Source of the DNA: Candidatus Eiseniibacteriota bacterium
GTDB taxonomy: Bacteria > Arandabacterota > Arandabacteria > Arandabacterales > Arandabacteraceae
NCBI GenBank assembly: GCA_043808325.1
Contig: JAZDEY010000082.1
Span: 3,636-67,635, forward strand
Length of the DNA stretch: 64,000 nt
Direction of reading: 5' to 3'
Shown here: positions 1-64,000 of the stretch, piece after piece
How positions within the stretch are numbered: position 1 is the first letter of the stretch
Layout: each line of letters starts with the position of its first letter
Notes under the pieces: generated by a model
What the model was told of the DNA's origin: nothing
The model's database searches: none
What the model saw: the letters and a program-made list of their open reading frames with translations, nothing else
Made by a program: the position numbers and the translations under genes

Positions 1-443
1 TCGTCCACAATGATCACGTCCACGCCGTGCGGAGCCAACTCCAATGCGGCTGCAATTCCTGCTGGCCCCGCGCCGATCACGAGCACGCCGATATCGATTG
101 TGCGAATCGGGGTAAGGTCTCGAGGTGGGGTGTCTGCCTCGGGAAGGCCCGGAGTGCCGTCGCAGGCGGTAAGGCTCATTCCTTCCCGCACCTGGGTCAT
201 GCATCCCTTGACCGGTATCCCGTTCGCCATCACCATGCACTGGGCACACTGGCCGTTGGCGCAGAAAATCCCCTGAGGGCTTCCATCCTTCTCGTGATGG
301 CCGAAGACGGTGATGCCGTGGGCAAAGAGCGCCGAGGAAATCACTTCCCCTGGCTTAGCCCACAGTGTCTTCCCAGCGAAGGTAAAAGGGATATTGGCCT
401 CGCCTTCGGGGGCGAGAATCGGGTGCTTCTCTATCCTATGCAT
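1..443 (-). CDS. FAD/NAD(P)-binding oxidoreductase with N-terminal 2Fe-2S (sarcosine-oxidase-alpha/HcnA-like) domain; C-terminus truncated by window edge
   Basis: Manual minus-strand translation from ATG at 443 gives MHRIEKHPILAPEGEANIPFTFAGKTLWAKPGEVISSALFAHGITVFGHHEKDGSPQGIFCANGQCAQCMVMANGIPVKGCMTQVREGM..., then the dinucleotide-binding motif IGVLVIGAGPAGIAAALELAPHGVDVIIVD. Absent from the ORF track because there is no stop inside the window. The overlapping plus ORF 27..701 has no recognisable motif. Confidence 0.6.
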   Translation of the reverse strand, partial: MHRIEKHPILAPEGEANIPFTFAGKTLWAKPGEVISSALFAHGITVFGHHEKDGSPQGIFCANGQCAQCMVMANGIPVKGCMTQVREGMSLTACDGTPGLPEADTPPRDLTPIRTIDIGVLVIGAGPAGIAAALELAPHGVDVIIVD

Positions 444-654
444 ATTGCCCAGTCCACCTGTCCAAGCCGACGGCGAGTCAAGCCGATCTTCTCGGGACGC
501 GGTCTCGTCCCGGCACACGGTATCACCGATTTCGTGCGCATCCTGGAGATCATAACACCGGCTGCGAGGTTAGTCAAAATCCGACATGCTACCGACCCGC
601 TCGCCCCCCAGATGGTCAGACGAGGGAGAGGGGTTCGTGCGGAGGCGAATGGGG

Positions 655-3246
655 TTACTGAGCCGAAGCACAACCCCCGACCGAGCGCTTCCTGCCATTG
701 ATCAACTTCAAGGCTTCGAACCACATGATGCTGCCCACGCCCGCAGAAAGGCAAATCACAAGATCGATCAGGTGGAGCGTGGCAAACTGGAAGAGAGCGC
801 ACAAAAACGGAACATAAAGCACCAGGACGAGGAGAGCCACAGCGCCGCCCACTACCCACCACAGCGCCTTGTTCGGCATGCGCATCGTTGACAGGATGGT
901 CCGCGACCACGAACGATTTGTGAGTATCAGGCTCAGGTTCGCCGCGACCAGTGTCACGAAAACCAACGCTCGACTCTCGTCTTCTCCATGTTTTAGATGC
1001 TGTGCGATAAGGAACACGGCGAGCACAATCACCAATACGCTCGCGCCCTGAAGAAGGCTCACGCCTATGCTCCGCCGCCCAAATAGCGGTTCTTTGGTGT
1101 TGCGAGGCGGACGATTCATCACATCGCGCTCCTCAGGCTCCGCCTCAAATACGACCGAGCAGACCGGGTCGATGATCAGCTCCAAGAAAACGATATGAAC
1201 CGGCAGGAGGATCAGCGGCCACTTGAAGAGGACCGGAATCAGTGACATCCCGGCGATAGGCACGTGGATCGCGAGGATATAGGTCATCGCCTTCTTTATA
1301 TTGGCGAAGATTCGGCGGCCAAGCCGCACCGCCTTGACGATCGATGAGAAATCGTCGTCCAAGAGCACCAGCGCCGACGCCTCCCGTGCCACGTCTGTGC
1401 CCCACCCTCCCATCGCGATGCCGATGTGAGCGGCTTTGAGCGCGGGGGCATCATTGACTCCATCGCCGGTCATGGCAACGATCTCGCCGTTTGCCTTGAG
1501 GGCCTTCACGAGCCGGAGCTTCTGCTCGGGCACAACGCGCGCGAAGACATTCACCGTTCTTATGCGCTCACGGAGTTCCTCGTCGCTCATGCGGTCAAGT
1601 TGCGATCCGGTCATCGTTTCCCCATCCGACTTGAGCCCGATCTGCCGGGCAATATTCTGAGCCGTACCAGCGTAGTCACCGGTGATCATCACTACGCGGA
1701 TGCCTGCCGAGTAACACTCCTTGACCGACTCGGCCACGGTCGGCCGCACCGGGTCGGCAAGCCCCACCAACCCCAGGAACTCGAATGTGAAGTCATGCTG
1801 CTCGCCGGGGAGATCCGGCTCCTGGAAACGCGCCTTGGCGACCCCCAAAATGCGCAGCCCGTCAGCCGCCATAGCATGGATGTACTTGATCATCTCTGCG
1901 GTCTCGGCAGGTCCCATGTGACACAGGTCGGCGATCGCTTCGGGCGCTCCCTTGGCCGCGATCACATAATCGTGGCCGTCGGGCGATCTCCAGACCTGCG
2001 ACATGGCCAACAGGGTCTTTGACAGGGGATACTCGAAGGCCAGCATCCAGTCCTGGTGGAGATGTTCGGTCTGCGCAAGGCACGTCTCGCCCAGCTCCTT
2101 TATCGCCTTCTCCATTGGGTCGAATGGATCGCGCTGGCTGGCGAGTATGCTGAACTCAACCAGCTCATGGAATTTCTCGGGCAGCGTCCCTGCAAGATTT
2201 GCGGGGTGACGCACTTTCCAGAATTCGCCGCCGGCCAGGATTCTCGCGACCGACATGCGATTGAGCGTAAGGGTGCCGGTCTTGTCCACGCACAGGACCG
2301 TGGCCGAACCCAGGGTTTCGACAACCGGCACGTGGCGCGTAAGAACCTGGCTCTTGGAGATGCGCCAAGCCCCCAGCGCCAGGAAGATCGTGAGCACCAC
2401 GGGGAACTCCTCGGGCAGCATCGCCATGGCGAGCGTGATCCCTGCGAGAGAACCGTTCTTCCAATCCCCGCGGGTGAGCCCGTAGACAACGATCACTATG
2501 AGACACAGCGACAATCCCAGTACCGCGAGGTCGCGCACCAGTCGCCGCGTTTCTTTCTGGAGCGGCGTGGCTTCCTGTTCGAGCGCCTGAAGCGACTTGC
2601 CGATCTTGCCCACTTCGGTGTGAACACCGGTCGCGCGCACCTGCGCAACGCCATAGCCCTGCACCACCAGGGTGCTCGAATATATGAAGGGCCGATCCTC
2701 GCCTCCGGGGCGTTCCATATCCAGATTGGGATCGGCGGCAGAATCGGCAGCAGACTTCGTTACCGGCAGGGACTCGCCGGTCAAGAGCGATTCATCGACC
2801 AAGAGATTACTGGAAAAGAGCAGGACGGCATCGGCGGGGACACGATCACCCTCCCTTATGACGAGGGCGTCACCCCTGGCAACGTCGCGCCCGGCTATGC
2901 GCTTTTCGGCGCCGTCCCGGATCACAAGGGCCCGCGGACTCGATAGATCCCGCAGCGCCTCCAGGGCACGCTGGGTCTTCCGCTCCTGGTAGAGCGTGAT
3001 CCCTATGACCACAAACACGAAGCCCAAGAGCATCAGGGCTTCCTCGATATCCCCGAGAATTAGATAAAGAACGCCGCCGGCAACGAGGAGCAGGAACATT
3101 GGCTCCCGGACAACGTCGTAGGCAATCGCGAAGATGCTCCGCTTCTTGCTGGAAGGGAGTTCGTTCTGACCTTCCTCCCTAACACGTCTGGCTGCTTCGT
3201 CCTCCGACAGCCAAGGGATGTTCTCTATGTTGAGTTCGTGGGCCAG
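655..3246 (-). CDS. P-type cation-transporting ATPase (type II, Ca2+/Mg2+-like); probable CTG start
   Basis: TGES, CVDKTGTLT, MITGDY and TGDGVNDAPAL motifs. The track ORF starts at Met 3099, but the in-frame upstream translation (no stop until 3283) gives LAHELNIENIPWLSEDEAARRVREEGQNELPSSKKRSIFAIAYDVVREP, the conserved Cation_ATPase_N domain. No ATG/GTG/TTG in that stretch; an AAGGAGG Shine-Dalgarno sits 8 nt before CTG at 3246. Confidence 0.85.
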   Translation of the reverse strand: MAHELNIENIPWLSEDEAARRVREEGQNELPSSKKRSIFAIAYDVVREPMFLLLVAGGVLYLILGDIEEALMLLGFVFVVIGITLYQERKTQRALEALRDLSSPRALVIRDGAEKRIAGRDVARGDALVIREGDRVPADAVLLFSSNLLVDESLLTGESLPVTKSAADSAADPNLDMERPGGEDRPFIYSSTLVVQGYGVAQVRATGVHTEVGKIGKSLQALEQEATPLQKETRRLVRDLAVLGLSLCLIVIVVYGLTRGDWKNGSLAGITLAMAMLPEEFPVVLTIFLALGAWRISKSQVLTRHVPVVETLGSATVLCVDKTGTLTLNRMSVARILAGGEFWKVRHPANLAGTLPEKFHELVEFSILASQRDPFDPMEKAIKELGETCLAQTEHLHQDWMLAFEYPLSKTLLAMSQVWRSPDGHDYVIAAKGAPEAIADLCHMGPAETAEMIKYIHAMAADGLRILGVAKARFQEPDLPGEQHDFTFEFLGLVGLADPVRPTVAESVKECYSAGIRVVMITGDYAGTAQNIARQIGLKSDGETMTGSQLDRMSDEELRERIRTVNVFARVVPEQKLRLVKALKANGEIVAMTGDGVNDAPALKAAHIGIAMGGWGTDVAREASALVLLDDDFSSIVKAVRLGRRIFANIKKAMTYILAIHVPIAGMSLIPVLFKWPLILLPVHIVFLELIIDPVCSVVFEAEPEERDVMNRPPRNTKEPLFGRRSIGVSLLQGASVLVIVLAVFLIAQHLKHGEDESRALVFVTLVAANLSLILTNRSWSRTILSTMRMPNKALWWVVGGAVALLVLVLYVPFLCALFQFATLHLIDLVICLSAGVGSIMWFEALKLINGRKRSVGGCASAQ

Positions 3247-3505
3247 AGGAGGATCCTCCTTAAGAGAGCACCGCCCATTGCTTCATGCGAGAGCGGCCAG
3301 TAATCCAATAAGACGCCGCGAGCCCAAAGCCTGAATCCGCGGCCACCCCACCGGCATACGGGCATCCTGGAGATAATAGCGCACGCCATCCGAATAGTCA
3401 AAAGTGACATAGCCAGCGGCAGGCCTGCGTCGCCGGTGTCGCGTCCAAGCGCAGAGAATCAGGTTGACCCAAGCGGCCCTGCGTGATAGGACTGCTCGCT
3501 ACGAA

Positions 3506-3534
3506 TTGACATGTGGCTCCGCCCTTGGTAGGGT
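3506..3534 (+). promoter_or_regulatory. candidate sigma70-like promoter (TTGACA-N17-TAGGGT) upstream of 3598 gene
   Basis: Hexamers read directly; the -10 is weak. Confidence 0.2.
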
Positions 3535-3597
3535 TAGGCTATTCGCGACCATCGGGAGGAAGGTCCTCTGGCCGGGTCTGCACGGATTGGGGTACTA

Positions 3598-4671
3598 GTG
3601 AGACATATTTTGCTAGCTTTTGGGGTGGCGGCGGCTCTAGCTTTGTTGCCGGCGGCTGTACGGGGAGAGGCATCTTCCCAGCGCGAGGCCACGGGGCCTC
3701 TTGTGGCCGTGTTCCGCGCCCACGACACCCCGAGCGACGGTGGCAGCAGCATTACCGTTCAGTGGAGGGGCACGGGCGACAGCATCCTTGTAGTTATGCG
3801 ATCGACCGTCCGCGATGGCCCCTTTGAAGCCGTCGGCGAGGCACCCGCCTCCGAGGGCACCTTCGCCGATCTTGCGACCGTGGACGGCACCAAGTATTTT
3901 TATAGGCTGGCTCTGCCTACCGAGGGCGACACGCTCTACAGTGAGGTGGCGGGGCCAGTGACCTCGTATATCCGCGTTGCGCGAAAGGGCAAAGATCTCT
4001 ACATCAGGAGAATCGCCGGATTGAGTGCGCTCGATGAAGCCGTGGGGAGAGCCACAGAGATGGGAAGGAAGATCTTCTACATTCCCGGCATCATGAGTCT
4101 TAGCGAGATCCAGACGATCGCCAGCCTCTCGATTCTCGCCCACGTGGCCAAGCAGAGTGCCATCTACGGGGCATCACTAGAGGTTCCCAACACGGACCCC
4201 CTGACCTTCACGGCTGCGCGGGAGACCGTCAAGCAGGCTTACATGGAAGCCGGAAAGCCGGATCAGTTCAAAGAGGAGATGGTGACTTACATCACTTACG
4301 ACCAGTTTGCCTATGCTGCTTCGGTCTCGGGAAAGATGGTCCGGGAGAGGCCCGCCACCAATTTCCTGATCGGATCCTTCTTCGCCGAGTCGCTGATCTT
4401 CGCTGAGACCGGCCAGAGTATCGGCGCGATCCAGATCGCGGGCACAGCGGATGTGACTCAACTTCCCTTCTTTGTCACGGCCTGTGACTACACGCTGATC
4501 GGTGAGGAGCTCTACGCGGCAAGCGCTTACCTCTCACGCGAGCCCGTGCTCCTCGGCAGCATCAAGGCCCAGGACGTGATCAAGGCCATCCTGCTTATGA
4601 CGATCGTGGTGGGTATAGTCGCTTATGCGTTCGGCGTTGACTTCGTAAGGACAATGCTCACGGCGCGCTGA
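3598..4671 (+). CDS. secreted hypothetical protein (signal peptide, Fn3-like N region, C-terminal TM helix)
   Basis: N-terminal MRHILLAFGVAAALALLPAAVRG signal peptide; C-terminal hydrophobic LLMTIVVGIVAYAFGV; no catalytic motif recognised. Confidence 0.5.
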   Translation: MRHILLAFGVAAALALLPAAVRGEASSQREATGPLVAVFRAHDTPSDGGSSITVQWRGTGDSILVVMRSTVRDGPFEAVGEAPASEGTFADLATVDGTKYFYRLALPTEGDTLYSEVAGPVTSYIRVARKGKDLYIRRIAGLSALDEAVGRATEMGRKIFYIPGIMSLSEIQTIASLSILAHVAKQSAIYGASLEVPNTDPLTFTAARETVKQAYMEAGKPDQFKEEMVTYITYDQFAYAASVSGKMVRERPATNFLIGSFFAESLIFAETGQSIGAIQIAGTADVTQLPFFVTACDYTLIGEELYAASAYLSREPVLLGSIKAQDVIKAILLMTIVVGIVAYAFGVDFVRTMLTAR

Positions 4672-4750
4672 GCAGCACCAATCACTACTTATTCTCTCCA
4701 GGAATTTGGTGTACGCCGATGATCGTTCAAAGTGCCATTGGGGTGTATCC

Positions 4751-5890
4751 ATGAGAATCGCTTTCGTGTTGCCCGGCTATCCGTGGAGGCCGGTGGGCGG
4801 CTTCCGAGTGGTCTACGAATATGCCAACGGGCTCGTTGCAAGAGGTCACGACGTGTCAGTTGTACATCCGAGGCGGCTAGCGAATGACATCCCCACAACC
4901 ACGCCGAGGCGCTTACTCCGGCTCCGACTACAGGCCGGCCGGCTGCGTAATTTGATCATGCGGCCCGTGGTGCGCTGGGCTCCGATTGACGAGCGCGTCA
5001 GAATGCTATACGTTCCCGAACCCCTTCCCAGGTACGTCCCGGACGGCGACGCCGTGTTTGCCACCGCCTGGCAGACCGCGGAGTACGTCGGAGCCTACCC
5101 CGAGGGGAAGGGCGACAGATGCTACCTCGTACAGTCCTACGAGGTCTGGAGCGGGCCCCGCGAGCGGGTGGACGCAACCTGGCGAGCCCCCCTCAAGAAG
5201 GTAGTGATCGCGAGATGGCTCTATGAGAAGGGGCTGGAGCTGGGGGTCGCCGCGGACCAGATGATGCATGTTCCCAACGGCATCAATCACGCGAGATACC
5301 GGATCGTCCTACCGATTGAGGAGCGCAGGCCACAGGTGGCCATGTTGTACAGTCCGCTCGGCTGCAAGGCGTCGGAGGATGGGATCCGGGCCCTGGAACT
5401 GGCCCGGCGGAGAGTGCCGCAGATCCAGGCTCGCCTCTTCGGGACCGGCCCGCGGCCCAAGGACCTTCCGAGATGGATTGACTATTTCCGTGACCCCGCG
5501 CAGACCCGTCTCATCGAGAACATCTACAACGGCAGCAGCATCTACTTGTGCTCGAGCCTCGCCGAAGGCTGGGCGCTTCCTCCAGCCGAGGCTATGGCCT
5601 GTGGGTGTGCGCTGGTATCAACCGACATCGGCGGAGTCCGGGATTATGCGCAACATGAAGTGACTGCCCTGCTCTCTCCCCCGGGAAACCCTGAGAAACT
5701 TGCCGCGGCCCTTATACGTTCCCTCACTGATGAACGCCTGCGGACCGGGATCGCCAGATCGGGCAACGAGTGCATCAAGGGGTTCACCTGGGAGAGAAGC
5801 ACGGACCTACTCGAGCAGTTCTTGGAACAGGAGGAACGCCATGGGATCACGCCTGGACGAATTTCGCGCCTACAGAGAGAAGATGAATGA
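4751..5890 (+). CDS. glycosyltransferase, GT-B fold family 4 (GT1/GT4)
   Basis: MRIAFVLPGYPW N-terminus and the C-terminal EX7E-type region EGWALPPAEAMACGCALVSTDIGGVRDY. Start moved to the internal ATG at 4751, a typical GT4 N-terminus. Confidence 0.75.
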   Translation: MRIAFVLPGYPWRPVGGFRVVYEYANGLVARGHDVSVVHPRRLANDIPTTTPRRLLRLRLQAGRLRNLIMRPVVRWAPIDERVRMLYVPEPLPRYVPDGDAVFATAWQTAEYVGAYPEGKGDRCYLVQSYEVWSGPRERVDATWRAPLKKVVIARWLYEKGLELGVAADQMMHVPNGINHARYRIVLPIEERRPQVAMLYSPLGCKASEDGIRALELARRRVPQIQARLFGTGPRPKDLPRWIDYFRDPAQTRLIENIYNGSSIYLCSSLAEGWALPPAEAMACGCALVSTDIGGVRDYAQHEVTALLSPPGNPEKLAAALIRSLTDERLRTGIARSGNECIKGFTWERSTDLLEQFLEQEERHGITPGRISRLQREDE

Positions 5891-6182
5891 AAGGATTCTC
5901 GCGGGGGACCACCTGGGAATGAAGCGTTTCTTCAGGCTGGACGCCGCTGCCTATGAGGACGGGGCCCTTTCCGGGAAGACCAAGGAGCTGGTGGGCCTGG
6001 TCGCCTCGACGGTCTTGAGATGCAACGATTGCATCGATTACCACCTTGGACAATGTGTGAAAGCCGGCTATAGCGATGCCGAGATCTACGATGCCCTGAA
6101 TGTCGCTCTGGTAGTCGGGGGAAGCATTGTGATTCCGCACCTGCGCCACGCTTATGAGACCGTAGAGTTGCTCCGGAAATAG
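5841..6182 (+). CDS. carboxymuconolactone decarboxylase/AhpD-family protein
   Basis: CNDCIDYH (CxxCxxxH) AhpD-like motif. ATG at 5841 is preceded by GGAGGAACGCC and overlaps the GT4 gene end by 50 nt. Confidence 0.6.
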   Translation: MGSRLDEFRAYREKMNERILAGDHLGMKRFFRLDAAAYEDGALSGKTKELVGLVASTVLRCNDCIDYHLGQCVKAGYSDAEIYDALNVALVVGGSIVIPHLRHAYETVELLRK

Positions 6183-6194
6183 GGTTAGAGCCAA

Positions 6195-6212
6195 GGGCGG
6201 CAAGGGCCGCCC
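6195..6212 (+). terminator. GC hairpin GGGCGGC-aagg-GCCGCCC after the AhpD-like gene (no U-tract)
   Basis: Perfect 7-bp inverted repeat read directly; no T-run follows. Confidence 0.25.
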
Positions 6213-6252
6213 CTTGGGCGCCGTGGGTCCATATCCTCATCCTAGAAAGCGC

Positions 6253-6281
6253 TTGACTTGGCGCATCCGGCGGGCTAAACT
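6253..6281 (+). promoter_or_regulatory. candidate sigma70 promoter for gdhA (TTGACT-N17-TAAACT)
   Basis: Hexamers at 6253-6258 and 6276-6281. The leader contains the hairpin GCCTGCcttGCAGGC and the RBS AAGGAGGAG at 6366-6374. Confidence 0.35.
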
Positions 6282-6379
6282 CTCTCGAATAGTGAGCAAG
6301 GCCTGCCTTGCAGGCGGATTCTTAACCCAATGTCAGTCGAACCGGCGGTGTTTTCAACACCTGTCCAAGGAGGAGAAAC

Positions 6380-7741
6380 ATGGCAGACTATGTCAGCGAT
6401 TTAATGGCATGGGTCAAGGCGAAGAACCCGGCTGAGCCGGAATTTCACCAGGCAGTGGAGGAAGTCGCAAGTTCGGTGGCAGTGGTGCTGGAGCGCCGCC
6501 CGGAGTATCGCAAGGCGAAGATCCTCGAGCGCATGATCGAGCCCGAGCGCGTATTCATGTTCCGGGTTCCCTGGATGGACGACAGCGGCAACATCCATAT
6601 CAACCGTGGTTTCAGGATCCAGATGAATAGCGCCATAGGCCCTTACAAGGGCGGTCTCAGGTTCCACCCCACGGTCAATCTGGGCATACTCAAGTTCCTT
6701 GCCTTCGAGCAGGTCTTCAAGAACTCCCTCACCACGCTTCCCATGGGCGGCGGCAAGGGCGGCAGCGATTTCGACCCCAAGGGCAAGAGCGACAACGAAG
6801 TGATGAGATTCTGCCAAAGTTTCATGAGCGAGCTCTTCCGCCACATCGGCCCGGATACCGACGTACCGGCGGGCGACATCGGAGTAGGCGGACGCGAGAT
6901 CGGCTTCCTGTTTGGCCAGTACCGGAAACTACGCAACGAATTCACCGGCGTCTTAACCGGCAAGGGCCTGAAGTGGGGTGGGTCGCTCATACGTCCGGAA
7001 GCCACCGGCTACGGAGCCGTGTATTTTGCTGCCGAGATGCTCGGCACCAGGAAGGAAACCCTGGAAGGCAAGATGTGCCTCGTTTCCGGAAGCGGCAACG
7101 TGGCGCAATACACCGTCCAGAAGATCAATCAGATGGGCGGCAAGGCCGTCACCCTATCGGATTCCAGCGGATACATCTACGATCCCGAGGGAATCGATGA
7201 TAAGAAACTGGCATTTGTAATGGACCTGAAGAACGTCCGGCGCGGCCGCATCAAGGACTACGTCGACCAGTTCAAGAAGGCCACTTACACCCAGATTGAT
7301 GCCGGCCTGGGCTATAATCCGCTGTGGAATCACAAGGCCCACTGCGCGTTTCCCAGTGCCACCCAGAACGAGATCGACCGCAGGGATGCCGAGAATCTCG
7401 TGAAGAACGGCGTATACGTGGTATCCGAAGGCGCCAATATGCCCACCACTCCCTCGGGAGTGGAAGTGTTCCTCGATGCCAAGATTCTTTATGGCCCCGG
7501 CAAGGCCGCAAATGCCGGCGGAGTCTCCTGCTCGGGACTCGAAATGTCCCAGAACAGCATGCGCCTCAGCTGGCCGAGAGAGGAAGTCGACCAGCGCCTG
7601 CACGGTATCATGAAGAGCATCCACAAGACCTGCGTGGACGCCGCGACGGCCTTCGGCACGCCGGGCAACTACGTAAATGGGGCGAACATCGGCGGCTTCC
7701 TCAAGGTGGCCGATGCGATGCTCGAGCAGGGCTTGGTTTAA
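6380..7741 (+). CDS. gdhA: NADP-specific glutamate dehydrogenase
   Basis: PYKGGLRFHP and TLPMGGGKGGSDFDP Glu/Leu/Phe/Val dehydrogenase signatures; 453 aa, colinear with bacterial GdhA. Confidence 0.95.
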   Translation: MADYVSDLMAWVKAKNPAEPEFHQAVEEVASSVAVVLERRPEYRKAKILERMIEPERVFMFRVPWMDDSGNIHINRGFRIQMNSAIGPYKGGLRFHPTVNLGILKFLAFEQVFKNSLTTLPMGGGKGGSDFDPKGKSDNEVMRFCQSFMSELFRHIGPDTDVPAGDIGVGGREIGFLFGQYRKLRNEFTGVLTGKGLKWGGSLIRPEATGYGAVYFAAEMLGTRKETLEGKMCLVSGSGNVAQYTVQKINQMGGKAVTLSDSSGYIYDPEGIDDKKLAFVMDLKNVRRGRIKDYVDQFKKATYTQIDAGLGYNPLWNHKAHCAFPSATQNEIDRRDAENLVKNGVYVVSEGANMPTTPSGVEVFLDAKILYGPGKAANAGGVSCSGLEMSQNSMRLSWPREEVDQRLHGIMKSIHKTCVDAATAFGTPGNYVNGANIGGFLKVADAMLEQGLV

Positions 7742-7768
7742 GGTTAGCCCTACCGGAAAAGAGACAGC

Positions 7769-7800
7769 GCGGGAGGCTCAGGCCTCCCGCGTCTGTATTC
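7769..7800. terminator. bidirectional intrinsic terminator hairpin GCGGGAGGC-tcag-GCCTCCCGC between convergent gdhA and radical SAM genes
   Basis: Perfect 9-bp stem followed by GTCTGTATTCT on the plus strand. Confidence 0.45.
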
Positions 7801-7809
7801 TAGCCAGAC

Positions 7810-8865
7810 TCATTCGGGGACCACATTAAGCTTGGCGCCGCACTTGCGGCACTTCCTGCCATCGAGCCCGGTCACCCTGGACGAGAACCCCGTCCGCTCG
7901 ATCACTGTGGTCCCGCAGCCGGCACAGTAGGTGTTCTCGTACCGGCCCGCGGGAAGGTTCCCCGCGTAGACATACTTGAGACCGCTCGCCTTACCGATTT
8001 CCGCGGCATCGAAGATGGTCTCCGACGGTGTCCAGTCCTTGTCCTGACGCTTGTAGCCAGGATGGAATCTCGAGACATGCCAGGGTATCTCCGGCGAGAT
8101 CGACACGATGAAGCAAGCCAGCTCACGCAGCTCGACCTTGCTGTCATTCTCACCCGGTATCACCAGCGTCGTTATCTCCAGGAAGATGCCCTCCTCATGC
8201 ATCAGCCTGATTGCCTCCAGGACCGGGGCAAGCCGCGCCCGGCAGCGCGTCTTGTAGAATTCGTCACTGAAGGACTTGAGGTCGACATTGGCGGCATCAA
8301 TCACTCCGGCCATTTTCTCCACGGTCTCTGGAGTCTGGTAGCCGTTGGTGACGAAGATATTCTTAAGGCCGGCCTGCTTGGCCAGCACGGCCGTATTGTA
8401 CGCGAACTCAAAGAAGATCGTGGGCTCGGTATAGGTATAGGAGATGCTCTTGCACCCCTGCGACCGGGCCTCGGCGACGACCTCTGCAGGCACGAACTCC
8501 TCACCGTAGATCGAGCCTTCGTCATGCGTCATCTGAGAGATCTGCCAGTTCTGGCAGAAGTCACAGAAGAAATTGCAGCCAGGGGCCGCTATTGAGTACG
8601 AGCGGGTGCCCGGCAGGAAGTTATAGAGGGGTTTTTTCTCAATGGGATCGACCGCACGCGATATCAGCTTTCCGTAGACCAGGGTATAGAGCGTGCCCTC
8701 GGAATTGAGCCGGACACCGCAAAGCCCGCGTTTGCCTTTCTCTACGGCGCAGCGATGGGCACAAAGGAAGCAGAGCACCGTGCCGTTCCGACGTCTCCAC
8801 AACATTGCTTCTTTCATAAGCCCTCGGCCGCTCGCCAACGTTATCTTACCCCTCGCACCTAACAA
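7810..8865 (-). CDS. amrS: AmmeMemoRadiSam-system-type radical SAM enzyme (AmrS/PflA-like activase family)
   Basis: CFLCAHRC...GLCGVR N-terminal Cys region, DPIEKKPLYNFLPG, the radical-SAM CNFFCDFCQNW (CxxxCxxC) and a C-terminal CAGCG...CRKCG zinc-ribbon-like pair. True start may be an internal Met (MKEAM/MLWRRR). Confidence 0.8.
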   Translation of the reverse strand: MLGARGKITLASGRGLMKEAMLWRRRNGTVLCFLCAHRCAVEKGKRGLCGVRLNSEGTLYTLVYGKLISRAVDPIEKKPLYNFLPGTRSYSIAAPGCNFFCDFCQNWQISQMTHDEGSIYGEEFVPAEVVAEARSQGCKSISYTYTEPTIFFEFAYNTAVLAKQAGLKNIFVTNGYQTPETVEKMAGVIDAANVDLKSFSDEFYKTRCRARLAPVLEAIRLMHEEGIFLEITTLVIPGENDSKVELRELACFIVSISPEIPWHVSRFHPGYKRQDKDWTPSETIFDAAEIGKASGLKYVYAGNLPAGRYENTYCAGCGTTVIERTGFSSRVTGLDGRKCRKCGAKLNVVPE

Positions 8866-8958
8866 AGTAAAGTGCCCAGACTCAGGGTTTGAGGATTGAC
8901 AACCAGCCCGGGCTTAGTAAGATACAGACGTGAAACCGCAGACAACGGGAGCCTGGTA

Positions 8959-9411
8959 ATGCCGCTATCGCCATTCGAGGAGATTATCAACTTCGCTCGG
9001 GACAAGGAAAAGGAATCCATAGCCTTCTATGAGGATCTCGCCCGCAAGACAGGCGATCCCGCGAAGAAGGACGCGATCCTCGCCATGGCCGATGAGGAAC
9101 GGAAGCACGAGAAACTCCTTCGTGGATTGACACCCGAGAGCCTTCAGTTTGCAAAGGGGTCTTCACAACCGGACATGAGGCTCGGCGACTACATGATCGA
9201 CCTCGAACCGTCGGGCGATCTCACATACCAGGAACTCCTGGTGATCGCGATGAAGCGAGAGGAGAAGTCCCGGGCCCTCTATGCCGACCTGGAGGCGAGG
9301 GCCGCCGATAGCGCAACCGGCAAGGTCTTTACCCTGCTCAAGGGTGAAGAGCTCAAACACAAGACGAAACTGGAAAAAGAGTACGAAGGGCACGTCTTCT
9401 GGGAAGGATAA
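8959..9411 (+). CDS. ferritin-like diiron protein, rubrerythrin family (no rubredoxin domain)
   Basis: ExxH-type pairs EERKHE and EELKHK in a four-helix layout. Paralogous to 37309..37782. Start taken at internal ATG 8959 (MPLSPFEEI). Confidence 0.6.
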   Translation: MPLSPFEEIINFARDKEKESIAFYEDLARKTGDPAKKDAILAMADEERKHEKLLRGLTPESLQFAKGSSQPDMRLGDYMIDLEPSGDLTYQELLVIAMKREEKSRALYADLEARAADSATGKVFTLLKGEELKHKTKLEKEYEGHVFWEG

Positions 9412-9422
9412 GAGCTCGCCTC

Positions 9423-10109
9423 GTGAACCTTGCTGAAGTGCCTGACGATCCAGCCCCCACCGGCCACACTCGTGCTGGTGCTCGCCGCGCGGTCATTCGA
9501 GTCTTCGCCCTGGTCATGCTCGTAACTACTCTCTCTTCCGCGCCGGCTCTTGCCTTGAGAATGATTGGGGTTGAGGCCGGCGGCCTGGTGACTTCAAGTC
9601 CGAAATACGGATCCGCCCTGGTCTATGGCGCGAGCATTATGGAGGGCAAGGGAAGATTCGGCGTAGGGTTCGCTTTCATGAGATTCGGCAACTCCTTCGA
9701 TTCCGAGATCGTGGGAAAGCGCGGGGGCGAGACTGACACCGCCAGGTTCAGAGAGACCGTGTGGGATTACTATGTCAGTATCTTGGGCACCTACATGCGT
9801 CAGAGTCCCAATAAGAAGACGCTTCTGATTGCGGGTCTCGGACCCCAGATCCACTTCCTTTCCTCGAACAGGCCAAACCCCTCGGGAGCATACACCGAGA
9901 CCGCGCGGGACTCCCGGCTCGGCATCGGCCTCATGGCTCGCTACGAGCGGGTGATCAGCATGTTCGGGGAGACCACCGCTTTTGTCAGTGGGTCCTGCTC
10001 CTGGATGCAATCGGGGATCCCGCTGGTCGATCCCCTGAGCGAGTACACCCCACCGGTGGACGCCGTGACTTCGGCTGCCCTGACCGTTGGCTTGGCTTTT
10101 CCATTCTGA
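9423..10109 (+). CDS. hypothetical outer-membrane beta-barrel-like protein
   Basis: Signal-like VFALVMLVTTLSSAPALA; alternating amphipathic strands; C-terminal ...TVGLAFPF with terminal Phe typical of OMPs. Start uncertain. Confidence 0.4.
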   Translation: MNLAEVPDDPAPTGHTRAGARRAVIRVFALVMLVTTLSSAPALALRMIGVEAGGLVTSSPKYGSALVYGASIMEGKGRFGVGFAFMRFGNSFDSEIVGKRGGETDTARFRETVWDYYVSILGTYMRQSPNKKTLLIAGLGPQIHFLSSNRPNPSGAYTETARDSRLGIGLMARYERVISMFGETTAFVSGSCSWMQSGIPLVDPLSEYTPPVDAVTSAALTVGLAFPF

Positions 10110-10222
10110 CAGTCCGCCCTGGGAAACCCGGCGAGGGAGCAGGGTGATGCGAAGGCGAATTGCTTCCTGAGCCGGAGCGCACCCCGCGACCGAGGGGGGC
10201 TCTGTGCGAGGGAGTTTCGCTG

Positions 10223-11656
10223 TCAGCAGTCCAGGTAGATTTCGATCTCGTAGGGGTGAGGATGTTGCCTTACCGGATATATCTCCAGCCGGTACTTGAG
10301 GTCGAACCAGGTCTCGATCAAGTCCCTGGTAAAGACATCACCCTCAAGCAGGAACTTGTGATCCTTCTCAAGAGCCTCGAGGGCCTCGTGTAGATCAAAG
10401 GGAACGGCCATAATCCCCTTGGCTTTGAGATCGGGCAGCTTGAAGACATTCATGTCGAAGGGCCCGAACCCTTCCTTCTCGGGGTCTATCTTGTGTCGGA
10501 TGCCGTCCAGCCCCGCCATCAGCATTGCGGCCATCGAGAGATAGGCATTGGCAGTAGCATCCGACGGCCTGAACTCAACCCGAGCATCCTTTTCATCACC
10601 CCTGCTCTTGGGTATGCGCACCGCCGCACTACGGTTACCTATCGAATAGGTGAAGCAGATCGGGGCTTCAAAACCCGGCACCAGGCGTTTGTAGGAATTG
10701 GTGCTGGGGCAAGTAAGTGCCAGGAGGGCCCTGCCGTGCTTGAGGAGCCCCCCGATGTAGTACAGGGCCTCTCTGCTGAGGTTGCCGTAGCCGCCCTTCT
10801 TGAAGAAGATGTTCCGGCCGCCCCTCACGAGGTTCTGGTGGAAGTGCATCCCGTTCCCCGGCTGACCATAAAGCGGCTTGGGAATGAAGGTGGCAACCAG
10901 GCCATGCTTGGCAGCCAGGGTCTTTATGATGTACTTGGCAATGACGATATTGTCGGCACAAGCCATAAGGGTGGCAGGGCGAACCTCGATTTCACATTGC
11001 CCGGCGGAACCACCCTCGTGATGAGCGTACTTAACATCGATGCCCGCCGCCTGGATCTCGGCGACCATCATCGAACGAAGCCGAGGAAACCGGTCCAGTG
11101 GCGGAACGGCATGGTAGCCCTTGCCGGTTATCCACGGGTAGGTCTTGTTCTCGCACCCGGGATCGATCCCGGCCTCGAGCGATTTCACGGTGTACCCCGT
11201 GATCGCAGGCAAGCCCATGATCTTCACTTCATCGAAGAGATTGTACTCCAGCTCCGGCATAAACAAGGCGTGGTCGGCAATGCCGGTTTCCACGAGAAAG
11301 CGCTCCGCCTTGTGGGCAACCAGCCGGGGATCCCGCCCAAAAGGCTTCTTGGTATCGGCCTCGACCACATAACAGATGAAACTGACCGACCGAGTGCCGG
11401 TCCCATCATCCACGAAGTGGGTCGCCGGATCTGGAATCAGCCCCAGATCTCCGCTCTCCAGCCGCGTGAATCCGGGAACGCTTGACCCGTCGAATGCCAC
11501 GCCACGGCTGAAGGTTTCGGCGGTGAAATTGGTGACTGGCAGCATCACCTGATGCCAGCGCCCTATCAGATCCACGAATCTGAGATTGACGTCTCTCGCG
11601 CCGGATTTCCTTACAAAGGCGAGAGCCTTCTCGATCTTTGCGCCTTTCCTTGTCAT
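10223..11656 (-). CDS. glnA: glutamine synthetase, type I
   Basis: KPLYGQPGNGMHFHQN, NSYKRLVPGFEAP and VRIPKSRG GS signatures. Start taken at ATG 11656 (MTRKGAKIEKALAFV) with AGGGG RBS; the track ORF extends 13 codons upstream. Confidence 0.9.
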   Translation of the reverse strand: MTRKGAKIEKALAFVRKSGARDVNLRFVDLIGRWHQVMLPVTNFTAETFSRGVAFDGSSVPGFTRLESGDLGLIPDPATHFVDDGTGTRSVSFICYVVEADTKKPFGRDPRLVAHKAERFLVETGIADHALFMPELEYNLFDEVKIMGLPAITGYTVKSLEAGIDPGCENKTYPWITGKGYHAVPPLDRFPRLRSMMVAEIQAAGIDVKYAHHEGGSAGQCEIEVRPATLMACADNIVIAKYIIKTLAAKHGLVATFIPKPLYGQPGNGMHFHQNLVRGGRNIFFKKGGYGNLSREALYYIGGLLKHGRALLALTCPSTNSYKRLVPGFEAPICFTYSIGNRSAAVRIPKSRGDEKDARVEFRPSDATANAYLSMAAMLMAGLDGIRHKIDPEKEGFGPFDMNVFKLPDLKAKGIMAVPFDLHEALEALEKDHKFLLEGDVFTRDLIETWFDLKYRLEIYPVRQHPHPYEIEIYLDC

Positions 11657-11701
11657 CTCGCGTAACCCCTTGGTTGGCCGAGCCGGATGCACCACGCTCG
11701 A

Positions 11702-12907
11702 CTATAGCCCGAGAACCATCACCATAGCACGATTAGTATCGGTATTGTCCTTGATTCCTGCAAAGAGGTCCTGCCCAGGCCCGCGCGCGAAAATGGGAAC
11801 CATCGTCCCGGTATGGCCTTCGGATATCCACTTGAGGTAGCCGTAATCCTCGCCGGTGATGTTTGCCACATCATCGATCGAAGGATAGCCTGCGTTGGTC
11901 GAGGTTAGCGCGGGAGCTCCCGTATCATGGTCAGCAGTCACGACGATTGTAAGCGTGGAGTCGCTCTGCTGGTATTCCATCGCGTGGCTCAGGGCCGCAT
12001 CCAAGGCCAGGAGCTCACCCAGGGCCGTCCCCAGCAGGTTCTCGTGCTCGGCATGGTCTATCCTGCCACCTTCCACCACCAGCACGAACCCATCGGGGTC
12101 GGCGGTCAGGGTTCTCAGGGCCTTATCGAACATCTCGGTGAGCGACGGGGTCTCATAGGCGCGCCGTTCACCGTCGTAGGGCATGTCCTCGTCGGCAAAG
12201 AGCCCGATGAGCCGCTTGCCGGCGAAGGCGTCGAGGCCCGCCTTGTCGAAAACCACGTCAAAGCCTTTGGCTTTGGCCTCAGCCACCAGATCTCTACTGT
12301 CGGTCCGCTTGCCGCCGTCCGAAGGCAGGAAATATGCCTTGCCCCCTCCCATCACCACGGTTGCGTCGCCCTCCACTATCTGGGCCGCAATATCGACTTC
12401 GTTGGCCCTTATCGCCACATGGGAGAGAAACGATGCGGGGGTGGCGTCAGTAATGGTAGTGGTGGTTATGACGCCGACGGACTTGCCCTTGCTCACCGCC
12501 CGCTCAAGCAGATTCTTAAGCTCGGCGCCGTCGGGCGCAGTGCCGACCTTGCCGTTATTGGTCTTGGTACCTGTGGAAAGAGCAGTGGCCCCGGCCGCCG
12601 AGTCGGTCACCAGCTTATTGTTGGAGTAGGTCGAGGCCAGCCCGGCTCGCCCGGTATTTGCGAATTCCACCATGTTGAGGGGCGCCTGAAGCGCCTTCTC
12701 GGAATAAACCTTGGCAATACTAACTATCTCCGGCCCCATGCCGTCGCCGATGAAGAGGATCAGGCTCTTCGCGTGGAGCCGCGCATCAGTGCCAGCAATT
12801 CCCGTCTGGGTCTCGTAGGCCGGCCTCACGAAAGTCGCCTGAGAACACGCCAGCGATGAGAGGCATATCAAGATTGCCGAAACCACCAGCCGTTTTCCGC
12901 TCATCAT
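11702..12907 (-). CDS. phoA: alkaline phosphatase (PhoA family), secreted
   Basis: Signal peptide; ILFIGDGMG metal-site motif; active-site Ser in VTDSAAGATALSTGTKT. GGAGGGAA RBS before the ATG. Confidence 0.85.
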   Translation of the reverse strand: MMSGKRLVVSAILICLSSLACSQATFVRPAYETQTGIAGTDARLHAKSLILFIGDGMGPEIVSIAKVYSEKALQAPLNMVEFANTGRAGLASTYSNNKLVTDSAAGATALSTGTKTNNGKVGTAPDGAELKNLLERAVSKGKSVGVITTTTITDATPASFLSHVAIRANEVDIAAQIVEGDATVVMGGGKAYFLPSDGGKRTDSRDLVAEAKAKGFDVVFDKAGLDAFAGKRLIGLFADEDMPYDGERRAYETPSLTEMFDKALRTLTADPDGFVLVVEGGRIDHAEHENLLGTALGELLALDAALSHAMEYQQSDSTLTIVVTADHDTGAPALTSTNAGYPSIDDVANITGEDYGYLKWISEGHTGTMVPIFARGPGQDLFAGIKDNTDTNRAMVMVLGL

Positions 12908-13093
12908 TCCCTCCGGACTATTGAGTTGTGATCAGTAGGCCAATTGCCGTCCGTTCTTCGCGGATAAGGGGATAATAATATGATGGCGCCAGATTTGAAA
13001 GCTCTCGGTTCGCAACGACGCTTACCGTCCCCGCGACCGCCGGACCGGCGCACAGATCAGGGTGAGTATCGGCTGGACCCGAGGACCTGCGAC

Positions 13094-14395
13094 CTATCGC
13101 ATGAAGATCAATTGGACCAGAACAAAAACCGGCAACAGCACGATCAATGAGAACTTCCAGACATAGGAGAAGAAGTGCGGCATCTTGATGTTGTTGTCTT
13201 CGGCCACCGCTTTTACCAGGAAGTTCGGGCCATTTCCGATATAGGTCATGCTCCCAAAGAACACCGCACCTACGCAGATTGCCCTCATGAGCTCTTGGGG
13301 AATTCCGGCAACCATGCTCGAGGCCTGTTTCCCCAGGCCGAGCGCAAGCGAGTAAAAGGCGACTGCCGTTGGAGTATTGTCCAGGACGCTGCTCAGACTG
13401 CCGGCAGCATAGTAGAATTGACGGGGCAGATTCACACCAAGATGCTGTGCGTTGTACTCCAGGTAAAGCAGGCAGGGCACCATTGTCACGAAGATCCCGA
13501 AGAACAGATAGGCAACCTCTTTAATCGGTCCCCAGGTGAAATTGTTGGAGACGCGGGCCAATCGTGGAGTCAGAGCCAACGAGAGAAGTGCCATGGCGAC
13601 GAGCGCCAGCTCCCTCACGAATCGGTAGTATGGGTTTCGGTGAATCACGCTGACGTATTGTTCATTCAGGAAGGCAACTGCAAGCACCACCCCCACAAGC
13701 CAAACGAAATTCAACTTGCCTTCGAGCTTGAGCGGGCGAATGTTGGTCTCGTCCCGCAGTACCGCCTGTGGGCTCTCCTTCCTATAGTAATAAGAATCAA
13801 CGAGGAAGTACACCACGAGGAGCAAGCCATTGACGAACAGCCACTCCGGGAAGAGTCTCAGAAACCAGGTAAACGGCGTTCCCCGCAGGTACATCATGAA
13901 CAGGGGCGGATCGCCAAGCGGGGTCAGCAGGCCGCCGCAGTTGGCAACTATTCCTATGAAAAACAGGATCGTGTGGATCTTGAACTTCCTTTCCTGGTTT
14001 GTTTTGATCACAGGGCGGACCAGCAGCATTGCGGCCCCGGTGGTTCCCATAATCGACGCCAGCACTGCACCCGTGCCAAGAAACGCCGTGTTGATGATTG
14101 GTTTTGCCTCGATGTCCCCGCCGAGAGAGATGCCTCCGGTTATGGTAAAGAGCGAGCCGAGCAGGATTATGAAGGGCAGATAGTCAAAAACCAGCGTGTC
14201 AAAAAGCCTCTCATGCATTCCACTTGCCAAGAGGAAAACGGCTATCGGCAGGCTGAGAACTCCCGCAACGATGAGTTTGTTCCTATTCTTCTCCCACCAG
14301 TGATTCCAGACGAGCGGAAAGATCGCGATGGATAGCAGCATCAGGACAAATGGCAGAAGACTTATGAGCGGGGCATCGAATCTCTCAGCATTCAC
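13094..14395 (-). CDS. ArsB/NhaD-superfamily ion permease (CitMHS fold), putative Na+/H+ antiporter
   Basis: About 12 TM segments; NCGGLLTPLGDPPLFMMYL motif typical of the NhaD/ArsB/YbiR permease group. Confidence 0.65.
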   Translation of the reverse strand: MNAERFDAPLISLLPFVLMLLSIAIFPLVWNHWWEKNRNKLIVAGVLSLPIAVFLLASGMHERLFDTLVFDYLPFIILLGSLFTITGGISLGGDIEAKPIINTAFLGTGAVLASIMGTTGAAMLLVRPVIKTNQERKFKIHTILFFIGIVANCGGLLTPLGDPPLFMMYLRGTPFTWFLRLFPEWLFVNGLLLVVYFLVDSYYYRKESPQAVLRDETNIRPLKLEGKLNFVWLVGVVLAVAFLNEQYVSVIHRNPYYRFVRELALVAMALLSLALTPRLARVSNNFTWGPIKEVAYLFFGIFVTMVPCLLYLEYNAQHLGVNLPRQFYYAAGSLSSVLDNTPTAVAFYSLALGLGKQASSMVAGIPQELMRAICVGAVFFGSMTYIGNGPNFLVKAVAEDNNIKMPHFFSYVWKFSLIVLLPVFVLVQLIFMR

Positions 14396-14450
14396 GGCTG
14401 CCTCAATATCTCCTGACCAACGCGGCCACCCTCACTACTCTCGACCGTCA

Positions 14451-14942
14451 TCAGCCTACGGCGGCCTCCCAGGGTGATTCCTTGATCGCCGAATTGATCA
14501 CTTCGGCGAGGTCCCGCCCGGCCTCGGCCACGACCTCGCTCAAGGGCTTCCCGAACTCAAGGCTCTCAGGCTGGACCGCAAGAAAGAAGGTCTTGGCGCC
14601 CGTCTGGGCCTCGATGTAATCCGTAAATATGGTCAAGCGCGCTGCGCGAGTCGGAAGCCCGCCACAGACGATATCCGCCCTGGCCACGATGCGGACTTCG
14701 CCGGGCCGCCCGCCGAAGTCGGCGGCATCGATCACGACGACCTTCTCAGGCTTCATGCGCGCGATCACCCCCAGATAATTCTCGGGAGTCTCGCCGCAGT
14801 CGATAACCTTAACACGGCTGGTGGCCTTGAGGAGCGATCCGACAAGGGGTCCGACCCCGTCATCTGCCCGCCAGGTGTTTCCCACGCAAGCCACAACCAC
14901 CCGGCCGGTGAGCATGCGTGCAAGAAAAGGGTGATCGACCAT
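14451..14942 (-). CDS. hycI: [NiFe]-hydrogenase maturation endopeptidase (HycI/HybD family)
   Basis: VVVACVGNTWRADDGVGPLV matches the GNx4DDGxG signature; about 160 aa. Last gene of the hydrogenase operon. Confidence 0.8.
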   Translation of the reverse strand: MVDHPFLARMLTGRVVVACVGNTWRADDGVGPLVGSLLKATSRVKVIDCGETPENYLGVIARMKPEKVVVIDAADFGGRPGEVRIVARADIVCGGLPTRAARLTIFTDYIEAQTGAKTFFLAVQPESLEFGKPLSEVVAEAGRDLAEVINSAIKESPWEAAVG

Positions 14943-15000
14943 ACGACTCTAAGCAGCTCCAGCCGTGGCTTTGCGCTTCTTTGCCCCTCCTCAGGCTTCT

Positions 15001-15609
15001 CTAAGCCTTGAGCTGGACCTGGCGCCTGCACTTCGGGCAGAGAATCCTTATGACATCCTGCCTGTCAGGCTCCAGATGCTCCTCACGCGGGGGAACATCG
15101 GCGAGGAGTTTCGAGTCCTTGAGGGCTGAAAGAATCAACGTAGGGTTAGAATAGGCGAGGGGACCGAGCCTGTCGGCGACCCACCTTATATGTTCAGCGG
15201 CTCCTACGACGTCGCCGCACATTTCACACATCACAAGTTCCTTCTCGAGACCGGTCTTGGCGTCCTCTCGGTTGAAGTAAACCGTGTCATAGTCCGTGGT
15301 CAGCTTGATGCCTTTCTTGGTGATGCAATTGGCCTCACACTGACCGCACTGGATGCACTTGTCGTACCGCAGGGTGATCGTCCGCTTCCTGGTCTTGGGA
15401 TCGTCCTCCACCTGGATGTCATCGGCCGGGCAGACCATGGCGCAGGCCCCACAGCCCACACAACCCTCCTCATCATACTTGGCCTTACCCCGGAAACGCT
15501 TCTGCGGCTCAGATGGCTTTCTGGGGAATGGATGCGTGTATGGTCCCGTGAACAGGGCCGTAAACGCTTCCTTCAAGATCCTACCCTGAAGAATGCCGGG
15601 TAACTTCAT
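15001..15609 (-). CDS. NuoI/MbhN-like 2x[4Fe-4S] ferredoxin subunit of group-4 hydrogenase, with C-terminal Cys4 extension
   Basis: CVGCGACAMVCP and CIQCGQCEANC. Start at ATG 15609 (MKLPGILQGR) with GGGGAGGA RBS; the track ORF's 85-aa N-extension overlaps mrpG. Extra C-terminal CEMCG...(about 60 aa)...CPKCRR. Confidence 0.8.
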   Translation of the reverse strand: MKLPGILQGRILKEAFTALFTGPYTHPFPRKPSEPQKRFRGKAKYDEEGCVGCGACAMVCPADDIQVEDDPKTRKRTITLRYDKCIQCGQCEANCITKKGIKLTTDYDTVYFNREDAKTGLEKELVMCEMCGDVVGAAEHIRWVADRLGPLAYSNPTLILSALKDSKLLADVPPREEHLEPDRQDVIRILCPKCRRQVQLKA

Positions 15610-15968
15610 TTGTCCTCCCCAAGAGGATACTTGATCTCCTGCGCGCGTTCCTTGAACTTGTTGACCACACTCTTGTCCCAAAGTCTCACACCTGCCAGAT
15701 ATGATCCTCTGACAAGGGCATGTGCGGCAGTGGGCGAGGTAAACAACACGAAGACAGCGCAGAGCCCGGCCTTTATGGCGATCGCCGGCGAAGCCGTGAC
15801 CACAGCGGTCCCAGCGAGCACAAGTATCGTGCCGAGGGTTACGCACTTCGTGGCGGCCTGGCACCTATTGTAGACGTCCGGCAGTCGCAAGAGACCCACG
15901 CAGCCGACGAAATCGAAGAAGGCCCCTATGCTGATGAGGATGTAGCCTATGATCACGTTGCTACTCAT
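15606..15968 (-). CDS. mrpG: Mrp antiporter subunit G-like (MnhG)
   Basis: Three TM helices; size and position after mrpF. Start set at internal Met (MSSNVIIGYILI). Confidence 0.65.
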   Translation of the reverse strand: MSSNVIIGYILISIGAFFDFVGCVGLLRLPDVYNRCQAATKCVTLGTILVLAGTAVVTASPAIAIKAGLCAVFVLFTSPTAAHALVRGSYLAGVRLWDKSVVNKFKERAQEIKYPLGEDK

Positions 15969-16224
15969 CAAACCCCCTCCCCTCAAGATGTTTCGCTAGC
16001 GCAAGCGTTCCTATGAAACTGACAAGGGACCAAGCAATGGCGAGGTTGACGAAGTAGTCTTTGCGCGTGATTAGCACCAACAGGCACACAAAACCCACAA
16101 CCACAACGCCAAGTATATCGATGGCAACGGCCCGGTCGGGGGCGCTTGGGCCGTGGCCGATTCTGTAGAGACACATGAAGCAAGCTGCCGCAAGAACGCC
16201 TGCTATCACGAAGATGAACGTCAT
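15961..16224 (-). CDS. mrpF: Mrp antiporter subunit F-like (MnhF)
   Basis: 87 aa, three TM helices; MTFIFVIAGVLAAACFMCLYRI typical MrpF N-terminus. Confidence 0.65.
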   Translation of the reverse strand: MTFIFVIAGVLAAACFMCLYRIGHGPSAPDRAVAIDILGVVVVGFVCLLVLITRKDYFVNLAIAWSLVSFIGTLALAKHLEGRGFDE

Positions 16225-16730
16225 TCGAATATCCTCCCCAGCAGCTTCTCAAATCGTCCGGATATGTGCTGCGTGGCCTCCTCTACGTCCTCCGCTTTGA
16301 CGTATATCCAATGGACGTAAAGATAGCCGTCGTCGGTCAGGTCAACGGTGATCGTACCCGGCGTCAGAGTTATGGAGTTGGCAAGCATTGTCCTGCCCGC
16401 ATTGCTTTTCAGGGATGTCTTGATCTTGACTATTCCCGGCCTTATCGGCAGATCCGGATGGATGACCCTATAGACCACGTCCAGGTTGGCGTGGATCATG
16501 GCCCACAAGAAGGTGGGAATATAGACCAGGAACCAGAATATGCGGGTCGGGATACCCTTCAAGCGGACCCCTCCCGGGACCTTGTCGCCAAAGAAGATCC
16601 CTACGAAGAGGGCGACAAATACGCCCAGCACCGTACTCTGTACATCGAAATCATTCGTGCCGGGATAGAAGGGCCACACCAGCAGGAACCATAGCACAAA
16701 TGACACAAGTGTAAGGGTCAGCCTTCTCAA
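16221..16730 (-). CDS. mrpE: Mrp antiporter subunit E-like (MnhE)
   Basis: 169 aa; two N-terminal TM helices then a soluble domain. Confidence 0.65.
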   Translation of the reverse strand: MRRLTLTLVSFVLWFLLVWPFYPGTNDFDVQSTVLGVFVALFVGIFFGDKVPGGVRLKGIPTRIFWFLVYIPTFLWAMIHANLDVVYRVIHPDLPIRPGIVKIKTSLKSNAGRTMLANSITLTPGTITVDLTDDGYLYVHWIYVKAEDVEEATQHISGRFEKLLGRIFE

Positions 16731-16742
16731 GCCATCTCCTCC

Positions 16743-18227
16743 TTACATCCCCAATACCCGGGTCGCATACTCAAAGCCTTCTTGAAGAGCCTTAGCCGCC
16801 GGCATGAAGAAGCCGTCTTTGACCTGCGGAAGCCACAGCAATCCCATGAGCGTGGCGAGAACCGCAAATCCCACCATGGAGATTCGCATGAAAACCGGCA
16901 CTTCATGCGCTGAAGCGTAAGCTTCCTTGGGTTCTCCGAAGAAGGTTCTCCGCTGCATTCTCATAAATGCGGCAAGCGTGAGAATGCTCACCCCTGTTGC
17001 CCATGCGGCATAACCGTATTTCTCCGCCTGCACGGCCGCAATGATTATGAAGAGCTTGCTCCAGAAACCGCTGAAAGGCGGTATCCCTGCAATTGACATA
17101 GAGCCTATGAGCGAGGTTGCTCCTGTGACCGGCATCTTGTCCCGCAGGGCGCCCATTTTGTTCATGTCCCGCGTCCCGGTCGAATACTCGATAGCGCCGG
17201 CGTTGAGGAACAACAAGGACTTGAAAACCGCGTGATTCATGAGATGGAAAAGAGCAGCCGCGATTCCCAGTCTTGTGCCGAGGCCAAATCCAAGCACAAT
17301 ATATCCAACCTGGCTTATGCTCGAATACGCCAGGAACCGCTTGATGTCGTCCTGCCCCATCGCCAAGAGCACACCTACGACCATCGAGACAGTACCAAGC
17401 ACAAGCAGTATCGTGGAGATAAGCGGCGTCATGCCCATCGCATTGAACAGGATCCTTGCCATGGCATACAGCCCGATCGTCTTGATGAGGACCCCCGAGA
17501 GCATCGCCGATATGGGAGCGGGGGCGGACGGGTGGGCATCCGGCAGCCATGAGTGGAACGGAATCAGTGCAGATTTAAGTCCAAAACCGGCAATAAATAG
17601 AGCAAGTGCAAAGAAGAAAAGGGGCTGAGTATTGCCAGCCAGGACCCTGGAGATCTGAGCCAGATTGAGGTTGCCGGTCAGGGCGTAGGTTATTGCGATC
17701 CCTAAGAGGATGAGCGTAGAGCCCACACTCCCGAGGACGAGATACCTGAACGAGGCCTCGAGCTCCTCATGCTGGCAGCCAAAGGCAACAAGTGCGTATG
17801 AAGCAATTGACGCAATCTCAAGAAAAACATAAAGATTGAAGATGTCGCCCGTCAGCGCAACCCCGAGCATTCCCCCGACCATCAGCAAGAACAGACTGTA
17901 GAACCGGGATTTCGACGTGAACCTGTCCATGTACTGGATCGAATAGACCGTCACGAGGAAGGAGACAAGCGTGATCGTGATCAGCATGACAACCGAAGCG
18001 CTATCCAGCACGAGATTGATCCCGATGGGTATCCCGGCCCTCGGCAGCCACCCTCCCATCCAGTAAACACCGCTCTTGCCGATCACAGAAAGTGCCATCA
18101 GGAAAAGCACGAGCGTCGTCACATTTCCGAGCACATCACAGAGCCGCGGATTCTTTCTTCCAACCAGCGGAATGAGAAAGCCGGCCCCCAGGGGGATCGC
18201 AACAAACAACGGAAGAATCTGCATCAT
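16743..18227 (-). CDS. mrpD: Mrp antiporter subunit D-like (NuoM/NuoN family proton-pumping subunit)
   Basis: 494 aa polytopic; conserved NuoM/N-like helices (e.g. HSWLPDAH). Confidence 0.8.
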   Translation of the reverse strand: MMQILPLFVAIPLGAGFLIPLVGRKNPRLCDVLGNVTTLVLFLMALSVIGKSGVYWMGGWLPRAGIPIGINLVLDSASVVMLITITLVSFLVTVYSIQYMDRFTSKSRFYSLFLLMVGGMLGVALTGDIFNLYVFLEIASIASYALVAFGCQHEELEASFRYLVLGSVGSTLILLGIAITYALTGNLNLAQISRVLAGNTQPLFFFALALFIAGFGLKSALIPFHSWLPDAHPSAPAPISAMLSGVLIKTIGLYAMARILFNAMGMTPLISTILLVLGTVSMVVGVLLAMGQDDIKRFLAYSSISQVGYIVLGFGLGTRLGIAAALFHLMNHAVFKSLLFLNAGAIEYSTGTRDMNKMGALRDKMPVTGATSLIGSMSIAGIPPFSGFWSKLFIIIAAVQAEKYGYAAWATGVSILTLAAFMRMQRRTFFGEPKEAYASAHEVPVFMRISMVGFAVLATLMGLLWLPQVKDGFFMPAAKALQEGFEYATRVLGM

Positions 18228-18234
18228 GCTCGCT

Positions 18235-18582
18235 CTAACCTCTTAGCCTCCGGATTTCCTGTATGTCGTAAGTGCCGTATCGTTCATATAGCCGCATGGC
18301 AATCGCTACCGTCATTGCCGTGACGCCGACCCCGATCACGATCGCGGTAAGAACAAGCGCCTGGGGAATGGGGTCAACCGAGCTGCGCGCGAAGGTGTCG
18401 GGTGGGATCGTGGTATCCATAATAGGCGCGATCCCCTTCAGCCGGTATCCGATCATGACAAGAAAGAGATTGACCGAATTCTCAAGAACAACAAGACCGA
18501 TTATGATCTTGATGAGATTTCTCTTCACCATCACACCGTAAAGCCCGACCATGAAGAGCATAAGACACAGTGCATAGAGCAT
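18235..18582 (-). CDS. mrpC: Mrp antiporter subunit C-like (NuoK family)
   Basis: 115 aa, three TM helices, NuoK/MnhC-like. Confidence 0.75.
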   Translation of the reverse strand: MLYALCLMLFMVGLYGVMVKRNLIKIIIGLVVLENSVNLFLVMIGYRLKGIAPIMDTTIPPDTFARSSVDPIPQALVLTAIVIGVGVTAMTVAIAMRLYERYGTYDIQEIRRLRG

Positions 18583-18594
18583 GGCTATCTCCTT

Positions 18595-19077
18595 CTATTC
18601 TACCTTCTGCTCCCCCTCGTAGACTACCCTAAGAAGGATCAGCAGTATGAAAAGCAAGAACAGCGAACTGGCAACTTTAAGGGCAATCGCAATATTACAG
18701 AGCGGAATGATGCCGCCACTGACAAGATGAAACGGCCGGCCTATATGCAGTACCTTGACCGGGAAATTGCCGAAGAACACACCCCCGAGGCTCGGCAACA
18801 TGCCCAGAAGCGCGATCGTAAGGAACATGAGGCCCCCGATACTGTCGATCTCAGCAACGATGTTCATGCTGAGGATCTTCGGTGCTCCAGTCTTGCCGTA
18901 GGAGAGGACCAGCATCACAAAGGCAAGGGCCAGGATGACGCCGCCGGCAAAGCCGCCACCAGGGGTGAGGTGACCGTATGCAACGATGTAGATGCCAAAG
19001 ACAAGAATGAAGCCTTTAACCCAACCCGCCATGGTCTTCACTATCGATGTCATGCCCTGCGGTTTCACTCCTGCCAT
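18595..19077 (-). CDS. mrpB: MnhB-domain membrane subunit (MrpB-like)
   Basis: YGHLTPGGGFAGG motif; 4-5 TM. Start uncertain (13-nt overlap with the upstream gene, or an internal Met). Confidence 0.7.
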   Translation of the reverse strand: MAGVKPQGMTSIVKTMAGWVKGFILVFGIYIVAYGHLTPGGGFAGGVILALAFVMLVLSYGKTGAPKILSMNIVAEIDSIGGLMFLTIALLGMLPSLGGVFFGNFPVKVLHIGRPFHLVSGGIIPLCNIAIALKVASSLFLLFILLILLRVVYEGEQKVE

Positions 19078-19634
19078 TCCAGCTCCTCCGGCTCGGATGA
19101 TGCCTTGCGAGCCCTCTTTCGGATTATGGCGATGGCACCCATCACGGCGGTAAAGAGCACCGTTGCCTCTCCGAGGGTATCATAAGCTCTGTAATCAAGG
19201 ATCACCGCGCTCACGATATTCGCAGCGCCGGTGTCATTGACACCGTTCATGACGTAATACATCGAGGGTGTGTTCGGAATGACTGAAAACACCGGATGGC
19301 CGAACTCCGGCAAGCCTTGGAACACCCTCATCGATGCAAGAAACACCACGAAAAGCAGGGTCATGGTGACCATCAAACCGAAGAAGTCCCTGTTCCCGGC
19401 GAATGACTTGAGTCCGACCCTCAGAGTCGCTCTAATCAGGATAATCAAGGTAAGCACCTCGACCACGATCGGCACGATCGCAACGTCGGGCGCCAGCATA
19501 AAGAAGAACGCGATAATGAGGCCGAAGCCCACGGCTGTTATGGAGACAACGACAGCCAGCAGGTCCCGAATCTCAATGGCGATTATCGCTGCTATTATGG
19601 TGAAAAGAACCACTACTCCCAGCAATTCAACCAT
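19065..19634 (-). CDS. DUF4040 + MnhB-like membrane subunit (equivalent to the MrpA C-terminal domain / MbhD-E), separate ORF
   Basis: N-terminal DUF4040-like helices (APDVAIVP) and MnhB-like NIVSAVILDYRAYDTLGEATVLF. Confidence 0.65.
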   Translation of the reverse strand: MVELLGVVVLFTIIAAIIAIEIRDLLAVVVSITAVGFGLIIAFFFMLAPDVAIVPIVVEVLTLIILIRATLRVGLKSFAGNRDFFGLMVTMTLLFVVFLASMRVFQGLPEFGHPVFSVIPNTPSMYYVMNGVNDTGAANIVSAVILDYRAYDTLGEATVLFTAVMGAIAIIRKRARKASSEPEELEWQE

Positions 19635-19637
19635 TTC

Positions 19638-21461
19638 TCACCTCAGTAGAATAAGCATGATAATGAGCCAGCCGGCAAGTGCCCACGTAAGATAGTCCGG
19701 AAGGTTCCCGGTATGAATTGCTCTGAATCCCTTGACGAAATAGTAGGCGAGTCGACGGCCTATCTCGTACAGATCAAGAGATCTCCTCTGGGCGGCGCCA
19801 TACACGCTCTTGAAAAAGCCCATGTCACTCACGGTCCGGTAAAAGTCCGTTCCGGTCACCCTGGTCTCGCTAGGCAGGATTTCACCCCCGACATAGGCTG
19901 AATCCACTCTTACCGCCTTCAGCCTGCCCGCCAAGTAGATTACCAGACCAATCACGATGCCGACCATGATCATAACCGTGGCGAGCCCTGGACTCCACCA
20001 GCCGAGCCACTGGCTCACGCCCGGGACCACTAGCGAAGGCACAGCACTAACCGCCGGTATTATAAACGGTTTGAGAACCAACGAATAGGCAAAAACGCCG
20101 AACGCAACGCAGAGCGCCGCCAGCACGATCATGGGCAGCACCATTGTGAGGCCGACTTCCCTGGGACCCGCGCCACGCTTGGCACGGACACCGAGAAAGA
20201 CCGAGTGAAGCACTTTCACGAAGCTTGCGAGGGTAAGTGCTGAACCAAACAGCGCGGCAACGAGCCAGATCACCCACAGATGACCGCCATTCTTGGACAT
20301 GCCTATTATTCCCTGGTAAACCATCCACTTTGAGGCAAAACCATTGAAGGGAGGAACACCCGATATCGCCAGGGACGCTATCGCACATGCTCCGAAGGTT
20401 ATCGGCATGTACCTCGCAAGCCCGCCGAGGCTGTCCAGATCGGTTGTGCCCTCCCGTTTCTCCACAGCGCCACTGCAAAGGAACAGCAACCCCTTGTAGA
20501 TGGCATTATTGAGCATGTGGAAAAGTCCGCCGGCTATACCGATGGGATTCATCGTCCCTATCCCTATCACCATGTACCCAACCTGGGAAACGGCATGGAA
20601 GCCGAGCAGCCGCTTCATGTCGTGCTGGACAAGCGCCATCATCACCGCCGCGATGATCGTGAACGATCCGACGATAAGCAGGAGCAGCATCATCGCCGGC
20701 GTCAGGTTGAAAACGTGAAGCGAGATGCGGGCGAGCAAGTATATACCCAGAAGCTTGTCCACCGACGCCGGCAAGAAGGCAACCGCTGATGCGGGGCCCC
20801 ATTCAGCCGCGTCGGGTATCCAGCTGTGGAAGGGCATGGCGCCGGCTTTGGCAAATGCTGCACAGGCAAAGAGAATGAAAGCAAAACAGGAAAGCCGCGT
20901 GATCGTCGGGATGGGATCTTGCGACAGGCTTGTTGAATCCGTCATCATCCAGAGAATCGCAACGCCAAGCGCCATCAGAGCGTCGGTGCCGCCGACTATT
21001 ATCATGGTCTTCTTAGCAGCAGCCGAGGCCCTAGCCCCCGCAACACCTATCAGCAGATAAAGAGTGAGACCCAAAAACCCCCAAAAGCTGAGGAGCATGA
21101 CGAGATCGTTAGAAAGGACGGCGCCGTATGCTGCTCCAAGGGAGAGAAGGGAATAGGCATAGTACTGTTTGAGATTCGGCTTGCCCCTCATAAATCCGAG
21201 GGAATAGACCATCATCAGGAGGCCAAAGAAACCTATCGAGAGAAGAACAAACGATGATAGATAGTCCACCTTGAAGAGCGTCATCCCAAACATCTTGCTC
21301 TCGAGCCACCCCTTCCGGAACAGGACTATCGTGAGCCAGAAGGTCACCCCCACGATGATGACGGCGATCGTTTCCTTGACGCCCTTGAGGGCATCCGGGA
21401 TAATCCTCACAAGGAGGCCGGCAATCATCGGGATAAGAATCGTGTAGCCCACTAGATCCAT
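19638..21461 (-). CDS. NuoL/MrpA-N-like antiporter subunit (MbhH-like)
   Basis: 607 aa; about 16 TM; NuoL/MrpA-family helices (HSWIPDAAEWGP). Confidence 0.85.
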   Translation of the reverse strand: MDLVGYTILIPMIAGLLVRIIPDALKGVKETIAVIIVGVTFWLTIVLFRKGWLESKMFGMTLFKVDYLSSFVLLSIGFFGLLMMVYSLGFMRGKPNLKQYYAYSLLSLGAAYGAVLSNDLVMLLSFWGFLGLTLYLLIGVAGARASAAAKKTMIIVGGTDALMALGVAILWMMTDSTSLSQDPIPTITRLSCFAFILFACAAFAKAGAMPFHSWIPDAAEWGPASAVAFLPASVDKLLGIYLLARISLHVFNLTPAMMLLLLIVGSFTIIAAVMMALVQHDMKRLLGFHAVSQVGYMVIGIGTMNPIGIAGGLFHMLNNAIYKGLLFLCSGAVEKREGTTDLDSLGGLARYMPITFGACAIASLAISGVPPFNGFASKWMVYQGIIGMSKNGGHLWVIWLVAALFGSALTLASFVKVLHSVFLGVRAKRGAGPREVGLTMVLPMIVLAALCVAFGVFAYSLVLKPFIIPAVSAVPSLVVPGVSQWLGWWSPGLATVMIMVGIVIGLVIYLAGRLKAVRVDSAYVGGEILPSETRVTGTDFYRTVSDMGFFKSVYGAAQRRSLDLYEIGRRLAYYFVKGFRAIHTGNLPDYLTWALAGWLIIMLILLR

Positions 21462-22669
21462 ATCTTGTCCATCCTCGAATTATACTTCTCCATGAGCTTC
21501 CGGGTTTTCTCATGCGATAGCCTGAGAAGATCCTTGCCGGTCAGCAGCTGCCGGCCGCTGCCGGCATCAACCACGAGCGTCCGCTCCGTACAACAATAGC
21601 ACGGGTCAATCGCTGCGAGCGTTATGGTGGCATCCGACACGGTATAGCCCACACAAGCGCGCTTATTTGTCGGCACATTCATGAAACTCGGCGCGCGGAT
21701 CTTGTATCTCACGGGGCGGTTGCTACCGTCCGACCGGGTATAATGTATGACCTCCCCTCGCGGAGCTTCATGGGTTCCGATGCCTTCACCGGGGGGAATC
21801 TCGGTGAGGTTCGCATCGATGCCGTCCTTCACCTCGAGGAGCTTCCGGCAGCACTGCTTGCATATCTTGACCGACTCGAGGATCTCCAGGACCCGCACCA
21901 CGAGCTTATCGAAGACGTCGCCCCTTTCGGTGACGATCACGTCGAAGTCGACGTCGCCATAGGCCGCGTAAGGATGGTCCCTCCGCACGTCTATGGGAAC
22001 ACCGGAAGCTCTCGCCGTCGGCCCAAGAGCCCCGAGCTCGATGCAATCCTGCTTGGTAAGGACGCCGATGTTCTTGGTCCTGGCCTGAAGCACGGGATCG
22101 GAGAGCGCAACATCGCGGAACATCAAGGTGGGCTTTACTAGGCTGTCGAGGATACGCACTGCCGAAGCGATATCCTCATCGGCAAAGTCACGCCGGACAC
22201 CGCCGGGCTTCATCATGCCGTAATGATTGCGGTTACCGGTCAGGAGCTCAAAGAGATCCAGCACGGGTTCCCTATACTTCCAGGCCCACATCCACACCGT
22301 GTTGTAGCCCAGGAAGTGGCCCGCCAGCCCCAGCCACAGAAGGTGGGAGTGAACCCTCTCCAATTCCCCGATGAAGGTTCTGATGTACTTGGCTCGCTCG
22401 GGAATCTCAACGCCGGCAACGTCCTCGGTCGCCATCACGCCGGCGAAGGGGTGCGACGAAGAGCAGATGCCGCAGATCCGCTCGACCAGGAAAGGAATCT
22501 GATCATAGCTCAGACCCTCAGCCAGCTTCTCGATACCGCGATGGTTATAGCCTATCTCTATCTCAAGCTCGACCACTTTCTCACCCTCGACGTGGAGCTT
22601 GAAAAACTCGGGCTCCTCCTGCAGAGGATGATAAGGTCCGATCGGAATTACAGTCTTACTTTTGGCCAT
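21452..22669 (-). CDS. group-4 [NiFe]-hydrogenase large subunit (NuoD/MbhL/EchE-like)
   Basis: N-terminal Ni-binding motif RICGICSSSH; C-terminal DPCYCCTER followed by a 41-aa extension. Start at ATG 22669 (MAKSKTVIPIGPY) with GGAGGGG RBS. Confidence 0.9.
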   Translation of the reverse strand: MAKSKTVIPIGPYHPLQEEPEFFKLHVEGEKVVELEIEIGYNHRGIEKLAEGLSYDQIPFLVERICGICSSSHPFAGVMATEDVAGVEIPERAKYIRTFIGELERVHSHLLWLGLAGHFLGYNTVWMWAWKYREPVLDLFELLTGNRNHYGMMKPGGVRRDFADEDIASAVRILDSLVKPTLMFRDVALSDPVLQARTKNIGVLTKQDCIELGALGPTARASGVPIDVRRDHPYAAYGDVDFDVIVTERGDVFDKLVVRVLEILESVKICKQCCRKLLEVKDGIDANLTEIPPGEGIGTHEAPRGEVIHYTRSDGSNRPVRYKIRAPSFMNVPTNKRACVGYTVSDATITLAAIDPCYCCTERTLVVDAGSGRQLLTGKDLLRLSHEKTRKLMEKYNSRMDKIWI

Positions 22670-23120
22670 TGTCCCCGCCCCTCCAATCCTTCCAATCCTT
22701 CCGCAACGGGTGATTGTCCGTAGGCCAGTCATCCGACAGCAAGAGATGTCTCATGTCCGGGTGATTCCGGAACTCAATTCCCAGCAGTTCGTGCATCTCC
22801 CGCTCGATCCACTCGGCCGCGGGCACCCGGATCGCTATCGACTCGATCGAAGGCTTATCCGGATCGAGTATCACACGGAGATTGAGGAAACGGTGCGCCC
22901 GGTCAAGCGGAAAGTGATACAGTATCTCCATGCCGCCTACCATGTGCATCCCCGTAGCGATCGAGAAGCGGCAACCCAGTTCCTTATATAGATACTCGGC
23001 CACGTCCGGTAGCCCTTTGGGATCGACCGTGATATAGGTCCGGCCGGGGCTCTTATCGTAAACTTCGATGATCGCGGCTCCGAACCTGGTCTTAAGACCC
23101 TGCAGAACCTCGTCCGCCAT
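22656..23120 (-). CDS. NuoC-like 30-kDa subunit (MbhK/EchD-like)
   Basis: 154 aa; NuoC-like fold region ERE(M/V)xE(L/M)xGI (EREMHELLGIEFRNHPDMRHLL). Confidence 0.8.
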   Translation of the reverse strand: MADEVLQGLKTRFGAAIIEVYDKSPGRTYITVDPKGLPDVAEYLYKELGCRFSIATGMHMVGGMEILYHFPLDRAHRFLNLRVILDPDKPSIESIAIRVPAAEWIEREMHELLGIEFRNHPDMRHLLLSDDWPTDNHPLRKDWKDWRGGDNGQK

Positions 23121-23133
23121 CTAATCCGTCCTC

Positions 23134-23565
23134 CTATTTCTTGCTCGCCGCAAGCTTGGCCTGGACCAAAGCCACAACGGCCTGAATCATGGCCTCCGGC
23201 TTGGGTGGGCATCCCGCAATGTAAGCATCAACCGGGACAACCTCATCAAGCGGCCTGGTCTCATTATATGATTTCCCAAACATCTCCGTAGAGCAAGAAC
23301 AATTGCCTAAGGCAATCACAAAACACGGCTTGGGCGCCTGAGCGATCACCCGCTTGAGTACCTTGCTTGATTTGCGGTTCATCGAGCCCGTAACCAGGAT
23401 CGCATCCGCGTGGCGGATGCTCCCGACCAGCTGAATCCCGAAGCGCTCAAGATCAAAGCGGGGAGTGAGAGCGTCAAGTATCTCGATGTCGCAGTTATTG
23501 CACGGGCTGGCTGCGAGATGAAAGACCCAGATCGATTTCGTGAGCGCCTTAAGCTTTAGACTCAT
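23134..23565 (-). CDS. [NiFe]-hydrogenase small subunit (NuoB/MbhJ-like, single proximal 4Fe-4S)
   Basis: Cys ligands in SPCNNCDIE, GNCSCS and GCPPKPE. CxxC spacing rather than the adjacent CC of NuoB, as I recall for Mbh-type small subunits. Confidence 0.85.
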   Translation of the reverse strand: MSLKLKALTKSIWVFHLAASPCNNCDIEILDALTPRFDLERFGIQLVGSIRHADAILVTGSMNRKSSKVLKRVIAQAPKPCFVIALGNCSCSTEMFGKSYNETRPLDEVVPVDAYIAGCPPKPEAMIQAVVALVQAKLAASKK

Positions 23566-23575
23566 ACCCTATTCC

Positions 23576-24511
23576 TCACAAACCCAGGAAAGCCAGAACC
23601 ACCGCCGCAACACCGAAGGGTGTCACCATCGCCCAGAAGAACTTCATTACCTGATCGATCCTAAGTCTAGGATTAGTGTTTCTTATGAGCGTCATCAACA
23701 GAAGTATCACCAAGTATCCGACCACCCCGTAAACCAGACTTAGCCAGGATGATCTCCAGTTCAAACCACCGAGGAAAAGCACAATCATAAAGAGCGGCAT
23801 CACGAAAGCCATCATCCACTGGGTCAGCTTGAAGAGCCCTAGCGGGATACCGGAATACTCTATGTATGCGCCACCCATGATCTCGGTCTCCGCCTCAGGA
23901 GCATCAAAGGGAACCTTGCCGAGCTTCGCTTGAGCAACAAGGAGACAGATAAGAAAGGCAATCACGCCGGAAATTGAGGCGATTATTGGCCGCCCAGCGG
24001 CCTGATACTGTATGATTTCGTCGAGCCTTATCGTGTTTCCCGCCTTGATTATAGCGACCAGTATGGCAAGCACGAAAGGAAGCTCGTAGGAGAGAATCAT
24101 CTTCATTTCCCTGGAGCCACCCAACGATGCAAGCGGATTGCCCGATGCGAACGCCCCCAGAATCACGGCCTGAGACGGGATGGTAAGAAGATAGATCACG
24201 ACGATGAGATCGCCGACGAAGGTCTGAGATGGAAATACGATTGTCCTCAGGAGGATCGCGCTAACTACCGCGACAGCTGCAAGCGCGAAAAGCGGTGCCG
24301 ACAGGAAAAGGAAACGTGACGCGCCCTCGGGCACGATGACCTCCTTGCCCAAGAGCTTGACGAAGTCATAGACCGGCTGGAAGAATGGCGGGCCAACCCT
24401 CCACTGTATTCTGGCCGTGATCTTGCGGTCGAACCAGTGAGCGAACATGCCGACCACGGCCGCAATCACGAAACCCACAACCAGGAATCCCATCGCTTGA
24501 AGAATGCTCAT
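23576..24511 (-). CDS. NuoH/HycD/MbhM-like membrane subunit
   Basis: 311 aa, 8 TM; NuoH-family helices (RKITARIQWRVGP, GIPLGLFKL). Confidence 0.85.
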   Translation of the reverse strand: MSILQAMGFLVVGFVIAAVVGMFAHWFDRKITARIQWRVGPPFFQPVYDFVKLLGKEVIVPEGASRFLFLSAPLFALAAVAVVSAILLRTIVFPSQTFVGDLIVVIYLLTIPSQAVILGAFASGNPLASLGGSREMKMILSYELPFVLAILVAIIKAGNTIRLDEIIQYQAAGRPIIASISGVIAFLICLLVAQAKLGKVPFDAPEAETEIMGGAYIEYSGIPLGLFKLTQWMMAFVMPLFMIVLFLGGLNWRSSWLSLVYGVVGYLVILLLMTLIRNTNPRLRIDQVMKFFWAMVTPFGVAAVVLAFLGL

Positions 24512-24520
24512 ACGAACCTG

Positions 24521-25003
24521 CTACCTCTTCCAGACGTCACATTTCACTACCAAATGCTCGCCACCCTGGTGGAGCTTTTTCGCCTCATCGGGCTCGATCT
24601 CTACGAACTTGATTGCGCCCAGAGGACAGGTCTTGACACACAGCGGGTCGTCAGCTGGAGCGATCCTGCCCAGGCAGTAATCGCACCTTGAGAGCCAGTA
24701 CGGGATCAGTTCCGGGTAAATCGTGCCAAAGGGACAGGCCAGAGCGCAGGATTTGCAGCTTATGCATCTCAGGTTGTGCCGCCTGAGGACGCCGCCGGGC
24801 TCCTTCTCGAGGGCCTCCTTGGGGCAGGCATTGATGCAGTTCCCCGATTCGCACTTTCGGCAGATGACGGCATAGGCCGCCAGCTCTCGAAGACTAGTTA
24901 TGCCGTCGTTGGCCGGGTGGTAGGGGTAACTACACCGGGTCGTGCACTGCTCCTTGGCCTCGCACCCGTCGCATATGTCCAGATCGATGAAGATCTTTTT
25001 CAA
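24521..25003 (-). CDS. polyferredoxin (HycB-like), 4 Cys clusters
   Basis: CDGCEAKEQCTTRC, CRKCESGNCINACP, CISCKSCALACP, CDYCLGRIA...CVKTCP. Confidence 0.75.
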   Translation of the reverse strand: MKKIFIDLDICDGCEAKEQCTTRCSYPYHPANDGITSLRELAAYAVICRKCESGNCINACPKEALEKEPGGVLRRHNLRCISCKSCALACPFGTIYPELIPYWLSRCDYCLGRIAPADDPLCVKTCPLGAIKFVEIEPDEAKKLHQGGEHLVVKCDVWKR

Positions 25004-25021
25004 CTCGGCGACCTCACAAAA

Positions 25022-25855
25022 TTAATCCCAAAGGGCCGGCTTGCCCTTGATAAGGTCATAGGTCATCACCGGGCCGTCCCTGCACACCATGTATTCGCCC
25101 AGCATGCAATGCCCGCATTTGCCTATCCCACAACTCATGTTCTTTTCCATGGAGAGATAGATCACGTTATCGGGAAAGCCTAGCTCCACCAGCTTCAAGG
25201 TGGCGAACTTCATCATGACGGGCGGGCCGCAGACCACCACCAGGCTGTTTGCCATATCGAGCCCGAGGTCCTTGACCACGGTCGTCACCACGCCCACGTT
25301 GCCTTTCCAGGTGGGATCGCCCACGTCCACCGAGAGCCGGAATTCGATCCTGGATGGGTTTATCTTGGGCCACTGCTCCAGGATCTGGGACTTATAGATG
25401 ATGTCCTGCGGCGCTTTGGCGCCGTAGCAGAAGAGGATCTTCTTGAAATCGTCAAGCCGGTTACACAGTGCCAGGAAAAGTGACCGGAGCGGAGCAAGCC
25501 CGACACCACCCCCGACGATCAAGATCTCCTTGCCTTTGAAGTGGTCCAGGGGATAGCCCTTGCCCATCGGGCCCCTGACGCCGACCGTCTCGCCCTTCTT
25601 CATAGCGTGGAGCACACCCGTTACCTTACCCGCCCTCATTATGGTGAACTCCAGGGTCTCCCTGACCCGAGGATTGGAGGAGGGCGTGAAGGGAGCCTCA
25701 CCCAGGCCCGGCACGGTGACTTCCATGAACTGACCGGCCTCAAAGGGAATCTCCTCACTGGGCCTCAGGACAAAGGTCTTGATCGTAGAGCTTTCGTCGA
25801 TCACCTCTAGGATCTCGGCAAGTATCGGCTTATAGATGTCTTTAGCTACCGACAT
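25022..25855 (-). CDS. AsrB/HydG (sulfhydrogenase gamma)/PyrK-like FAD-NAD(P)-binding subunit with C-terminal 2Fe-2S
   Basis: FNR-like barrel, GGGVGLAP NAD-binding loop, C-terminal MSCGIGKCGHC...VCRDGP. Start at ATG 25855 (MSVAKDIYKPIL) with AAGGAAG RBS. Confidence 0.75.
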   Translation of the reverse strand: MSVAKDIYKPILAEILEVIDESSTIKTFVLRPSEEIPFEAGQFMEVTVPGLGEAPFTPSSNPRVRETLEFTIMRAGKVTGVLHAMKKGETVGVRGPMGKGYPLDHFKGKEILIVGGGVGLAPLRSLFLALCNRLDDFKKILFCYGAKAPQDIIYKSQILEQWPKINPSRIEFRLSVDVGDPTWKGNVGVVTTVVKDLGLDMANSLVVVCGPPVMMKFATLKLVELGFPDNVIYLSMEKNMSCGIGKCGHCMLGEYMVCRDGPVMTYDLIKGKPALWD

Positions 25856-26952
25856 ACTTCCTTGAGCACCTTTCTCATGTCTATCTTGCCCGGGCAGCCG
25901 GCTATGCATCTGCCGCAGCCGGTGCACCCGTCGAAGCCATAGTTCTTCGGAAAATAGTCGAGCTTATGATAGTACCTGTGCTTGAAGCGCTCGACCAGGT
26001 GTTTGCGGGGATTTGCGCCCCCGGCGACTTGCGCGAAACGCTTATAGGCGCAGGCATCCCACATCTTGAGCCGCTTGTAGCGGTCCCGGAATCTCTCATC
26101 ATAGAGGAGAAAACACTGGCAGGTGGGGCACAGGAAAAGGCATGCGCCGCACTCGACGCAGGTCTCAACATGCTTGGCCCAGGCGGCGTCGTCGTACGCT
26201 CCGGCAAGCAGCTCCGGCCAGGTCTTGGGCGGCTTGTACTCCGCCGACTGTTTCTCGACCGACTGCAGCGTCTTCTGCCGGATCGCCTGGCGCTCCGCGA
26301 GATGCTTATCGGTCGCGGGCTTGAATACATCCTTATTGGCGTCGGCAGCTTCCTTGCCCTTGTCGCTTCCGACTTCGGCAACGTAGCCGCCTTCGAGCTT
26401 GGTCAGGTTCAAGTCAAAACCCTTCTCGGCATAGGGCTTCACACCGACCAGCACGCAAAAACAGGTCTCCAGAGGCTCGGTGCAGTCGGTGCTCACGACA
26501 AAGCCTTTCTTGCGGCGTTCCTCATAGAAGGGATCCTTGAAATCGCCCTCCAGGAAGACCTTGTCGAGGGCTTCGATAGCCCTCACGTCGCAGGCCGATG
26601 CCCCCACTATTGCAAAGGGCCTGGATTCTTTGAAGGAGCTCTCTTTGGAAGGGTACTCAGCAACCTCTTCGAGCAAGGAGAAGAAGAAGGGTTTAAGCGG
26701 CTGAAATGATCTTACGCCGGGATAGGTAAACCCGCCGGCCGCAGCGTAGGGCTTTATCCTTACTCGCCCCTCGTCATCCTTGGTGGTCACAAACAGGTCG
26801 CCGCGCTTCTCAAACCAGGACAAGAACCTGGGGAAGTCCGAATCAGTTACGTAGTAGGCCGTCATCCACCTTTTTCCTGTCTGTGAATCGGCGTAGCCTT
26901 CAACCGCGCCGATCTTGTCCCACCGAATCGGTGAACATATATTGTCGCTCAC
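25846..26952 (-). CDS. AsrA/HydB (sulfhydrogenase beta)-like iron-sulfur subunit
   Basis: IVGASACDVRAIEALD and C-terminal CVECGACLFLCPTCQCF, CTGCGRCIAGCPG. GTG start right after an in-frame stop. Confidence 0.7.
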   Translation of the reverse strand: MSDNICSPIRWDKIGAVEGYADSQTGKRWMTAYYVTDSDFPRFLSWFEKRGDLFVTTKDDEGRVRIKPYAAAGGFTYPGVRSFQPLKPFFFSLLEEVAEYPSKESSFKESRPFAIVGASACDVRAIEALDKVFLEGDFKDPFYEERRKKGFVVSTDCTEPLETCFCVLVGVKPYAEKGFDLNLTKLEGGYVAEVGSDKGKEAADANKDVFKPATDKHLAERQAIRQKTLQSVEKQSAEYKPPKTWPELLAGAYDDAAWAKHVETCVECGACLFLCPTCQCFLLYDERFRDRYKRLKMWDACAYKRFAQVAGGANPRKHLVERFKHRYYHKLDYFPKNYGFDGCTGCGRCIAGCPGKIDMRKVLKEVCR

Positions 26953-26998
26953 CTCACGTCAAGCGAAAACCGGGAAGTTGACGCGACGAAACTCAGGA

Positions 26999-27027
26999 AT
27001 GATACAAGAATGTCTGCCGAAACGCAA
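26999..27027 (-). promoter_or_regulatory. candidate promoter of the hydrogenase operon (minus strand TTGCGT-N17-TATCAT)
   Basis: Read from the reverse complement of the intergenic region 26953-27141. Confidence 0.25.
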
Positions 27028-27141
27028 CTGATTTTTCAGCATGGTCTTGGGGTCGAGGAGGGTCGTCGTATTGCTCGGGGATTGGCCGGGGTGTTGACCG
27101 GAATCCCTGCATGAGGGCAATCTGTGGGGCCATTTGAAGGC

Positions 27142-28320
27142 CTATCGGAAGATGGCCTTGATCGCGCCCCAAGTGGAAGGCTGAATCGCGCTTGGACCAC
27201 AGGCGCACCCGTCACCCAACGCGCCGATGAGACCGCAATTGGTGCCGGCAGGATGATTGCCCGGCAAGCAGGGTGATGTGCTGCAAAGCCTAAGGTCATA
27301 AGGCTCACCTTCGTGATAGCAGAATCCGGGGCAAACCGAGAAATCGCCGCCTTGGCCAACCATGCCGGCGATAACCCCGACCCAATCACCGCCCTCATTA
27401 CCGTGGATGTCGGTGCATCCTATGTTTGGTCCATAGTCGGGGTCATCGACATGGTAGAAACCACACCCACCGGTTCCGTAGGCAATTATGCAATTGCTGA
27501 TCGCCTCCCCCACATAGGCGGAAATCGCGCTGCCCTCGGGTGCATGATTGGCGAAGAAGGTGCAACCCGCGATGCGTGCCCCTCCAGCCATATTGTTCAC
27601 GGCGATGGCCCCGCCGTATGAACCCGACCAGTTGCCGCAGAAAACACTGTTGCGGATGATCGCATCGGCTTCATGACCATCGCAGTAAATGGCGCCTCCT
27701 CCAGGCCAGTACGCCCGATTGCCGTTGAAGGTGCAGCCATCGATCGTGATATTAAAATAGATGCCGTAAAAATAGATAGCGCCCCCGCAACCCGCCTCAT
27801 TCGAGGTGAATGTACAGTTGCTGATAACGGCATTACACGTCCAACAATAGAGGTCGAATGCGCCACCGGAGCCCTCGGTCGAGTTGGAGACGAAGGCACA
27901 GTCTCTTGCCGTGATCGACAGGCCCGAACCCCCCGATGAGGTGTTGTATGCCAATACGGCCGGGCCGGCGTCTCGAATCGTGATGCCGTCGAGCACGAGG
28001 TTCCCCTTCTCAATATCAAAAACATGTCGCAATCCACTCGGGTCCAGGTCTTCTTCCCCGTCGATCACGCAATCGCCGGCATTACCGGTTTCCGATCGTA
28101 TCAATATGGCTTTATCGGGGACCACCATGTTGTAGTTGCCGGCACCGCGGAAGGTGCCGCTGGCAAGCAGCAGCGTGTCTCCAGAGACCGCCAGACTGAT
28201 GCCCGCCTGGATCGTGGGCACATCCCCGGATCCGTCAGGGCTGATGTAGATAGTGTGGCACGAGGCCGGACCGGCAATGAGAAGAACGGCCGCAGCCAAT
28301 ACCAATAGCAAGCATCGCAT
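27142..28320 (-). CDS. secreted right-handed parallel beta-helix repeat protein
   Basis: Signal peptide; repeated (G)xAIxxxN/C(T/F) beta-helix rungs (NCTFTSNEAGCGGAIYF, CTFFANHA...). Confidence 0.55.
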   Translation of the reverse strand: MRCLLLVLAAAVLLIAGPASCHTIYISPDGSGDVPTIQAGISLAVSGDTLLLASGTFRGAGNYNMVVPDKAILIRSETGNAGDCVIDGEEDLDPSGLRHVFDIEKGNLVLDGITIRDAGPAVLAYNTSSGGSGLSITARDCAFVSNSTEGSGGAFDLYCWTCNAVISNCTFTSNEAGCGGAIYFYGIYFNITIDGCTFNGNRAYWPGGGAIYCDGHEADAIIRNSVFCGNWSGSYGGAIAVNNMAGGARIAGCTFFANHAPEGSAISAYVGEAISNCIIAYGTGGCGFYHVDDPDYGPNIGCTDIHGNEGGDWVGVIAGMVGQGGDFSVCPGFCYHEGEPYDLRLCSTSPCLPGNHPAGTNCGLIGALGDGCACGPSAIQPSTWGAIKAIFR

Positions 28321-28469
28321 GCTCCACTTCTCCTTCCTTTCGTCGCCGCACTCCTATCATATGCCTATTTCTGCATTATGTGAAGGACTTTCACCCACGG
28401 CGGAGGGAGAGGGTAATGTCAAGAGAAGCGTATACTTTTGAGAGGTGTCTCCTTCAGCGTGATCGAAAG

Positions 28470-29276
28470 CTAGCTAAAAGCCACATCCAGTATCATCATC
28501 ACCACAAAGCCGCCGATGGTGCTCAGAGTGGCCAGGTCGGTGTTTCCGAATCTCCGGGACTCGGGAATCACCTCTTCGACCACAACGTAGATCATCGCAC
28601 CGGCTGCAAAGGCCAGAGCGTATGGCAGGAGCGCCTCGACCTTGATCACCGCAAGTGCGCCCAGGACCGCGGCGGCAGGCTCGACCAGGCCCGACAGCTG
28701 ACCGAATGCAAAACTCTTCCGTCGGGACATGCCTTCGCATCGCAGCGGCATGCTGACCGCGATTCCTTCCGGGAGATTCTGAAGGCCGATACCGACCGCG
28801 AGGGCAATTGCGCCCGGGAGGGCGTAGCCCGGAAGCCCTACGTGGGCTGCTCCGAAAGCGACCCCAATTGCCAGGCCTTCGGGGATATTGTGCAAGGTCA
28901 CAGCGAGCACCAGCAGGGCGCTGGTCTTGAGCCTGGTCCTTATACCTTCAGCCTTCTCGACCGGCAGCCCGAGATGAAGGTGCGGCAATATCTGATCGAC
29001 GAGCCAGATGAAGAGACTTCCTGTGAGAAAGCCCACCGCAGGCGCGAACCAAATGGGAAGTGCTTTACCCCGTGACATCTCAACTGCCGGTGCCAAGAGC
29101 GACCAGAAGCTTGCCGCCGTCATCACTCCCGCGGCAAAACCGAGCATTCCATCCAGCATCTTCCGATTGGGTTCCTTACTCAAGAATACGAAGCCCGCGC
29201 CGGCTGCTGTCATGGCGTAGGTATAGGTGCTGGCGAGCAAGGCCTGGAGAACCGGACTCAAACTCGTCAGGAACAA
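28470..29276 (-). CDS. zupT: ZIP-family divalent metal transporter
   Basis: HNIPEGLAIG and QNLPEGIAV ZIP signatures; 8 TM. Confidence 0.8.
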   Translation of the reverse strand: MFLTSLSPVLQALLASTYTYAMTAAGAGFVFLSKEPNRKMLDGMLGFAAGVMTAASFWSLLAPAVEMSRGKALPIWFAPAVGFLTGSLFIWLVDQILPHLHLGLPVEKAEGIRTRLKTSALLVLAVTLHNIPEGLAIGVAFGAAHVGLPGYALPGAIALAVGIGLQNLPEGIAVSMPLRCEGMSRRKSFAFGQLSGLVEPAAAVLGALAVIKVEALLPYALAFAAGAMIYVVVEEVIPESRRFGNTDLATLSTIGGFVVMMILDVAFS

Positions 29277-29288
29277 TGTGACCTCCCT

Positions 29289-29687
29289 TTACTGAAGGGG
29301 CTTGTCCGCCGGGGCGCGCCCCACGATGTCCGATACGTTCTGCACAAACTCGAGGCAGCCGAGATACTCACCGGCGCGGTCCCGCACCGCAAAATAACGA
29401 ATATGAATCAGCCGGCCCTCCAATCTCGTCCAGGACTCGGCAGCGTCCCGCCGGCCGGTCTTGAGATCCTGTAGTAACTCGCTAACCAGACCAACGCTCT
29501 TCTCGGGGTGGCAGGACTGGACACTGGTACCGAGTATAGCTTCTTTTCTGGAGAAGAGCTGGGCCTTGGGTTCGTTGTAGTAGCGAACCGTGCCGTCGGC
29601 GTCCGCAAAAGTCATGTCCCCGGGAAGCGCGTTGAGTATTGCCTCGATCTGCACCTGCGAGAGCTTACCTGTTTTGAAATCCATCAT
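29289..29687 (-). CDS. PAS-fold domain protein (DUF438-like), 132 aa
   Basis: Start at MMDFKTGKL (ATGATG at 29687-29682) with AGGAGAGG RBS. The track ORF's upstream 95 aa are Pro-rich with no domain. Confidence 0.45.
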   Translation of the reverse strand: MMDFKTGKLSQVQIEAILNALPGDMTFADADGTVRYYNEPKAQLFSRKEAILGTSVQSCHPEKSVGLVSELLQDLKTGRRDAAESWTRLEGRLIHIRYFAVRDRAGEYLGCLEFVQNVSDIVGRAPADKPLQ

Positions 29688-30007
29688 TTCGTTCCTCTCC
29701 TGACTTGTCGATCTCCCATCAGCATTTCCTATCGGCATGGCGTCGCCGGTTCCACCTGCCTTCCGGTCCGGCAACCGAAGGTTATGACATCTTGCCCGCG
29801 ATGGACAGATCAAAATGGGGACCGGCCCCGAAGGAAACTGCGGGAGACTGCATATCGGACACCCTGGTTTCGAGGATTGATGATTACGTGGATGCGGGCA
29901 AACAGGCCGTGTGGGAGTTTCGGCGCCAAGGGTAATGACCCGGGGTAAGTAGAGGTAAACAAGTGAGGTCACGCACCCCCGGCCCCTACTGCCTCTGTGG
30001 CAATCGA

Positions 30008-30235
30008 TCAGGCAAGCTCGCGCAGTAGCCTATCCAGGATTATCTCCCTGTCGGTCAGGATCTCAGTCCCAATCGATCCCGACACGCGGGCATCTCGGCC
30101 AACCGCGACCCTGCACTTGTATCGGTCGCAGTCGCGATACTCGCCCCAACAGAAGGCCCACGCCAGGTGGATCTGCTCACTCCCCTCGGCGAAGGTCTCA
30201 AAGCCCGGGCAATTCCTGGCAAACGGACAGCTCAT
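30008..30235 (-). CDS. small Cys-rich hypothetical protein (75 aa)
   Basis: Cys at CPFARNCP and CWGEYRDCDRYKC; ATGA overlap with the upstream ORF. Confidence 0.3.
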   Translation of the reverse strand: MSCPFARNCPGFETFAEGSEQIHLAWAFCWGEYRDCDRYKCRVAVGRDARVSGSIGTEILTDREIILDRLLRELA

Positions 30236-30468
30236 GGTTCCAACCTTTCAAAGAGGTCTGAGTGATTACGACCTAGAAGGTAGATCGCCCGAAAAGCCCA
30301 CGGACTTAAGATCATTCTCTGCAATTGGCCCGTCACCTGTCCTGCTTTCTTGAGCGAGAGGACTTTCCTGATGAATCGGGTGTCGGAGAGGGTACGGCCG
30401 CGTGTTCTCAGCCCGAAACCGGGCGTGAGCCAAGCTTCATCAAAAAAGGTTTCCCACCATTCATGCAC
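30232..30468 (-). CDS. small hypothetical protein (78 aa)
   Basis: Only evidence is translational coupling (ATGA) to 30008..30235. Confidence 0.2.
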   Translation of the reverse strand: MHEWWETFFDEAWLTPGFGLRTRGRTLSDTRFIRKVLSLKKAGQVTGQLQRMILSPWAFRAIYLLGRNHSDLFERLEP

Positions 30469-30613
30469 TGTGGTCCCCTCTTAGCTTATTCCCGCGCCTA
30501 ACCCGCACCGAATCGAGCTTAAGATGTTGTGTAATGCGAAACCTTTAGGTTAACTTAATAGGCACGGAGCCCTTAGGCAAGAGGGGAAAACCCGGATCGG
30601 AATAGAGATCGGC

Positions 30614-33388
30614 ATGAGAAGGAAGATTGCCCTGACACTGGTGTGCGCCGCAGTGGCCTTTGCGGCCGCATTCATTCAGTTTGTGAATCGCGGCTACGTT
30701 GGAGCGATAGATGCCGGCGACTCGGTCCGACTTATGGGCTATGGCCCGCACCTACGCGCACCGTGGCAGCGCGTTGCCTTCTATCCCATAGAGACCCGCG
30801 AGATCACCATCAGGAACTCATCCGAGGGACCACAGGGCAGATTCAACTTCGACATCAGTCTGGAGTTGTCGGTCCGCCGCAACAACGTGGCCGCGCTCCA
30901 CCGGTCCTATCGTGGGAAGTACGCCGAGGTCCTGATCTCACCGCTCGTCGCCGATTTCCTGAGGCGCCGCGGGGATGGATCCGGTAACTGGGACTGGGGA
31001 GGCGATACTCAGAAGACCGGCAAAGAGATCGTTACTTATCTCAATTCCTCACTCGCTACATATAAAATCAATGTGTACGCGGCGTCGCTCCGGTCCTTCG
31101 AGGTGGTCACCAACCCGGAGGACAAGAGGATATCGGCTGTCGCCGACCAGGTCGGGGGGCGAGTGATCGTCGTCGGTTGTGACGGCTTTGACTGGGAGAT
31201 CTACCGGGCAGTCTCGAAGATCAAGCGCATGCCCAACATCGAGAAGCTGATTGCCGAGGGCGCAACCGGCGATTTGCTCTCGATGGAACCCTTGATCTCT
31301 CCCATGATCTGGACCACGCTGGCAACCGGTGTCGAGCCTCCGGCTCACGGCATAGTGGACTTTCTGATGAAGGATGCTGCCACGGGCGAAGACGTGCCCA
31401 TATCAAGCGGCATGCGGCGGGTGCCCGCCCTGTGGAACATGATGACGCGCTTCGGGCGGTCCTCAGGTTTCATCGGATGGCTGGGGACCTTTCCGGCCGA
31501 AGCGGTCAAGGGTTTCATGGTGTCGGACCGCGTGGGCTATCACATCTTCGATCCCCGCTGGCAGAAGGGCGCTTCCTATGAGGCCGACCGGGGCGGCGCC
31601 CGCCGCGCCGACACACCCGGCCTCATCTATCCCGATAATCTCGTGGGCGAGATTCGGCCCTTTATCCTCGACGCCAGCGAGGTTCCCTACGAGACCGTGG
31701 CGGATTTCATAAAGGTCGGGCGCGACCAGATCGCGCCCCAGGCGAAGACTTTCGATCCGCTGGACCTTCCCCGAAATCTGAGAGTCGCCCTGGCATCGAA
31801 CCTCACCTACGAGAGCGTTGCCCGGTATGCATACAAGCAGTACCGGCCCCAGCTCTTCTCGGTATACCTCGATCTTATCGATAACACATGTCATCTTTTC
31901 ATCAAGTATATGGAGCCTCATACTCAGGACGTATCCGACCGGGACGCGCAGAAATATGGCGGAGCAGTGCTGGAGGCCTATGCTCACACCGATCGCTTGG
32001 TCGGTGAGTGGCTCAAGGTGGTCGACGAGGGGACCACCCTGATCTTCCTCTCCGATCACGGCTTCAAGAGCGGCGACCTGCGGCCTAGGGCACCCTCGGT
32101 CGTAGGCGCGCCTCAGGCGGTCGCCTGGCACAGGATGGCGGGTGCGATCGCCCTCTATGGCAACCACGTCCGGAAGGGGGCCAAGCTCACCGATGCGGGT
32201 ATCCTCGACATCGCCCCGACAATCTTGCGACTGGTCGGTCTTCCCAAAGCCAAGGACATGTCGGGGCGGGTGCTCGAGGCCGCCTTCGATTCCGATTGGC
32301 TCGCGGTCTCATCCCAGACCGGCGAGATAGCAACCTACGGGGTGCGGACCGCGGTAGCATCGTCACCGAGACAGAAGGAAGAAGAAGCGGCCATCCTCGA
32401 TCGGCTCAAGGCCCTGGGCTACGTGGGAGGCGCGCCCACCGACCTCACCAAACTTGCTCACTCGCTGATGATGAAGGGGGAATTCGACAAGGCGATCGAG
32501 ATCTGGAACGAGATCCTTGCCAAGGAACCCGGCAATCTCGATGTTGTCGTCGCGATGGGCAATGCCCTGATCCAGAAGGGCGACCTTGATAAGGCCTACA
32601 TGGTGCTCAGTGACGCCACCAAGAAGGATCCGAACTTCCTGCCGGCCCGGAATATGCTGGCCCTCTACCACATCAACGTGGGTCACCTCGATGAGGCGGC
32701 CAGGATCTCGAAGGGCGTGATCGCCAACGATCCCAAGAACGCCGAGGCCTATTTTAACCTCGGAGTGGTGCTGGACCAGCAGGGAAGATACGACGAGTCT
32801 TTCGCAGCCTTCAAGCAATCGGTCGAGCTCCGGGGGGATTTCGACCAGGCCCGGATGAACCTTGGCAACGCCTACCTTCGGCGGGGCAGGTCTGTCGAGG
32901 CCAAGATCCAGTTTGAGAAGGCAATTGAGATAAACCCCGGCGACCCGCACGCGTGGTACTCGCTGGGGCGGATAGCCCAGACGACCAACAGACCCAACGA
33001 TGCTATCGCCAATTACCGTGAGGCACTGAAGCGCATGCCGAGCTTCAACCCTGCGCGCATAGGTCTGGCGATCGCTCTCGCCTCAGGCGGACAATTCGAA
33101 GAGGCGAAACGGGAGCTCGAGAGCGGCCTTCAATACAAATTCGACCTGGGTGCGATCAATACCAATATCGGTATCCTCGACCGCCAAATTGGGGATGCGG
33201 CCTCCGCCGAGAAGCATTTTAAACAGGCAATAGCTGCAGACCCTCAATATATCCCGGCGAGACTTGACCTGGCGGATCTTTATGCCGGCCGGGGAGACAA
33301 GGCCAAAGCGCGCCGAGAGGTCGAAGCCGCCTTGCGGCTTGACCCCACAAATGCCGAGGCCAAGAGACTCCTCGGAACTCTGAGGTAG
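30614..33388 (+). CDS. membrane-anchored NPP-like phosphodiesterase domain (alkaline-phosphatase superfamily) fused to C-terminal TPR repeats
   Basis: N-terminal TM; VIVVGCDGFDW...PMIWTTLATGVEPPAHGI...LIFLSDHGF (NPP/type I phosphodiesterase-like); C-terminal about 380 aa of TPR repeats. Confidence 0.75.
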   Translation: MRRKIALTLVCAAVAFAAAFIQFVNRGYVGAIDAGDSVRLMGYGPHLRAPWQRVAFYPIETREITIRNSSEGPQGRFNFDISLELSVRRNNVAALHRSYRGKYAEVLISPLVADFLRRRGDGSGNWDWGGDTQKTGKEIVTYLNSSLATYKINVYAASLRSFEVVTNPEDKRISAVADQVGGRVIVVGCDGFDWEIYRAVSKIKRMPNIEKLIAEGATGDLLSMEPLISPMIWTTLATGVEPPAHGIVDFLMKDAATGEDVPISSGMRRVPALWNMMTRFGRSSGFIGWLGTFPAEAVKGFMVSDRVGYHIFDPRWQKGASYEADRGGARRADTPGLIYPDNLVGEIRPFILDASEVPYETVADFIKVGRDQIAPQAKTFDPLDLPRNLRVALASNLTYESVARYAYKQYRPQLFSVYLDLIDNTCHLFIKYMEPHTQDVSDRDAQKYGGAVLEAYAHTDRLVGEWLKVVDEGTTLIFLSDHGFKSGDLRPRAPSVVGAPQAVAWHRMAGAIALYGNHVRKGAKLTDAGILDIAPTILRLVGLPKAKDMSGRVLEAAFDSDWLAVSSQTGEIATYGVRTAVASSPRQKEEEAAILDRLKALGYVGGAPTDLTKLAHSLMMKGEFDKAIEIWNEILAKEPGNLDVVVAMGNALIQKGDLDKAYMVLSDATKKDPNFLPARNMLALYHINVGHLDEAARISKGVIANDPKNAEAYFNLGVVLDQQGRYDESFAAFKQSVELRGDFDQARMNLGNAYLRRGRSVEAKIQFEKAIEINPGDPHAWYSLGRIAQTTNRPNDAIANYREALKRMPSFNPARIGLAIALASGGQFEEAKRELESGLQYKFDLGAINTNIGILDRQIGDAASAEKHFKQAIAADPQYIPARLDLADLYAGRGDKAKARREVEAALRLDPTNAEAKRLLGTLR

Positions 33389-33434
33389 GCGCTTCCACGG
33401 GCGCAGAAATTTGCACACCCACCCCACATCTTTC

Positions 33435-33463
33435 TTGACAAAACAAACCCTACCCATTATGTT
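33435..33463 (+). promoter_or_regulatory. candidate sigma70 promoter TTGACA-N17-TATGTT upstream of the recombinase gene
   Basis: Hexamers read directly. Confidence 0.3.
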
Positions 33464-33522
33464 ACCAAACACGGAGGGACGCCTGGGTCATCAGGCACGG
33501 ATTCGCAAAAGGAGCGTCGGCC

Positions 33523-34392
33523 ATGTATGCCAATAGGCAAGCTATCGTACCGCAGGATGTCGTCAAGCAGTTCAAGCAGGATCTCACCCAGCGTGGATAC
33601 AGTGCAAGAACGACTGAAGTCTACGCAACAGCCGTATCATCCTTCCTGAAAGCAGTGCCCAACCCGGCATCTCCCACACCTGATGATGCCGACAAGTACA
33701 TCCGGGGCATCCTCGAGGGCACGTCGAAGGGTGGTGCATCACAGTCTTCGGTGGGTATCGCCGCCAGTGCCATCAAGCTGCTCTTCAAACACCAGTTCGG
33801 AAAACCGCTCGAGCTCTCGGTGGAGCTCAAGAGACGGGCGCGGCCGATGCCGTCGATTCTCAGCAGGGAGGAGATCCAGAAGATCGTCAGTATCACGAGG
33901 AACGTCAGCCACAGACTGATCTTCCAGCTCATGTATTCTTCGGGCCTCAAGCTGGATGAGCTTCTGGGCCTCCAGGTAAAGGACGTCGACATCGAGGGGA
34001 AGAAGCTCACCATCCGCGGCAACGCGAAGAGCGGCAGAAAAGCCAAGTCCCAAAGGGAGACCATCCTCTCGGACAAGATTGGCCCAATGCTTCATGCGTT
34101 CGTCTCGGATAGGGGTCCAGAGGATTACGTGTTCCCTGGCATCGAGGGCGGCCCGATGACCCCGAGAGCAGTCCAGAAAGCCTTCAAGCAGGCTCTGAAG
34201 AAGGCGGACATTAAGAGGAAGGCCAGCTGCAATTCGCTGAGACATTCCTTCGCGGTCCATCTGCTTCAGAAGGGTACGGACATAAAGCACGTCAGGCGGC
34301 TGCTCGGGCACGCCCGGACCGAGACCACGTCGATCTACAAGCGACTGGTCACCGAAGAGAAGGTTGCGATAAAGAGCCCGCTGGACCTATAG
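33523..34392 (+). CDS. tyrosine-type site-specific recombinase/integrase (XerC/D-like)
   Basis: N-terminal SAM-like domain; C-terminal catalytic LRHSFAVHLLQKGTDIKHVRRLLGHARTETTSIYKRL (R-H-R-Y core). Confidence 0.85.
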   Translation: MYANRQAIVPQDVVKQFKQDLTQRGYSARTTEVYATAVSSFLKAVPNPASPTPDDADKYIRGILEGTSKGGASQSSVGIAASAIKLLFKHQFGKPLELSVELKRRARPMPSILSREEIQKIVSITRNVSHRLIFQLMYSSGLKLDELLGLQVKDVDIEGKKLTIRGNAKSGRKAKSQRETILSDKIGPMLHAFVSDRGPEDYVFPGIEGGPMTPRAVQKAFKQALKKADIKRKASCNSLRHSFAVHLLQKGTDIKHVRRLLGHARTETTSIYKRLVTEEKVAIKSPLDL

Positions 34393-34424
34393 AGACTGTA
34401 TCGACAGGCCGGCTACTACAGGAT

Positions 34425-34474
34425 GACCCCATGGGACCGTCCCGTGGGGTCAGTTCTTTGGCGGTTTTCGTATT
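34425..34474 (+). terminator. intrinsic terminator (GACCCCAtggg...cccgTGGGGTC hairpin + TTCTTTGGCGGTTTTCG)
   Basis: Inverted repeat and T-rich tail read directly after the recombinase stop. Confidence 0.45.
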
Positions 34475-34623
34475 GACTTGCAGCCCGCTGCATATATCAT
34501 GATCTAGGTTACTTCACTCTTTTCAACATAACCTGACTGGAGCCTGCGGGGTCGCATATGGAAGCTGCGATCATGGCAAAGCCGACGCGCAGAGCATTGA
34601 AGAAGGAGGCAAGGCACGTGAGG

Positions 34624-35229
34624 ATGCTGATCCTTTATTACTCTCTCTATGGCCACATTCACCGTATGGCACAGGCGGTATCTGAAGGCGCCAGGGAGGT
34701 TCCGGGAGTAGACGTGTTTCTGCGCCGAGTCCCGGAGACGCTACCCGAGGTGGTGCTTGAGAAGATGGGGGCGCTGGAGGCCCAGAAATCGATGGCCGCT
34801 GTTCCCATGTGCACAGTCGAGGAACTGGGACTGGCCGACGCCGTGATCTTCGGGACTCCCACGCGCTACGGCAACATGTGCGGTCAGATGCGCCAGTTCC
34901 TTGACGCCACGGGCGGCCTATGGACAAGAGGCGCCTTGGTGGGCAAGGTGGGCAGCGTATTTACAAGCTCGGCCACGCAGCACGGCGGCCAGGAATCGAC
35001 CATCCTGAGTTTTCACACAACCCTGCTTCATCACGGGATGGTGGTTGTCGGACTGCCGTATGCCTTCCAGGGCCAGACGCGCATGGACCAGATCACCGGT
35101 GGTTCCCCTTACGGGGCCTCCACGATCGCTGGAGCCAAGGGCGAGCGGTGGCCAAGCGAGAACGAGCTCGCCGCCGCGAGATACCAGGGCAGGCACACCG
35201 CAACCATAGCATCGAAACTCTCGAAGTAG
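34624..35229 (+). CDS. wrbA: NAD(P)H:quinone oxidoreductase WrbA (flavodoxin-like)
   Basis: [23 protein letters not shown] and GTPTRYGNM...FTSS WrbA signatures. Start at internal ATG 34624 by analogy to WrbA N-termini. Confidence 0.75.
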
Positions 35230-35304
35230 CCGGTGCGGGCAGCCATATGGTCATCTTGACTTGAATTGAGGCCATCACTAGATTGCATACGGAGGAAAAT
35301 GTAG

Positions 35305-36015
35305 ATGGACACCAAGGCTCTCTGGCTTTGCAGTTACGGTCTGTACGTGGTCAGCTCGCGGAAGGGAGACAATCTCAACGGGCAGATCGTCAACACCGTG
35401 TTTCAGGTGACTGCTGAACCTCCCACTATTGTCGTGAGCGTCAACAGATCCAACCTGACCCATGAATTCATCTCTTCAAGCAAGGCCTTTGCAGCCTCCA
35501 TCCTTTCCACCGTGACTCCGATGTCGTTCATCGGCACGTGGGGCTTCAAGTCAGGCAGGGAGATCGATAAGTTCAAAGACACCAAGTACCGGACCGGGAA
35601 GACCGGCTCACCCATAGTGCTGGATTACTCCCTCGGCTATATCGAAGCAGAAGTGATAGACAAGCTTGATGTAGGCACCCACACCATCTTCGTCGGCAAA
35701 GTGGTCGATTGTGGCGTCACGGGTCAGGGCGAACCTATGACCTACGCTTATTATCACCAGGTGAAGAAAGGCAAGACCCCGAAGGCTGCCGCGACCTATC
35801 AGGAAGATCAAAGGATCCAGGCACCGGGCTCAGGAACCAGGGAGGAGACAAAGATGAGGAAGTACAGATGCACCGTATGCGGATATATTTACGATCCAAA
35901 GGCCGGAGATCCTGATGCCGGAATAAAGCCGGGCACGGCCTTCGAAGACCTGCCCGACGACTGGGCCTGCCCGGTTTGCGGTGTGGCCAAGGACCAATTT
36001 GAGCCTGCGGAGTAA
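35305..36015 (+). CDS. flavin-reductase-like (FMN split-barrel) domain fused to C-terminal rubredoxin (high-molecular-weight rubredoxin, Hrb-like)
   Basis: Flavin reductase-like N domain; C-terminal [13 protein letters not shown]...[16 protein letters not shown] rubredoxin. GGAGG RBS. Confidence 0.8.
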
Positions 36016-36100
36016 TCGCCGGATCTGGAGTCTGCGGAACTGAAACCCGTGTAGCTTAAGTCCGCAAGCAATACGCGGGGTGTGGAGGAGGCTCGCACCT

Positions 36101-37288
36101 ATGGCCGTGAGAACAATCAAGGACAATGTCTACTACGTTGGCGCGATCGACTGGCAGCGGCGGCTCTTTGACTCCCTGATCCCGCTTCCCGACGGAACCA
36201 GCTACAATGCGTATCTCATCCGGGGAAATGACAGGACCGCTCTCATAGACACGGTCGATCCTTCACGAGAGCAGGAGCTCTTGAGCAATCTCAAGGAGCT
36301 CGGTGTCGAGAAGCTCGATTACATAATCGCCAATCACGCCGAGCAGGATCACTCGGGTCTGATCGGCAGAATGGCTGAGCTCCATCCCGAGTCCAAGATC
36401 GTTACCAATCCCAAGTGCAAGGATCTTCTGCGCGAGCACCTTCTCGTTTCTGAGGACAGGTTCTTGACCGTAGAGGACGGCCAGAGCCTGCCGCTAGGGG
36501 GCAAGACCCTGCAATTCATGCTTGCGCCCTGGGTGCACTGGCCCGAGACCATGTTCACGTACCTGGTCGAGGACAAGATTCTCTTTCCGTGCGATTTCCT
36601 CGGGGCTCATCTCGCTACCTCAGAGCTCTTCGTCGAAAGTGTCGCGGACTTCCATGAGGCTGCGAAACGCTACTATGCCGAAATCATGATGCCCTTCAGG
36701 AACAATGTTCAGAAGCACCTGGCAAGACTCGCGGGAGTCGATATCCGTGTGGTGGCCCCCAGCCACGGTCCGATCCATCTCAATCCCGAGTCCATTATCA
36801 AGGCTTACAGCGAATGGTCTTCGGACAGTGTGAAAAACGAGGTCGTCATACCTTACATTTCGATGCACGGCAGCACCCAGAGGATGGTGGACTATCTGGT
36901 CGGCGAACTGATCGGGCGCAGGATCGTGGTGAAGCCCTTTGACCTGGTGGTAACCGACGTCGGCAAACTCGCGATGGCACTGGTTGATGCTGCGACCATC
37001 GTGATAGCCGCCCCGACTGTGCTGGTCGGGCCCCACCCCCTGGCGGTCTACGCCACCTACCTTGCCAATGCCCTGAGGCCGAAGGTGCGATTCGCCGGCG
37101 TTGTGGGCTCGTACGGCTGGGGATCCAAGATGCTTGACACCATAAAGGCGATGATCCCCGATCTGAAGGTTGAAGTCCTGACGCCGGTCATAGTAAAAGG
37201 ATACCCAAAGCCCGCCGATTTTGAGGCACTCGGCAAGTTGGCGGATGAGATCCTGGGGAAACACAGGCAGGCCGGCCTGACGGCCTGA
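36101..37288 (+). CDS. fprA: flavodiiron protein (FprA; O2/NO reductase), MBL + flavodoxin domains
   Basis: Diiron MBL motif ANHAEQDHSG, ...PSHGP, C-terminal flavodoxin-like fold. ATG 36101 after GGAGGAGG. Confidence 0.85.
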   Translation: MAVRTIKDNVYYVGAIDWQRRLFDSLIPLPDGTSYNAYLIRGNDRTALIDTVDPSREQELLSNLKELGVEKLDYIIANHAEQDHSGLIGRMAELHPESKIVTNPKCKDLLREHLLVSEDRFLTVEDGQSLPLGGKTLQFMLAPWVHWPETMFTYLVEDKILFPCDFLGAHLATSELFVESVADFHEAAKRYYAEIMMPFRNNVQKHLARLAGVDIRVVAPSHGPIHLNPESIIKAYSEWSSDSVKNEVVIPYISMHGSTQRMVDYLVGELIGRRIVVKPFDLVVTDVGKLAMALVDAATIVIAAPTVLVGPHPLAVYATYLANALRPKVRFAGVVGSYGWGSKMLDTIKAMIPDLKVEVLTPVIVKGYPKPADFEALGKLADEILGKHRQAGLTA

Positions 37289-37308
37289 TACAGCGAAGGA
37301 GGTTCGAG

Positions 37309-37782
37309 ATGGCCATATTCAAGGCAAGCGAGATCTTACAGATCGCCATGAGAATCGAGGAGAACGGAGAGAAGATGTACAGCCATGCCGTGACCTTGAC
37401 TGATGATCCCAAGCTCAAGGAGCTCCTGGGCTTGCTTGCCGGTGAGGAGACAAAGCACAAGAAGGTTTTCGTGGAGATGGTCTCCAAGCTCGAGAACTAC
37501 GAACCCCCGGAGACCTACCCGGGCGAGTATTTCGCATATCTGCGCGCGTACGCGGACAGCATCGTTTTCCCACCGGACGAGATGCAAGAGGAGCTCGAGG
37601 ATCTCTACGACGTGGAAGAGGCGATTGAGTTTGCAATGCAGCGCGAAATCGAATCCATTCTGTACTACATCGAGACCAAGTCCGTAGTCCCCAAGAGCCA
37701 GGCCGACCAAATCGACAAGATAATCGCAGAGGAGCGCAAGCACTATCTCAAGTTAGTCGACGTCAGGAAGGGCCTGGACTGA
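37309..37782 (+). CDS. ferritin-like diiron protein, rubrerythrin family
   Basis: EETKHK and EERKHY ExxH pairs; paralogue of 8959..9411; GGAGG RBS. Confidence 0.6.
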   Translation: MAIFKASEILQIAMRIEENGEKMYSHAVTLTDDPKLKELLGLLAGEETKHKKVFVEMVSKLENYEPPETYPGEYFAYLRAYADSIVFPPDEMQEELEDLYDVEEAIEFAMQREIESILYYIETKSVVPKSQADQIDKIIAEERKHYLKLVDVRKGLD

Positions 37783-37790
37783 GACCGCGG

Positions 37791-38549
37791 ATGGGCATCT
37801 ATGAGAGGTTCGCGGACTTGTATGCTCACGGCCCCTATCCCGGGTACAGCCGGAGGATGGCCGAGCTCGTGCCTCTAACCCTCCGAAAGCTTGATGTGCA
37901 CGCCAAGACCATTCTCGATGTAGCCTGCGGGGAGGGTACTTTTGCTGTAGCGATGGCAAAGCAGGGGTTCGACGTCACCGGCCTCGATCTGTCTCCCCAC
38001 ATGCTTGGGATAGCTCGGCGCCGCGCCGACCAGGAAAGCCTCGGGGTGAGACTTGTGCTGGGCGACATGCGCTCCCTCGGGTTCGGCAGCCGATTCGATC
38101 TTGTCACATGCTGGTATGACAGCCTGAACTACCTTCTCCACGGCCGGGAGATCCTGGCCGCTTTCACGGGAATCTCTGAGGCTCTGAATCCCGGCGGCGT
38201 TTTCATCTTTGACATGAACACGATCTACGGGCTCGCCGTACTGTGGCGGTCACACCCCTTCTTTGTGGCCCAGGATGCTCCCGACATTTTCGACGTTCAC
38301 ATCAACAGTTACGATGCCGAGACCAAGACCGCAACCAAGCGCATAGTGGGTTTCGCAAGACAGGGAGGAATCTGGGACCGCATCGACGAGGAGCACGTGG
38401 AACGCGGTTATAGTCTGGAGGAAATCAGGACGTGCCTTGCGGATTCCGGGCTCGAAGAGATCGCATGCTGGGCCAGTCTCGAGAATTGGACTGCGCCCGG
38501 CCCTGAGACAGGGCGCGTATGGTTCGTTGCGAAAAGAAGCGCTACCTGA
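37791..38549 (+). CDS. class I SAM-dependent methyltransferase
   Basis: Motif I ILDVACGEGTF and post-I acidic residue. Confidence 0.75.
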   Translation: MGIYERFADLYAHGPYPGYSRRMAELVPLTLRKLDVHAKTILDVACGEGTFAVAMAKQGFDVTGLDLSPHMLGIARRRADQESLGVRLVLGDMRSLGFGSRFDLVTCWYDSLNYLLHGREILAAFTGISEALNPGGVFIFDMNTIYGLAVLWRSHPFFVAQDAPDIFDVHINSYDAETKTATKRIVGFARQGGIWDRIDEEHVERGYSLEEIRTCLADSGLEEIACWASLENWTAPGPETGRVWFVAKRSAT

Positions 38550-38606
38550 TAGCCTCCAGTGCTGAGGCCACCCGATGATGCCCGACCGAGGGAGGTAGGT
38601 TGAGAC

Positions 38607-39995
38607 ATGAAAGCCGACAAGACCACCGCAGGTATTCTGGTGCTGCTCTTTGCAGCAGGGTTCCTCCATTGGATATGGTTCTTGAACCACGGGGAGATGT
38701 CCTTCAAGGCCTACGACTGGGGGAAGGAGTTCCTGTACTACTCGGTCCTCAAGCAGGCGATCGCCACAGGCATGATACCCTATCATATCTCCCTTGCCTT
38801 TCAGAACAGCAACAGGTTCCTCGCGATCCCCGAGACCAATCTCTCGCCTCAGGTCCTCTTGCTGTCCTTTATGAATGTAGGGCTCTTCGTGGTTGTGAAC
38901 ACGCTCCTGCTCTATTCGGCGGGTTTCGTAGGTTGCCTTCTCCTCAAGAGGAGGTATAACCTTTCACTCCTGAGTTTCGCGGCATTCTTCCTGCTCTTTA
39001 ACTTCAACGGTCACATAGTGGCACACATCGGTGTGGGCCATTCCATGTGGGTCGGCTATTTCCTGCTTCCTTTCTTGTTCCTCTTCATGCTGGAACTGCT
39101 GGAGGGAGAGCGGTGGGGGTCCCCGGCGCTGAAGATCGCACTTGTCTTGTTCGCGATTCTGCTTCAGGGCTCCTTCCATCTCTATGTCTGGTGCCTTATA
39201 TTTCTCATGCTTCTCCTGGCTTTCAACTGGAGGTATCTGAAGCCGATTCTGCTCGCGATCGTACTGAGCGGGGTGTTATCGGCTTTCAGGCTGCTGCCGG
39301 CGCTATTCGCCCTGTGGGGCAAGAAGGAGAAGTTCATCTGGTCTTATCCCACTCCCCTGGAGCTGCTGGACGGACTCGCGACCATTCGGGACCGCACGCC
39401 CGACAGGTACCGCCCGTGGGGAACGGCCGGCTGGTGGGAATACGACATCTATATCGGGCTCGTCGGCCTCGCCGTGCTGGTGGGTTTCGGGCTATATCTG
39501 CGCCACAGCAAAGACCCCGAGCTCGAGAAATACCGATACAGCGCGCTCGATCTGCCGATGTTCGTGATGACCCTGCTGTCGATCAGCTATTTCCACGCCT
39601 TCATCACGCGGATCCCGATCCCGCTCTTGAAGAGCGAGCGGGTCGCCACAAGATTCATAATCATCCCGGTAGTTCTGCTGGCACTTCTCGCCTCGATACG
39701 GATGGAACCGATTCTCCGCCGCGTCCGGCAGACCTTCAAATTCAAATTGATCGCGATCGGCGCCCTTGTGGTGATGGCGCTGGGGTTCCTGGATCACTCA
39801 TTCCTGTGGTCCACGGCGAGGTTGGATCGCATGTTTGCGACCAAGGGTGGCGAGCTTACGGTCCCATCGATCCTGAGCGAGCCGGATGGCCTGTACAAGA
39901 CCATCGTCGCCATATCCTTAGGTATAACGCTGCTCGCCCTGGCCGGCCTTGTCTACCTGGCCGTCAGACTCAGGGCAAAAGAGGAACGCGCCTGA
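38607..39995 (+). CDS. polytopic integral membrane protein, function unknown
   Basis: At least 12 predicted TM helices; GGGAGG RBS. Confidence 0.5.
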   Translation: MKADKTTAGILVLLFAAGFLHWIWFLNHGEMSFKAYDWGKEFLYYSVLKQAIATGMIPYHISLAFQNSNRFLAIPETNLSPQVLLLSFMNVGLFVVVNTLLLYSAGFVGCLLLKRRYNLSLLSFAAFFLLFNFNGHIVAHIGVGHSMWVGYFLLPFLFLFMLELLEGERWGSPALKIALVLFAILLQGSFHLYVWCLIFLMLLLAFNWRYLKPILLAIVLSGVLSAFRLLPALFALWGKKEKFIWSYPTPLELLDGLATIRDRTPDRYRPWGTAGWWEYDIYIGLVGLAVLVGFGLYLRHSKDPELEKYRYSALDLPMFVMTLLSISYFHAFITRIPIPLLKSERVATRFIIIPVVLLALLASIRMEPILRRVRQTFKFKLIAIGALVVMALGFLDHSFLWSTARLDRMFATKGGELTVPSILSEPDGLYKTIVAISLGITLLALAGLVYLAVRLRAKEERA

Positions 39996-39999
39996 TCCC

Positions 40000-40734
40000 T
40001 TAGGAGCTCCAGCCGCAGGTCGGCAGCGAAGGGGTCAGCTCGGGAGTCGGCTGCTTCTCCGCCGTCTCGTCGGGGCCTAACTGAGAGGCCTTATCGATAT
40101 CGATTATCTTGATCCCGTCGAGGTACTCGCGGGTTTCGTACCGCGTGATCGACTGGAGCTTGCTCGTGATCTGAGCCATGGTCTCGGTCGCTTCCTTGAT
40201 CTTCAGCATCTTGTCGTGAAGCGGACCTGACTGAGGAACCTGCTTCAGCACGAGCTCGGTGTATCCCGAGATCACCTGCATCGGCTGGTTGAACTCGTGA
40301 CAGGTCGCTCCGGCCATCTCAACCACGCCCCGCAGTTTCTCGCGCTGCATCAGCTCATTGTGCATATCGAGGATACGCCGGCCGGCACGAACACGCACGT
40401 TGAGCTCATGCGGGTTGAAAGGTTTGGTGACATAGTCGTCGGCGCCCGCCTCGATCCCCTCAACGATGTCTTCCTTCTGGTCCCGCGCGGTCAGAAGCAC
40501 AATGTATATGTAATCCTTACGCTGCTGTTTGCGCACTTCCCTGCAGATCTGTACGCCATCAACGCCGGGCATCATCCAGTTGAGAATAGCCAGCTTGGGC
40601 GAGTCCTCGCGCTCAAGCACTCGCAGGGCCTCGGTGCCGTTGGAGCAGGTGATCACCTGGTAACCCCACATCACCAGCTTGCGTTCCAGAAGTCGTCTTG
40701 ATACTGCGTCATCTTCAGCTATCAGGATCTTCAT
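40000..40734 (-). CDS. response regulator: REC domain + C-terminal HisKA-like phosphoacceptor domain (no ATPase domain)
   Basis: REC MKILIAEDD...D...K; then H-box GATCHEFNQPMQVISGYTELVL; no N/G1/G2 boxes follow. Confidence 0.8.
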   Translation of the reverse strand: MKILIAEDDAVSRRLLERKLVMWGYQVITCSNGTEALRVLEREDSPKLAILNWMMPGVDGVQICREVRKQQRKDYIYIVLLTARDQKEDIVEGIEAGADDYVTKPFNPHELNVRVRAGRRILDMHNELMQREKLRGVVEMAGATCHEFNQPMQVISGYTELVLKQVPQSGPLHDKMLKIKEATETMAQITSKLQSITRYETREYLDGIKIIDIDKASQLGPDETAEKQPTPELTPSLPTCGWSS

Positions 40735-43700
40735 TGTGAGTCCCTCCCTAGTGCGACCAGAGCCGGTTTGAGGCGTTCGAGTTCGTCTTCCAGTTTCGCG
40801 CAGGCCGATTCGGCCTCGTCAAGCGGGCCGTTGCGCCCTATTTGCTCAAGCCGCATGGCCGCCTCGAAGGCAGCCTTTGCGGCAAAGTTGCCGACTGAAC
40901 CCTTGACCGTGTGAGCAGCCCGTTCGATCTCCACCGGGTCCCTGTGCGCCACCGCCTCGCGTACACGCGAGACCAGGCTCGGGCACTGCTCTACAAACAT
41001 TCCCGCAATCTCCTTCAGGAGCTCGACATCACCCTCCAGATGTGCGAGTGCGCCAAGCCAGTCGATCACGTCCTGGTCCTGGCGGACCCCAGCCACGCCG
41101 ACTTTCGGCCTGACCTCCCCCGAAGCGATGTTCTCAACGGCTTCCAGGAGTTCCTGTGCCCTGATCGGCTTGGAGACATAGCCGTCCATTCCGGTCTCCA
41201 GGCAGCGTTCCCGATCGCCCTTCATCGCGTGTGCGGTCATCGCAATTATCGGGATATGGCCGCCCGACTTCTTCTCCTTCTCACGAATCGCGGCGGTTGC
41301 CTCGAAGCCGTCGACCTCGGGCATCTGCACGTCCATCAGCACCAGATCGAAGCGGTCCTTTTCGAGCGCGATCAAGGCCTCACCTCCGTTGGTCGCGACC
41401 ACCAGGGTATGTCCGCGCTTCTCAAGCATGCGCACGACCAGCTTGACGTTGACCGGGCTGTCCTCGGCAACAAGAATGTGGAGACTTCGGCGGTTCTCGC
41501 GAAGTGTATGCTGCGTCACGAGCAGGGGCTGCTCGGCTCCCCGATCGCGCTTGCCGAGAGTCAGCATTACCGCTTCCCAGAGATCGGATTGTTTGATCGG
41601 CTTCATCAGATATGCGGCGATTCCCAATTCACGGCATCTTGCGCCATCGCCCGTCCTCCCACCCGATGTCAGCAGGATCAACACCGTGCCGGCCAAGTCC
41701 TTGTTGCTCTTTATGTGCTCGCAAAGCCTGAACCCGTCCATCTCCGGCATCCTGCCATCGACTATTCCCATGACGTAGGGTTCGCCGGCTCTGTGTGCCT
41801 CTTCCATCTCCTTGAGTGCGGCCTCGCCGCTCTCCACGCTCTTGGGTCTCATGTGCCAGTGGGTAAGCATTTCCTCAAGAAGCTGCCTGCTCCTGGCATT
41901 ATCGTCGACAATCAAGACCCGAAGGCCCTCGATGTCCACGATCTCAGCGAGCATCGTCTTCATTGCCGAGCCTTTCTGAAGAGGAAACTCGACGATGAAG
42001 TAGAACATGCTTCCCTTTCCTGCTTCACTTTCCACGCCGATCTCGCCGCCCATCATCTCCACAAGCCGCTTCGAGATCGCAAGACCCAATCCCGTCCCGC
42101 CATACCTGCGCGTGGTGGAGCCGTCCACCTGCGTGAACTTATCGAAGATCACTGCCTGGCGGTCCTCGGGAATGCCGATACCGGTGTCCCTGATCTCGAA
42201 CCGGATGGTTGCCGTGTCCTGGGTCTCCGCATCCAGCTTGGCTTCGACCGCAACCTCACCCTTCTCGGTGAACTTGACGGCATTCCCGGCTAGATTCAGC
42301 ATGATCTGCCGGAGCCTACCGGGATCGCCCCGCAACCTGGTCGGAACACGGTGATCGACAAAGCAGCTGAGCTCGATGCCCTTCTCGTCCGTTCTTTGCT
42401 TGAGGATGTCGCCGATGCTCTCAACGACGCTTACCAGATCGAAGTCGATCTTTTCGAGATCCATCCTGCCGGCCTCAATCTTGGAGAAGTCGAGGATGTC
42501 GTTGATCACGGTAAGGAGGGCGGCTCCGCTGCTATAGATGGTTTCGACGAAGTCTCGTTGCTCTTTGTTGAGGACTTCATCCTCGAGCAGAAGCTGCGAG
42601 AAACCCAATATGCCATTCAGAGGCGTGCGAATCTCGTGACTCATCATCGCGAGGAATTCACTCTTGGCGGCGTTCGCGGACTTTGCCTGGGCAGTCATGT
42701 CCTGCGCGACTGTGGTCGCTTCCTCAAGGTGTCGGTTAGTGTCGGTCAGCTCGCGGTTTGCCCGTTCGGCGGAATCCTTTGCGGTCTTGAGTTCCAGCTC
42801 GGCCGACTTGCGCTCGGTGATGTCCTGGGCCACGCAGACTATGCCCTCAACCGTGCCGTCGTCGTTGACCATGACCGAGCTTGAGAATGAGACCGGTATT
42901 CGCCGCCCGTCCTTGGCGATGTAGACCCTCTCGACGAAAGTCTCTGGGACACCAGCGACGGGCAAGCCCGTAATGGGCTGGTCCTGGGGCGGCTGGTCTG
43001 GGCATGACTGGCCGCTCAATGACTTGCCGGGGCTGCCCTCGCTGGCGCCCGCCTGTTCTAAGGAGGTCCTGCCATCTGCTTCATCGACGAGAAGCGATCC
43101 GAGAGGGTTTCCCACAAGATCACCTTCTTGGTATCCCAAGAGATCGAGGGTGGCCTGGTTCACGCTTCTTATCGTCCCATCAGGATTGACTATGACAAGC
43201 GTATCCATCATGGATCTGATTATGTTGTCCACGTACCGTTTGGAGACCGTGGTCTTGATCAGTCCCTCTGTCATAAGATTGAACGATCCCACCAAGTCGC
43301 CGATCTCGTCTGTGACCGAGGATGGAATCTCTATCTTCTGGTTGAGATTCCCCTTGGCCACCTCCGCCGCACGGAGCGAGAGCGTTTTGATCGGGCCGAC
43401 GATTCTACGGATCAGGAAGGTGAGCACCACCAGCAGCAAGACGAAAGCCGCAACTCCGGTAACAAGCGCCTTCAACCATTGGACCTGAGCCGCCCGTGCG
43501 GTTGACGACAGGGACATCGCCACCTGCTGGCCCCCCGATATCGTGAGCCGGTTCAGATCCCCGACAAGCGCCTTCTCGAAGGCGGATGCTGCTTGCGCCC
43601 GCGCCGCGGTCTCCTCACCATAGGCGCGACGGAACTGCGGCGATATGCGCTCCGCCTCTATTACCCTCTTGGTGTGCTCGACGGCCGCTGCGTAGTACCC

Positions 43701-44084
43701 GTTGAAATCCTCAGTAAGTTTGCTCAGTCTGGGCCGCTCGGGCTCGGGCGCTGCGTGCACCATCTTCTCGGCATGCGCGAGAAATATGACCTTCTCCTGC
43801 TCGCATTTATCGATCAGGGACCTGTCCTTGGTCCTGGCTGCCTTGTCGAGAAGGGCCGAAATGTCCTGGAAGTAGTCAATCAGATGGAACGCTTCGGTAT
43901 ACTGCTGGAATGCGGACAACTCGACTTCACGGAGCTCGGCGGTCACCTGCCGGGCGGTGGTATAGCTCATGTAGATCACAATCGCCATCGCCGCGACAAA
44001 GCCGGCCAGCAAGAGGCCGAACTTGACCTTAAGGGGGAAACGAAAGCCGGTCATGCGCAATACACTCGATCTGAAGCTGTTCAT
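40731..44084 (-). CDS. hybrid sensor histidine kinase (2 TM, HAMP, PAS, HisKA, HATPase_c, 2x REC, HPt)
   Basis: H-box MMSHEIRTPLNGILGF; REC motifs LIVDDN.../MDGFRL and ILVAEDSPVN.../MDVQMPEVDGFEA; C-terminal HPt AHTVKGSVGNFAA. Confidence 0.9.
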   Translation of the reverse strand: MNSFRSSVLRMTGFRFPLKVKFGLLLAGFVAAMAIVIYMSYTTARQVTAELREVELSAFQQYTEAFHLIDYFQDISALLDKAARTKDRSLIDKCEQEKVIFLAHAEKMVHAAPEPERPRLSKLTEDFNGYYAAAVEHTKRVIEAERISPQFRRAYGEETAARAQAASAFEKALVGDLNRLTISGGQQVAMSLSSTARAAQVQWLKALVTGVAAFVLLLVVLTFLIRRIVGPIKTLSLRAAEVAKGNLNQKIEIPSSVTDEIGDLVGSFNLMTEGLIKTTVSKRYVDNIIRSMMDTLVIVNPDGTIRSVNQATLDLLGYQEGDLVGNPLGSLLVDEADGRTSLEQAGASEGSPGKSLSGQSCPDQPPQDQPITGLPVAGVPETFVERVYIAKDGRRIPVSFSSSVMVNDDGTVEGIVCVAQDITERKSAELELKTAKDSAERANRELTDTNRHLEEATTVAQDMTAQAKSANAAKSEFLAMMSHEIRTPLNGILGFSQLLLEDEVLNKEQRDFVETIYSSGAALLTVINDILDFSKIEAGRMDLEKIDFDLVSVVESIGDILKQRTDEKGIELSCFVDHRVPTRLRGDPGRLRQIMLNLAGNAVKFTEKGEVAVEAKLDAETQDTATIRFEIRDTGIGIPEDRQAVIFDKFTQVDGSTTRRYGGTGLGLAISKRLVEMMGGEIGVESEAGKGSMFYFIVEFPLQKGSAMKTMLAEIVDIEGLRVLIVDDNARSRQLLEEMLTHWHMRPKSVESGEAALKEMEEAHRAGEPYVMGIVDGRMPEMDGFRLCEHIKSNKDLAGTVLILLTSGGRTGDGARCRELGIAAYLMKPIKQSDLWEAVMLTLGKRDRGAEQPLLVTQHTLRENRRSLHILVAEDSPVNVKLVVRMLEKRGHTLVVATNGGEALIALEKDRFDLVLMDVQMPEVDGFEATAAIREKEKKSGGHIPIIAMTAHAMKGDRERCLETGMDGYVSKPIRAQELLEAVENIASGEVRPKVGVAGVRQDQDVIDWLGALAHLEGDVELLKEIAGMFVEQCPSLVSRVREAVAHRDPVEIERAAHTVKGSVGNFAAKAAFEAAMRLEQIGRNGPLDEAESACAKLEDELERLKPALVALGRDSQ

Positions 44085-44294
44085 GCGGCGACTCCATGTC
44101 CCAGGGACGGTCTTGGGTCTTGTTACTCGCTGGTTATATCGGCAGATTCAGGTCTTTAGGATAGCTGTTTTGGGGGTCCCGGTGGACCCGACAATGCCGC
44201 GTATCAACCCGCAGAAGATCGCGGGCTTGCCGGTTCGAGCGGTCTGGTGGTTCTCCGGAGTCAGTCGGAATTCGATGCAATCGGTCCGTGCCAA

Positions 44295-45074
44295 TCACGC
44301 TCCCAGGTAGGCCTCACGGACTCGCGGGTTCTCGTGGAGACTCGTCCCGGGGCCGTCGAGCGTGATCCTGCCGGTCTCGAGAACATAGGCATAGTGCGCG
44401 ATGGAGAGCGCCTTGTGCGCGTTTTGCTCCACCAGCAAGATGCTTGTGCCCTGCGAATTGATTTCCTTTATTATCGCGAATATCTCGTTCACGAGTATCG
44501 GGGAGAGACCCATTGAGGGCTCATCCAGCATCAGAAGCCGGGGCTGCGACATCAGCCCACGCCCCATCGCGAGCATCTGCAGTTCGCCGCCCGAGAGAGT
44601 TCCCGCCGATTGGGACAAGCGTTCGCGGAGTCGGGGAAACGACTCGAAGACCCGCTGCATCGCCTTGTCTATTCTTGCCCGGTCATCGATCAAGTAGGCC
44701 CCCACCCGCAGATTCTCGAATACCGTGAGGTTCGCAAACGGCTTCCGCCCCTCGGGCACGTGAGCGATACCGAGGCCGGCGACCTTGTGGCCGACTAGAT
44801 TGGTTATGTCTTTCCCATCAAAGGCAACCTTGCCCGCCCCGGCACGGATTGCGCCCGAGATTGTCTTGAGGGTCGTGCTCTTGCCGGCGCCGTTGGCACC
44901 GATCAGGGCGACGATTTCATTCTGACACACGTCCAGCGATATCCCCTGCACGGCATTTATGGCGCCGTAGGACACTTCCAGATTCTTGATCTCCAGGAGC
45001 TTCTGGCTACGCTCCAAGTGCCGGCCCCTTTCCAAGCCACACTCGCCCAGGCCGTCTCCCGCAAGGAGAGACAC
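44295..45074 (-). CDS. livF: branched-chain amino acid ABC transporter ATP-binding protein LivF-like
   Basis: Walker A GANGAGKST; signature LSGGELQMLAMGRG; Walker B LLMLDEPS; GTG start. Confidence 0.85.
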   Translation of the reverse strand: MSLLAGDGLGECGLERGRHLERSQKLLEIKNLEVSYGAINAVQGISLDVCQNEIVALIGANGAGKSTTLKTISGAIRAGAGKVAFDGKDITNLVGHKVAGLGIAHVPEGRKPFANLTVFENLRVGAYLIDDRARIDKAMQRVFESFPRLRERLSQSAGTLSGGELQMLAMGRGLMSQPRLLMLDEPSMGLSPILVNEIFAIIKEINSQGTSILLVEQNAHKALSIAHYAYVLETGRITLDGPGTSLHENPRVREAYLGA

Positions 45075-45087
45075 CGTCGGCGAGGGC

Positions 45088-45855
45088 TCAGTCTCCCTTC
45101 CCGAGGTAGGCTTCGATTACCTTGGGATCGCTCTGAACTTCCTTGGGACTTCCCTCGGCGATCTTCTCGCCGAAATCCATGACGGCAACACGTTCGCAGA
45201 TCGACATTACTACCCTCATCTGATGTTCTATCAGGAGAATAGTCAATTTGAACCGCTCGCGGATGAAGCGAATCAATTCCATCAGATTGACGGTCTCCTG
45301 CGGATTCATGCCTGCGGCGGGTTCATCGAGCAGAAGCAATTTGGCGTCGGTCGCAAGTGCCCGGGCGATCTCCAGCCGGCGCTGCTCGCCGTAGGGAAGG
45401 TTGCTGGCGATTTCGTGTGCTCGCGTCTGGAGATTCAGAACCTCGAGAATCTCCGCAGCCTTCTCTGCTACCGAAAGTTCCTCCCTCGCGAACCCTCTCG
45501 TTCGTATGATAGCCGAGACAAGACCATAATTAACGTGCATATGATGGGCAATCTTGATGTTGTCGATCACAGTGAGACCGCTGAAGAGCCTGATGTTCTG
45601 GAACGTCCGCGCAATCCCCCGCTGAGCTATCTCATAGGGCTTGAGGCCGGTGATCGACGCGCCGCGAAGCATGATGTCACCCTGGTCGGGAAGATAGATC
45701 CCTGTGATAAGGTTGAAGACCGTGGTCTTTCCGGCCCCATTGGGGCCGATCAAGCCCACCAGTGCGCCCTCTTCGATCGCCAGGTCGAAGGCGGAGACAG
45801 CCCTGAGACCGCCGAAGTACTTGGTCATTCCGCTGATTCTGAGGATCGGCTTCAT
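45088..45855 (-). CDS. livG: branched-chain amino acid ABC transporter ATP-binding protein LivG-like
   Basis: GPNGAGKTT; LPYGEQRRLEIARAL; LLLLDEPAAG. Start at ATG 45855 (MKPILRISGMTKYFGG) overlapping the livM stop. Confidence 0.85.
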   Translation of the reverse strand: MKPILRISGMTKYFGGLRAVSAFDLAIEEGALVGLIGPNGAGKTTVFNLITGIYLPDQGDIMLRGASITGLKPYEIAQRGIARTFQNIRLFSGLTVIDNIKIAHHMHVNYGLVSAIIRTRGFAREELSVAEKAAEILEVLNLQTRAHEIASNLPYGEQRRLEIARALATDAKLLLLDEPAAGMNPQETVNLMELIRFIRERFKLTILLIEHQMRVVMSICERVAVMDFGEKIAEGSPKEVQSDPKVIEAYLGKGD

Positions 45856-46802
45856 TTGTCTCTCGGTTTCAAGAAGCTGAATTCCATGCCCCCCCAGAGC
45901 CCCCTGGGCCGCAGGATCATCACTATAATCAGAAGCAGCGGATAGATAACCAGGCGCCAATCAAGGATCTGTGGAGGCAGAAGGACGCGCAGGCCTTCCA
46001 GCAGGAAGGTCCAACCGACAGCCGCAATCAGCGTGCCGGATATGCTGCCAAGCCCGCCCAGGACAACGATCAAGAGAACGTCGATCGATTTGAGAAAATC
46101 GAAATTCGACGGATGTAGGAACGAGTACAGATGCGCATAGAGCACACCGGCCACTCCGGCAAACATGCAACCCATGACAAAACCCATGGTCTTATAACGC
46201 GTGGTGTTTACGCCAACCGACTCCGAGGCGATTTCATCTTCCCGAATCGAGATACAGGCCCGGCCGATGCTCGAATAAACGAAGTTGCGGATCACGGCGA
46301 CCGCTCCGAGCGCCATGAAGAACGTCCACGTGACGTTGGTGATCTTCGGTATGCCCAGCATCCCGCGGGAGCCGCCGAGTTTCGGGATCACGGCATCGGC
46401 GTTGTCGAACAGCACCTTGACTATGATCCCGAAGGCAAGTGTGGCGATTCCCAGATAATCGGATTTGAGTCGCAGGATGGGAAGTCCTATCAGGAAGGCG
46501 ATCAGGCCCACAAACACGGCCGCCGCCACCATCGCTACGATGAAGACCGGGATCCCGCCGCCCGCGAAAGACTTGGTGATGAGGGCAGAAGTATAGGCTC
46601 CGATCCCATAGAAGGCTGCGTGACCCAGCGAGAACTGGCCAGTGTAACCATAGATTAGATTCAGTCCCAGGGCGGATATCGTCATTATCAAAGCAAACTG
46701 AATGATCTGCTGCCAGTAGGGGTTGATCAACCCGGCGGCAATAAGAATCATGAGTACGGCATAACCGCACAGGGCGACAGCCGGGGCCAGGAACCGTCTC
46801 AT
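45852..46802 (-). CDS. livM: branched-chain amino acid ABC permease LivM-like
   Basis: Polytopic; GLNLIYGYTGQFSLGHAAFYGIGAY LivM signature. Confidence 0.85.
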   Translation of the reverse strand: MRRFLAPAVALCGYAVLMILIAAGLINPYWQQIIQFALIMTISALGLNLIYGYTGQFSLGHAAFYGIGAYTSALITKSFAGGGIPVFIVAMVAAAVFVGLIAFLIGLPILRLKSDYLGIATLAFGIIVKVLFDNADAVIPKLGGSRGMLGIPKITNVTWTFFMALGAVAVIRNFVYSSIGRACISIREDEIASESVGVNTTRYKTMGFVMGCMFAGVAGVLYAHLYSFLHPSNFDFLKSIDVLLIVVLGGLGSISGTLIAAVGWTFLLEGLRVLLPPQILDWRLVIYPLLLIIVMILRPRGLWGGMEFSFLKPRDK

Positions 46803-47683
46803 ACTTTCTCAATCCCCTTCTTTCCCAGAAGGCCGGTCGGTTTGAAGATCAGCACTATGATCAAGATCGAGAAGGCAACCGCATCGCGCATGGTCGAGGA
46901 GACAAAGGCAGACGTCATGGTTTCGACGACTCCCATGATAACGGCGCCGAGCATTGCCCCGGGGATATTGCCGATGCCTCCAAGGACCGCAGCGACAAAC
47001 GCCTTGAGCCCGGGCATGATTCCCATGAACGGATTGATCTGGGGATAGGCAATGCCGTAGAGAACCCCGCCGGCAGCAGCCAGAGCCGAGCCCATGCCGA
47101 ACGTGAGCGAGATGATTCGGTCGACGTTTATGCCCATCAGGCTCGCAGTCTCTCGGTCGAAGGAGACCGCCCTCATTGCCATCCCCACCTTGGTCCGTTG
47201 CACAATATACTGGAGGATAATCATAAGTGCGATCGCCACGGCGAAGACGATCACCTGGATCGTGGAGACGCAAACGCCGCCCAGCTGGTAGGTGACCACC
47301 TTGAAGGGCCTCGGAAAGGCAAGGTAGTTCGGGCCGAAAACGAACTTGAGGCTTGTGAAGTACTCCAAGAATAGGGAAACACCCATCGCGGTGATAAGAG
47401 CCGCAATCCGCGGCGCCGCCCGCAGGGGCTTGTAGGCGACCCGCTCGATGGTGATACCCAGGATCGCGCACCCGACCATCGCACATGCCATCGCGACCGG
47501 GAAGGGAAGATGAAACCGCATGATGCCGTAGTAGCCAAGGAAGGCGCCGACCATGAAGACGTCGCCATGAGCGAAATTGATCAGCCGGACGATCCCGTAA
47601 ACCATGGTGTAGCCGAGGGCGATCAACGCATAAACGAAGCCGAGCTGGAGCCCGTTTATCAGCTGCTGGAGAAAGTATGACAT
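46799..47683 (-). CDS. livH: branched-chain amino acid ABC permease LivH-like
   Basis: QLINGLQLGFVYALIALGYTMVYG LivH signature. Confidence 0.85.
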   Translation of the reverse strand: MSYFLQQLINGLQLGFVYALIALGYTMVYGIVRLINFAHGDVFMVGAFLGYYGIMRFHLPFPVAMACAMVGCAILGITIERVAYKPLRAAPRIAALITAMGVSLFLEYFTSLKFVFGPNYLAFPRPFKVVTYQLGGVCVSTIQVIVFAVAIALMIILQYIVQRTKVGMAMRAVSFDRETASLMGINVDRIISLTFGMGSALAAAGGVLYGIAYPQINPFMGIMPGLKAFVAAVLGGIGNIPGAMLGAVIMGVVETMTSAFVSSTMRDAVAFSILIIVLIFKPTGLLGKKGIEKV

Positions 47684-47710
47684 GCGTACCTTGTTGCCGC
47701 CGTGGGTCCC

Positions 47711-48841
47711 CTATGGCTTCACTGTCGCAACGTACTCCTGTCCCGTCTTGGTGTACTTTAAGATAGCGGCGCTCTTAATAGGATTGCCGGATTGATCAAA
47801 CGTGACATCGCCTGAGACCGCCTTCTTCTCGATTGCCTGGAGCGCATCGCGCACCCTGGCCGGCTCGTCGGAGCCCGCTTTCTTGACTCCCTCAATCAGC
47901 AAATGGGTCGCATCGTAAGCCAGTGTCGCCAGGGCGTCCGGCTTGGCGCCGAACTGGGCCTCGTATTTCTTTACCCACGCTTGAACCTCCGGGCGAGGAT
48001 CCTCCGGCGAGTAGTGATTGGTGAAATAGCCGCCCTCAATCGCGTCGCCCGCGATCTTGATCATCTCGGGAGAATCCCAACCGTCGCCGCCCATGAAGAT
48101 CGACTTTATGCCGAGCTGGCGCGCCTGCTTGGCGATCAGGGCAACTTTGTTGTAGTAGTCGGGAATGTAGAGGATATCGGGGTTCTCTCTCTTGACCTTG
48201 GTCAGGATCGCCGAAAAGTCCGGGTCGTCCTTGGCATAGGATTCATACCCGACCACGGTGCCGCCGCCCTTGGTGAAACTGTCGCGGTAGAATTCGGCGA
48301 GGCCCTTCACGTAGTCGTTGCTGACATCGTAGAGGATCGCAGAGGTCTTGGCCTTAAGGTTATCCAATGCGAACTTGGCTGCGACCGCCCCCTGAAACGG
48401 ATCTATGAAACATGCCCTGAAGATCAGGGCTTTCCGCGATCCGTCTTCCCGCACCGTCACCTTGGTGGCGGTCGAAGTCGGAGTGATCATCACGGCGCCC
48501 ATGCCCTCGCAGAGCTCCGACAGAGGAATCGAGCACTTGGAGGAAACCGAGCCCACGATCAGTTTCACGCCGTCCTGATTTATTAGCTTGCTGCCGGCAT
48601 TGGCGGCTTCGGTAGGATCGTTCTTGTCATCCGATACGTAGACCTTGATCTGCTTCCCGGCGATCCCACCGGCGGAGTTGGCCTCTTCGACCGCCATCAT
48701 GAAACCATTCTTGGTCGATTCGCCGAAGGTCTTGACGTCTCCGGTGAGCGGCGCGACCAATCCAATCTTGATCACGTTCTCCTTCTGTGCGCACGATACC
48801 AGAACAAGCAGAGCCGAAGCGATGACAAGAAATCTCCTCAT
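47711..48841 (-). CDS. livK: ABC transporter substrate-binding lipoprotein, LivK/LivJ family
   Basis: Type I periplasmic binding fold; lipoprotein signal LLVLVSC. ATG 48841 (MRRFLVIASALL) with GGGAGGA RBS; the track ORF extends 36 codons upstream. Confidence 0.8.
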   Translation of the reverse strand: MRRFLVIASALLVLVSCAQKENVIKIGLVAPLTGDVKTFGESTKNGFMMAVEEANSAGGIAGKQIKVYVSDDKNDPTEAANAGSKLINQDGVKLIVGSVSSKCSIPLSELCEGMGAVMITPTSTATKVTVREDGSRKALIFRACFIDPFQGAVAAKFALDNLKAKTSAILYDVSNDYVKGLAEFYRDSFTKGGGTVVGYESYAKDDPDFSAILTKVKRENPDILYIPDYYNKVALIAKQARQLGIKSIFMGGDGWDSPEMIKIAGDAIEGGYFTNHYSPEDPRPEVQAWVKKYEAQFGAKPDALATLAYDATHLLIEGVKKAGSDEPARVRDALQAIEKKAVSGDVTFDQSGNPIKSAAILKYTKTGQEYVATVKP

Positions 48842-49072
48842 TGCATCCTCCCCATTCTGACAAATTCCCGTGACCGTCCACCTATTGTCAATGCCAAGGT
48901 CCACCGACGCAACAGTAATTTTGGCGCCGGCGGAGCCCCGGTCCGTCACCCTCGGTGATCCAAGAGCCCGTATTTCCTGCTATACTATACTTCGATATCA
49001 CGGTAGCCTTACAGCTGTCGCAGGCAAGACCAAGGCAGCTGTCGCCGAAAGGCACCTACGAAGAGAGCGCAG

Positions 49073-50479
49073 ATGAAACTGGCACTGACTTTTCTGGGCG
49101 CGGCCCAGAATGTGACGGGCTCGCGGTATTTACTTGAGGCGAACGGATCGAGAATCCTGATTGACTGCGGCCTCTATCAGGAGCGTACCCTCCTACAAAG
49201 GAACTGGGAGCCGTTCCCGGTGTCGCCGGGTTCTCTCGATACCATCCTCCTGACCCACGCCCACATGGATCACTGTGGCATCGTGCCTCGGGTCACCAAG
49301 AGCGGCTTCCGAGGCAAGATCCACTCGACCGCGGCCACGCGCGAGATCGCAGCGATAGGCTTCTTGGACTATGCCCATATCCAGATCGAGGATCTCGAGT
49401 TCAAGAGAAGAAGGCATGCGCGCGAGAACAGGAAGTCGCCCCGGCCGACGATTCCTTTATATACCAACGAGGACGCAGTCAATTCCATGCGATTCTTCAA
49501 TACCATCAATTACGGGCGGCCGCTGGAGATCGGGGATGGGATCGAAGTCACCTTTTACGACGCGGGCCATATCCTTGGATCCGCGTCGCTGAGGCTGGAC
49601 GTCCGGGCGAATGGGGATGCGAGGAGCCTCATCTTTTCCGGAGACATCGGCCGCTGGAACCGACCCATTATCAACGATCCCACCGTTTTCCACGATGCCG
49701 ATTACGTGGTGATGGAATCCACCTATGGCGACCGCCTCCACGAGGATCCCATGGACATCGATACCATGCTTGAGGATACGGTCCGTTCCACAAGGCAGAA
49801 TGGGGGCAACATCGTAATACCGAGTTTTGCGATCGGGCGAACCCAGGAGGTGCTCTATTACCTGAACTCATCGCTTCTGAAGGGCCGCATCCCTCACCTG
49901 CCCGTCCTGATCGACAGCCCGATGGCGGCTGAGGTCACCGAGGTTTTCAAGCGCCATCGAGAGCTCTTTGACCGGGAGATGAGCGAACTGGTGAGACAGG
50001 GGCATTCGCCCTTCAGCTTCCCCGGTCTCAGGACGATCAGCTCGGTCGAAGAGTCAAAGGCCGTAAACGACCTCAGGGAGACTGCGGTGATCATCGCGGG
50101 ATCGGGCATGTGCACCGGCGGGAGAATAAAGCATCATCTGGTGTACAACATCGCAAGGCCCGAAAGCACCATACTCTTCGTGGGTTATCAGGCAGTCGGA
50201 ACACTGGGCCGCGAGATCGTGGACGGCGCAAGAGAGGTTAGAATCCTGGGGCAGATCTATCCCGTGAAAGCCAAGGTCATGCAGATTCACGGCTTCTCAG
50301 CGCACGCCGACCGGGACGAGCTCTTGAGATGGGTCTCGGGCCTTGAGAGGCCGCCCAGACACGTTTTCGTGACCCACGGCGAGCCTGAGGCCTCTCAGAA
50401 ATTCGCGGAGCTCTTGGGAACAACAAAGGCCTGGAGCGTGACCGTGCCTCATTATGAGGACCGCGTCGAGCTTGATTGA
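49073..50479 (+). CDS. MBL-fold metallo-hydrolase with beta-CASP/RNA-specificity domain (RNase J/CPSF-like)
   Basis: LTHAHMDHCG (HxHxDH) and the beta-CASP region; 468 aa. Confidence 0.75.
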   Translation: MKLALTFLGAAQNVTGSRYLLEANGSRILIDCGLYQERTLLQRNWEPFPVSPGSLDTILLTHAHMDHCGIVPRVTKSGFRGKIHSTAATREIAAIGFLDYAHIQIEDLEFKRRRHARENRKSPRPTIPLYTNEDAVNSMRFFNTINYGRPLEIGDGIEVTFYDAGHILGSASLRLDVRANGDARSLIFSGDIGRWNRPIINDPTVFHDADYVVMESTYGDRLHEDPMDIDTMLEDTVRSTRQNGGNIVIPSFAIGRTQEVLYYLNSSLLKGRIPHLPVLIDSPMAAEVTEVFKRHRELFDREMSELVRQGHSPFSFPGLRTISSVEESKAVNDLRETAVIIAGSGMCTGGRIKHHLVYNIARPESTILFVGYQAVGTLGREIVDGAREVRILGQIYPVKAKVMQIHGFSAHADRDELLRWVSGLERPPRHVFVTHGEPEASQKFAELLGTTKAWSVTVPHYEDRVELD

Positions 50480-50488
50480 GAGTGGGCA

Positions 50489-52351
50489 GTGCGTTCAAGG
50501 TTGCGGAATCACTTGCGGGGGTCGGCCGGGGCGGGGTCCGTCATCGCGCGCCGGGAAGCCGGCGCGAAGGTTCGCAAGGCAACTGCACTTCTCGGCATTC
50601 TGCTCCTGGTGATCGCCTGCGGACGAACCGCAGATCGGCCTAACGTGGTCATCATCGCAGTGGATACGCTTCGGCCGGATCATCTCGGTTGTTACGGCTA
50701 TGTGCGCAACACCAGCCCCAACATCGACAGGCTGGCCGGCGAGGGCGTGCTCTTTGAGCGAGCCGTCAGCCAGGCACCCTGGACCACTCCCTCGTTTGCG
50801 ACAATCTTCACATCCCTGTACCCCACCCAGCACGGTGCCAAGGGTTTCAGCAATCGTATGAGGACCGATTTCCCCACCCTGGGAACCTTGCTGGAGAAGG
50901 CGGGGTACGCCACCGCAGCGATAGTCAATGCGCCTTCCCTCAGCAGGGCTTACGGCGTCGATCGAGGCTTCGGAGTTTATGCCCTGGCCTCGGATGAAAT
51001 CCGCGCAGCCGACCAAACGACCCGAGATGCCCTGGCGTGGATTGACCTCAATAAGAACCGGCCCTTCCTCACCTTTGTGCATTACTTCGACCCGCACATG
51101 CCGTATGCGCCACCCGCGCCCTACGACACAACCTTCGATCCCCATTACCAGGGTCCGCTCCACAATTCCTTTGATTTTGACGGATTCTCACTTGAGCGAT
51201 CCAAACTCTTCGAGGAGCTGAAGCGTCTCTCCGCGGCGGATTGGAATCACATCAGATCTCTGTACGACGGGGAGATTGCATTCACCGACAGGGCCGTTGG
51301 GGACTTGCTCGCCGGCCTTCGCCAGCGCGGGCTCGGGAGTGGAACCCTGATTGTGTTCTTAAGCGATCACGGCGAGGAGTTCTTCGAGCACGGGGGCTTC
51401 GAGCACGGCCACTGCCTTTATGATGAAGTGATACGCGTTCCACTGGTGTTCTCCCTGCCTGGCGTGATCCCCAAAAACGTGAGGCTTTCGGAGCAGGTGC
51501 GCCTGATCGATGTCGCTCCGACCATCCTTGATGTGGCCGGGCTCGAGAGGCCCGCTGATTTTGAGGGCACGAGCCTTATGCCGCTCCTACTCGGCAAGGG
51601 CCATGACAAGTCCCGGCGGCACGGCACACTGCCGCCCGAGGTCGCGTACTCCGAGGCTGTGATCTATGAACGAGAGAAGAAGAGCGTCGTCGTGGATGGA
51701 TGGAAACTGATCTATGATGCGGTGACAGAGGAAATGCAGATGTTCAATCTGGTCGACGATCCAGGTGAAACTCGGAATCTAGTCGCTACCGAACTCGAGA
51801 CCCTTGGTTCACTGGAACGGTATCTTTTCCAGGCCTTGCTCGGCACATCGGACTCATGGTACATCGAGATCGCGGGAGGCCTCCAGGACCATGCCTTCGA
51901 TCTCACCCTAGGTCCCGGAAGGGGTCCGCTCGTAGGCAACATCCACCCGTACCGCTTTTTCGACGCCAACGGGCATGTAGTGAATGTGGGCGCCGCGGCC
52001 AGCGAGCAAGACGGGATCATGCGAATAGAGGGGCTTCATCTTGGAGCGCCTCTTAAGCTTGCATTCAAAGTCGAACCCGAAGACATGCCCATCAAGTTCG
52101 ATCTTAGAGTCGACGGCAAGCCGGCAATCGGGCAGACCTTTCTCGGACGATCACTTGCAAGACCCGAAGAAATGCCCTTCACGCAGGTGCCACGGCGGGA
52201 ACGAGGCAAATCGCAGGGGGTGCCGTCTAAGCGTCCGTCCCCGCCCTACCTACTTATCTGGCATACTCAGAGCCCATGCACGGGCGAGACCGCCATGCGA
52301 CTGGATGAACGAACCAAGAAAGAGCTTCGGGCTGTGGGCTACATCCAGTGA
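50489..52351 (+). CDS. sulfatase-fold (alkaline-phosphatase superfamily) enzyme with Thr at the formylglycine position; probable lipoprotein
   Basis: VVIIAVDTLRPDHLGCYG...SQAPWTTPSFATIFTSLYP...FLSDHGEEF. Aligns to the sulfatase CxPxR signature with C to T and R to F. GTG start; LLVIAC lipobox-like. Confidence 0.75.
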   Translation: MRSRLRNHLRGSAGAGSVIARREAGAKVRKATALLGILLLVIACGRTADRPNVVIIAVDTLRPDHLGCYGYVRNTSPNIDRLAGEGVLFERAVSQAPWTTPSFATIFTSLYPTQHGAKGFSNRMRTDFPTLGTLLEKAGYATAAIVNAPSLSRAYGVDRGFGVYALASDEIRAADQTTRDALAWIDLNKNRPFLTFVHYFDPHMPYAPPAPYDTTFDPHYQGPLHNSFDFDGFSLERSKLFEELKRLSAADWNHIRSLYDGEIAFTDRAVGDLLAGLRQRGLGSGTLIVFLSDHGEEFFEHGGFEHGHCLYDEVIRVPLVFSLPGVIPKNVRLSEQVRLIDVAPTILDVAGLERPADFEGTSLMPLLLGKGHDKSRRHGTLPPEVAYSEAVIYEREKKSVVVDGWKLIYDAVTEEMQMFNLVDDPGETRNLVATELETLGSLERYLFQALLGTSDSWYIEIAGGLQDHAFDLTLGPGRGPLVGNIHPYRFFDANGHVVNVGAAASEQDGIMRIEGLHLGAPLKLAFKVEPEDMPIKFDLRVDGKPAIGQTFLGRSLARPEEMPFTQVPRRERGKSQGVPSKRPSPPYLLIWHTQSPCTGETAMRLDERTKKELRAVGYIQ

Positions 52352-52382
52352 CAGCGCGGCTACCCCGGATGGGTAGCCCCAC

Positions 52383-54254
52383 CTAATAGAGATCCTTGAG
52401 TTTCAGTTTGAGCGTCTGCACCTTGCCTTCGCGGGCGATCCGCATCGTGTACTCAGTGCCGGCTGCCTCCTTGAATAGCTCACTGATCGCAATCACGCCG
52501 GCAAGCCGTTCGACCGGAATCCCGTTTATCGATTTCAGGACGTCGCCCTTCTTGAACCCCGCCTTGTCAGCCGGTGTGCCTGAGGACACATAGAAGACTT
52601 CGATGCTGCCGTCGTCGGCGTTCATGAACCCCAGCCCGCTCTTCCCATTTGGGAACTCGCGATCGAAATCCTTGCCCTTCTCGAATATCACCCGTTGATC
52701 TTTGTAGTCCAGATAGAGGACGAGGTGCCTCAGGATATCGTTGCCGATGTTTCCCGTTCCCTCTTTGCTGCCCAGTGCCCCGGAGGTCTTCTCCAGCGGC
52801 GCCGAGATGACCTGATTGCTGAGGGTATACCCCGCTATGTCCACCTGCCCGTATCTTGAGGCTCGCACGGTGAAGTAACCGCCGGCGCCACCGGCCAAAC
52901 CGTCGACCCCAGGGCGGCCGAGGATCTGATTCGCATCAGCAAAGCCATAGAAGAAACTGGTGCCGCTGGCACCCAAATCAAGCGACCAGAGGCCCGAGTA
53001 CTTTCCATCAACCGACATAGGGACCATGAACAAATTGTCCTTGAGCGGCGCATCGACCACCTTGCCGTTACCCTTGTAGATATACGCCGCCGGATCATAG
53101 AAGGAGAGCGTCTTGCCGGCATAATCCACCCTGGTCACAAAGCGCGACAGAAAATCGTACCCCAGGACTCCAACCACATCCAAACCGGCGCGTTTGAAGA
53201 GACCGCTCAAGCTGATCGATGCGACCTGCTGCTCGTTGAATTGGATTCCGGGAATACTGAAAGGCGGCAGCTCCACGAATGAGGCCTCCACCGTTTGGCC
53301 CGCGCCGCTAGCCTTGATTGAGCCGGCAGATTCAAGGCCAAGATGGGCCGCATAGGCCGAGTCTATCACGGTGATCGATGCTCCTGTGTCCAGGACCCAG
53401 AGCCTTCTGTCGCAATTGACGGTCACGTCGAGAAAAATGTGCTCCCCGATGTACTGAAAAGGAATGTTCTCAGCGCTGACTCCGTTCGTGAACTGAAAGT
53501 CCTTGACGTCTTCACCGGGCGGCTCGAACAGCGCCGGATCGATCGCGATGTTGGATTCGTACTTGGTGATCTGGACAGTTTGTTTCTGTCCGATCGGTGC
53601 GATTTCATTCTCCTGCCTGAACGCAACCTGAATTCCATTCACGTTGCGATAGTCGGAAAAGACGGCCCGAAGTTCTTGGTCGGGGCTGACGCGGGTCATT
53701 TTCTCGAGGTAGAGGTTCGAGGTGTTGACGTAGAAAAGCATGTAGTCCTTGTTGATACTGTTCGCGATCTTCACAACGTAGCAGTCCGCCGTGCCGACCT
53801 TCTCGGTCCCCTCGAAGGTGAGCGTGAAATTCTTGGAGTCACGGTTCAGATGATCATAGACAGCCATCAGTTCATCGACTTTCCGCTTATTGAGCGTGGA
53901 CTCGTCCTTCTGGATCTGAAGCTTGCCGTTCTGATCGACCGTCCATGCAAACTTGCCGTTGTCACCTGATATCTGCCTAAACACCTTGATATCGACTTCC
54001 TGGCGCTTCTGGATCGGCGTCTCGTCCCACTCCCTGACTGTGCCCTCGAGACCGTACACGGAAATCGTGGCCTCGAAATACCTGGTGCGCTCGGCTTTGA
54101 GCCTCTCCAGGCCACCCATCGCCTCGTAGTGTTTGGCTAGGATTTCATGGGGGTCGGTGAGTGGCTGTGTCCAGGACCTTCCTGAGATCAGGATCGAACC
54201 GAGCAGTATCACCGATACCAGGCAGACAAGAGATGGACTGCGTCGCGAAGGCAT
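52383..54254 (-). CDS. secreted multidomain protein: LolA-like N domain, tandem retropepsin-like aspartic protease domains, C-terminal PDZ
   Basis: Signal peptide; LWVLDTGASITVID (DTG active site) and second degenerate SLDLGASGTSF; PDZ GFKKGDVLKSINGIPV. GGAGGA RBS. Confidence 0.55.
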   Translation of the reverse strand: MPSRRSPSLVCLVSVILLGSILISGRSWTQPLTDPHEILAKHYEAMGGLERLKAERTRYFEATISVYGLEGTVREWDETPIQKRQEVDIKVFRQISGDNGKFAWTVDQNGKLQIQKDESTLNKRKVDELMAVYDHLNRDSKNFTLTFEGTEKVGTADCYVVKIANSINKDYMLFYVNTSNLYLEKMTRVSPDQELRAVFSDYRNVNGIQVAFRQENEIAPIGQKQTVQITKYESNIAIDPALFEPPGEDVKDFQFTNGVSAENIPFQYIGEHIFLDVTVNCDRRLWVLDTGASITVIDSAYAAHLGLESAGSIKASGAGQTVEASFVELPPFSIPGIQFNEQQVASISLSGLFKRAGLDVVGVLGYDFLSRFVTRVDYAGKTLSFYDPAAYIYKGNGKVVDAPLKDNLFMVPMSVDGKYSGLWSLDLGASGTSFFYGFADANQILGRPGVDGLAGGAGGYFTVRASRYGQVDIAGYTLSNQVISAPLEKTSGALGSKEGTGNIGNDILRHLVLYLDYKDQRVIFEKGKDFDREFPNGKSGLGFMNADDGSIEVFYVSSGTPADKAGFKKGDVLKSINGIPVERLAGVIAISELFKEAAGTEYTMRIAREGKVQTLKLKLKDLY

Positions 54255-54408
54255 ACATTCCTCCTACTCTCAGGGGTTGAATGGCCAGGAGATGGTACAA
54301 TACCCCAACGTGCTTCCGAGATTGCGCTTCGAGTCTACTGGTTCCGGCAGACAGTGTCAAGGGACGCTCGGGTACCATGGTGTGACATATTGTATGCGGG
54401 ATCCAATA

Positions 54409-54455
54409 TGGCGGGGGCAGATTCCGAAGCATCGCAGCCGAAATCTGCCCCGCCC
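54409..54455 (-). terminator. GC-rich hairpin (CGGGGGCAGAT...ATCTGCCCCG) just downstream of the small Cys-rich ORF
   Basis: 10-bp stem with a 20-nt loop read directly; no clear U-tract. Confidence 0.25.
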
Positions 54456-54467
54456 ACTGAAGCTCGC

Positions 54468-54665
54468 CTACTTGCGTTTCAGTTCCTGGATACGCTCCGC
54501 CACCGCAGCGATCTCCTTTTCAAGCTCCGCCTTGTATTCCTCCAGCCGTTCGGCTTCCTCCTTCGAAGTCCTGAACCGCCGAGCGAAGCCTCCCGACTCG
54601 CAGCAGATCGGGATACACTCACAGTCCGCCAAGCGTCTCCTCGCATCCTTCGGGTCGCAGCACAT
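54468..54665 (-). CDS. small Cys-rich coiled-coil protein (65 aa), paralogous to the C-terminal tail of the adjacent ArsR-family regulator
   Basis: MCCDPKDARRRLADCECIPICCESGG... then EEAERLEEYKAELEKEIAAVAERIQELKRK. Compare the ArsR tail CTCDCG...VESLERYRKDLEKELAGVKARIRRV. Confidence 0.4.
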   Translation of the reverse strand: MCCDPKDARRRLADCECIPICCESGGFARRFRTSKEEAERLEEYKAELEKEIAAVAERIQELKRK

Positions 54666-54794
54666 TACCGGTCACCTCCTTTCCAATTTCCCCGGCAGCG
54701 CCAAAGCCGCCGGTGACAGGGATTGCAATAATTAAGTAGTTAAGCATTAACTTAACTCCGAGGTCAAAAAAACGACGACCTCTCCACTCCGTAC

Positions 54795-55223
54795 CTAGCC
54801 TCTCTGCCGTTGGCGGACCCTCCTGATCCTCGCCTTTACACCCGCAAGCTCCTTCTCCAGGTCCTTCCGGTATCTCTCCAATGACTCCACGTCCGCATCG
54901 TCTACCCGCCTGACCACAGCTCCGTCACGAGTCCCGCAATCGCAGGTGCAGACCGCTGTCAGCTCGCGGCCGCATTTCTCCAAACCTCGTGTGTCTATGC
55001 TGTAGGGAATGAAGTAGCCGTGCCTCTCACTATTTACGAGCCCCGCCTGACGCATCAGTTTGAGATGCTGCGATACGGCTGCGGGAGTGACGCCTACCAT
55101 CTCGGCGATTTTCTTGGCACCAAGAGGTCCCTTGGACTTCAGGATCTCAAGTATCTTGACCCTTGTCCCTACACCCAGCACTCTGAACATGTCACAGCAG
55201 GAATCTCTCACTTCGCCGACCAC
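54795..55223 (-). CDS. ArsR/SmtB-family transcriptional regulator with Cys-rich + coiled-coil C-terminal extension
   Basis: Winged HTH KILEILKSKGPLGAKKIAEMVGVTPAAVSQHLKLMRQAGLV; N-terminal CC pair; C-terminal CTCDCG and a heptad-like tail. Confidence 0.75.
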   Translation of the reverse strand: MVGEVRDSCCDMFRVLGVGTRVKILEILKSKGPLGAKKIAEMVGVTPAAVSQHLKLMRQAGLVNSERHGYFIPYSIDTRGLEKCGRELTAVCTCDCGTRDGAVVRRVDDADVESLERYRKDLEKELAGVKARIRRVRQRQRG

Positions 55224-55686
55224 CTCAGGGTTTAACTATTTTAGCCACTACTACAATACTCAAGCTGCGGGAGTCTGTCAAGCGGCTTCTGAGCGCACTC
55301 CCATTAGGGGAATAGCTACCGGCTTAGAGACAAGTCTTGTGCTGCAAAAGCGGGGAGTGATAAAGTGGCAGAGTAGCCCTCAGTAGTGGCTGGTTCTGAA
55401 CCGACCCGCACTGGCCGGTCTTGATTCGACCACTGACATATTTTGATCGCCGGCGATTTCGGGCCTCAAAGCTGGTGGATAATCACAGGCGGGAGTGCTT
55501 GGCAATTGAGCCTGGGCTGAATCTCACAGTAGAGGTCAAGCAGGAATCCGCCTCAGGCAGTTGTCATCTGTCCGTTAGTGCGGTATATCTTAGGTCGGCT
55601 GAACTGAGGTCCGACCTTGAGGGAGTGATTTTGGTGGGTATCGGTCGAGCGCATGAAGCACGGTTTGGTGCGTCACTTCAGGAATC

Positions 55687-57270
55687 ATGGGATGTCAAGT
55701 GAGCCAGCCGTCAAGAGGCGAGACTGACATGACCGCGGGATTCCATCTCGCCGGTGGTCTGAGAGCACTGCGCAGGAGCCCGGCCCGGCTGGTCCTGGTG
55801 CTCTTCGCGTGCTTCTTCTTGCTTCTCTCGGGTGGCAGACTGGGCAGTGGGGACGCCAGCCTGCAGCTGCAGGCCACGATGCTGCTTGCAACCACGGGGA
55901 GACTGGGCACGACCGCGCCGCCAGCGGGAGCCGACGGAGGGTGGGTTGCAAACCGGGACGGGCGCTATTATGAGGTCCATGACATTGGCAATATCGGATT
56001 GATGCTCCCGGCGGCCGCGCTGAGCGCCCTCATGTCCAAGAGACCCGGTTCGGAGCTCGTGGAGGCGCCACCGATATCGGCTAGAGTGGGGGTATCACTG
56101 ACCTGTGCCCTGCTTAGCGCGATCGGTTGCTTCTTCATGTTCAAACTATTTGCTCTGTATCACGGTGTGCGACGGGGGTTTCTGCTCAGTTTAGCATTCG
56201 CAACCACCACAATCTTCTGGGTCTATGCTAAGACTGCATGGGATGTCACGGGAGCATGCTGTCTCATGTGCGCAGCTCTGTACTTCTCTGCCAAATTGCT
56301 TCACGACAGCCGGCCAGTGCGGGACACGGTGCTGGCTGCGGTCGCCCTTGGTCTTGCGTGCTCGTTCCGCTTCTCGCTGGCGCCGTTCTTCGTACCGAGC
56401 ATCATCCTTGCAATGTACTTATCAAGGCCTCGCCATCGATGGTGGCACTATGTCGCTTTCCTGCTGTGCTTCCTGACCACTATGCTGCCCGATCTCGGCT
56501 ACAACTATGTCAGGATGGGATCTCTGTTCCGCCCCGCGACGACAGCACCCCAGCACCTCCAGACCAACAACGCGCTGACCGGAAGCATTCTGAGAGGCCT
56601 GTTTGGGCTGCTGTTTGCGCCGAACAGGAGCCTTTTCATATACTCGCCGATCCTTCTGTTAATGGTTGCGCTGCCGTTCATGTGGGGTAGCATCGCGCCG
56701 GAACGCCGCCGGCTTTTCTCTGCGTTTGGTGCCGGCTGTGTCCCATACATTTTGCTGATCGCCAAGATGAAAAGCTGGGGCGCTTTTGGCTGGGGCCCGC
56801 GTTATCTTGTTCCAGTGATACCCGTCTTTTTCCTGGGCGCGAGCCTGGCGCTGACGGCTCTCTGGGAGAAGCACAGGGAGTTGGTCCTCGGACTTGTCAT
56901 CGTGTCTGTGCTCGTCAATGCTCCGGCCGTGCTGGTCAATTGGAACTTAACGACTACGGAGTTCCCGCAGGCAAGGGATCAGAATGCTCGATTGCCACGT
57001 CAGATGATGGCAACTTGGACGGGTCTGGTCATGGGGCTTCAAGGGAAACCGCTCCCTGCCCCACCAGAGATAGCAAACGACCCGATACGAAGCGCGGGCA
57101 GACGATTCCCTGATCTATGGACAGTCCGATTGATGGAGCAATCACGGTTTGGCCTGATTGCGGGATTGGGCATCTCGCTGCTTTTCACGATCCTCATTGG
57201 CTGGTCACTTGTCTTCCTGTTGAAGAGGGACAGATGGGGCCCACGGATTAACCAGGGCGGTGTGGGCTGA
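55687..57270 (+). CDS. polytopic membrane protein, GT-C-like (glycosyl/mannosyltransferase-like) architecture; function unknown
   Basis: About 13 TM helices with a large first periplasmic loop carrying acidic residues (GDASLQ, YEVHDIGN). Start may be internal (MTAGF at 55729). Confidence 0.45.
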   Translation: MGCQVSQPSRGETDMTAGFHLAGGLRALRRSPARLVLVLFACFFLLLSGGRLGSGDASLQLQATMLLATTGRLGTTAPPAGADGGWVANRDGRYYEVHDIGNIGLMLPAAALSALMSKRPGSELVEAPPISARVGVSLTCALLSAIGCFFMFKLFALYHGVRRGFLLSLAFATTTIFWVYAKTAWDVTGACCLMCAALYFSAKLLHDSRPVRDTVLAAVALGLACSFRFSLAPFFVPSIILAMYLSRPRHRWWHYVAFLLCFLTTMLPDLGYNYVRMGSLFRPATTAPQHLQTNNALTGSILRGLFGLLFAPNRSLFIYSPILLLMVALPFMWGSIAPERRRLFSAFGAGCVPYILLIAKMKSWGAFGWGPRYLVPVIPVFFLGASLALTALWEKHRELVLGLVIVSVLVNAPAVLVNWNLTTTEFPQARDQNARLPRQMMATWTGLVMGLQGKPLPAPPEIANDPIRSAGRRFPDLWTVRLMEQSRFGLIAGLGISLLFTILIGWSLVFLLKRDRWGPRINQGGVG

Positions 57271-57554
57271 GCGTGACGGGCTGCGACGTCGCGAGGGGCC
57301 CTCTGTGCGTTGTCATAACGGCGGATTTGCGGTATAATTGAAGCGAGCGATGGTTGAACCGCTGGTAAACCGGGCAACTATTATCAACAACGGCAATCTA
57401 AAGGGTATGGAGTATAGTAAGTTATGGTGTCCGTGCCACGAAGGTGGTAACCGGATGCCGAACTCGGTAATGGCCGACCAGGAACTGACAGATCGGACTT
57501 AGATTACGGAGATGGAGAATGTCCAGACGTCGCAGGCAGCCACGGAGGTAGCAA

Positions 57555-60500
57555 ATGCTGAGGCAAGTCGTTTTCGCAATGACAGTCGTGCTTTCTCTCC
57601 TGGCATTTAGTTCGCTGGGATTTGGCTTTCTTCCACCCGGGAAGGCTTCAATCGGCTCCTCGGAGGAAGTGCGGACCTTGAGCGAGCCGGTGCCTCCTTC
57701 AGCCCGTGCCGCTTCGGAGTGGCGGACCTTCACTGCTACCGAGGGTGAAGACTTCGCGGCTGCTTGGAATCCCGTCACGGGAACACCACACCGCATCCGC
57801 GGCAAGGGCATCAGGATCGCCGACGCGGTGACCGAGGCCAACGTCGCTGGCCTTGCCGGCGATTTCGTCCGGTCCCAGGCAGGCCTGCTTGGAGCGGACC
57901 CCGGCAGTCTCCGCCTGCTCACCAGCGAGAAGCACGGCACGAGATGGTACGTGGATTATCAGCAAACCTATCGCGGTCTTGACGTCGTCGGAGGCAGGGT
58001 TCACGTGAGGCTTCTCGAAGGCGGGACAGTCACCACCTTCGGGTCGGATTTCTATCAGGATATTGCTGTCTCCCCGATTTCATCGCTTTCCGAGGATGCG
58101 TGCCTTGCGGCTGCCAAGAATGACGTTGGCTTTGATTCGCGAACCGACACAGTTCTATCAACACGCCTGATGGTACTGCCGATCGCCCGAGGCAACTCGG
58201 CAACCTACTACCTGGCCCGCGAGGTGAGACTCAAGATAGAGTCCGACCCGGCAGCGGGTCGCGAGCCCGCCATCTGGAGAACTTACGTGGACGCCGGTTC
58301 CGGCGAGATCCTCGTCAAGCACAACGAGATCTACTACGATACGATCTCCGGGACGGTATCCGGCTATATCAAGCCCCTGTACATCACCGATGCCGACCAA
58401 CTGACGAACTTCGCCGATCACCATGTCACCATCACCGGGTACCCGCAGGCAACCGCCGATCAGACTGGCCACTACTCCATTGAGGTCGGAACCGGCGGCA
58501 TGCGTTATTTCTCCACGGCAATCAAGGGCAGATGGGCGGCGGTATCCAACTCGTACGGCGCTTCTGCGGCCTTCCGCGACTCTACGCCGCCGGGAACACA
58601 AAAGGATGTAATCTGGAGATCGACCAATTCGCTCGCAAGCGAACGCAACGCCTACTATCACGCCTGGATTGCCCACGACAAGATAAGGAGCATCGATCCA
58701 GCCTTTACCGGCATGGACCGGCAGACGCCGGTCAGCGTCAACCAGCAGAACTACTGCAACGCCTACTGGGACGGCAACGGCATCACTTTCGGCGCAGGCC
58801 AGGGCTCGTGCCAGGACCTGGCGATGTTCGCCGACGTCATGTACCACGAATACGGCCACGGGATAGCCGACAAACAGTATTCCCCGCTGGCTCCGAGCGG
58901 AGCGATGCACGAGGCCTTCGCGGACTACTACGCTTGTACCATAACCGGCGAGCCCTATATCGGCGAAGGCATCGCCGGACCGGGCAGCTATTTCAGGACG
59001 ATCGACAACACGCTCAGGTATCCGGACGATTTGACGGGCGAGGTTCACGATGACGGCCGCATACTGGCCGGCGCCCTTTGGGACCTGAGAGAATCGCTCT
59101 CACCCGATGTCCATCTTGCCGATTCCCTATTTCACTTCGCCAGATACGGTAAGGCGGACAATTTCTTCGATTACTATTACGACGTTCTTGAGACCGATGA
59201 CGACGACGGCAATCTTGCCAACGGGACCCCGCATTACTATCAGATTCTCGATGCCTTCGGCAAACATGGGATCGGTCCCGGGCTCTATATCGATATAGCC
59301 CAGACGCCCGTTCAGGATTCGGAGGACTCCACCTCCACCTACCCGGTAGTTGCCACAATAACCTCCAACATGGCCCTCGACCCTGATTCGCTTCTCCTCC
59401 ATTACTCCATCGACGGCACGTGGACGGTGCTCACCATGGTGCCGACCGCAAACCCCAATGAATACTCGGCCGCAATTCCCCACCAACGGTACGGAAAGAC
59501 GGTCAGCTATTACATCTATGCAAAGGCCGATGGACGCAGCAACTCTGCCACCTCTCCTGCGGGTGCGCCCTCAGTCCTTCACGTCTTTGGGATCGGCCGG
59601 GACACGATAGCCCCGACGATCGCCCACACTCCCCTCGGCGATCAACCCGATGCAGGCTGGCCCTCCACGGTTGCGGCCACGGTGACCGACAACCTCGGGC
59701 TCGCCTCTGTGACACTCGAGTACTCCAAGAACGCTCAGGCTCAACCGGCTATCGCTATGACCCGTGTCGAGGGAACCAATGATTATCGAGCGACCTTCGC
59801 CGTTGCTGCATCGGCAGGGGATTACATCGAGTATAGAATTGTAGCGATCGACGCCTCGGCAGCCGCCAATACCAGCACCGACCCGCCGGCAAGCTACCAC
59901 GTCTTCGTGATCGCGGACGCATACTACTACGCGTTTGAGACGGGCGTCGAGGGCTGGACGCACTACGCGGCAAATTACTGGACCGACCAGTGGCACCTGT
60001 CAGCGACAAGAAATCATACGCCCGGAGGGGGAACCAGCTGGAGGTGCGGCGACACAGGGACCGGCGACTATGCGGCTCATCTCCATGCGCTTCTTGAAAC
60101 ACCTACCGTTCAAATCGGCCCGAATTCCCAGCTGACCTTCTGGTACTGGATGGATGCCGAGTCCTACCTACCGCTTGAGGGATCGGGACTGGCCTGGGAC
60201 GGAGGCGCACTTTCGCTCGTGGACTCGGCCGGCAAGGCGACCGTGCTCGATCCCGTGGGTGGTTATACCTATGAGATCCTTGCTGATTCCGATGCGCCTT
60301 TTACGGCCGGTAAACCCGTGTATTCGGGTCACGAGAGTGGCTGGAGGATGGCACTGTTCGATCTGTCGCGCTATCAGGGCTCGGGCAAGATACGGTTCAA
60401 GTTCGGCTCCGACATGGCTGTCGGCTTCGAGGGCTGGTATATCGATGACGTCATGATATGGAGCAGCGGCACCTCGTCCGGCGTAGGCGGCTTGTGCGAC

Positions 60501-60809
60501 AACACGTGCCAGAATCCGGGGCTGCCGGTACATTGCAGCCTCGGTAACGCGCTGCCCAATCCCGCCAGCGGCAGGACCGGCATTTCCTACTCGGTTGCCT
60601 CGCCCGGCTCTCATGTGGCAATCAGGGTGTTCGACGTGAGAGGGCGCCTTGCCGCGAATCTGGTCGATGAAACCAAGATCCCGGGCCGCTATGCGGCTAC
60701 CTGGGACGGCCGGGATCTCAGCGGCGCCCAGGTGTCGCCGGGAATCTACTTCATCAGGATGGAGACCAAGAACTTCAAGGCAGCTTCTAAGCTGGTGCTT
60801 GTGAGATAA
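57555..60809 (+). CDS. secreted Glu-zincin metalloprotease (M4/M36 thermolysin-fungalysin-like) with T9SS-type C-terminal sorting domain
   Basis: Signal peptide; propeptide-like N region; MYHEYGHGIAD (HExxH) + MHEAFADYYA (third Zn ligand Glu); C-terminal about 90 aa LGNALPNPASGRTGISYSVASPGSHVAIRVFDVRGRLAANLVDE...GIYFIRMETKNFKAASKLVLVR. Confidence 0.7.
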   Translation: MLRQVVFAMTVVLSLLAFSSLGFGFLPPGKASIGSSEEVRTLSEPVPPSARAASEWRTFTATEGEDFAAAWNPVTGTPHRIRGKGIRIADAVTEANVAGLAGDFVRSQAGLLGADPGSLRLLTSEKHGTRWYVDYQQTYRGLDVVGGRVHVRLLEGGTVTTFGSDFYQDIAVSPISSLSEDACLAAAKNDVGFDSRTDTVLSTRLMVLPIARGNSATYYLAREVRLKIESDPAAGREPAIWRTYVDAGSGEILVKHNEIYYDTISGTVSGYIKPLYITDADQLTNFADHHVTITGYPQATADQTGHYSIEVGTGGMRYFSTAIKGRWAAVSNSYGASAAFRDSTPPGTQKDVIWRSTNSLASERNAYYHAWIAHDKIRSIDPAFTGMDRQTPVSVNQQNYCNAYWDGNGITFGAGQGSCQDLAMFADVMYHEYGHGIADKQYSPLAPSGAMHEAFADYYACTITGEPYIGEGIAGPGSYFRTIDNTLRYPDDLTGEVHDDGRILAGALWDLRESLSPDVHLADSLFHFARYGKADNFFDYYYDVLETDDDDGNLANGTPHYYQILDAFGKHGIGPGLYIDIAQTPVQDSEDSTSTYPVVATITSNMALDPDSLLLHYSIDGTWTVLTMVPTANPNEYSAAIPHQRYGKTVSYYIYAKADGRSNSATSPAGAPSVLHVFGIGRDTIAPTIAHTPLGDQPDAGWPSTVAATVTDNLGLASVTLEYSKNAQAQPAIAMTRVEGTNDYRATFAVAASAGDYIEYRIVAIDASAAANTSTDPPASYHVFVIADAYYYAFETGVEGWTHYAANYWTDQWHLSATRNHTPGGGTSWRCGDTGTGDYAAHLHALLETPTVQIGPNSQLTFWYWMDAESYLPLEGSGLAWDGGALSLVDSAGKATVLDPVGGYTYEILADSDAPFTAGKPVYSGHESGWRMALFDLSRYQGSGKIRFKFGSDMAVGFEGWYIDDVMIWSSGTSSGVGGLCDNTCQNPGLPVHCSLGNALPNPASGRTGISYSVASPGSHVAIRVFDVRGRLAANLVDETKIPGRYAATWDGRDLSGAQVSPGIYFIRMETKNFKAASKLVLVR

Positions 60810-60826
60810 CCCCGGCGCGAGGGGCA

Positions 60827-61636
60827 TCACCCTTGCGGGGCCTCGGGTTCGCACAGCTTGCCGTAGAACTCCGGCCTGCGGTCGTTGAGGACGTGATTGG
60901 CGGGGGTCACGGTTTTCCGATCGGCCAGCGCCGAGTCAATCTCGATTATCTGGATTACCTCATCCCGGCCGGCGCGCACCAGTACCTCGCCGGCAGGACC
61001 TATGATCTGACTGGTGCCGATGAACGCGAGCTCCAGACCTGCTCGCGCTTCCATCCCGACTCGATCTGCGGTGATCGCGAAGACCCTGTTCTCCAGACAC
61101 CGAGTGATCATCGCTTGAGGGCAGTACCCGAGTACTAGATTCGCCGGATGGCATAGGATCTGGGCGCCCATAAGGGTAAGCACACGGGCGGTCTCGGGGA
61201 AGATCCAGTCAAAGCAGATCATCAGCCCGAGTTTGACTCCATTAACATCGACGACGGAAAAGCCTCGGTCTCCTGGCGTGAATAGGTCCTTCTCCCGGTC
61301 GAAGAGATGGATCTTTCTATAGGACCCGATGACCTCGCCGCGGGAAAAGACGAAGCAGGAGTTGTAGCAATTGGCGCCATCGCGTTCGGCAAGGCCCGCA
61401 ACTATCGTTGCCCCGGTCTTGCCGGAGAGATCGCCCAGGAAAGCAAAGGTTTTGTTTCCCGATTCCTCGGCCAGAGCAAGCAGCTCTGCCCGCGACTCAA
61501 AGATGTAACCGGTCGAGCAGAGCTCCGGCAGCACGACGAGATCCGCATTGGCGCCATCGAGGAATTCCGCCACTCTGGTGAGATTGGCATCCTTCTCGCC
61601 GAAGGCCGGCGCAAACTGTAAGTATCCGACTCTCAT
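60827..61636 (-). CDS. carbon-nitrogen hydrolase (nitrilase superfamily)
   Basis: Catalytic E-K-C triad contexts VLPEL, YRKIHLF, GLMICFD. ATG at 61636; the track start at 61639 is GTG. Confidence 0.85.
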   Translation of the reverse strand: MRVGYLQFAPAFGEKDANLTRVAEFLDGANADLVVLPELCSTGYIFESRAELLALAEESGNKTFAFLGDLSGKTGATIVAGLAERDGANCYNSCFVFSRGEVIGSYRKIHLFDREKDLFTPGDRGFSVVDVNGVKLGLMICFDWIFPETARVLTLMGAQILCHPANLVLGYCPQAMITRCLENRVFAITADRVGMEARAGLELAFIGTSQIIGPAGEVLVRAGRDEVIQIIEIDSALADRKTVTPANHVLNDRRPEFYGKLCEPEAPQG

Positions 61637-61964
61637 CACTGATCCTCGCTATACAGCGGCCGCTGACCCGACTCCTTTCCCGACCACCCTCGATACCCCG
61701 TCAGGCAACGATGCGTCCGGTCTCCGCTGAGAGTTTTCACGCCCCACTTGCGGAATTCCTCCCACTCCGAGGCCGAGAACACCCGCAGGTACTCCTCTCC
61801 ACCTACCACAAAACTTAACATATCTCGTTACAGAGAAACAAGTTCTAAGATTCAGCCGTGCCGGGGCTGCGATATCCCGATCTGGCATGCTTAGTGCTTT
61901 TTGGGTCAACCGAACTTGGGTCGTGCAAAGGCACCCCCGCAGATGAGAATTGCGGCTAGCAAGT

Positions 61965-62028
61965 CTGGGGACTCGCTCAAAGCCCCACGCGCCAAGGTGC
62001 TCCAGCAATAGACAGAGCGAGTCCCCAG
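61965..62028. promoter_or_regulatory. perfect 14-bp inverted repeat CTGGGGACTCGCTC-N36-GAGCGAGTCCCCAG in the leader of the 62056 gene
   Basis: Read directly; ends 27 nt upstream of the AAAGGAG RBS/ATG at 62056. Confidence 0.3.
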
Positions 62029-62055
62029 CACCTCCTCAAAGGAGAGCGAAGGAAA

Positions 62056-62838
62056 ATGGCAGCCCAGAGATCTGATTTTGATAAGGACGGCCTTCTCAAG
62101 AAACCGACGCAGTTTCTCATGCTGAATTGCCTGCTGCTTACGCAAGTAGAGGAAGCCGAGGTAACCGATGCCCAATCTGGCTGCAGAGAAGATCACCGCT
62201 TCGAAGAAGAGGTTAGCTCATACCTTGAGAATCTGTTAAGAGCCTTCTCAGATCCCCCAACGGCGGAACATCTGAAACCCTATCTTTTCGACTATGACAT
62301 CGAGGTCATGAGAAGGCTCGAGACCGCCGAGGACGTCAGCGTCAAATACATGATAGCGACAGCCGAGCGCGATCTTCTGATAGTCGCTGTGGCGGTTTTC
62401 GAGGGCGCCGACCAAGCCGATGTCCCATCAGAAGCGGAGTTCAAGCATGGAACCCAGGGCCAGATGGGAAGAGGCCAGTCCCATTACCACTTCGCCTTCT
62501 CCTACTCTAACAAGGTGGTCGACGCGAAGCAGGCGGTGGCCTCGCTGCTGGGCAAGTTCTCTATCGGGCTTGAGAAGTACACGACCATACTCTCGTATGT
62601 GACCAACGGACCCGTTGATGTTGCGGCCAAGTTCGCCAACGCCGATATCTATCACCTGGCCCGCTCGGTCGCGACCACCGGCCGGCATATTCGCCTTGAA
62701 TATAAACAGAACGAGTTTCTTGACGCTTACCTCGAGTGGAGACAGCGCCGCACAGAAGACGCAAAGCAGCGGGTGCTCAGCATTGCGGACGAACTAAGAG
62801 AGATGGACCCGACCTTCTCCTACACGCCTGAGGCTTAG
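62056..62838 (+). CDS. hypothetical protein (260 aa), no recognised domain
   Basis: Good RBS AAAGGAGAGCG; ORF fills the intergenic space; no motifs identified. Confidence 0.4.
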   Translation: MAAQRSDFDKDGLLKKPTQFLMLNCLLLTQVEEAEVTDAQSGCREDHRFEEEVSSYLENLLRAFSDPPTAEHLKPYLFDYDIEVMRRLETAEDVSVKYMIATAERDLLIVAVAVFEGADQADVPSEAEFKHGTQGQMGRGQSHYHFAFSYSNKVVDAKQAVASLLGKFSIGLEKYTTILSYVTNGPVDVAAKFANADIYHLARSVATTGRHIRLEYKQNEFLDAYLEWRQRRTEDAKQRVLSIADELREMDPTFSYTPEA

Positions 62839-63243
62839 AACACGATCCCCGAGCAGGCCACGCGAACAAAGACCGGCAGCTAAAAAAATCCCCGCCACGA
62901 GCCGCGTGTCCAGTAATTCTGATTCCCGGATATTCCAGGTGGGTGCCCTCACACACGCGTCAAGTTTTCTGGTAGGTTCCAGACTTACAATCGACGTGAG
63001 AATCTGGGCTCCCCAATGTTAAGCTGTTGGCTCAGAATTCGCTGGCAGCATCGCGAGCAACGGCAGGGATTTTTATCGTTATTCGGTTTTCAAATCCTGA
63101 TTCTTACTGTGATTATACCAACCGTGGGTGCCTGAAGTCAATCATTCCTGCGAGCAGCCTTCGCAATCTTCCAACGGAATTATTGACTTAGAATGATGAA
63201 AGTGCTATGGCGACGCTGCACGGTGCGACTCGCCTGGCCCGCA

Positions 63244-64000
63244 TCAATCGTCCATCGGCCCCGTCGATTCCAGCACTCGCTCTGCCGAACTGGCTCCCAC
63301 CCCTTCATATAGCGAGCCCACCAGCACCCGGAAATTGATGTTGAGCCGGGCCTTCGCACATGATGTCACCCAGTCGTCCTCCTGTCCGTCCCCATCGGTG
63401 TCGCGGCAGCAATAGCATTCACAGATCTTGGAGCCTGCTAGGTCGGCAGTTATCCCACCCTCAATCGCCTGGGTCAGCTCCTTCCCATATTCCTCAAGGA
63501 AAAGATCGCCGAAATCGGTGATGCCGCAATTGCATGGAGCGAACTCAGGTCTGCCTTGGATCGTGAAGCTCATGGGATTGTAGTCGGTGTTGTGATAATT
63601 GCAGAGGTATCTGGTTGTCACATAGGCTGCAGCGGCATAGCGGGTGTACCCGCTACACCCGATCACATCCATGGCTCCCAGATCGAACTGGCCGGTGCCG
63701 CCAAGCCTGGTGTCGATAATGATCTCGATGCCATCAAAGGCAATGCCCGACGTGATTCCGGCTATGTCAATCACCTGACCGGGACCGGGCCCGCTGGGGC
63801 AGGGCCATCCGGGGCTCAGCTTCCGTGCGCCTATTGTTGCAGCGGTGAAACTAAGCTCCGTCTCGTAGGTGCCGTCGGCATTCATATCAAGCTGAACCGT
63901 CCCCTCCATCCTGCCCTTGGGCTTCATCAGGAGATCGCGCGGAGCGCTGATGCTGTGATCCTGCTCCACGGTGACCTGAATCGAATCAGGGTAGTAATCC
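63244..64000 (-). CDS. hypothetical Cys-rich protein with DxDxDG-like acidic cluster; N-terminus lies beyond the window end
   Basis: Reading frame stays open to position 64000 upstream of the GTG at 63969; contains CECYCCRDTDGDGQEDD. Confidence 0.35.
   Translation of the reverse strand, partial: DYYPDSIQVTVEQDHSISAPRDLLMKPKGRMEGTVQLDMNADGTYETELSFTAATIGARKLSPGWPCPSGPGPGQVIDIAGITSGIAFDGIEIIIDTRLGGTGQFDLGAMDVIGCSGYTRYAAAAYVTTRYLCNYHNTDYNPMSFTIQGRPEFAPCNCGITDFGDLFLEEYGKELTQAIEGGITADLAGSKICECYCCRDTDGDGQEDDWVTSCAKARLNINFRVLVGSLYEGVGASSAERVLESTGPMDD

Follow-up and report, generated by a model that had tools for sequence, protein, structure and literature searches.

An intact hun operon in a Candidatus Eiseniibacteriota bacterium encodes an Mrp-linked group 4 [NiFe] hydrogenase with a putative NAD(P)H-linked redox arm

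Hun is a 16-subunit operon (HunA to HunP) named by Glass et al. (bioRxiv 10.1101/536078), in whose work HydDB places the large subunit HunG in group 4g, predicted to be ferredoxin-coupled. In the published model, reduced ferredoxin donates electrons to HunABC, which acts only as a wire to the [NiFe] site and does not use NAD(P)H as a substrate, and the energy of H2 evolution is spent, as in Mbh, on H+ pumping and Na+/H+ exchange. Among cultured organisms, Kosmotoga is reported in that work to have hun. The arrangement was also noted in Saganbacteria (PMC6349859), and the usual entry for this class in reports on metagenome-assembled genomes is “group 4g, Mrp-linked” (PMC8542988, PMC9324843). 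A full-text literature search found no purified or assayed Hun complex.

Here, we analyzed a window of 64,000 nucleotides from contig JAZDEY010000082.1, in which seventeen consecutive open reading frames (ORFs), all on the minus strand, occupy positions 14451 to 26952. Each of the genes is intact, and profile searches yielded a significant Pfam or NCBIfam match for every ORF (17/17), so that the gene assignments of the original prediction all proved correct. The features of the locus are as follows:

26934..26962, minus strand: promoter-like site TTGACG-17-TATGTT 5' of hunA (consensus scan, consensus match only)
25846..26865, minus strand: hunA, AsrA/ShyB (sulfhydrogenase beta)-like Fe-S protein, 339 aa from ATG at 26865 (Pfam Fer4_22, 3e-29)
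25022..25855, minus strand: hunB, AsrB/HydG (sulfhydrogenase gamma)-like protein with FAD, NAD(P) and [2Fe-2S] sites (Pfam FAD_binding_6, NAD_binding_1, DHODB_Fe-S_bind)
24521..25003, minus strand: hunC, HycB/CooF/HydN-type protein with four [4Fe-4S] clusters (Pfam Fer4_11)
23576..24511, minus strand: hunD, NuoH/MbhM-like membrane subunit (Pfam NADHdh, 4.7e-69)
23134..23565, minus strand: hunE, NuoB-like hydrogenase small subunit with one [4Fe-4S] cluster (Pfam Oxidored_q6, 1e-27)
22656..23120, minus strand: hunF, NuoC-like subunit (Pfam Complex1_30kDa, 5e-27)
21452..22669, minus strand: hunG, [NiFe] large subunit (NuoD-like) with a C-terminal extension of ~42 aa (Pfam Complex1_49kDa, NiFeSe_Hases)
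19638..21461, minus strand: hunH, NuoL/MrpA-N/MbsH'-like antiporter subunit, 607 aa (Pfam Proton_antipo_M, Proton_antipo_N)
19065..19634, minus strand: hunI, fused MbhD and MbhE (MrpA C-terminal part; Pfam MbhD, MbhE; NCBIfam MrpA C-terminal regions)
18595..19077, minus strand: hunJ, MrpB/MnhB-like subunit (Pfam MnhB, 4.5e-20)
18235..18582, minus strand: hunK, MrpC/NuoK-like subunit (Pfam Oxidored_q2, 2e-29)
16743..18227, minus strand: hunL, MrpD/NuoM/N-like antiporter subunit (Pfam Proton_antipo_M, 8e-73)
16221..16730, minus strand: hunM, MrpE-like subunit (Pfam MNHE, 6e-41)
15961..16224, minus strand: hunN, MrpF-like subunit (Pfam MrpF_PhaF, 2e-15)
15606..15968, minus strand: hunO, MrpG-like subunit (Pfam PhaG_MnhG_YufB, 1e-24)
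15001..15609, minus strand: hunP, HycF/NuoI-type protein with two [4Fe-4S] clusters and a C-terminal Cys4 metal site (NCBIfam “formate hydrogenlyase complex iron-sulfur subunit”, 7e-28)
14451..14942, minus strand: hycI-like maturation endopeptidase gene, for the HunG C-terminal extension (Pfam HycI, 4e-14)
13094..14395, minus strand: CitMHS_2-family transporter gene (Pfam CitMHS_2, 3e-147)

As had been proposed, the seventeen genes form one unit: with the starts indicated by orthologues, neighboring genes overlap by at most 14 nt and are at most 58 nt apart, and promoter-like (11 observed versus 9.0 expected) and terminator-like sites (17 versus 14.6) within the unit occur at the level of shuffled sequence. 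The promoter-like site upstream of hunA keeps its -35 TTGAC and the 17-nt spacing in the two closest loci (L001 and L003). All seventeen ORFs are real, but the extent of the first one requires correction. Its longest form, starting with GTG at 26952, overlaps the promoter-like site (26962 to 26934), and since HunA orthologues are 339 to 340 aa long, the most likely start is the ATG at 26865. Downstream, the CitMHS_2 gene follows hycI after 55 bp without a terminator-like site and may be an 18th co-transcribed gene. Only L001, the closest locus, has it at the equivalent place (84% identity), and it is not a conserved part of Hun.

The gene order from hunA to hunP is identical to that published for Hun (10.1101/536078), and the Hun signature CGIC...CYCC is present in HunG. 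Judged by its sequence, the locus is almost certainly a canonical, intact hun operon (hunA to hunP) followed by hycI. The arrangement, which the original prediction had not recognized as a described one, is thus already known and named. For comparison, we used the best 80 (closest) loci in species-representative genomes from more than 10 phyla, whose HunG counterparts show 62 to 92% identity; one of them, L013, belongs to the ODP-1244 sediment data that also yielded the description of Hun. The arrangement is conserved across this set. Upstream of hunG, the order hunA to hunF is kept in 58 of the 59 loci with enough upstream DNA, the lone exception being a chimeric or truncated contig; 51 of 55 related loci have the complete Mrp set, and hycI follows hunP in 43 of 50 sufficiently long ones. 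Loci bearing hunA to hunF span Eisenbacteria, Clostridia, Elusimicrobiota, Omnitrophota, Planctomycetia, Kiritimatiellia, Verrucomicrobiota, Proteobacteria, and others, and the Hun-type operon is common in uncultured anaerobes.

Because of this synteny, it is strongly supported that the AsrAB-like pair HunAB is integral to the hydrogenase, as originally suggested. Partial NCBIfam matches to AsrA and AsrB might instead indicate a separate anaerobic sulfite-reductase unit beside an Mbh-type operon, a reading to which we assign practically no probability: both matches lie under the cut-offs (AsrA, 115 versus 323; AsrB, 207 versus 289), AsrC and siroheme genes are absent, the gaps to the next genes measure 9 to 18 bp, and promoter- and terminator-like signals within the whole unit do not exceed chance. 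The gene order kept among the relatives refutes such a unit.

In the hydrogenase core, HunG contains all four cysteine ligands of the NiFe site (L1, RICGICSSSH; L2, DPCYCCTER). Cys66, Cys69, Cys357, and Cys360 are 100% conserved among orthologues, and an extra Cys359 is conserved in 98%. The best solved structures for HunG are MbhL (6cfw_L, 3e-88) and HycE (7z0s_E, 7e-79). Cys22, Cys25, Cys89, and Cys119 of HunE are invariant in the orthologue alignment, and the acidic loop of HunD (PFD.pEAEtE...EYSG) is conserved. The ion-translocating arm comprises two antiporter-like subunits and the full Mrp set. In HunL, E137, K218, K249, K336, and K391 are invariant among orthologues; HunH has conserved lysines in TM7, TM8, and TM12 and, at the position of the TM5 Glu of HunL, a conserved Gly. 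Residues 7 to 602 of HunH match residues 7 to 613 of MBS chain 6u8y_X, i.e., over the full length, and MbhH and MrpA are also matched.

This likeness to MbsH', together with the homology of HunA and HunB to sulfhydrogenase beta and gamma, could suggest that HunAB serves to reduce sulfur or polysulfide, as a module of the “sulfhydrogenase” or MBS kind, with H2 or another donor supplying the electrons. We regard this as very improbable. The sulfur-reductase activity of sulfhydrogenase I (SHI) is considered an in vitro side activity, and the operon contains no sulfur-specific gene. Moreover, MBS has only two of the NiFe cysteines (PMC8165549), whereas Hun keeps all four.

In the soluble arm, HunA and HunB are related to subunits of sulfhydrogenase I. 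The best solved structure for HunA is the beta subunit of the Pyrococcus furiosus enzyme (9nez_B, 1.8e-43); the NCBIfam scores of HunA (ShyB, 190 bits; HydB, 155; AsrA, as given above) are each under the respective cut-off, and fifteen HunA cysteines are 98 to 100% conserved in 64 orthologues. HunB and the gamma subunit (9nez_C, 1.6e-51) align along their whole lengths, and HunB retains all FAD, NAD(P) (GxGxxP), and 2Fe-2S motifs of this NADPH-dependent enzyme; APFTPSS, GGGvG.aPLR, CGPP.MMKF, and Cys242/247/250/258 show 90 to 100% conservation in 65 orthologues. Sixteen cysteines of HunC are arranged in four cluster motifs, and its matches in the PDB include FdnH, HycB4/HycB3 of HDCR, and HycB of formate hydrogenlyase (FHL; 7z0s_B). 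In HunP, eight cluster cysteines as well as Cys128/131/191/194 are 100% conserved among orthologues. The latter four align with Cys117/120/155/158 of Escherichia coli HycF, the metal site of an extension that contacts HycB and is located at the FdhF interface (PMC9474812). This HycF-type extension is absent from MbhN. By likeness to E. coli FHL, in which the extension holds HycB and is turned toward FdhF, the input enzyme, the HunP extension would dock HunC, which points to a dedicated donor module.

The explanation that we slightly prefer to its negation is a Hun complex that couples NAD(P)H and H2 interconversion to ion movement. The operon encodes a complex-I-like membrane enzyme whose group 4 [NiFe] hydrogenase core (HunD/E/F/G/P) is built on a complete Mrp-type antiporter set (HunH to HunO); a peripheral arm wired like FHL, with HunAB replacing FdhF, would give electrons to the core or take them from it. 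Electrons would pass reversibly from NAD(P)H via FAD and [2Fe-2S] of HunB, the Fe-S clusters of HunA, the four [4Fe-4S] clusters of HycB-like HunC, the two of HycF-like HunP, and the proximal cluster of HunE to the [NiFe] site. The membrane arm would couple this reaction, NAD(P)H + H+ <-> NAD(P)+ + H2, to the movement of H+/Na+. The sequences show the gene content, the cofactor motifs and how well these are kept, the shared synteny, and Rex operators in relatives; we infer the order of the wire, the nucleotide, the coupling, and its direction. The sequence does not discriminate between NADH and NADPH. The NAD(P)H partner named in the original prediction is plausible from the HunB motifs, the HycF/HycB-like arm, and Rex operators in relatives, and we give about even chances to NAD(P)H being the dedicated redox partner.

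Several observations speak for the ferredoxin model, which we consider rather unlikely. It was proposed by the authors who named Hun (10.1101/536078) and agrees with the 4g assignment of HunG, MbhL of the ferredoxin-dependent Mbh is the solved structure nearest to HunG, and the ferredoxin-to-H+ energy, as estimated from standard potentials, would suffice for a large pumping arm. However, Mbh accepts ferredoxin directly at MbhN and requires no extra module, and MbhN lacks the extension found in HunP. A pure Fe-S wire would also exert no selection to retain the complete FNR-type FAD/NAD(P) site of HunB, which is conserved across phyla. To our knowledge, every characterized relative of HunB (SHI gamma, PyrK, NfnA, AsrB) handles NAD(P)(H). 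On balance, our evidence favors an NAD(P)H link, and Hun probably connects H2 to the NAD(P)H pool of the cell rather than to ferredoxin.

Both inputs might also meet in a three-way redox hub, with HunC/HunP as the entry point of ferredoxin and HunB as that of NAD(P)(H), acting as an ion-translocating hydrogenase plus ferredoxin:NAD(P)+ oxidoreductase or using both donors jointly for H2. The original prediction had allowed for ferredoxin in addition, a HycB/CooF-type polyferredoxin and a flavoprotein are both encoded, and an MBX complex linked to an NADPH dehydrogenase was earlier proposed for Desulfurococcaceae (PMC3035292). Nevertheless, we judge a hub improbable: if electrons passed from ferredoxin to NAD(P)+ along a linear Fe-S wire inside the soluble arm, the result would be a short circuit without coupling, and profile searches of the operon's ORFs revealed no NfnB, HydB, or NuoF-like subunit. 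The bifurcating flavin of Nfn resides in the large subunit and not in the PyrK-like one.

For the NAD(P)H-linked reading, the direction would be set by H2 pressure. Starting from the textbook potentials (-414 and -320 mV), the H2 couple is calculated to rise to about -266 mV at 1 Pa. At pascal-level H2 in sediments, NAD(P)H-driven H2 evolution would be roughly isoenergetic or slightly exergonic, with the ion gradient assisting or being weakly built; at high H2, Hun would reduce NAD(P)+ and pump ions. A soluble NADH-dependent hydrogenase is reported to form H2 from NADH alone at 2.2 to 40 Pa (PMC7311640). The small or missing free-energy yield of NAD(P)H-to-H2 is odd for a large ion-translocating arm and speaks against NAD(P)H.

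Regulation in relatives appears to point to the NADH pool. Within the window, no Rex box was found upstream of hunA and no rex gene among the scanned ORFs. Among related loci, 16 of 58, from at least five phyla, carry a box for the NADH sensor Rex directly upstream of hunA (no more than 2 mismatches, at a distance of up to 400 bp); only 22 sites with as few mismatches exist in all 1.27 Mb of loci. In seven loci, a rex gene lies 121 to 328 bp upstream of hunA, and a perfect TTGTGAA-N4-TTCACAA box is located between a TTGACA-17-TATAAT promoter and hunA. Because Rex also represses the ferredoxin-dependent Ech hydrogenase (in C. bescii) and PFOR in Caldicellulosiruptor (PMC6391272), which fits the ferredoxin model as well, Rex control indicates a role in NADH balance rather than direct use of NADH.

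Translation of the window, combined with scans against Pfam and NCBIfam models, revealed 17 successive open reading frames (ORFs) on the minus strand. All 17 gene assignments of the original prediction, which had been made from the DNA sequence alone, were borne out by the translations and model matches. The features concerned are as follows, with gene names after the Hun hydrogenase discussed further on.

14451-26952, minus strand: the 17-gene unit, in order of transcription
Genes 1 to 3 (hunA to hunC): AsrA/ShyB-like Fer4_22 protein; AsrB/HydG-like FAD/NAD/2Fe-2S protein; Fer4_11 four-cluster protein
Genes 4 to 7 (hunD to hunG): NuoH; NuoB; NuoC; NuoD/NiFe large subunit
Genes 8 and 9 (hunH at 19638-21461, and hunI): 607-amino-acid NuoL/MrpA-N-like subunit; fused MbhD+MbhE protein
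Genes 10 to 15 (hunJ to hunO): MnhB; MrpC/NuoK; MrpD; MrpE; MrpF; MrpG
Genes 16 and 17 (hunP and hycI): NuoI/HycF-like ferredoxin; HycI endopeptidase
26962-26934, minus strand: promoter-like site TTGACG-17-TATGTT
26866-26933, minus strand: leader of about 60 nt between this site and hunA
13094-14395, minus strand: CitMHS_2-family transporter gene, 55 bp after hycI

With start codons set by orthologues, neighboring genes overlap by up to 14 nt or are separated by up to 58 nt, and consensus scans found promoter- or terminator-like matches within the 17-gene unit no more often than in shuffled sequence. The predicted extent of the unit holds for its genes, but most likely not for the start of gene 1 at 26952. 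The longest ORF, beginning with GTG 26952, crosses the promoter-like site, whose -35 element and spacing are kept in the two closest loci, and HunA orthologues measure 339 to 340 amino acids, so that ATG 26865, which is preceded by AGGA, is most likely the start of hunA. The leader resembles a segment at about 5725-5790 of L001, the closest of the relatives' hun loci; the shared sequence, CCGATTCGGTGG...GAAGGCTACGCC.ATTCACAGACAGGAA, is necessarily non-coding in L001 and could be a regulatory leader or reflect mere recent common ancestry. At the other end, no terminator-like site lies between hycI and the CitMHS_2 gene. A CitMHS_2 gene with 84% identity directly follows hunP in L001 and in no other locus. 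The gene in the window may be an 18th member of the transcription unit, specific to its lineage.

This arrangement is known and named. The window carries a canonical, intact copy of hun, as it matches gene for gene the 16-subunit Hun NiFe hydrogenase-Na+/H+ antiporter supercomplex of Glass et al. (10.1101/536078), and comparable sets have been sighted in Saganbacteria and Ace Lake. The original prediction had not recognized a standard described arrangement, a view that gives way to a described subgroup with identical gene order. In the description by Glass et al. (10.1101/536078), HunAB are AsrAB-like while AsrC is absent, and HunC is classed as an Fe-S protein. The NiFe module consists of HunEFGP; HunD, H, I, L, and K resemble the P module, and HunI-O resemble Mnh subunits. 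HunG carries the motifs CGIC...CYCC, with CxxC in other group-4 enzymes, and is placed in 4g by HydDB, though far from other 4g sequences. The window has the same 16 genes in the same order (AsrA-like to NuoL-like, seven Mrp-like, NuoI-like), CGIC (L1) and CYCC (L2) in its HunG, and AsrAB-like subunits without AsrC or a siroheme gene among the 17 genes. It differs by an added hycI, which is common in relatives (43/50), and perhaps by the CitMHS_2 gene. Its lineage, whose neighbors are Eisenbacteria-labelled metagenome-assembled genomes (MAGs), is absent from the published list of Atribacteria, Firmicutes, Omnitrophica, Elusimicrobia, and Bacteroidetes MAGs plus Kosmotoga isolates (10.1101/536078). 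A further difference concerns the electron partner, read here as NAD(P)H and published as ferredoxin. Matheus Carnevali et al. described asrA, asrB, cooF, and Mrp genes with a group-4 hydrogenase in Saganbacteria and termed the set enigmatic (PMC6349859), and MAG papers on Ace Lake record hydrogenases of the type "group 4g Mbh, Mrp-linked" for Omnitrophota, Cloacimonadota, and Auribacterota (PMC8542988, PMC9324843). Full-text literature searches yielded no Hun assay or structure, and queries for Hun follow-up work, Kosmotoga hydrogenase biochemistry, the SHI-structure paper, and purified group-4g enzymes returned nothing beyond the papers cited here.

HunG of the window contains the NiFe-binding motifs RICGICSSSH and DPCYCCTER. 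All four NiFe cysteines are present and 100% conserved, and among 80 orthologues DPCYCCTER is at least 90% and its extra cysteine 98% conserved. With all four cysteines kept, membership in the MBS/Mbx/Ehr group, in which the NiFe cysteines are lost, was ruled out. The protein extends about 42 amino acids beyond DPCYCCTER, and this C-terminal extension is conserved in part, in keeping with hycI as the last gene of the operon. Exact-sequence look-ups with versions of 405 and 426 amino acids returned no matching record; a database relative with 98% identity (P0002) lies on a 2.3-kb contig with uninformative context. HunG of the Clostridia MAG locus L013, from the ODP-1244 sediment data set that also underlies the Hun description, is 69 to 70% identical to that of the window, and the gene order is the same.

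Among solved structures, those nearest to HunG are MbhL (6cfw_L, 3e-88) and HycE (7z0s_E, 7e-79), with MBS scoring far lower. Accordingly, the Pyrococcus furiosus Mbh (group 4d, 6CFW) contributes the closest large subunit, and both systems share a NuoB/C/D/H/I-like core and MrpB/C/D/E/F/G-like subunits. However, the fourteen genes of Mbh (mbhA-N) begin with the mrp-like ones, whereas the order in Hun is reversed or different, and Mbh has one antiporter-like subunit (MbhH) compared to two in Hun (HunH and HunL). Mbh also lacks the HycB-like and HydBG-like subunits and the Cys4 extension of HunP, all of which Hun has; its donor, free ferredoxin, is accepted at the short MbhN without further soluble subunits. 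The window operon was therefore not assigned to Mbh, given its gene order, two antiporter subunits, HunP extension, and additional HunA, HunB, and HunC.

To survey relatives, one genome per species was scanned with HunG, which gave 449 confirmed relatives; the best 80 of these 449, with 62 to 92% identity, were analyzed. Their MAGs are labelled Eisenbacteria, Clostridia, FCPU426, Fibrobacterota, Kiritimatiellia, Verrucomicrobiota, Lentisphaerae, Elusimicrobiota, Omnitrophota, Planctomycetia, Sumerlaeota, Gammaproteobacteria, and Alphaproteobacteria, in total more than ten phyla, and all of the best 80 have hun-type genes around hunG within contig reach. The protein database holds at least 120 HunG clusters at ≥65% identity. 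Gene order was determined by tblastn with all 17 window proteins: hunA-F precede hunG in 58 of the 59 loci with sufficient upstream DNA, genes 8 to 15 are complete in 51 of 55 loci spanning the membrane arm, and hunP is followed by hycI in 43 of 50. That hunA and hunB form a separate Asr unit beside a hydrogenase operon, as their AsrAB-like products might imply, was rejected on this conserved synteny and the missing AsrC; we regard it as effectively excluded and the least probable of all explanations. L079 is the sole locus without genes 1 to 3. There, the ORF at 7962-9020 joins the N terminus of a metallophosphatase to the 119 C-terminal residues of NuoH/HunD, and the genes upstream of it are unrelated envelope genes. 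We therefore consider L079 a chimeric or rearranged contig rather than a true hunABC-less operon, the fusion probably being a mis-assembly or a deletion junction in the MAG.

Several loci show local variation. Downstream of the operon, the window has an alkaline phosphatase and a glutamine synthetase gene, as do six or seven members of the L004-L012 group, and L001 has the PAS_10 gene of the window upstream and the CitMHS_2 gene downstream. The source of the window probably belongs with the Eisenbacteria-labelled MAGs. An insert of about 2.2 kb interrupts the HunA match in a clade labelled Clostridia (L013 3673-5904, L018 3306-5554, L020 3461-5833), and five loci have an fdhD gene upstream. 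Insert and fdhD fit the molybdopterin-domain protein reported in some hun MAGs (Glass et al., 10.1101/536078) and suggest a formate-linked variant.

The peripheral arm offers clues to the electron partner. HunP (202 amino acids) has eight cysteines for two [4Fe-4S] clusters plus the invariant C128, C131, C191, and C194, which align with C117, C120, C155, and C158 of Escherichia coli HycF. In E. coli formate hydrogenlyase (FHL), this quartet holds one metal ion; it is part of a C-terminal extension that touches HycB, at the FdhF interface (PMC9474812). MbhN, with only 139 amino acids, is without such an extension. HunC, whose 16 cysteines are arranged as four cluster motifs, is similar to FdnH and to HycB proteins from HDCR and FHL. 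Because of the HunP extension, absent from MbhN, and the HycB-like HunC, the Hun peripheral arm is predicted to be wired as in FHL, with HunAB in the place of the dedicated donor enzyme. FHL-1 (group 4a, 7Z0S) shares with Hun the HycF-type Cys4 metal site, the four-cluster ferredoxin, and a HycI-type protease that matures the large subunit via a C-terminal extension. In contrast, its input is the molybdoenzyme FdhF rather than HunAB, no molybdopterin protein being encoded among the 17 genes of the window; NuoC and NuoD are fused in HycE and encoded separately in Hun; and the full Mrp module of Hun is missing. The lack of an FdhF-type input and the unfused NuoC and NuoD exclude FHL as the identity of the operon.

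HunA and HunB are homologous over nearly their full lengths to the beta and gamma subunits of P. furiosus sulfhydrogenase I (9nez_B, 1.8e-43; 9nez_C, 1.6e-51), and HunB and gamma align end to end. The FAD motif reads GEAPFTPSS in HunB and GEVPISICSS in gamma, the NAD(P) motif GGGVGLAPLRS and AAGLGTAPLRS, respectively, and a CGPP motif and the 2Fe-2S motif CGIGKCGHC...C are common to both. In 65 orthologues the cofactor positions of HunB are 90 to 100% conserved, although whole-protein identity drops to about 50%, and HunA has 15 invariant cysteines. The sulfhydrogenases I and II (group 3b, 9NEZ) thus share the FAD, NAD(P), and 2Fe-2S motifs with Hun, but there the partner, within a soluble heterotetramer, is a group-3 pair of large (alpha) and small (delta) subunits and in Hun a membrane-bound group-4 enzyme. 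HunA and HunB score far under the NCBIfam cut-offs of the ShyB, HydB, and HydG families. A group 3b assignment was rejected, since HunG is of the NuoD/Mbh/HycE type and the ShyA model matches only residues 27-138 with 65 bits against a cut-off of 700. Anaerobic sulfite reductase AsrABC was likewise dismissed, with AsrC missing and scores of 115 versus 323 bits for AsrA and 207 versus 289 bits for AsrB; that HunAB serve as a sulfur reductase, as their relatives might imply, is highly improbable and effectively excluded. In two Verrucomicrobiota loci, a second set lies directly upstream of hun. The one in L036 (about 1-4321), in which genes of HydB-like and HydG-like type accompany a distant NiFe large subunit (22% identity), looks like a group-3b sulfhydrogenase, so that one genome would hold both paralogous beta/gamma pairs; in L033 (about 598-1956), just the distant large-subunit match was seen.

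The most likely reading is that Hun works reversibly as an NAD(P)H:H+ oxidoreductase and couples this reaction to ion translocation. Electrons would pass from HunB (FAD, 2Fe-2S) through HunA, HunC, HunP, and HunE to the NiFe site of HunG. The textbook potentials are -414 mV for H+/H2 and -320 mV for NAD(P)+/NAD(P)H. From these values, the reaction of H2 with NAD(P)+ would release about 18 kJ/mol under standard conditions, equivalent to roughly one translocated ion, and at 1 Pa H2 the H+/H2 couple would lie at about -266 mV, making NAD(P)H-driven H2 evolution slightly exergonic. For a soluble NADH-dependent hydrogenase, 2.2 to 40 Pa H2 from NADH alone is reported (PMC7311640). With a driving force this small and dependent on H2, the direction of the reaction would hinge on ambient H2, as would the choice between building and consuming the gradient.

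The membrane arm of the window comprises a full Mrp set with two Proton_antipo_M subunits, HunH and HunL. A small driving force fits oddly with such an arm, which is the main weakness of the NAD(P)H reading and favors the published model, in which ferredoxin is the Hun donor (10.1101/536078). We consider that model rather unlikely, and a three-way hub with both ferredoxin and NAD(P)H as donors is less probable still. HunL is a canonical MrpD-type subunit with invariant E137, K218, K249, K336, and K391. HunH matches MbsH' (6u8y_X) over its full length (residues 7-602 versus 7-613) and keeps the lysines of TM7, TM8, and TM12, but its residue 127 is a family-wide conserved Gly opposite the TM5 Glu E137 of HunL. 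NuoL and MrpA likewise have a Glu at this position. Judged by this substitution, HunH may not be a standard pumping unit.

The loci nearest to the window in HunG (87 to 92%; L001 11209-15989, L003 11200-15116) have reduced membrane arms. L001 encodes HunH, a 172-amino-acid HunI-like protein, a 97-amino-acid HunK-like protein, and HunL, without MrpB, MrpE, MrpF, and MrpG, while L003 has only HunH and one MrpD-like subunit. The C-terminal ~120 amino acids of HunH are sharply diverged in both (25 to 50% identity versus 62 to 88% over most of the core). The Mrp set is missing in two Elusimicrobiota loci (L027 and L044) as well, so that HunABC are kept more consistently than the Mrp module.

Regulation in relatives bears on the NAD(P)H reading. 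A Pfam scan of the two nearest flanking ORFs of all loci identified a Rex-type gene (PF06971 + PF02629) immediately upstream of hunA in seven loci (L013, L015-L018, L020, and L022). All seven have a perfect TTGTGAA-N4-TTCACAA, the Rex operator consensus quoted in PMC6391272, between a TTGACA-17-TATAAT promoter and hunA. Overall, 16 of 58 loci carry a Rex box with at most two mismatches within 400 bp upstream of hunA, at distances of 35 to 190 bp, and nine of these boxes are perfect. The other nine loci are L019, L038, L043, L055, L056, L063, L065, L075, and L078; among the 16 are Elusimicrobiota, Omnitrophota, Planctomycetia, and Sumerlaeota MAGs. Across the entire 1.27 Mb of loci there are just 22 such sites, meaning that about 2% of the sequence contains 16 of the 22. 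A scan for boxes with 6-nt spacing gave nothing relevant. Rex targets are de-repressed at high NADH/NAD+, which would make Hun part of an NADH-disposal response in the Rex-box lineages. Two points temper this argument: in Caldicellulosiruptor, a ferredoxin-dependent Ech hydrogenase and PFOR are also under Rex control (PMC6391272), and the scan with 4-nt spacing found no Rex box ahead of hunA in the window. In Glass et al. (10.1101/536078), Rex goes unmentioned, as does NAD(P)H as a substrate.

The full reading, to which we give a little less than an even chance, is that Hun is widespread, under the control of Rex, and acts as an ion-translocating NAD(P)H:proton oxidoreductase. It would be a complex-I-like machine in which H2 formation or uptake is coupled to the oxidation of pyridine nucleotides. 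Complex I shares homologous NuoB/C/D/H/I/K/L/M-type subunits and, if the present reading holds, the NAD(P)H substrate. Hun differs in lacking NuoE/F/G, in a NiFe site where complex I has its quinone pocket, and in an unrelated NAD(P)H input module; the missing NuoE/F/G homologues and retained NiFe cysteines exclude the operon as a respiratory complex I. Compared by description, the Thermococcus Mrp-linked formate- or CO-dependent hydrogenases (group 4b) and the SudA-linked MBX of Desulfurococcaceae share the concept of a dedicated soluble donor, a group-4 core, and an Mrp cassette, with Fdh, CODH, or SudA instead of HunAB as donor. For Desulfurococcaceae, an NADPH-dehydrogenase-linked MBX version has been proposed (PMC3035292).

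If the NAD(P)H reading is true, the sulfhydrogenase beta/gamma-like pair with a HycB-like subunit would be an independent solution to NADH input on a chemiosmotic hydrogenase, a useful comparison for the gain of NADH input by complex I, and a third route by which fermenters release surplus NADH electrons as H2, the other two being confurcating HydABC and Rnf with a ferredoxin hydrogenase. Hun-type operons are common in uncultured anaerobes, MAG studies routinely class them as ferredoxin-dependent "Mbh," and their electron partner may be mis-assigned. Exchange of electrons with NAD(P)H would call for revised reconstructions of Omnitrophota, Elusimicrobiota, Atribacterota, Planctomycetota, and others, and for revision of the H2 thresholds and energy yields inferred for them. 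The interest thus lies in the Hun family; the window contributes a single copy, intact and canonical, from a lineage related to Eisenbacteria.

Among the scanned ORFs of the window, there are no hyp, rnf, nfn, or PFOR genes, and the 64 kb contain no tRNA genes. Further features are the following.

27142-28320, minus strand: gene for a 392-amino-acid protein with beta-helix/Chlamydia-PMP repeats, between a ZIP transporter gene and hunA
33523-34392, plus strand: tyrosine recombinase (phage-integrase family) gene, adjoining the gene for a 924-amino-acid SPFH/phosphodiesterase/TPR protein, with no tRNA gene near
62885-63072, minus strand: 6S RNA (SsrS) gene, full length (Rfam RF00013, 88.4 bits)
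34558-37782, plus strand: genes for an FMN reductase, a flavin reductase-rubredoxin fusion, a flavodiiron-type (ODP/metallo-beta-lactamase) protein, and a rubrerythrin
8896-9411, plus strand: second rubrerythrin-like gene

The beta-helix gene is absent at the corresponding position of L001, where about 280 bp separate the upstream ORF (4692-5507) from hunA. The genes at 34558-37782 represent an oxygen-detoxification cluster typical of strict anaerobes.

Follow-up and report, generated by a model that had tools for sequence, protein, structure and literature searches.

Which enzyme is served by a pair of proteins that resemble the iron-sulfur and flavin subunits of the Asr sulfite reductase when the catalytic subunit AsrC is missing? 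The question is raised by two genes at positions 25022-26952 (minus strand) of the 64-kb stretch of DNA analysed here, to which we refer as the window, encoding an AsrA/HydB-like iron-sulfur protein and an AsrB/HydG-like FAD/NAD(P)/[2Fe-2S] protein. The original prediction, that the pair feeds the membrane hydrogenase encoded beside it, is supported by the conserved gene order and by the clade of its own that the pair forms in neighbour-joining trees. The genes in question are hunA and hunB, the first two of the 16-gene hun operon (HunA-P), which Glass et al. (bioRxiv 10.1101/536078) have already described in Atribacteria, Firmicutes, Omnitrophica, Elusimicrobia and Kosmotoga. The copy in the window shares with theirs the same 16 genes and their order, AsrAB-like HunAB proteins without AsrC, the ferredoxin HunC, the CGIC...CYCC motif of HunG and an Mrp-like Na module, but comes from an Eisenbacteria-like lineage that is not named in their paper. 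Related clusters are noted in the literature of 2019 and 2026. Published work places Hun-type enzymes in group 4g and Fdh-like variants in group 4b (PMC13582414). In the literature we found no follow-up on Hun or Kosmotoga beyond the original description, and no biochemical, structural or expression work on any Hun complex.

Gene calls and operon layout

Both listed minus-strand reading frames (25846-26952 and 25022-25927) are confirmed, although the true start of each is probably internal to the frame. For hunA the start is most likely ATG 26865, giving a protein of 339 amino acids (25846..26865, minus strand), because the homologues all begin there, an AAAGG motif is found 5' of it, and the upstream GTG at 26952 is disfavoured by the promoter-like site that overlaps it. 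The hunA ATG is 69 nt downstream of this site, TTGACG-17-TATGTT (26934..26962, minus strand; 9 of 12 matches); counts in a promoter and terminator scan were at chance level in the scanned region, and it is only the position of the site that counts, suggestively, in its favour. The most likely start of hunB is ATG 25855, giving 277 amino acids (25022..25855, minus strand), so that its first 10 nt overlap the end of hunA, while hunC, preceded by a GAGG ribosome-binding site, starts 18 nt past the hunB stop. The predicted translational overlap of the pair and its tight spacing to the polyferredoxin gene are both borne out.

Following the polyferredoxin gene is a complete Mrp-linked group-4 [NiFe] hydrogenase, and all 16 genes from hunA to hunP are present, contiguous and on one strand, separated by gaps of at most 18 nt or overlapping. 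The hunC product (24521..25003; this and all following genes on the minus strand) is a polyferredoxin of the HycB/CooF/FdnH type with 16 conserved Cys and four predicted [4Fe-4S] clusters, resembling HycB, HycB3/4 of HDCR and FdnH. It is succeeded by the NuoH/MbhM-like membrane subunit HunD (23576..24511), the NuoB-like hydrogenase small subunit HunE with four invariant Cys (23134..23565), the NuoC-like HunF (22656..23120) and the group-4 [NiFe] large subunit HunG (21452..22669, with its start placed by comparison with homologues; the reading frame itself extends to 22732). In HunG the L1 and L2 Ni-Fe motifs are intact (RICGICSSSH and DPCYCCTER, the CYCC motif recurring in 50 of 59 related large subunits), and there is a C-terminal extension for HycI cleavage; the protein resembles MbhL and HycE, with MbhL closest (300 bits). 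Then come the NuoL/MrpA-like antiporter subunit HunH (19638..21461; 607 aa), the MbhD/MbhE-like HunI (19065..19634), the MnhB-like HunJ (18595..19077), the NuoK/MnhC-like HunK (18235..18582), the MrpD/NuoN-like antiporter subunit HunL (16743..18227), the MnhE-like HunM (16221..16730), the MrpF-like HunN (15961..16224) and the MnhG-like HunO (15606..15986, with ATG 15968 as its likely start). The last gene, hunP (15001..15609), joined to hunO by an ATGA overlap, encodes a NuoI/HycF/MbhN-like ferredoxin subunit, with HycF and MbhN as its recognizable relatives, two [4Fe-4S] clusters and a C-terminal four-Cys extension. The operon is bordered upstream by the promoter-like site and an unrelated beta-helix protein, and downstream by the hydrogenase maturation endopeptidase gene hycI (14451..14942), 58 nt past hunP, and unrelated genes. 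With its L1/L2 motifs, four-Cys NuoB-like subunit, and NuoH/NuoL-like and Mrp subunits, the enzyme is built like the membrane-bound, Mrp-linked group-4 [NiFe] hydrogenases of the Mbh/FHL type, and the cluster ligands are conserved throughout (15 Cys in HunA, 16 in HunC, 8 in HunP and 4 in HunE).

Relationship of HunA and HunB to Asr and sulfhydrogenase subunits

The domains recognized in the original prediction are confirmed by motif and Pfam matches. HunA matches Fer4_22 (102 bits) and carries two CxxCxxCxxxCP motifs, CVECGACLFLCP and CTGCGRCIAGCP, among its 15 invariant Cys; HunB, an FNR-type protein, matches FAD_binding_6, NAD_binding_1 and, with its C-terminal [2Fe-2S] motif, DHODB_Fe-S_bind. 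None of the functionally specific families claims either protein: HunA reaches 190 bits against NCBIfam ShyB (cut-off 690), 155 against HydB (750) and 114.7 against AsrA (TIGR02910; 323), all below the equivalog cut-offs, and HunB remains below the respective cut-offs with 215 bits against hydrogenase gamma (PRK08345), 206.5 against AsrB (TIGR02911; equivalog cut-off 288.6), 178 against HydG (equivalog cut-off 650) and 175 against ShyC (equivalog cut-off 600). The best solved structures are the beta and gamma subunits of P. furiosus sulfhydrogenase I (SHI) for HunA (9nez_B, E=1.6e-43) and HunB (9nez_C, E=1.6e-51), respectively. All 15 Cys of SHI-beta and the FAD, NAD(P) and [2Fe-2S] motifs of SHI-gamma (9nez/9nf0, group 3b) are shared with the Hun pair, the partner of which is, unlike the group-3 delta/alpha dimer of SHI, a membrane group-4 hydrogenase reached via a polyferredoxin. 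AsrAB likewise has the same two-protein architecture and cofactor motifs, whereas Hun is without the AsrC that true asrABC operons encode, and HunA is only about 26-28% identical to clostridial AsrA.

Pfam scans of the large reading frames over the whole 64 kb found neither an NIR_SIR/AsrC-type protein nor a second [NiFe] hydrogenase, in keeping with the original prediction; no group-3 hydrogenase lies in the window, its sole [NiFe] large subunit being the NuoD-like one of group 4, and at least 14 kb on each side is free of asrC and hydA/hydD. In neighbour-joining trees with few outgroups, the Hun-linked HunA and HunB each form a clade apart from AsrAB, which is an outgroup, from bacterial and archaeal group-3b HydBG, and from an Hdr-linked pair. 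Bootstrap support is 200/200 for HunB and, with capped distances, 195/200 for HunA, the latter falling to 99/200 once one very divergent Ilyobacter paralogue is included. Missing subunits, sub-threshold HMM scores and tree position led us to reject an AsrABC sulfite reductase (no AsrC in the window), a group-3b sulfhydrogenase (no delta/alpha subunits) and an Nfn/Sud enzyme, for which the window has no GltD-like NfnB/SudA partner and the score against the NfnA/SudB-type family PRK06222 is 64.5 bits (cut-off 220).

Conservation was assessed in the best 80 GTDB species loci, retrieved with HunA as the query and spanning more than 12 phyla. Every sufficiently long contig among them carries hunA, hunB, the polyferredoxin gene, the nuoH/B/C/D-like genes and the antiporter genes, in an order that is kept in all but a few rearranged loci, and the same gene set and order is found in metagenome contigs at just 43-48% HunA identity. 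The best GTDB matches to HunA have 69-73% identity and include a Ca. Eisenbacteria MAG; carriers belong to Eisenbacteria, Latescibacterota, Planctomycetota, Omnitrophota, Atribacterota, Spirochaetota, Calditrichota, Nitrospirota, Elusimicrobia and Chloroflexota, with the cultured Desulfosarcina variabilis a further example. In these related loci, hunA/hunB and hunB/hunC are frequently translationally coupled through overlaps of 4-10 nt.

NAD(P)H as the probable electron partner

On this basis, we propose that HunA and HunB probably act as a cytoplasmic distal module that links the 16-subunit Hun hydrogenase to NAD(P)H, with NADH the likelier nucleotide, electrons passing from FAD through the clusters to the [NiFe] site in an ion-coupled reaction. 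Among 68 Hun-linked HunB sequences, conservation is 94-100% for the motifs of the flavin site (PF-T-PSS and G-x-V-T) and of the nucleotide site (GGGxGxAP and CGPP) as well as for the [2Fe-2S] Cys. As to the choice of nucleotide, Asp177 of HunB, in a (T/S)VD motif, is invariant in all 68 and corresponds in the alignment to the Asp that NAD-dependent PyrK has (TDDG), where the NADPH-dependent SHI-gamma has SVTR (Thr-Arg). The alignment of the NAD(P)-binding loop, which the original prediction had singled out for the distinction between NADH and NADPH, thus suggests that NADH is the more likely partner of HunB, with NADPH still possible.

A second indication comes from rex, the gene of an NADH sensor, whose linkage points to NADH/NAD+. 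It lies directly upstream of the hun genes, on the same strand, in 21 of the 73 loci with enough upstream sequence, at spacings from a 9-nt overlap to a 444-nt gap (12 of the 21 within 25 nt). These loci bear at least six phylum-level labels, and 10 of the 21 have TGTGAA-N4-TTCACA boxes. The window itself contains no rex gene, and a search of it for the same box returned one chance-level match at 50797 and none near hunA.

In the mechanism that we envisage, HunB, as an FNR-type flavoprotein, would exchange hydride with the pyridine nucleotide at its FAD and pass electrons one at a time to the [2Fe-2S] cluster that it carries itself. They would then travel through the iron-sulfur clusters of HunA, HunC (four, of the [4Fe-4S] type), HunP (two) and HunE (one), in that order, to the [NiFe] site of HunG, HunAB presumably docking onto the complex. 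Coupling of the overall reaction, NAD(P)H + H+ <-> NAD(P)+ + H2, to H+ or Na+ movement would run via HunD, HunH, HunL and the Mrp-like subunits. At low H2, H2 could then be drawn from NADH at the expense of the ion gradient, and at high H2 NAD(P)H could be made and ions pumped. The direction and coupling stoichiometry of the reaction are speculative, since the reduction of protons to H2 by NADH is endergonic at standard conditions. More tentatively still, one could regard Hun as an NADH:proton oxidoreductase coupled to the ion gradient, a kind of complex I that has protons as its acceptor and would be under Rex control in many lineages.

The proposed arrangement has precedents. In E. coli FHL (7z0s) and in the Thermococcus Fdh-Mfh-Mnh and CODH-Mch-Mnh systems, a soluble dehydrogenase is likewise followed by a HycB/CooF-type polyferredoxin, NuoI/B/D-like subunits and an antiporter, but the dehydrogenase is a formate dehydrogenase or CODH, whereas that of Hun would be a flavin/NAD(P) module. 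HunABC would stand in for the formate dehydrogenase/HycB or CODH/CooF modules that feed these relatives and would act as the N-module does in complex I, HunAB(C) doing the job of NuoEFG, to which HunAB is not homologous.

Operons of the Hun type are found in numerous uncultured phyla of anaerobes, and metagenome studies routinely label them as ferredoxin-dependent "Mbh/Group 4g", while HunAB can be read as subunits of a sulfur or sulfite reductase. Should HunAB couple NADH (or NADPH) to the membrane hydrogenase, the redox balance, H2 thresholds and energy yield of such reconstructions would need revision, and NADH and H2 would be linked by an ion-coupled route that involves no bifurcation. Omnitrophota, Planctomycetota, Atribacterota, Eisenbacteria-like anaerobes and others could then shed NADH as H2 without flavin-based confurcation, or alternatively gain NADH and ion-motive force from H2. 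The system itself being already described, it is the argument for NAD(P)H input, as against the published ferredoxin, that the present analysis adds.

Other candidate donors and partners

The most serious alternative is that reduced ferredoxin supplies HunABC, which deliver the electrons to the [NiFe] site, while HunB would use its FNR-like domain only as a wire or regulator. P. furiosus Mbh, the nearest solved hydrogenase to HunG, is indeed ferredoxin-dependent, and group-4 enzymes normally take ferredoxin at their NuoI-like subunit; a ferredoxin site may therefore coexist in Hun. Yet ferredoxin-dependent Mbh and Ech work without a HunAB-type module, and AsrB is commonly seen as the flavoprotein that binds NADH in Asr. 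Ferredoxin is the donor proposed by Glass et al. (bioRxiv 10.1101/536078), and it is also assumed in the Ace Lake studies for clusters labelled "Group 4g Mbh + Mrp", which include locus L064 of our sample. The evidence here instead favours NAD(P)H, probably NADH: a vestigial site in HunB would not be expected to keep all of its FAD and NAD(P) motifs, the solved homologue of HunB is the NADPH-binding SHI-gamma, the rex linkage points to NADH/NAD+, and P. furiosus Mbh (6cfw) is without the NAD(P)H-type module that is proposed for Hun. We therefore consider it unlikely, judging from these sequence features, that ferredoxin is the whole story of Hun.

A second alternative retains the nucleotide and adds a third partner, with Hun confurcating or bifurcating electrons between H+/H2, NAD(P)+/NAD(P)H and ferredoxin or another substrate. 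The FNR/PyrK-type flavin site is not among the known bifurcating sites; in NfnAB the bifurcating FAD sits in NfnB, and neither an NfnB/SudA/GltD-like nor a NuoF-like subunit was found in the window. Three-way coupling has been put forward, on the strength of AlphaFold3 models, for group-4b clusters combining SHI-beta/gamma homologues with a degenerate Fdh-like subunit (PMC13582414). In these, as in the "enigmatic" group-4 cluster of Saganbacteria (PMC6349859), a group-4 hydrogenase goes together with cooF, Mrp and asrA/asrB (SHI-beta/gamma)-like genes, all of which are shared with Hun, and with a molybdopterin-like subunit, which the window lacks. Glass et al. (bioRxiv 10.1101/536078) also noted that a molybdopterin protein can, in some genomes, come between HunB and HunC, and we find such a gene in 12 of the 62 loci where hunB and hunC could both be located. 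The window, with its short hunB-hunC gap, belongs to the majority form (50 of the 62) in which this third-branch protein is missing, and three-way coupling appears to us improbable, a little more so than the ferredoxin-driven scheme.

Sulfur chemistry, in which HunAB, powered by the hydrogenase, would reduce sulfite, sulfur or polysulfide as Asr or a sulfhydrogenase does, is suggested by the homology to AsrA/AsrB and sulfhydrogenase beta/gamma and by JGI annotations as "sulfhydrogenase subunit beta (sulfur reductase)", but is very improbable given that no AsrC or siroheme subunit was found in the window, that the scores of 115 and 206 bits are far under the AsrA and AsrB equivalog cut-offs of 323 and 289, that the Hun pair falls outside the AsrAB clade, and that the related loci lack linked sulfur-metabolism genes. 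Finally, a stand-alone NAD(P)H:acceptor oxidoreductase beside the hydrogenase operon is hardly credible, for although related HunAB-like pairs do serve other partners (Hdr in Ilyobacter, group-3b hydrogenases), nothing specific speaks for it here, and the Hun pair forms a dedicated clade whose adjacency to and overlap with the hydrogenase genes is invariant over more than 12 phyla.

The hunA-hunB pair and its operon

The pair consists of two overlapping open reading frames on the minus strand (25846-26952 and 25022-25927), whose true start codons are probably ATG 26865 for hunA and ATG 25855 for hunB. For hunA, this choice follows from the equivalent Met being the start of all HunA homologues, and from the GTG further upstream falling within a promoter-like TTGACG-17-TATGTT. 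Read from these codons, hunA and hunB share 10 nt, and hunC, with GAGG in front, begins 18 nt past the hunB stop, confirming the overlap and the tight spacing to the polyferredoxin on which the original prediction had relied. HunA carries the CxxCxxCxxxCP motif twice, besides other cysteines, and matches Fer4_22 in Pfam (102 bits) and ShyB, HydB and AsrA in NCBIfam (190, 155 and 115 bits), in each case far under the equivalog cut-off (690, 750 and 323 bits, respectively). HunB contains FAD_binding_6, NAD_binding_1 and PyrK-type [2Fe-2S] domains, and its matches to hydrogenase gamma (PRK08345, 215 bits), AsrB (206), HydG (178) and ShyC (175) are likewise all under cut-off. The closest solved structures are chains of P. 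furiosus sulfhydrogenase I (SHI), HunA resembling beta (9nez_B, E=1.6e-43) and HunB gamma (9nez_C, E=1.6e-51), so that the cysteine clusters and the FAD/NAD(P)/[2Fe-2S] fold first read from the sequence are both upheld.

The pair heads a tightly packed operon in which genes overlap or are separated by at most 18 nt. It continues with the polyferredoxin HunC (16 Cys, four clusters), NuoH-, NuoB- and NuoC-like subunits, a NuoD-like [NiFe] large subunit (HunG, with RICGICSSSH and DPCYCCTER motifs), a NuoL-like subunit and then, in this order, MbhD/E-, MnhB-, NuoK-, MrpD-, MnhE-, MrpF- and MnhG-like subunits, ending in a NuoI-like ferredoxin (HunP). HunG scores highest against P. furiosus MbhL, at 300 bits, followed by E. 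coli HycE at 269 bits. The gene hycI (14451-14942), for the maturation protease, lies 58 nt past hunP; in L001, the locus of a 70%-identical relative, it is instead upstream of and divergent from hunA (8616-9071). Elsewhere in the window, no large ORF gave a Pfam match to an AsrC-type (NIR_SIR), group-3 hydrogenase, NuoEF-like or NfnB-like protein, which bears out the predicted absence of AsrC and of a group-3 hydrogenase near the pair.

Recurrence and phylogenetic position

HunA homologues number in the thousands, with about 30 clusters at 63-97% identity and then a drop to 48% or less. The same operon surrounds the three HunA matches examined (70%, 46% and 43% identity), and a tblastn map of the window proteins on the best 80 HunA loci, one genome per GTDB species, recovered the same genes in every locus with a long enough contig, in an order identical save for a few rearranged loci, e.g. 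in Spirochaetota. The closest labelled matches are Ca. Eisenbacteria (69-73% identity); further labels are Latescibacterota, Planctomycetota, Omnitrophota, Spirochaetota, Sumerlaeota, Atribacterota, Calditrichota, Elusimicrobia, Nitrospirota, Fermentibacteria, Hydrogenedentota, Dehalococcoidia, Anaerolineales and Clostridia, as well as the cultured Desulfosarcina variabilis. Of the 62 loci where both hunB and hunC were located, 12 have a molybdopterin-oxidoreductase-like gene in a 1.4-2.0 kb gap between them, and the remaining 50, like the window, lack it.

This insert (8632-10062 in L003, and in 11 other loci) is short, about 476-650 aa, retains an N-terminal CxxCxxxC...C cluster motif and matches the 'degenerate Fdh' of a 2026 paper (PMC13582414). 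In the rearranged Spirochaetota loci (L012, L030, L037, L065), hunG is followed directly by hunP and hycI, and the large antiporter-like genes precede hunA on the other strand, except in L065, where they come downstream. In L004, hunD and hunE are separated (13265-14279) by two genes for components of Ni/Co uptake, cbiM and one with a PDGLE domain, which hints that the hydrogenase has a nickel supply of its own.

The operon agrees on every described point with the 16-subunit 'Hun' complex named by Glass et al. (bioRxiv 10.1101/536078, section 8), in which HunAB is AsrAB-like with AsrC absent, HunC is a ferredoxin, HunEFGP form the hydrogenase and HunI-O the Mrp-like part, HunG is of Group 4g with an unusual CGIC...CYCC motif, and a molybdopterin protein between HunB and HunC is optional. 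Their carriers were Atribacteria, Firmicutes, Omnitrophica, Elusimicrobia, Bacteroidetes and cultured Kosmotoga, and an 'enigmatic' Saganbacteria cluster of asrA, asrB, cooF, a molybdopterin protein and Mrp was described by Matheus Carnevali et al. 2019 (PMC6349859). CYCC occurs in 50 of 59 related large subunits from the sampled loci, and the window system is a further member of this family, from an Eisenbacteria-like lineage.

The original prediction had proposed a phylogeny against AsrAB and HydBG, and in neighbour-joining trees the hydrogenase-4-linked HunA form one separate clade, as do the HunB. Outgroups were true asrABC operons (Peptoclostridium, Clostridium butyricum), bacterial group-3b operons (Rhodococcus, Burkholderia), an Hdr-linked pair (Ilyobacter), group-3b-type paralogues a few kb from hun in three sampled loci (L025, L036, L039) and the SHI chains. 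Bootstrap values were 200/200 for HunB and 195/200 for HunA, the latter falling to 99/200 once one very divergent Ilyobacter paralogue was added; being distance trees with limited outgroups, they are indicative.

The paralogues are second HydB/HydG-like pairs, 32-41% identical to the Hun pair and 5-10 kb upstream of hunA (L025 5045-7900, L039 4797-7400, L036 352-1964), adjoined in L025 and L039 by a [NiFe] large-subunit-like ORF; a group-3b-type paralogue and Hun can thus be neighbours in one genome. The modularity of the two-protein unit is illustrated by Ilyobacter polytropus pILYOP01 (4018-6868 in L087), with a HunAB-like pair within an hdrABC-mvhD cluster, and by actinobacterial and Burkholderia group-3b operons (L088 and L089), in which the beta and gamma genes flank one for a cyclic-nucleotide-binding protein.

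Electron donor and proposed mechanism

Ferredoxin was assumed by Glass et al. as the donor to HunAB, and Ace Lake studies labelled such clusters, L064 among them, ferredoxin-dependent 'Group 4g Mbh + Mrp'. The HunB sequence points to a pyridine nucleotide instead. Among 68 Hun-linked HunB, the FNR-family flavin motifs (P55-F56-x-x-S59-S60 and G76-x-V-T79), the nucleotide motifs (G115-G-G-x-G-x-A-P122 and C209-G-P) and all four [2Fe-2S] cysteines are 94-100% conserved, a degree of conservation that does not fit a vestigial site. The Asp of the (T/S)VD motif, Asp177, occurs in 68/68 and aligns with the Asp of TDDG in NAD-dependent PyrK, where NADPH-dependent SHI-gamma has SVTR. An acidic residue at such a strand end generally favours NADH, so that the NAD(P) loop, singled out originally for telling NADH from NADPH, would at the level of alignment favour NADH.

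Rex is a sensor of the NADH/NAD+ ratio. Of the 73 loci offering 800 nt or more of sequence before hunA, 21 have rex as the next gene upstream in the same orientation (e.g. L004, 9267-9950, L016, L021, L028, L055, L064, L077), and together these cover at least six phylum-level labels. The spacing ranges from a 9-nt overlap to a 444-nt gap (25 nt or less in 12/21), and canonical TGTGAA-N4-TTCACA boxes occur in 10 of the 21; the window has neither a rex gene nor a Rex box near hunA. Because of the intact NAD(P) site, the invariant Asp and the rex linkage, the ferredoxin dependence commonly assumed for Hun is probably incomplete. Input by ferredoxin alone may nevertheless apply, and HunP or HunC could also accept ferredoxin beside NAD(P)H input.

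For NAD(P)H input, the predicted Fe-S ligands of HunA (15 Cys, common to AsrA and HydB), HunC (16), HunP (8 plus a 4-Cys tail) and HunE (4) form an uninterrupted set. Since HunC resembles HycB, HDCR HycB3/4 and FdnH, and HunP resembles HycF and MbhN, the layout copies the formate hydrogenlyase design (dehydrogenase -> HycB/CooF -> HycF -> HycG -> HycE), with formate dehydrogenase replaced by a flavin/NAD(P) module. Hun would then link the reaction NAD(P)H + H+ <-> NAD(P)+ + H2 to the transport of H+/Na+. As forming H2 from NADH requires energy under standard conditions, H2 evolution at low H2 would be powered by the ion gradient, and H2 uptake would build the gradient. We infer the direction and stoichiometry of this reaction, as well as the physical docking of the subunits.

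In the 2026 paper, which deals with Sec-containing group-4 enzymes, homologues of SHI-beta/gamma were seen together with degenerate Fdh subunits, and a bifurcation involving NADPH was put forward. Three-way confurcation is a plausible mode for operons with the molybdopterin gene; it is less plausible for the window operon, where the third branch is absent. Sulfite or sulfur reduction by HunAB, or a stand-alone enzyme, is poorly supported; the operon recurs in essentially all of the 80 species loci and the pair has its own clade, and we judge the initial inference that it serves the membrane hydrogenase to be right. A literature search found no biochemical follow-up on Hun, an enzyme never characterised, whose residual interest lies in this and in the evidence against a purely ferredoxin-based donor assignment.

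Genomic surroundings

Upstream of hunA, the window encodes a secreted beta-helix/PMP-repeat protein (27142-28320), a ZIP transporter and a PAS protein. Further along are a 924-aa phosphodiesterase-TPR protein (30614-33388), a tyrosine recombinase (33523-34392) and, on the plus strand, an oxygen/ROS-defence cluster (34558-37782; counterpart at 812-4216 in L001) comprising an FMN reductase, a flavin reductase-rubredoxin fusion, an ODP/metallo-beta-lactamase (flavodiiron-like) protein and rubrerythrin. These last three features are syntenic with the hun-flanking region of L001.
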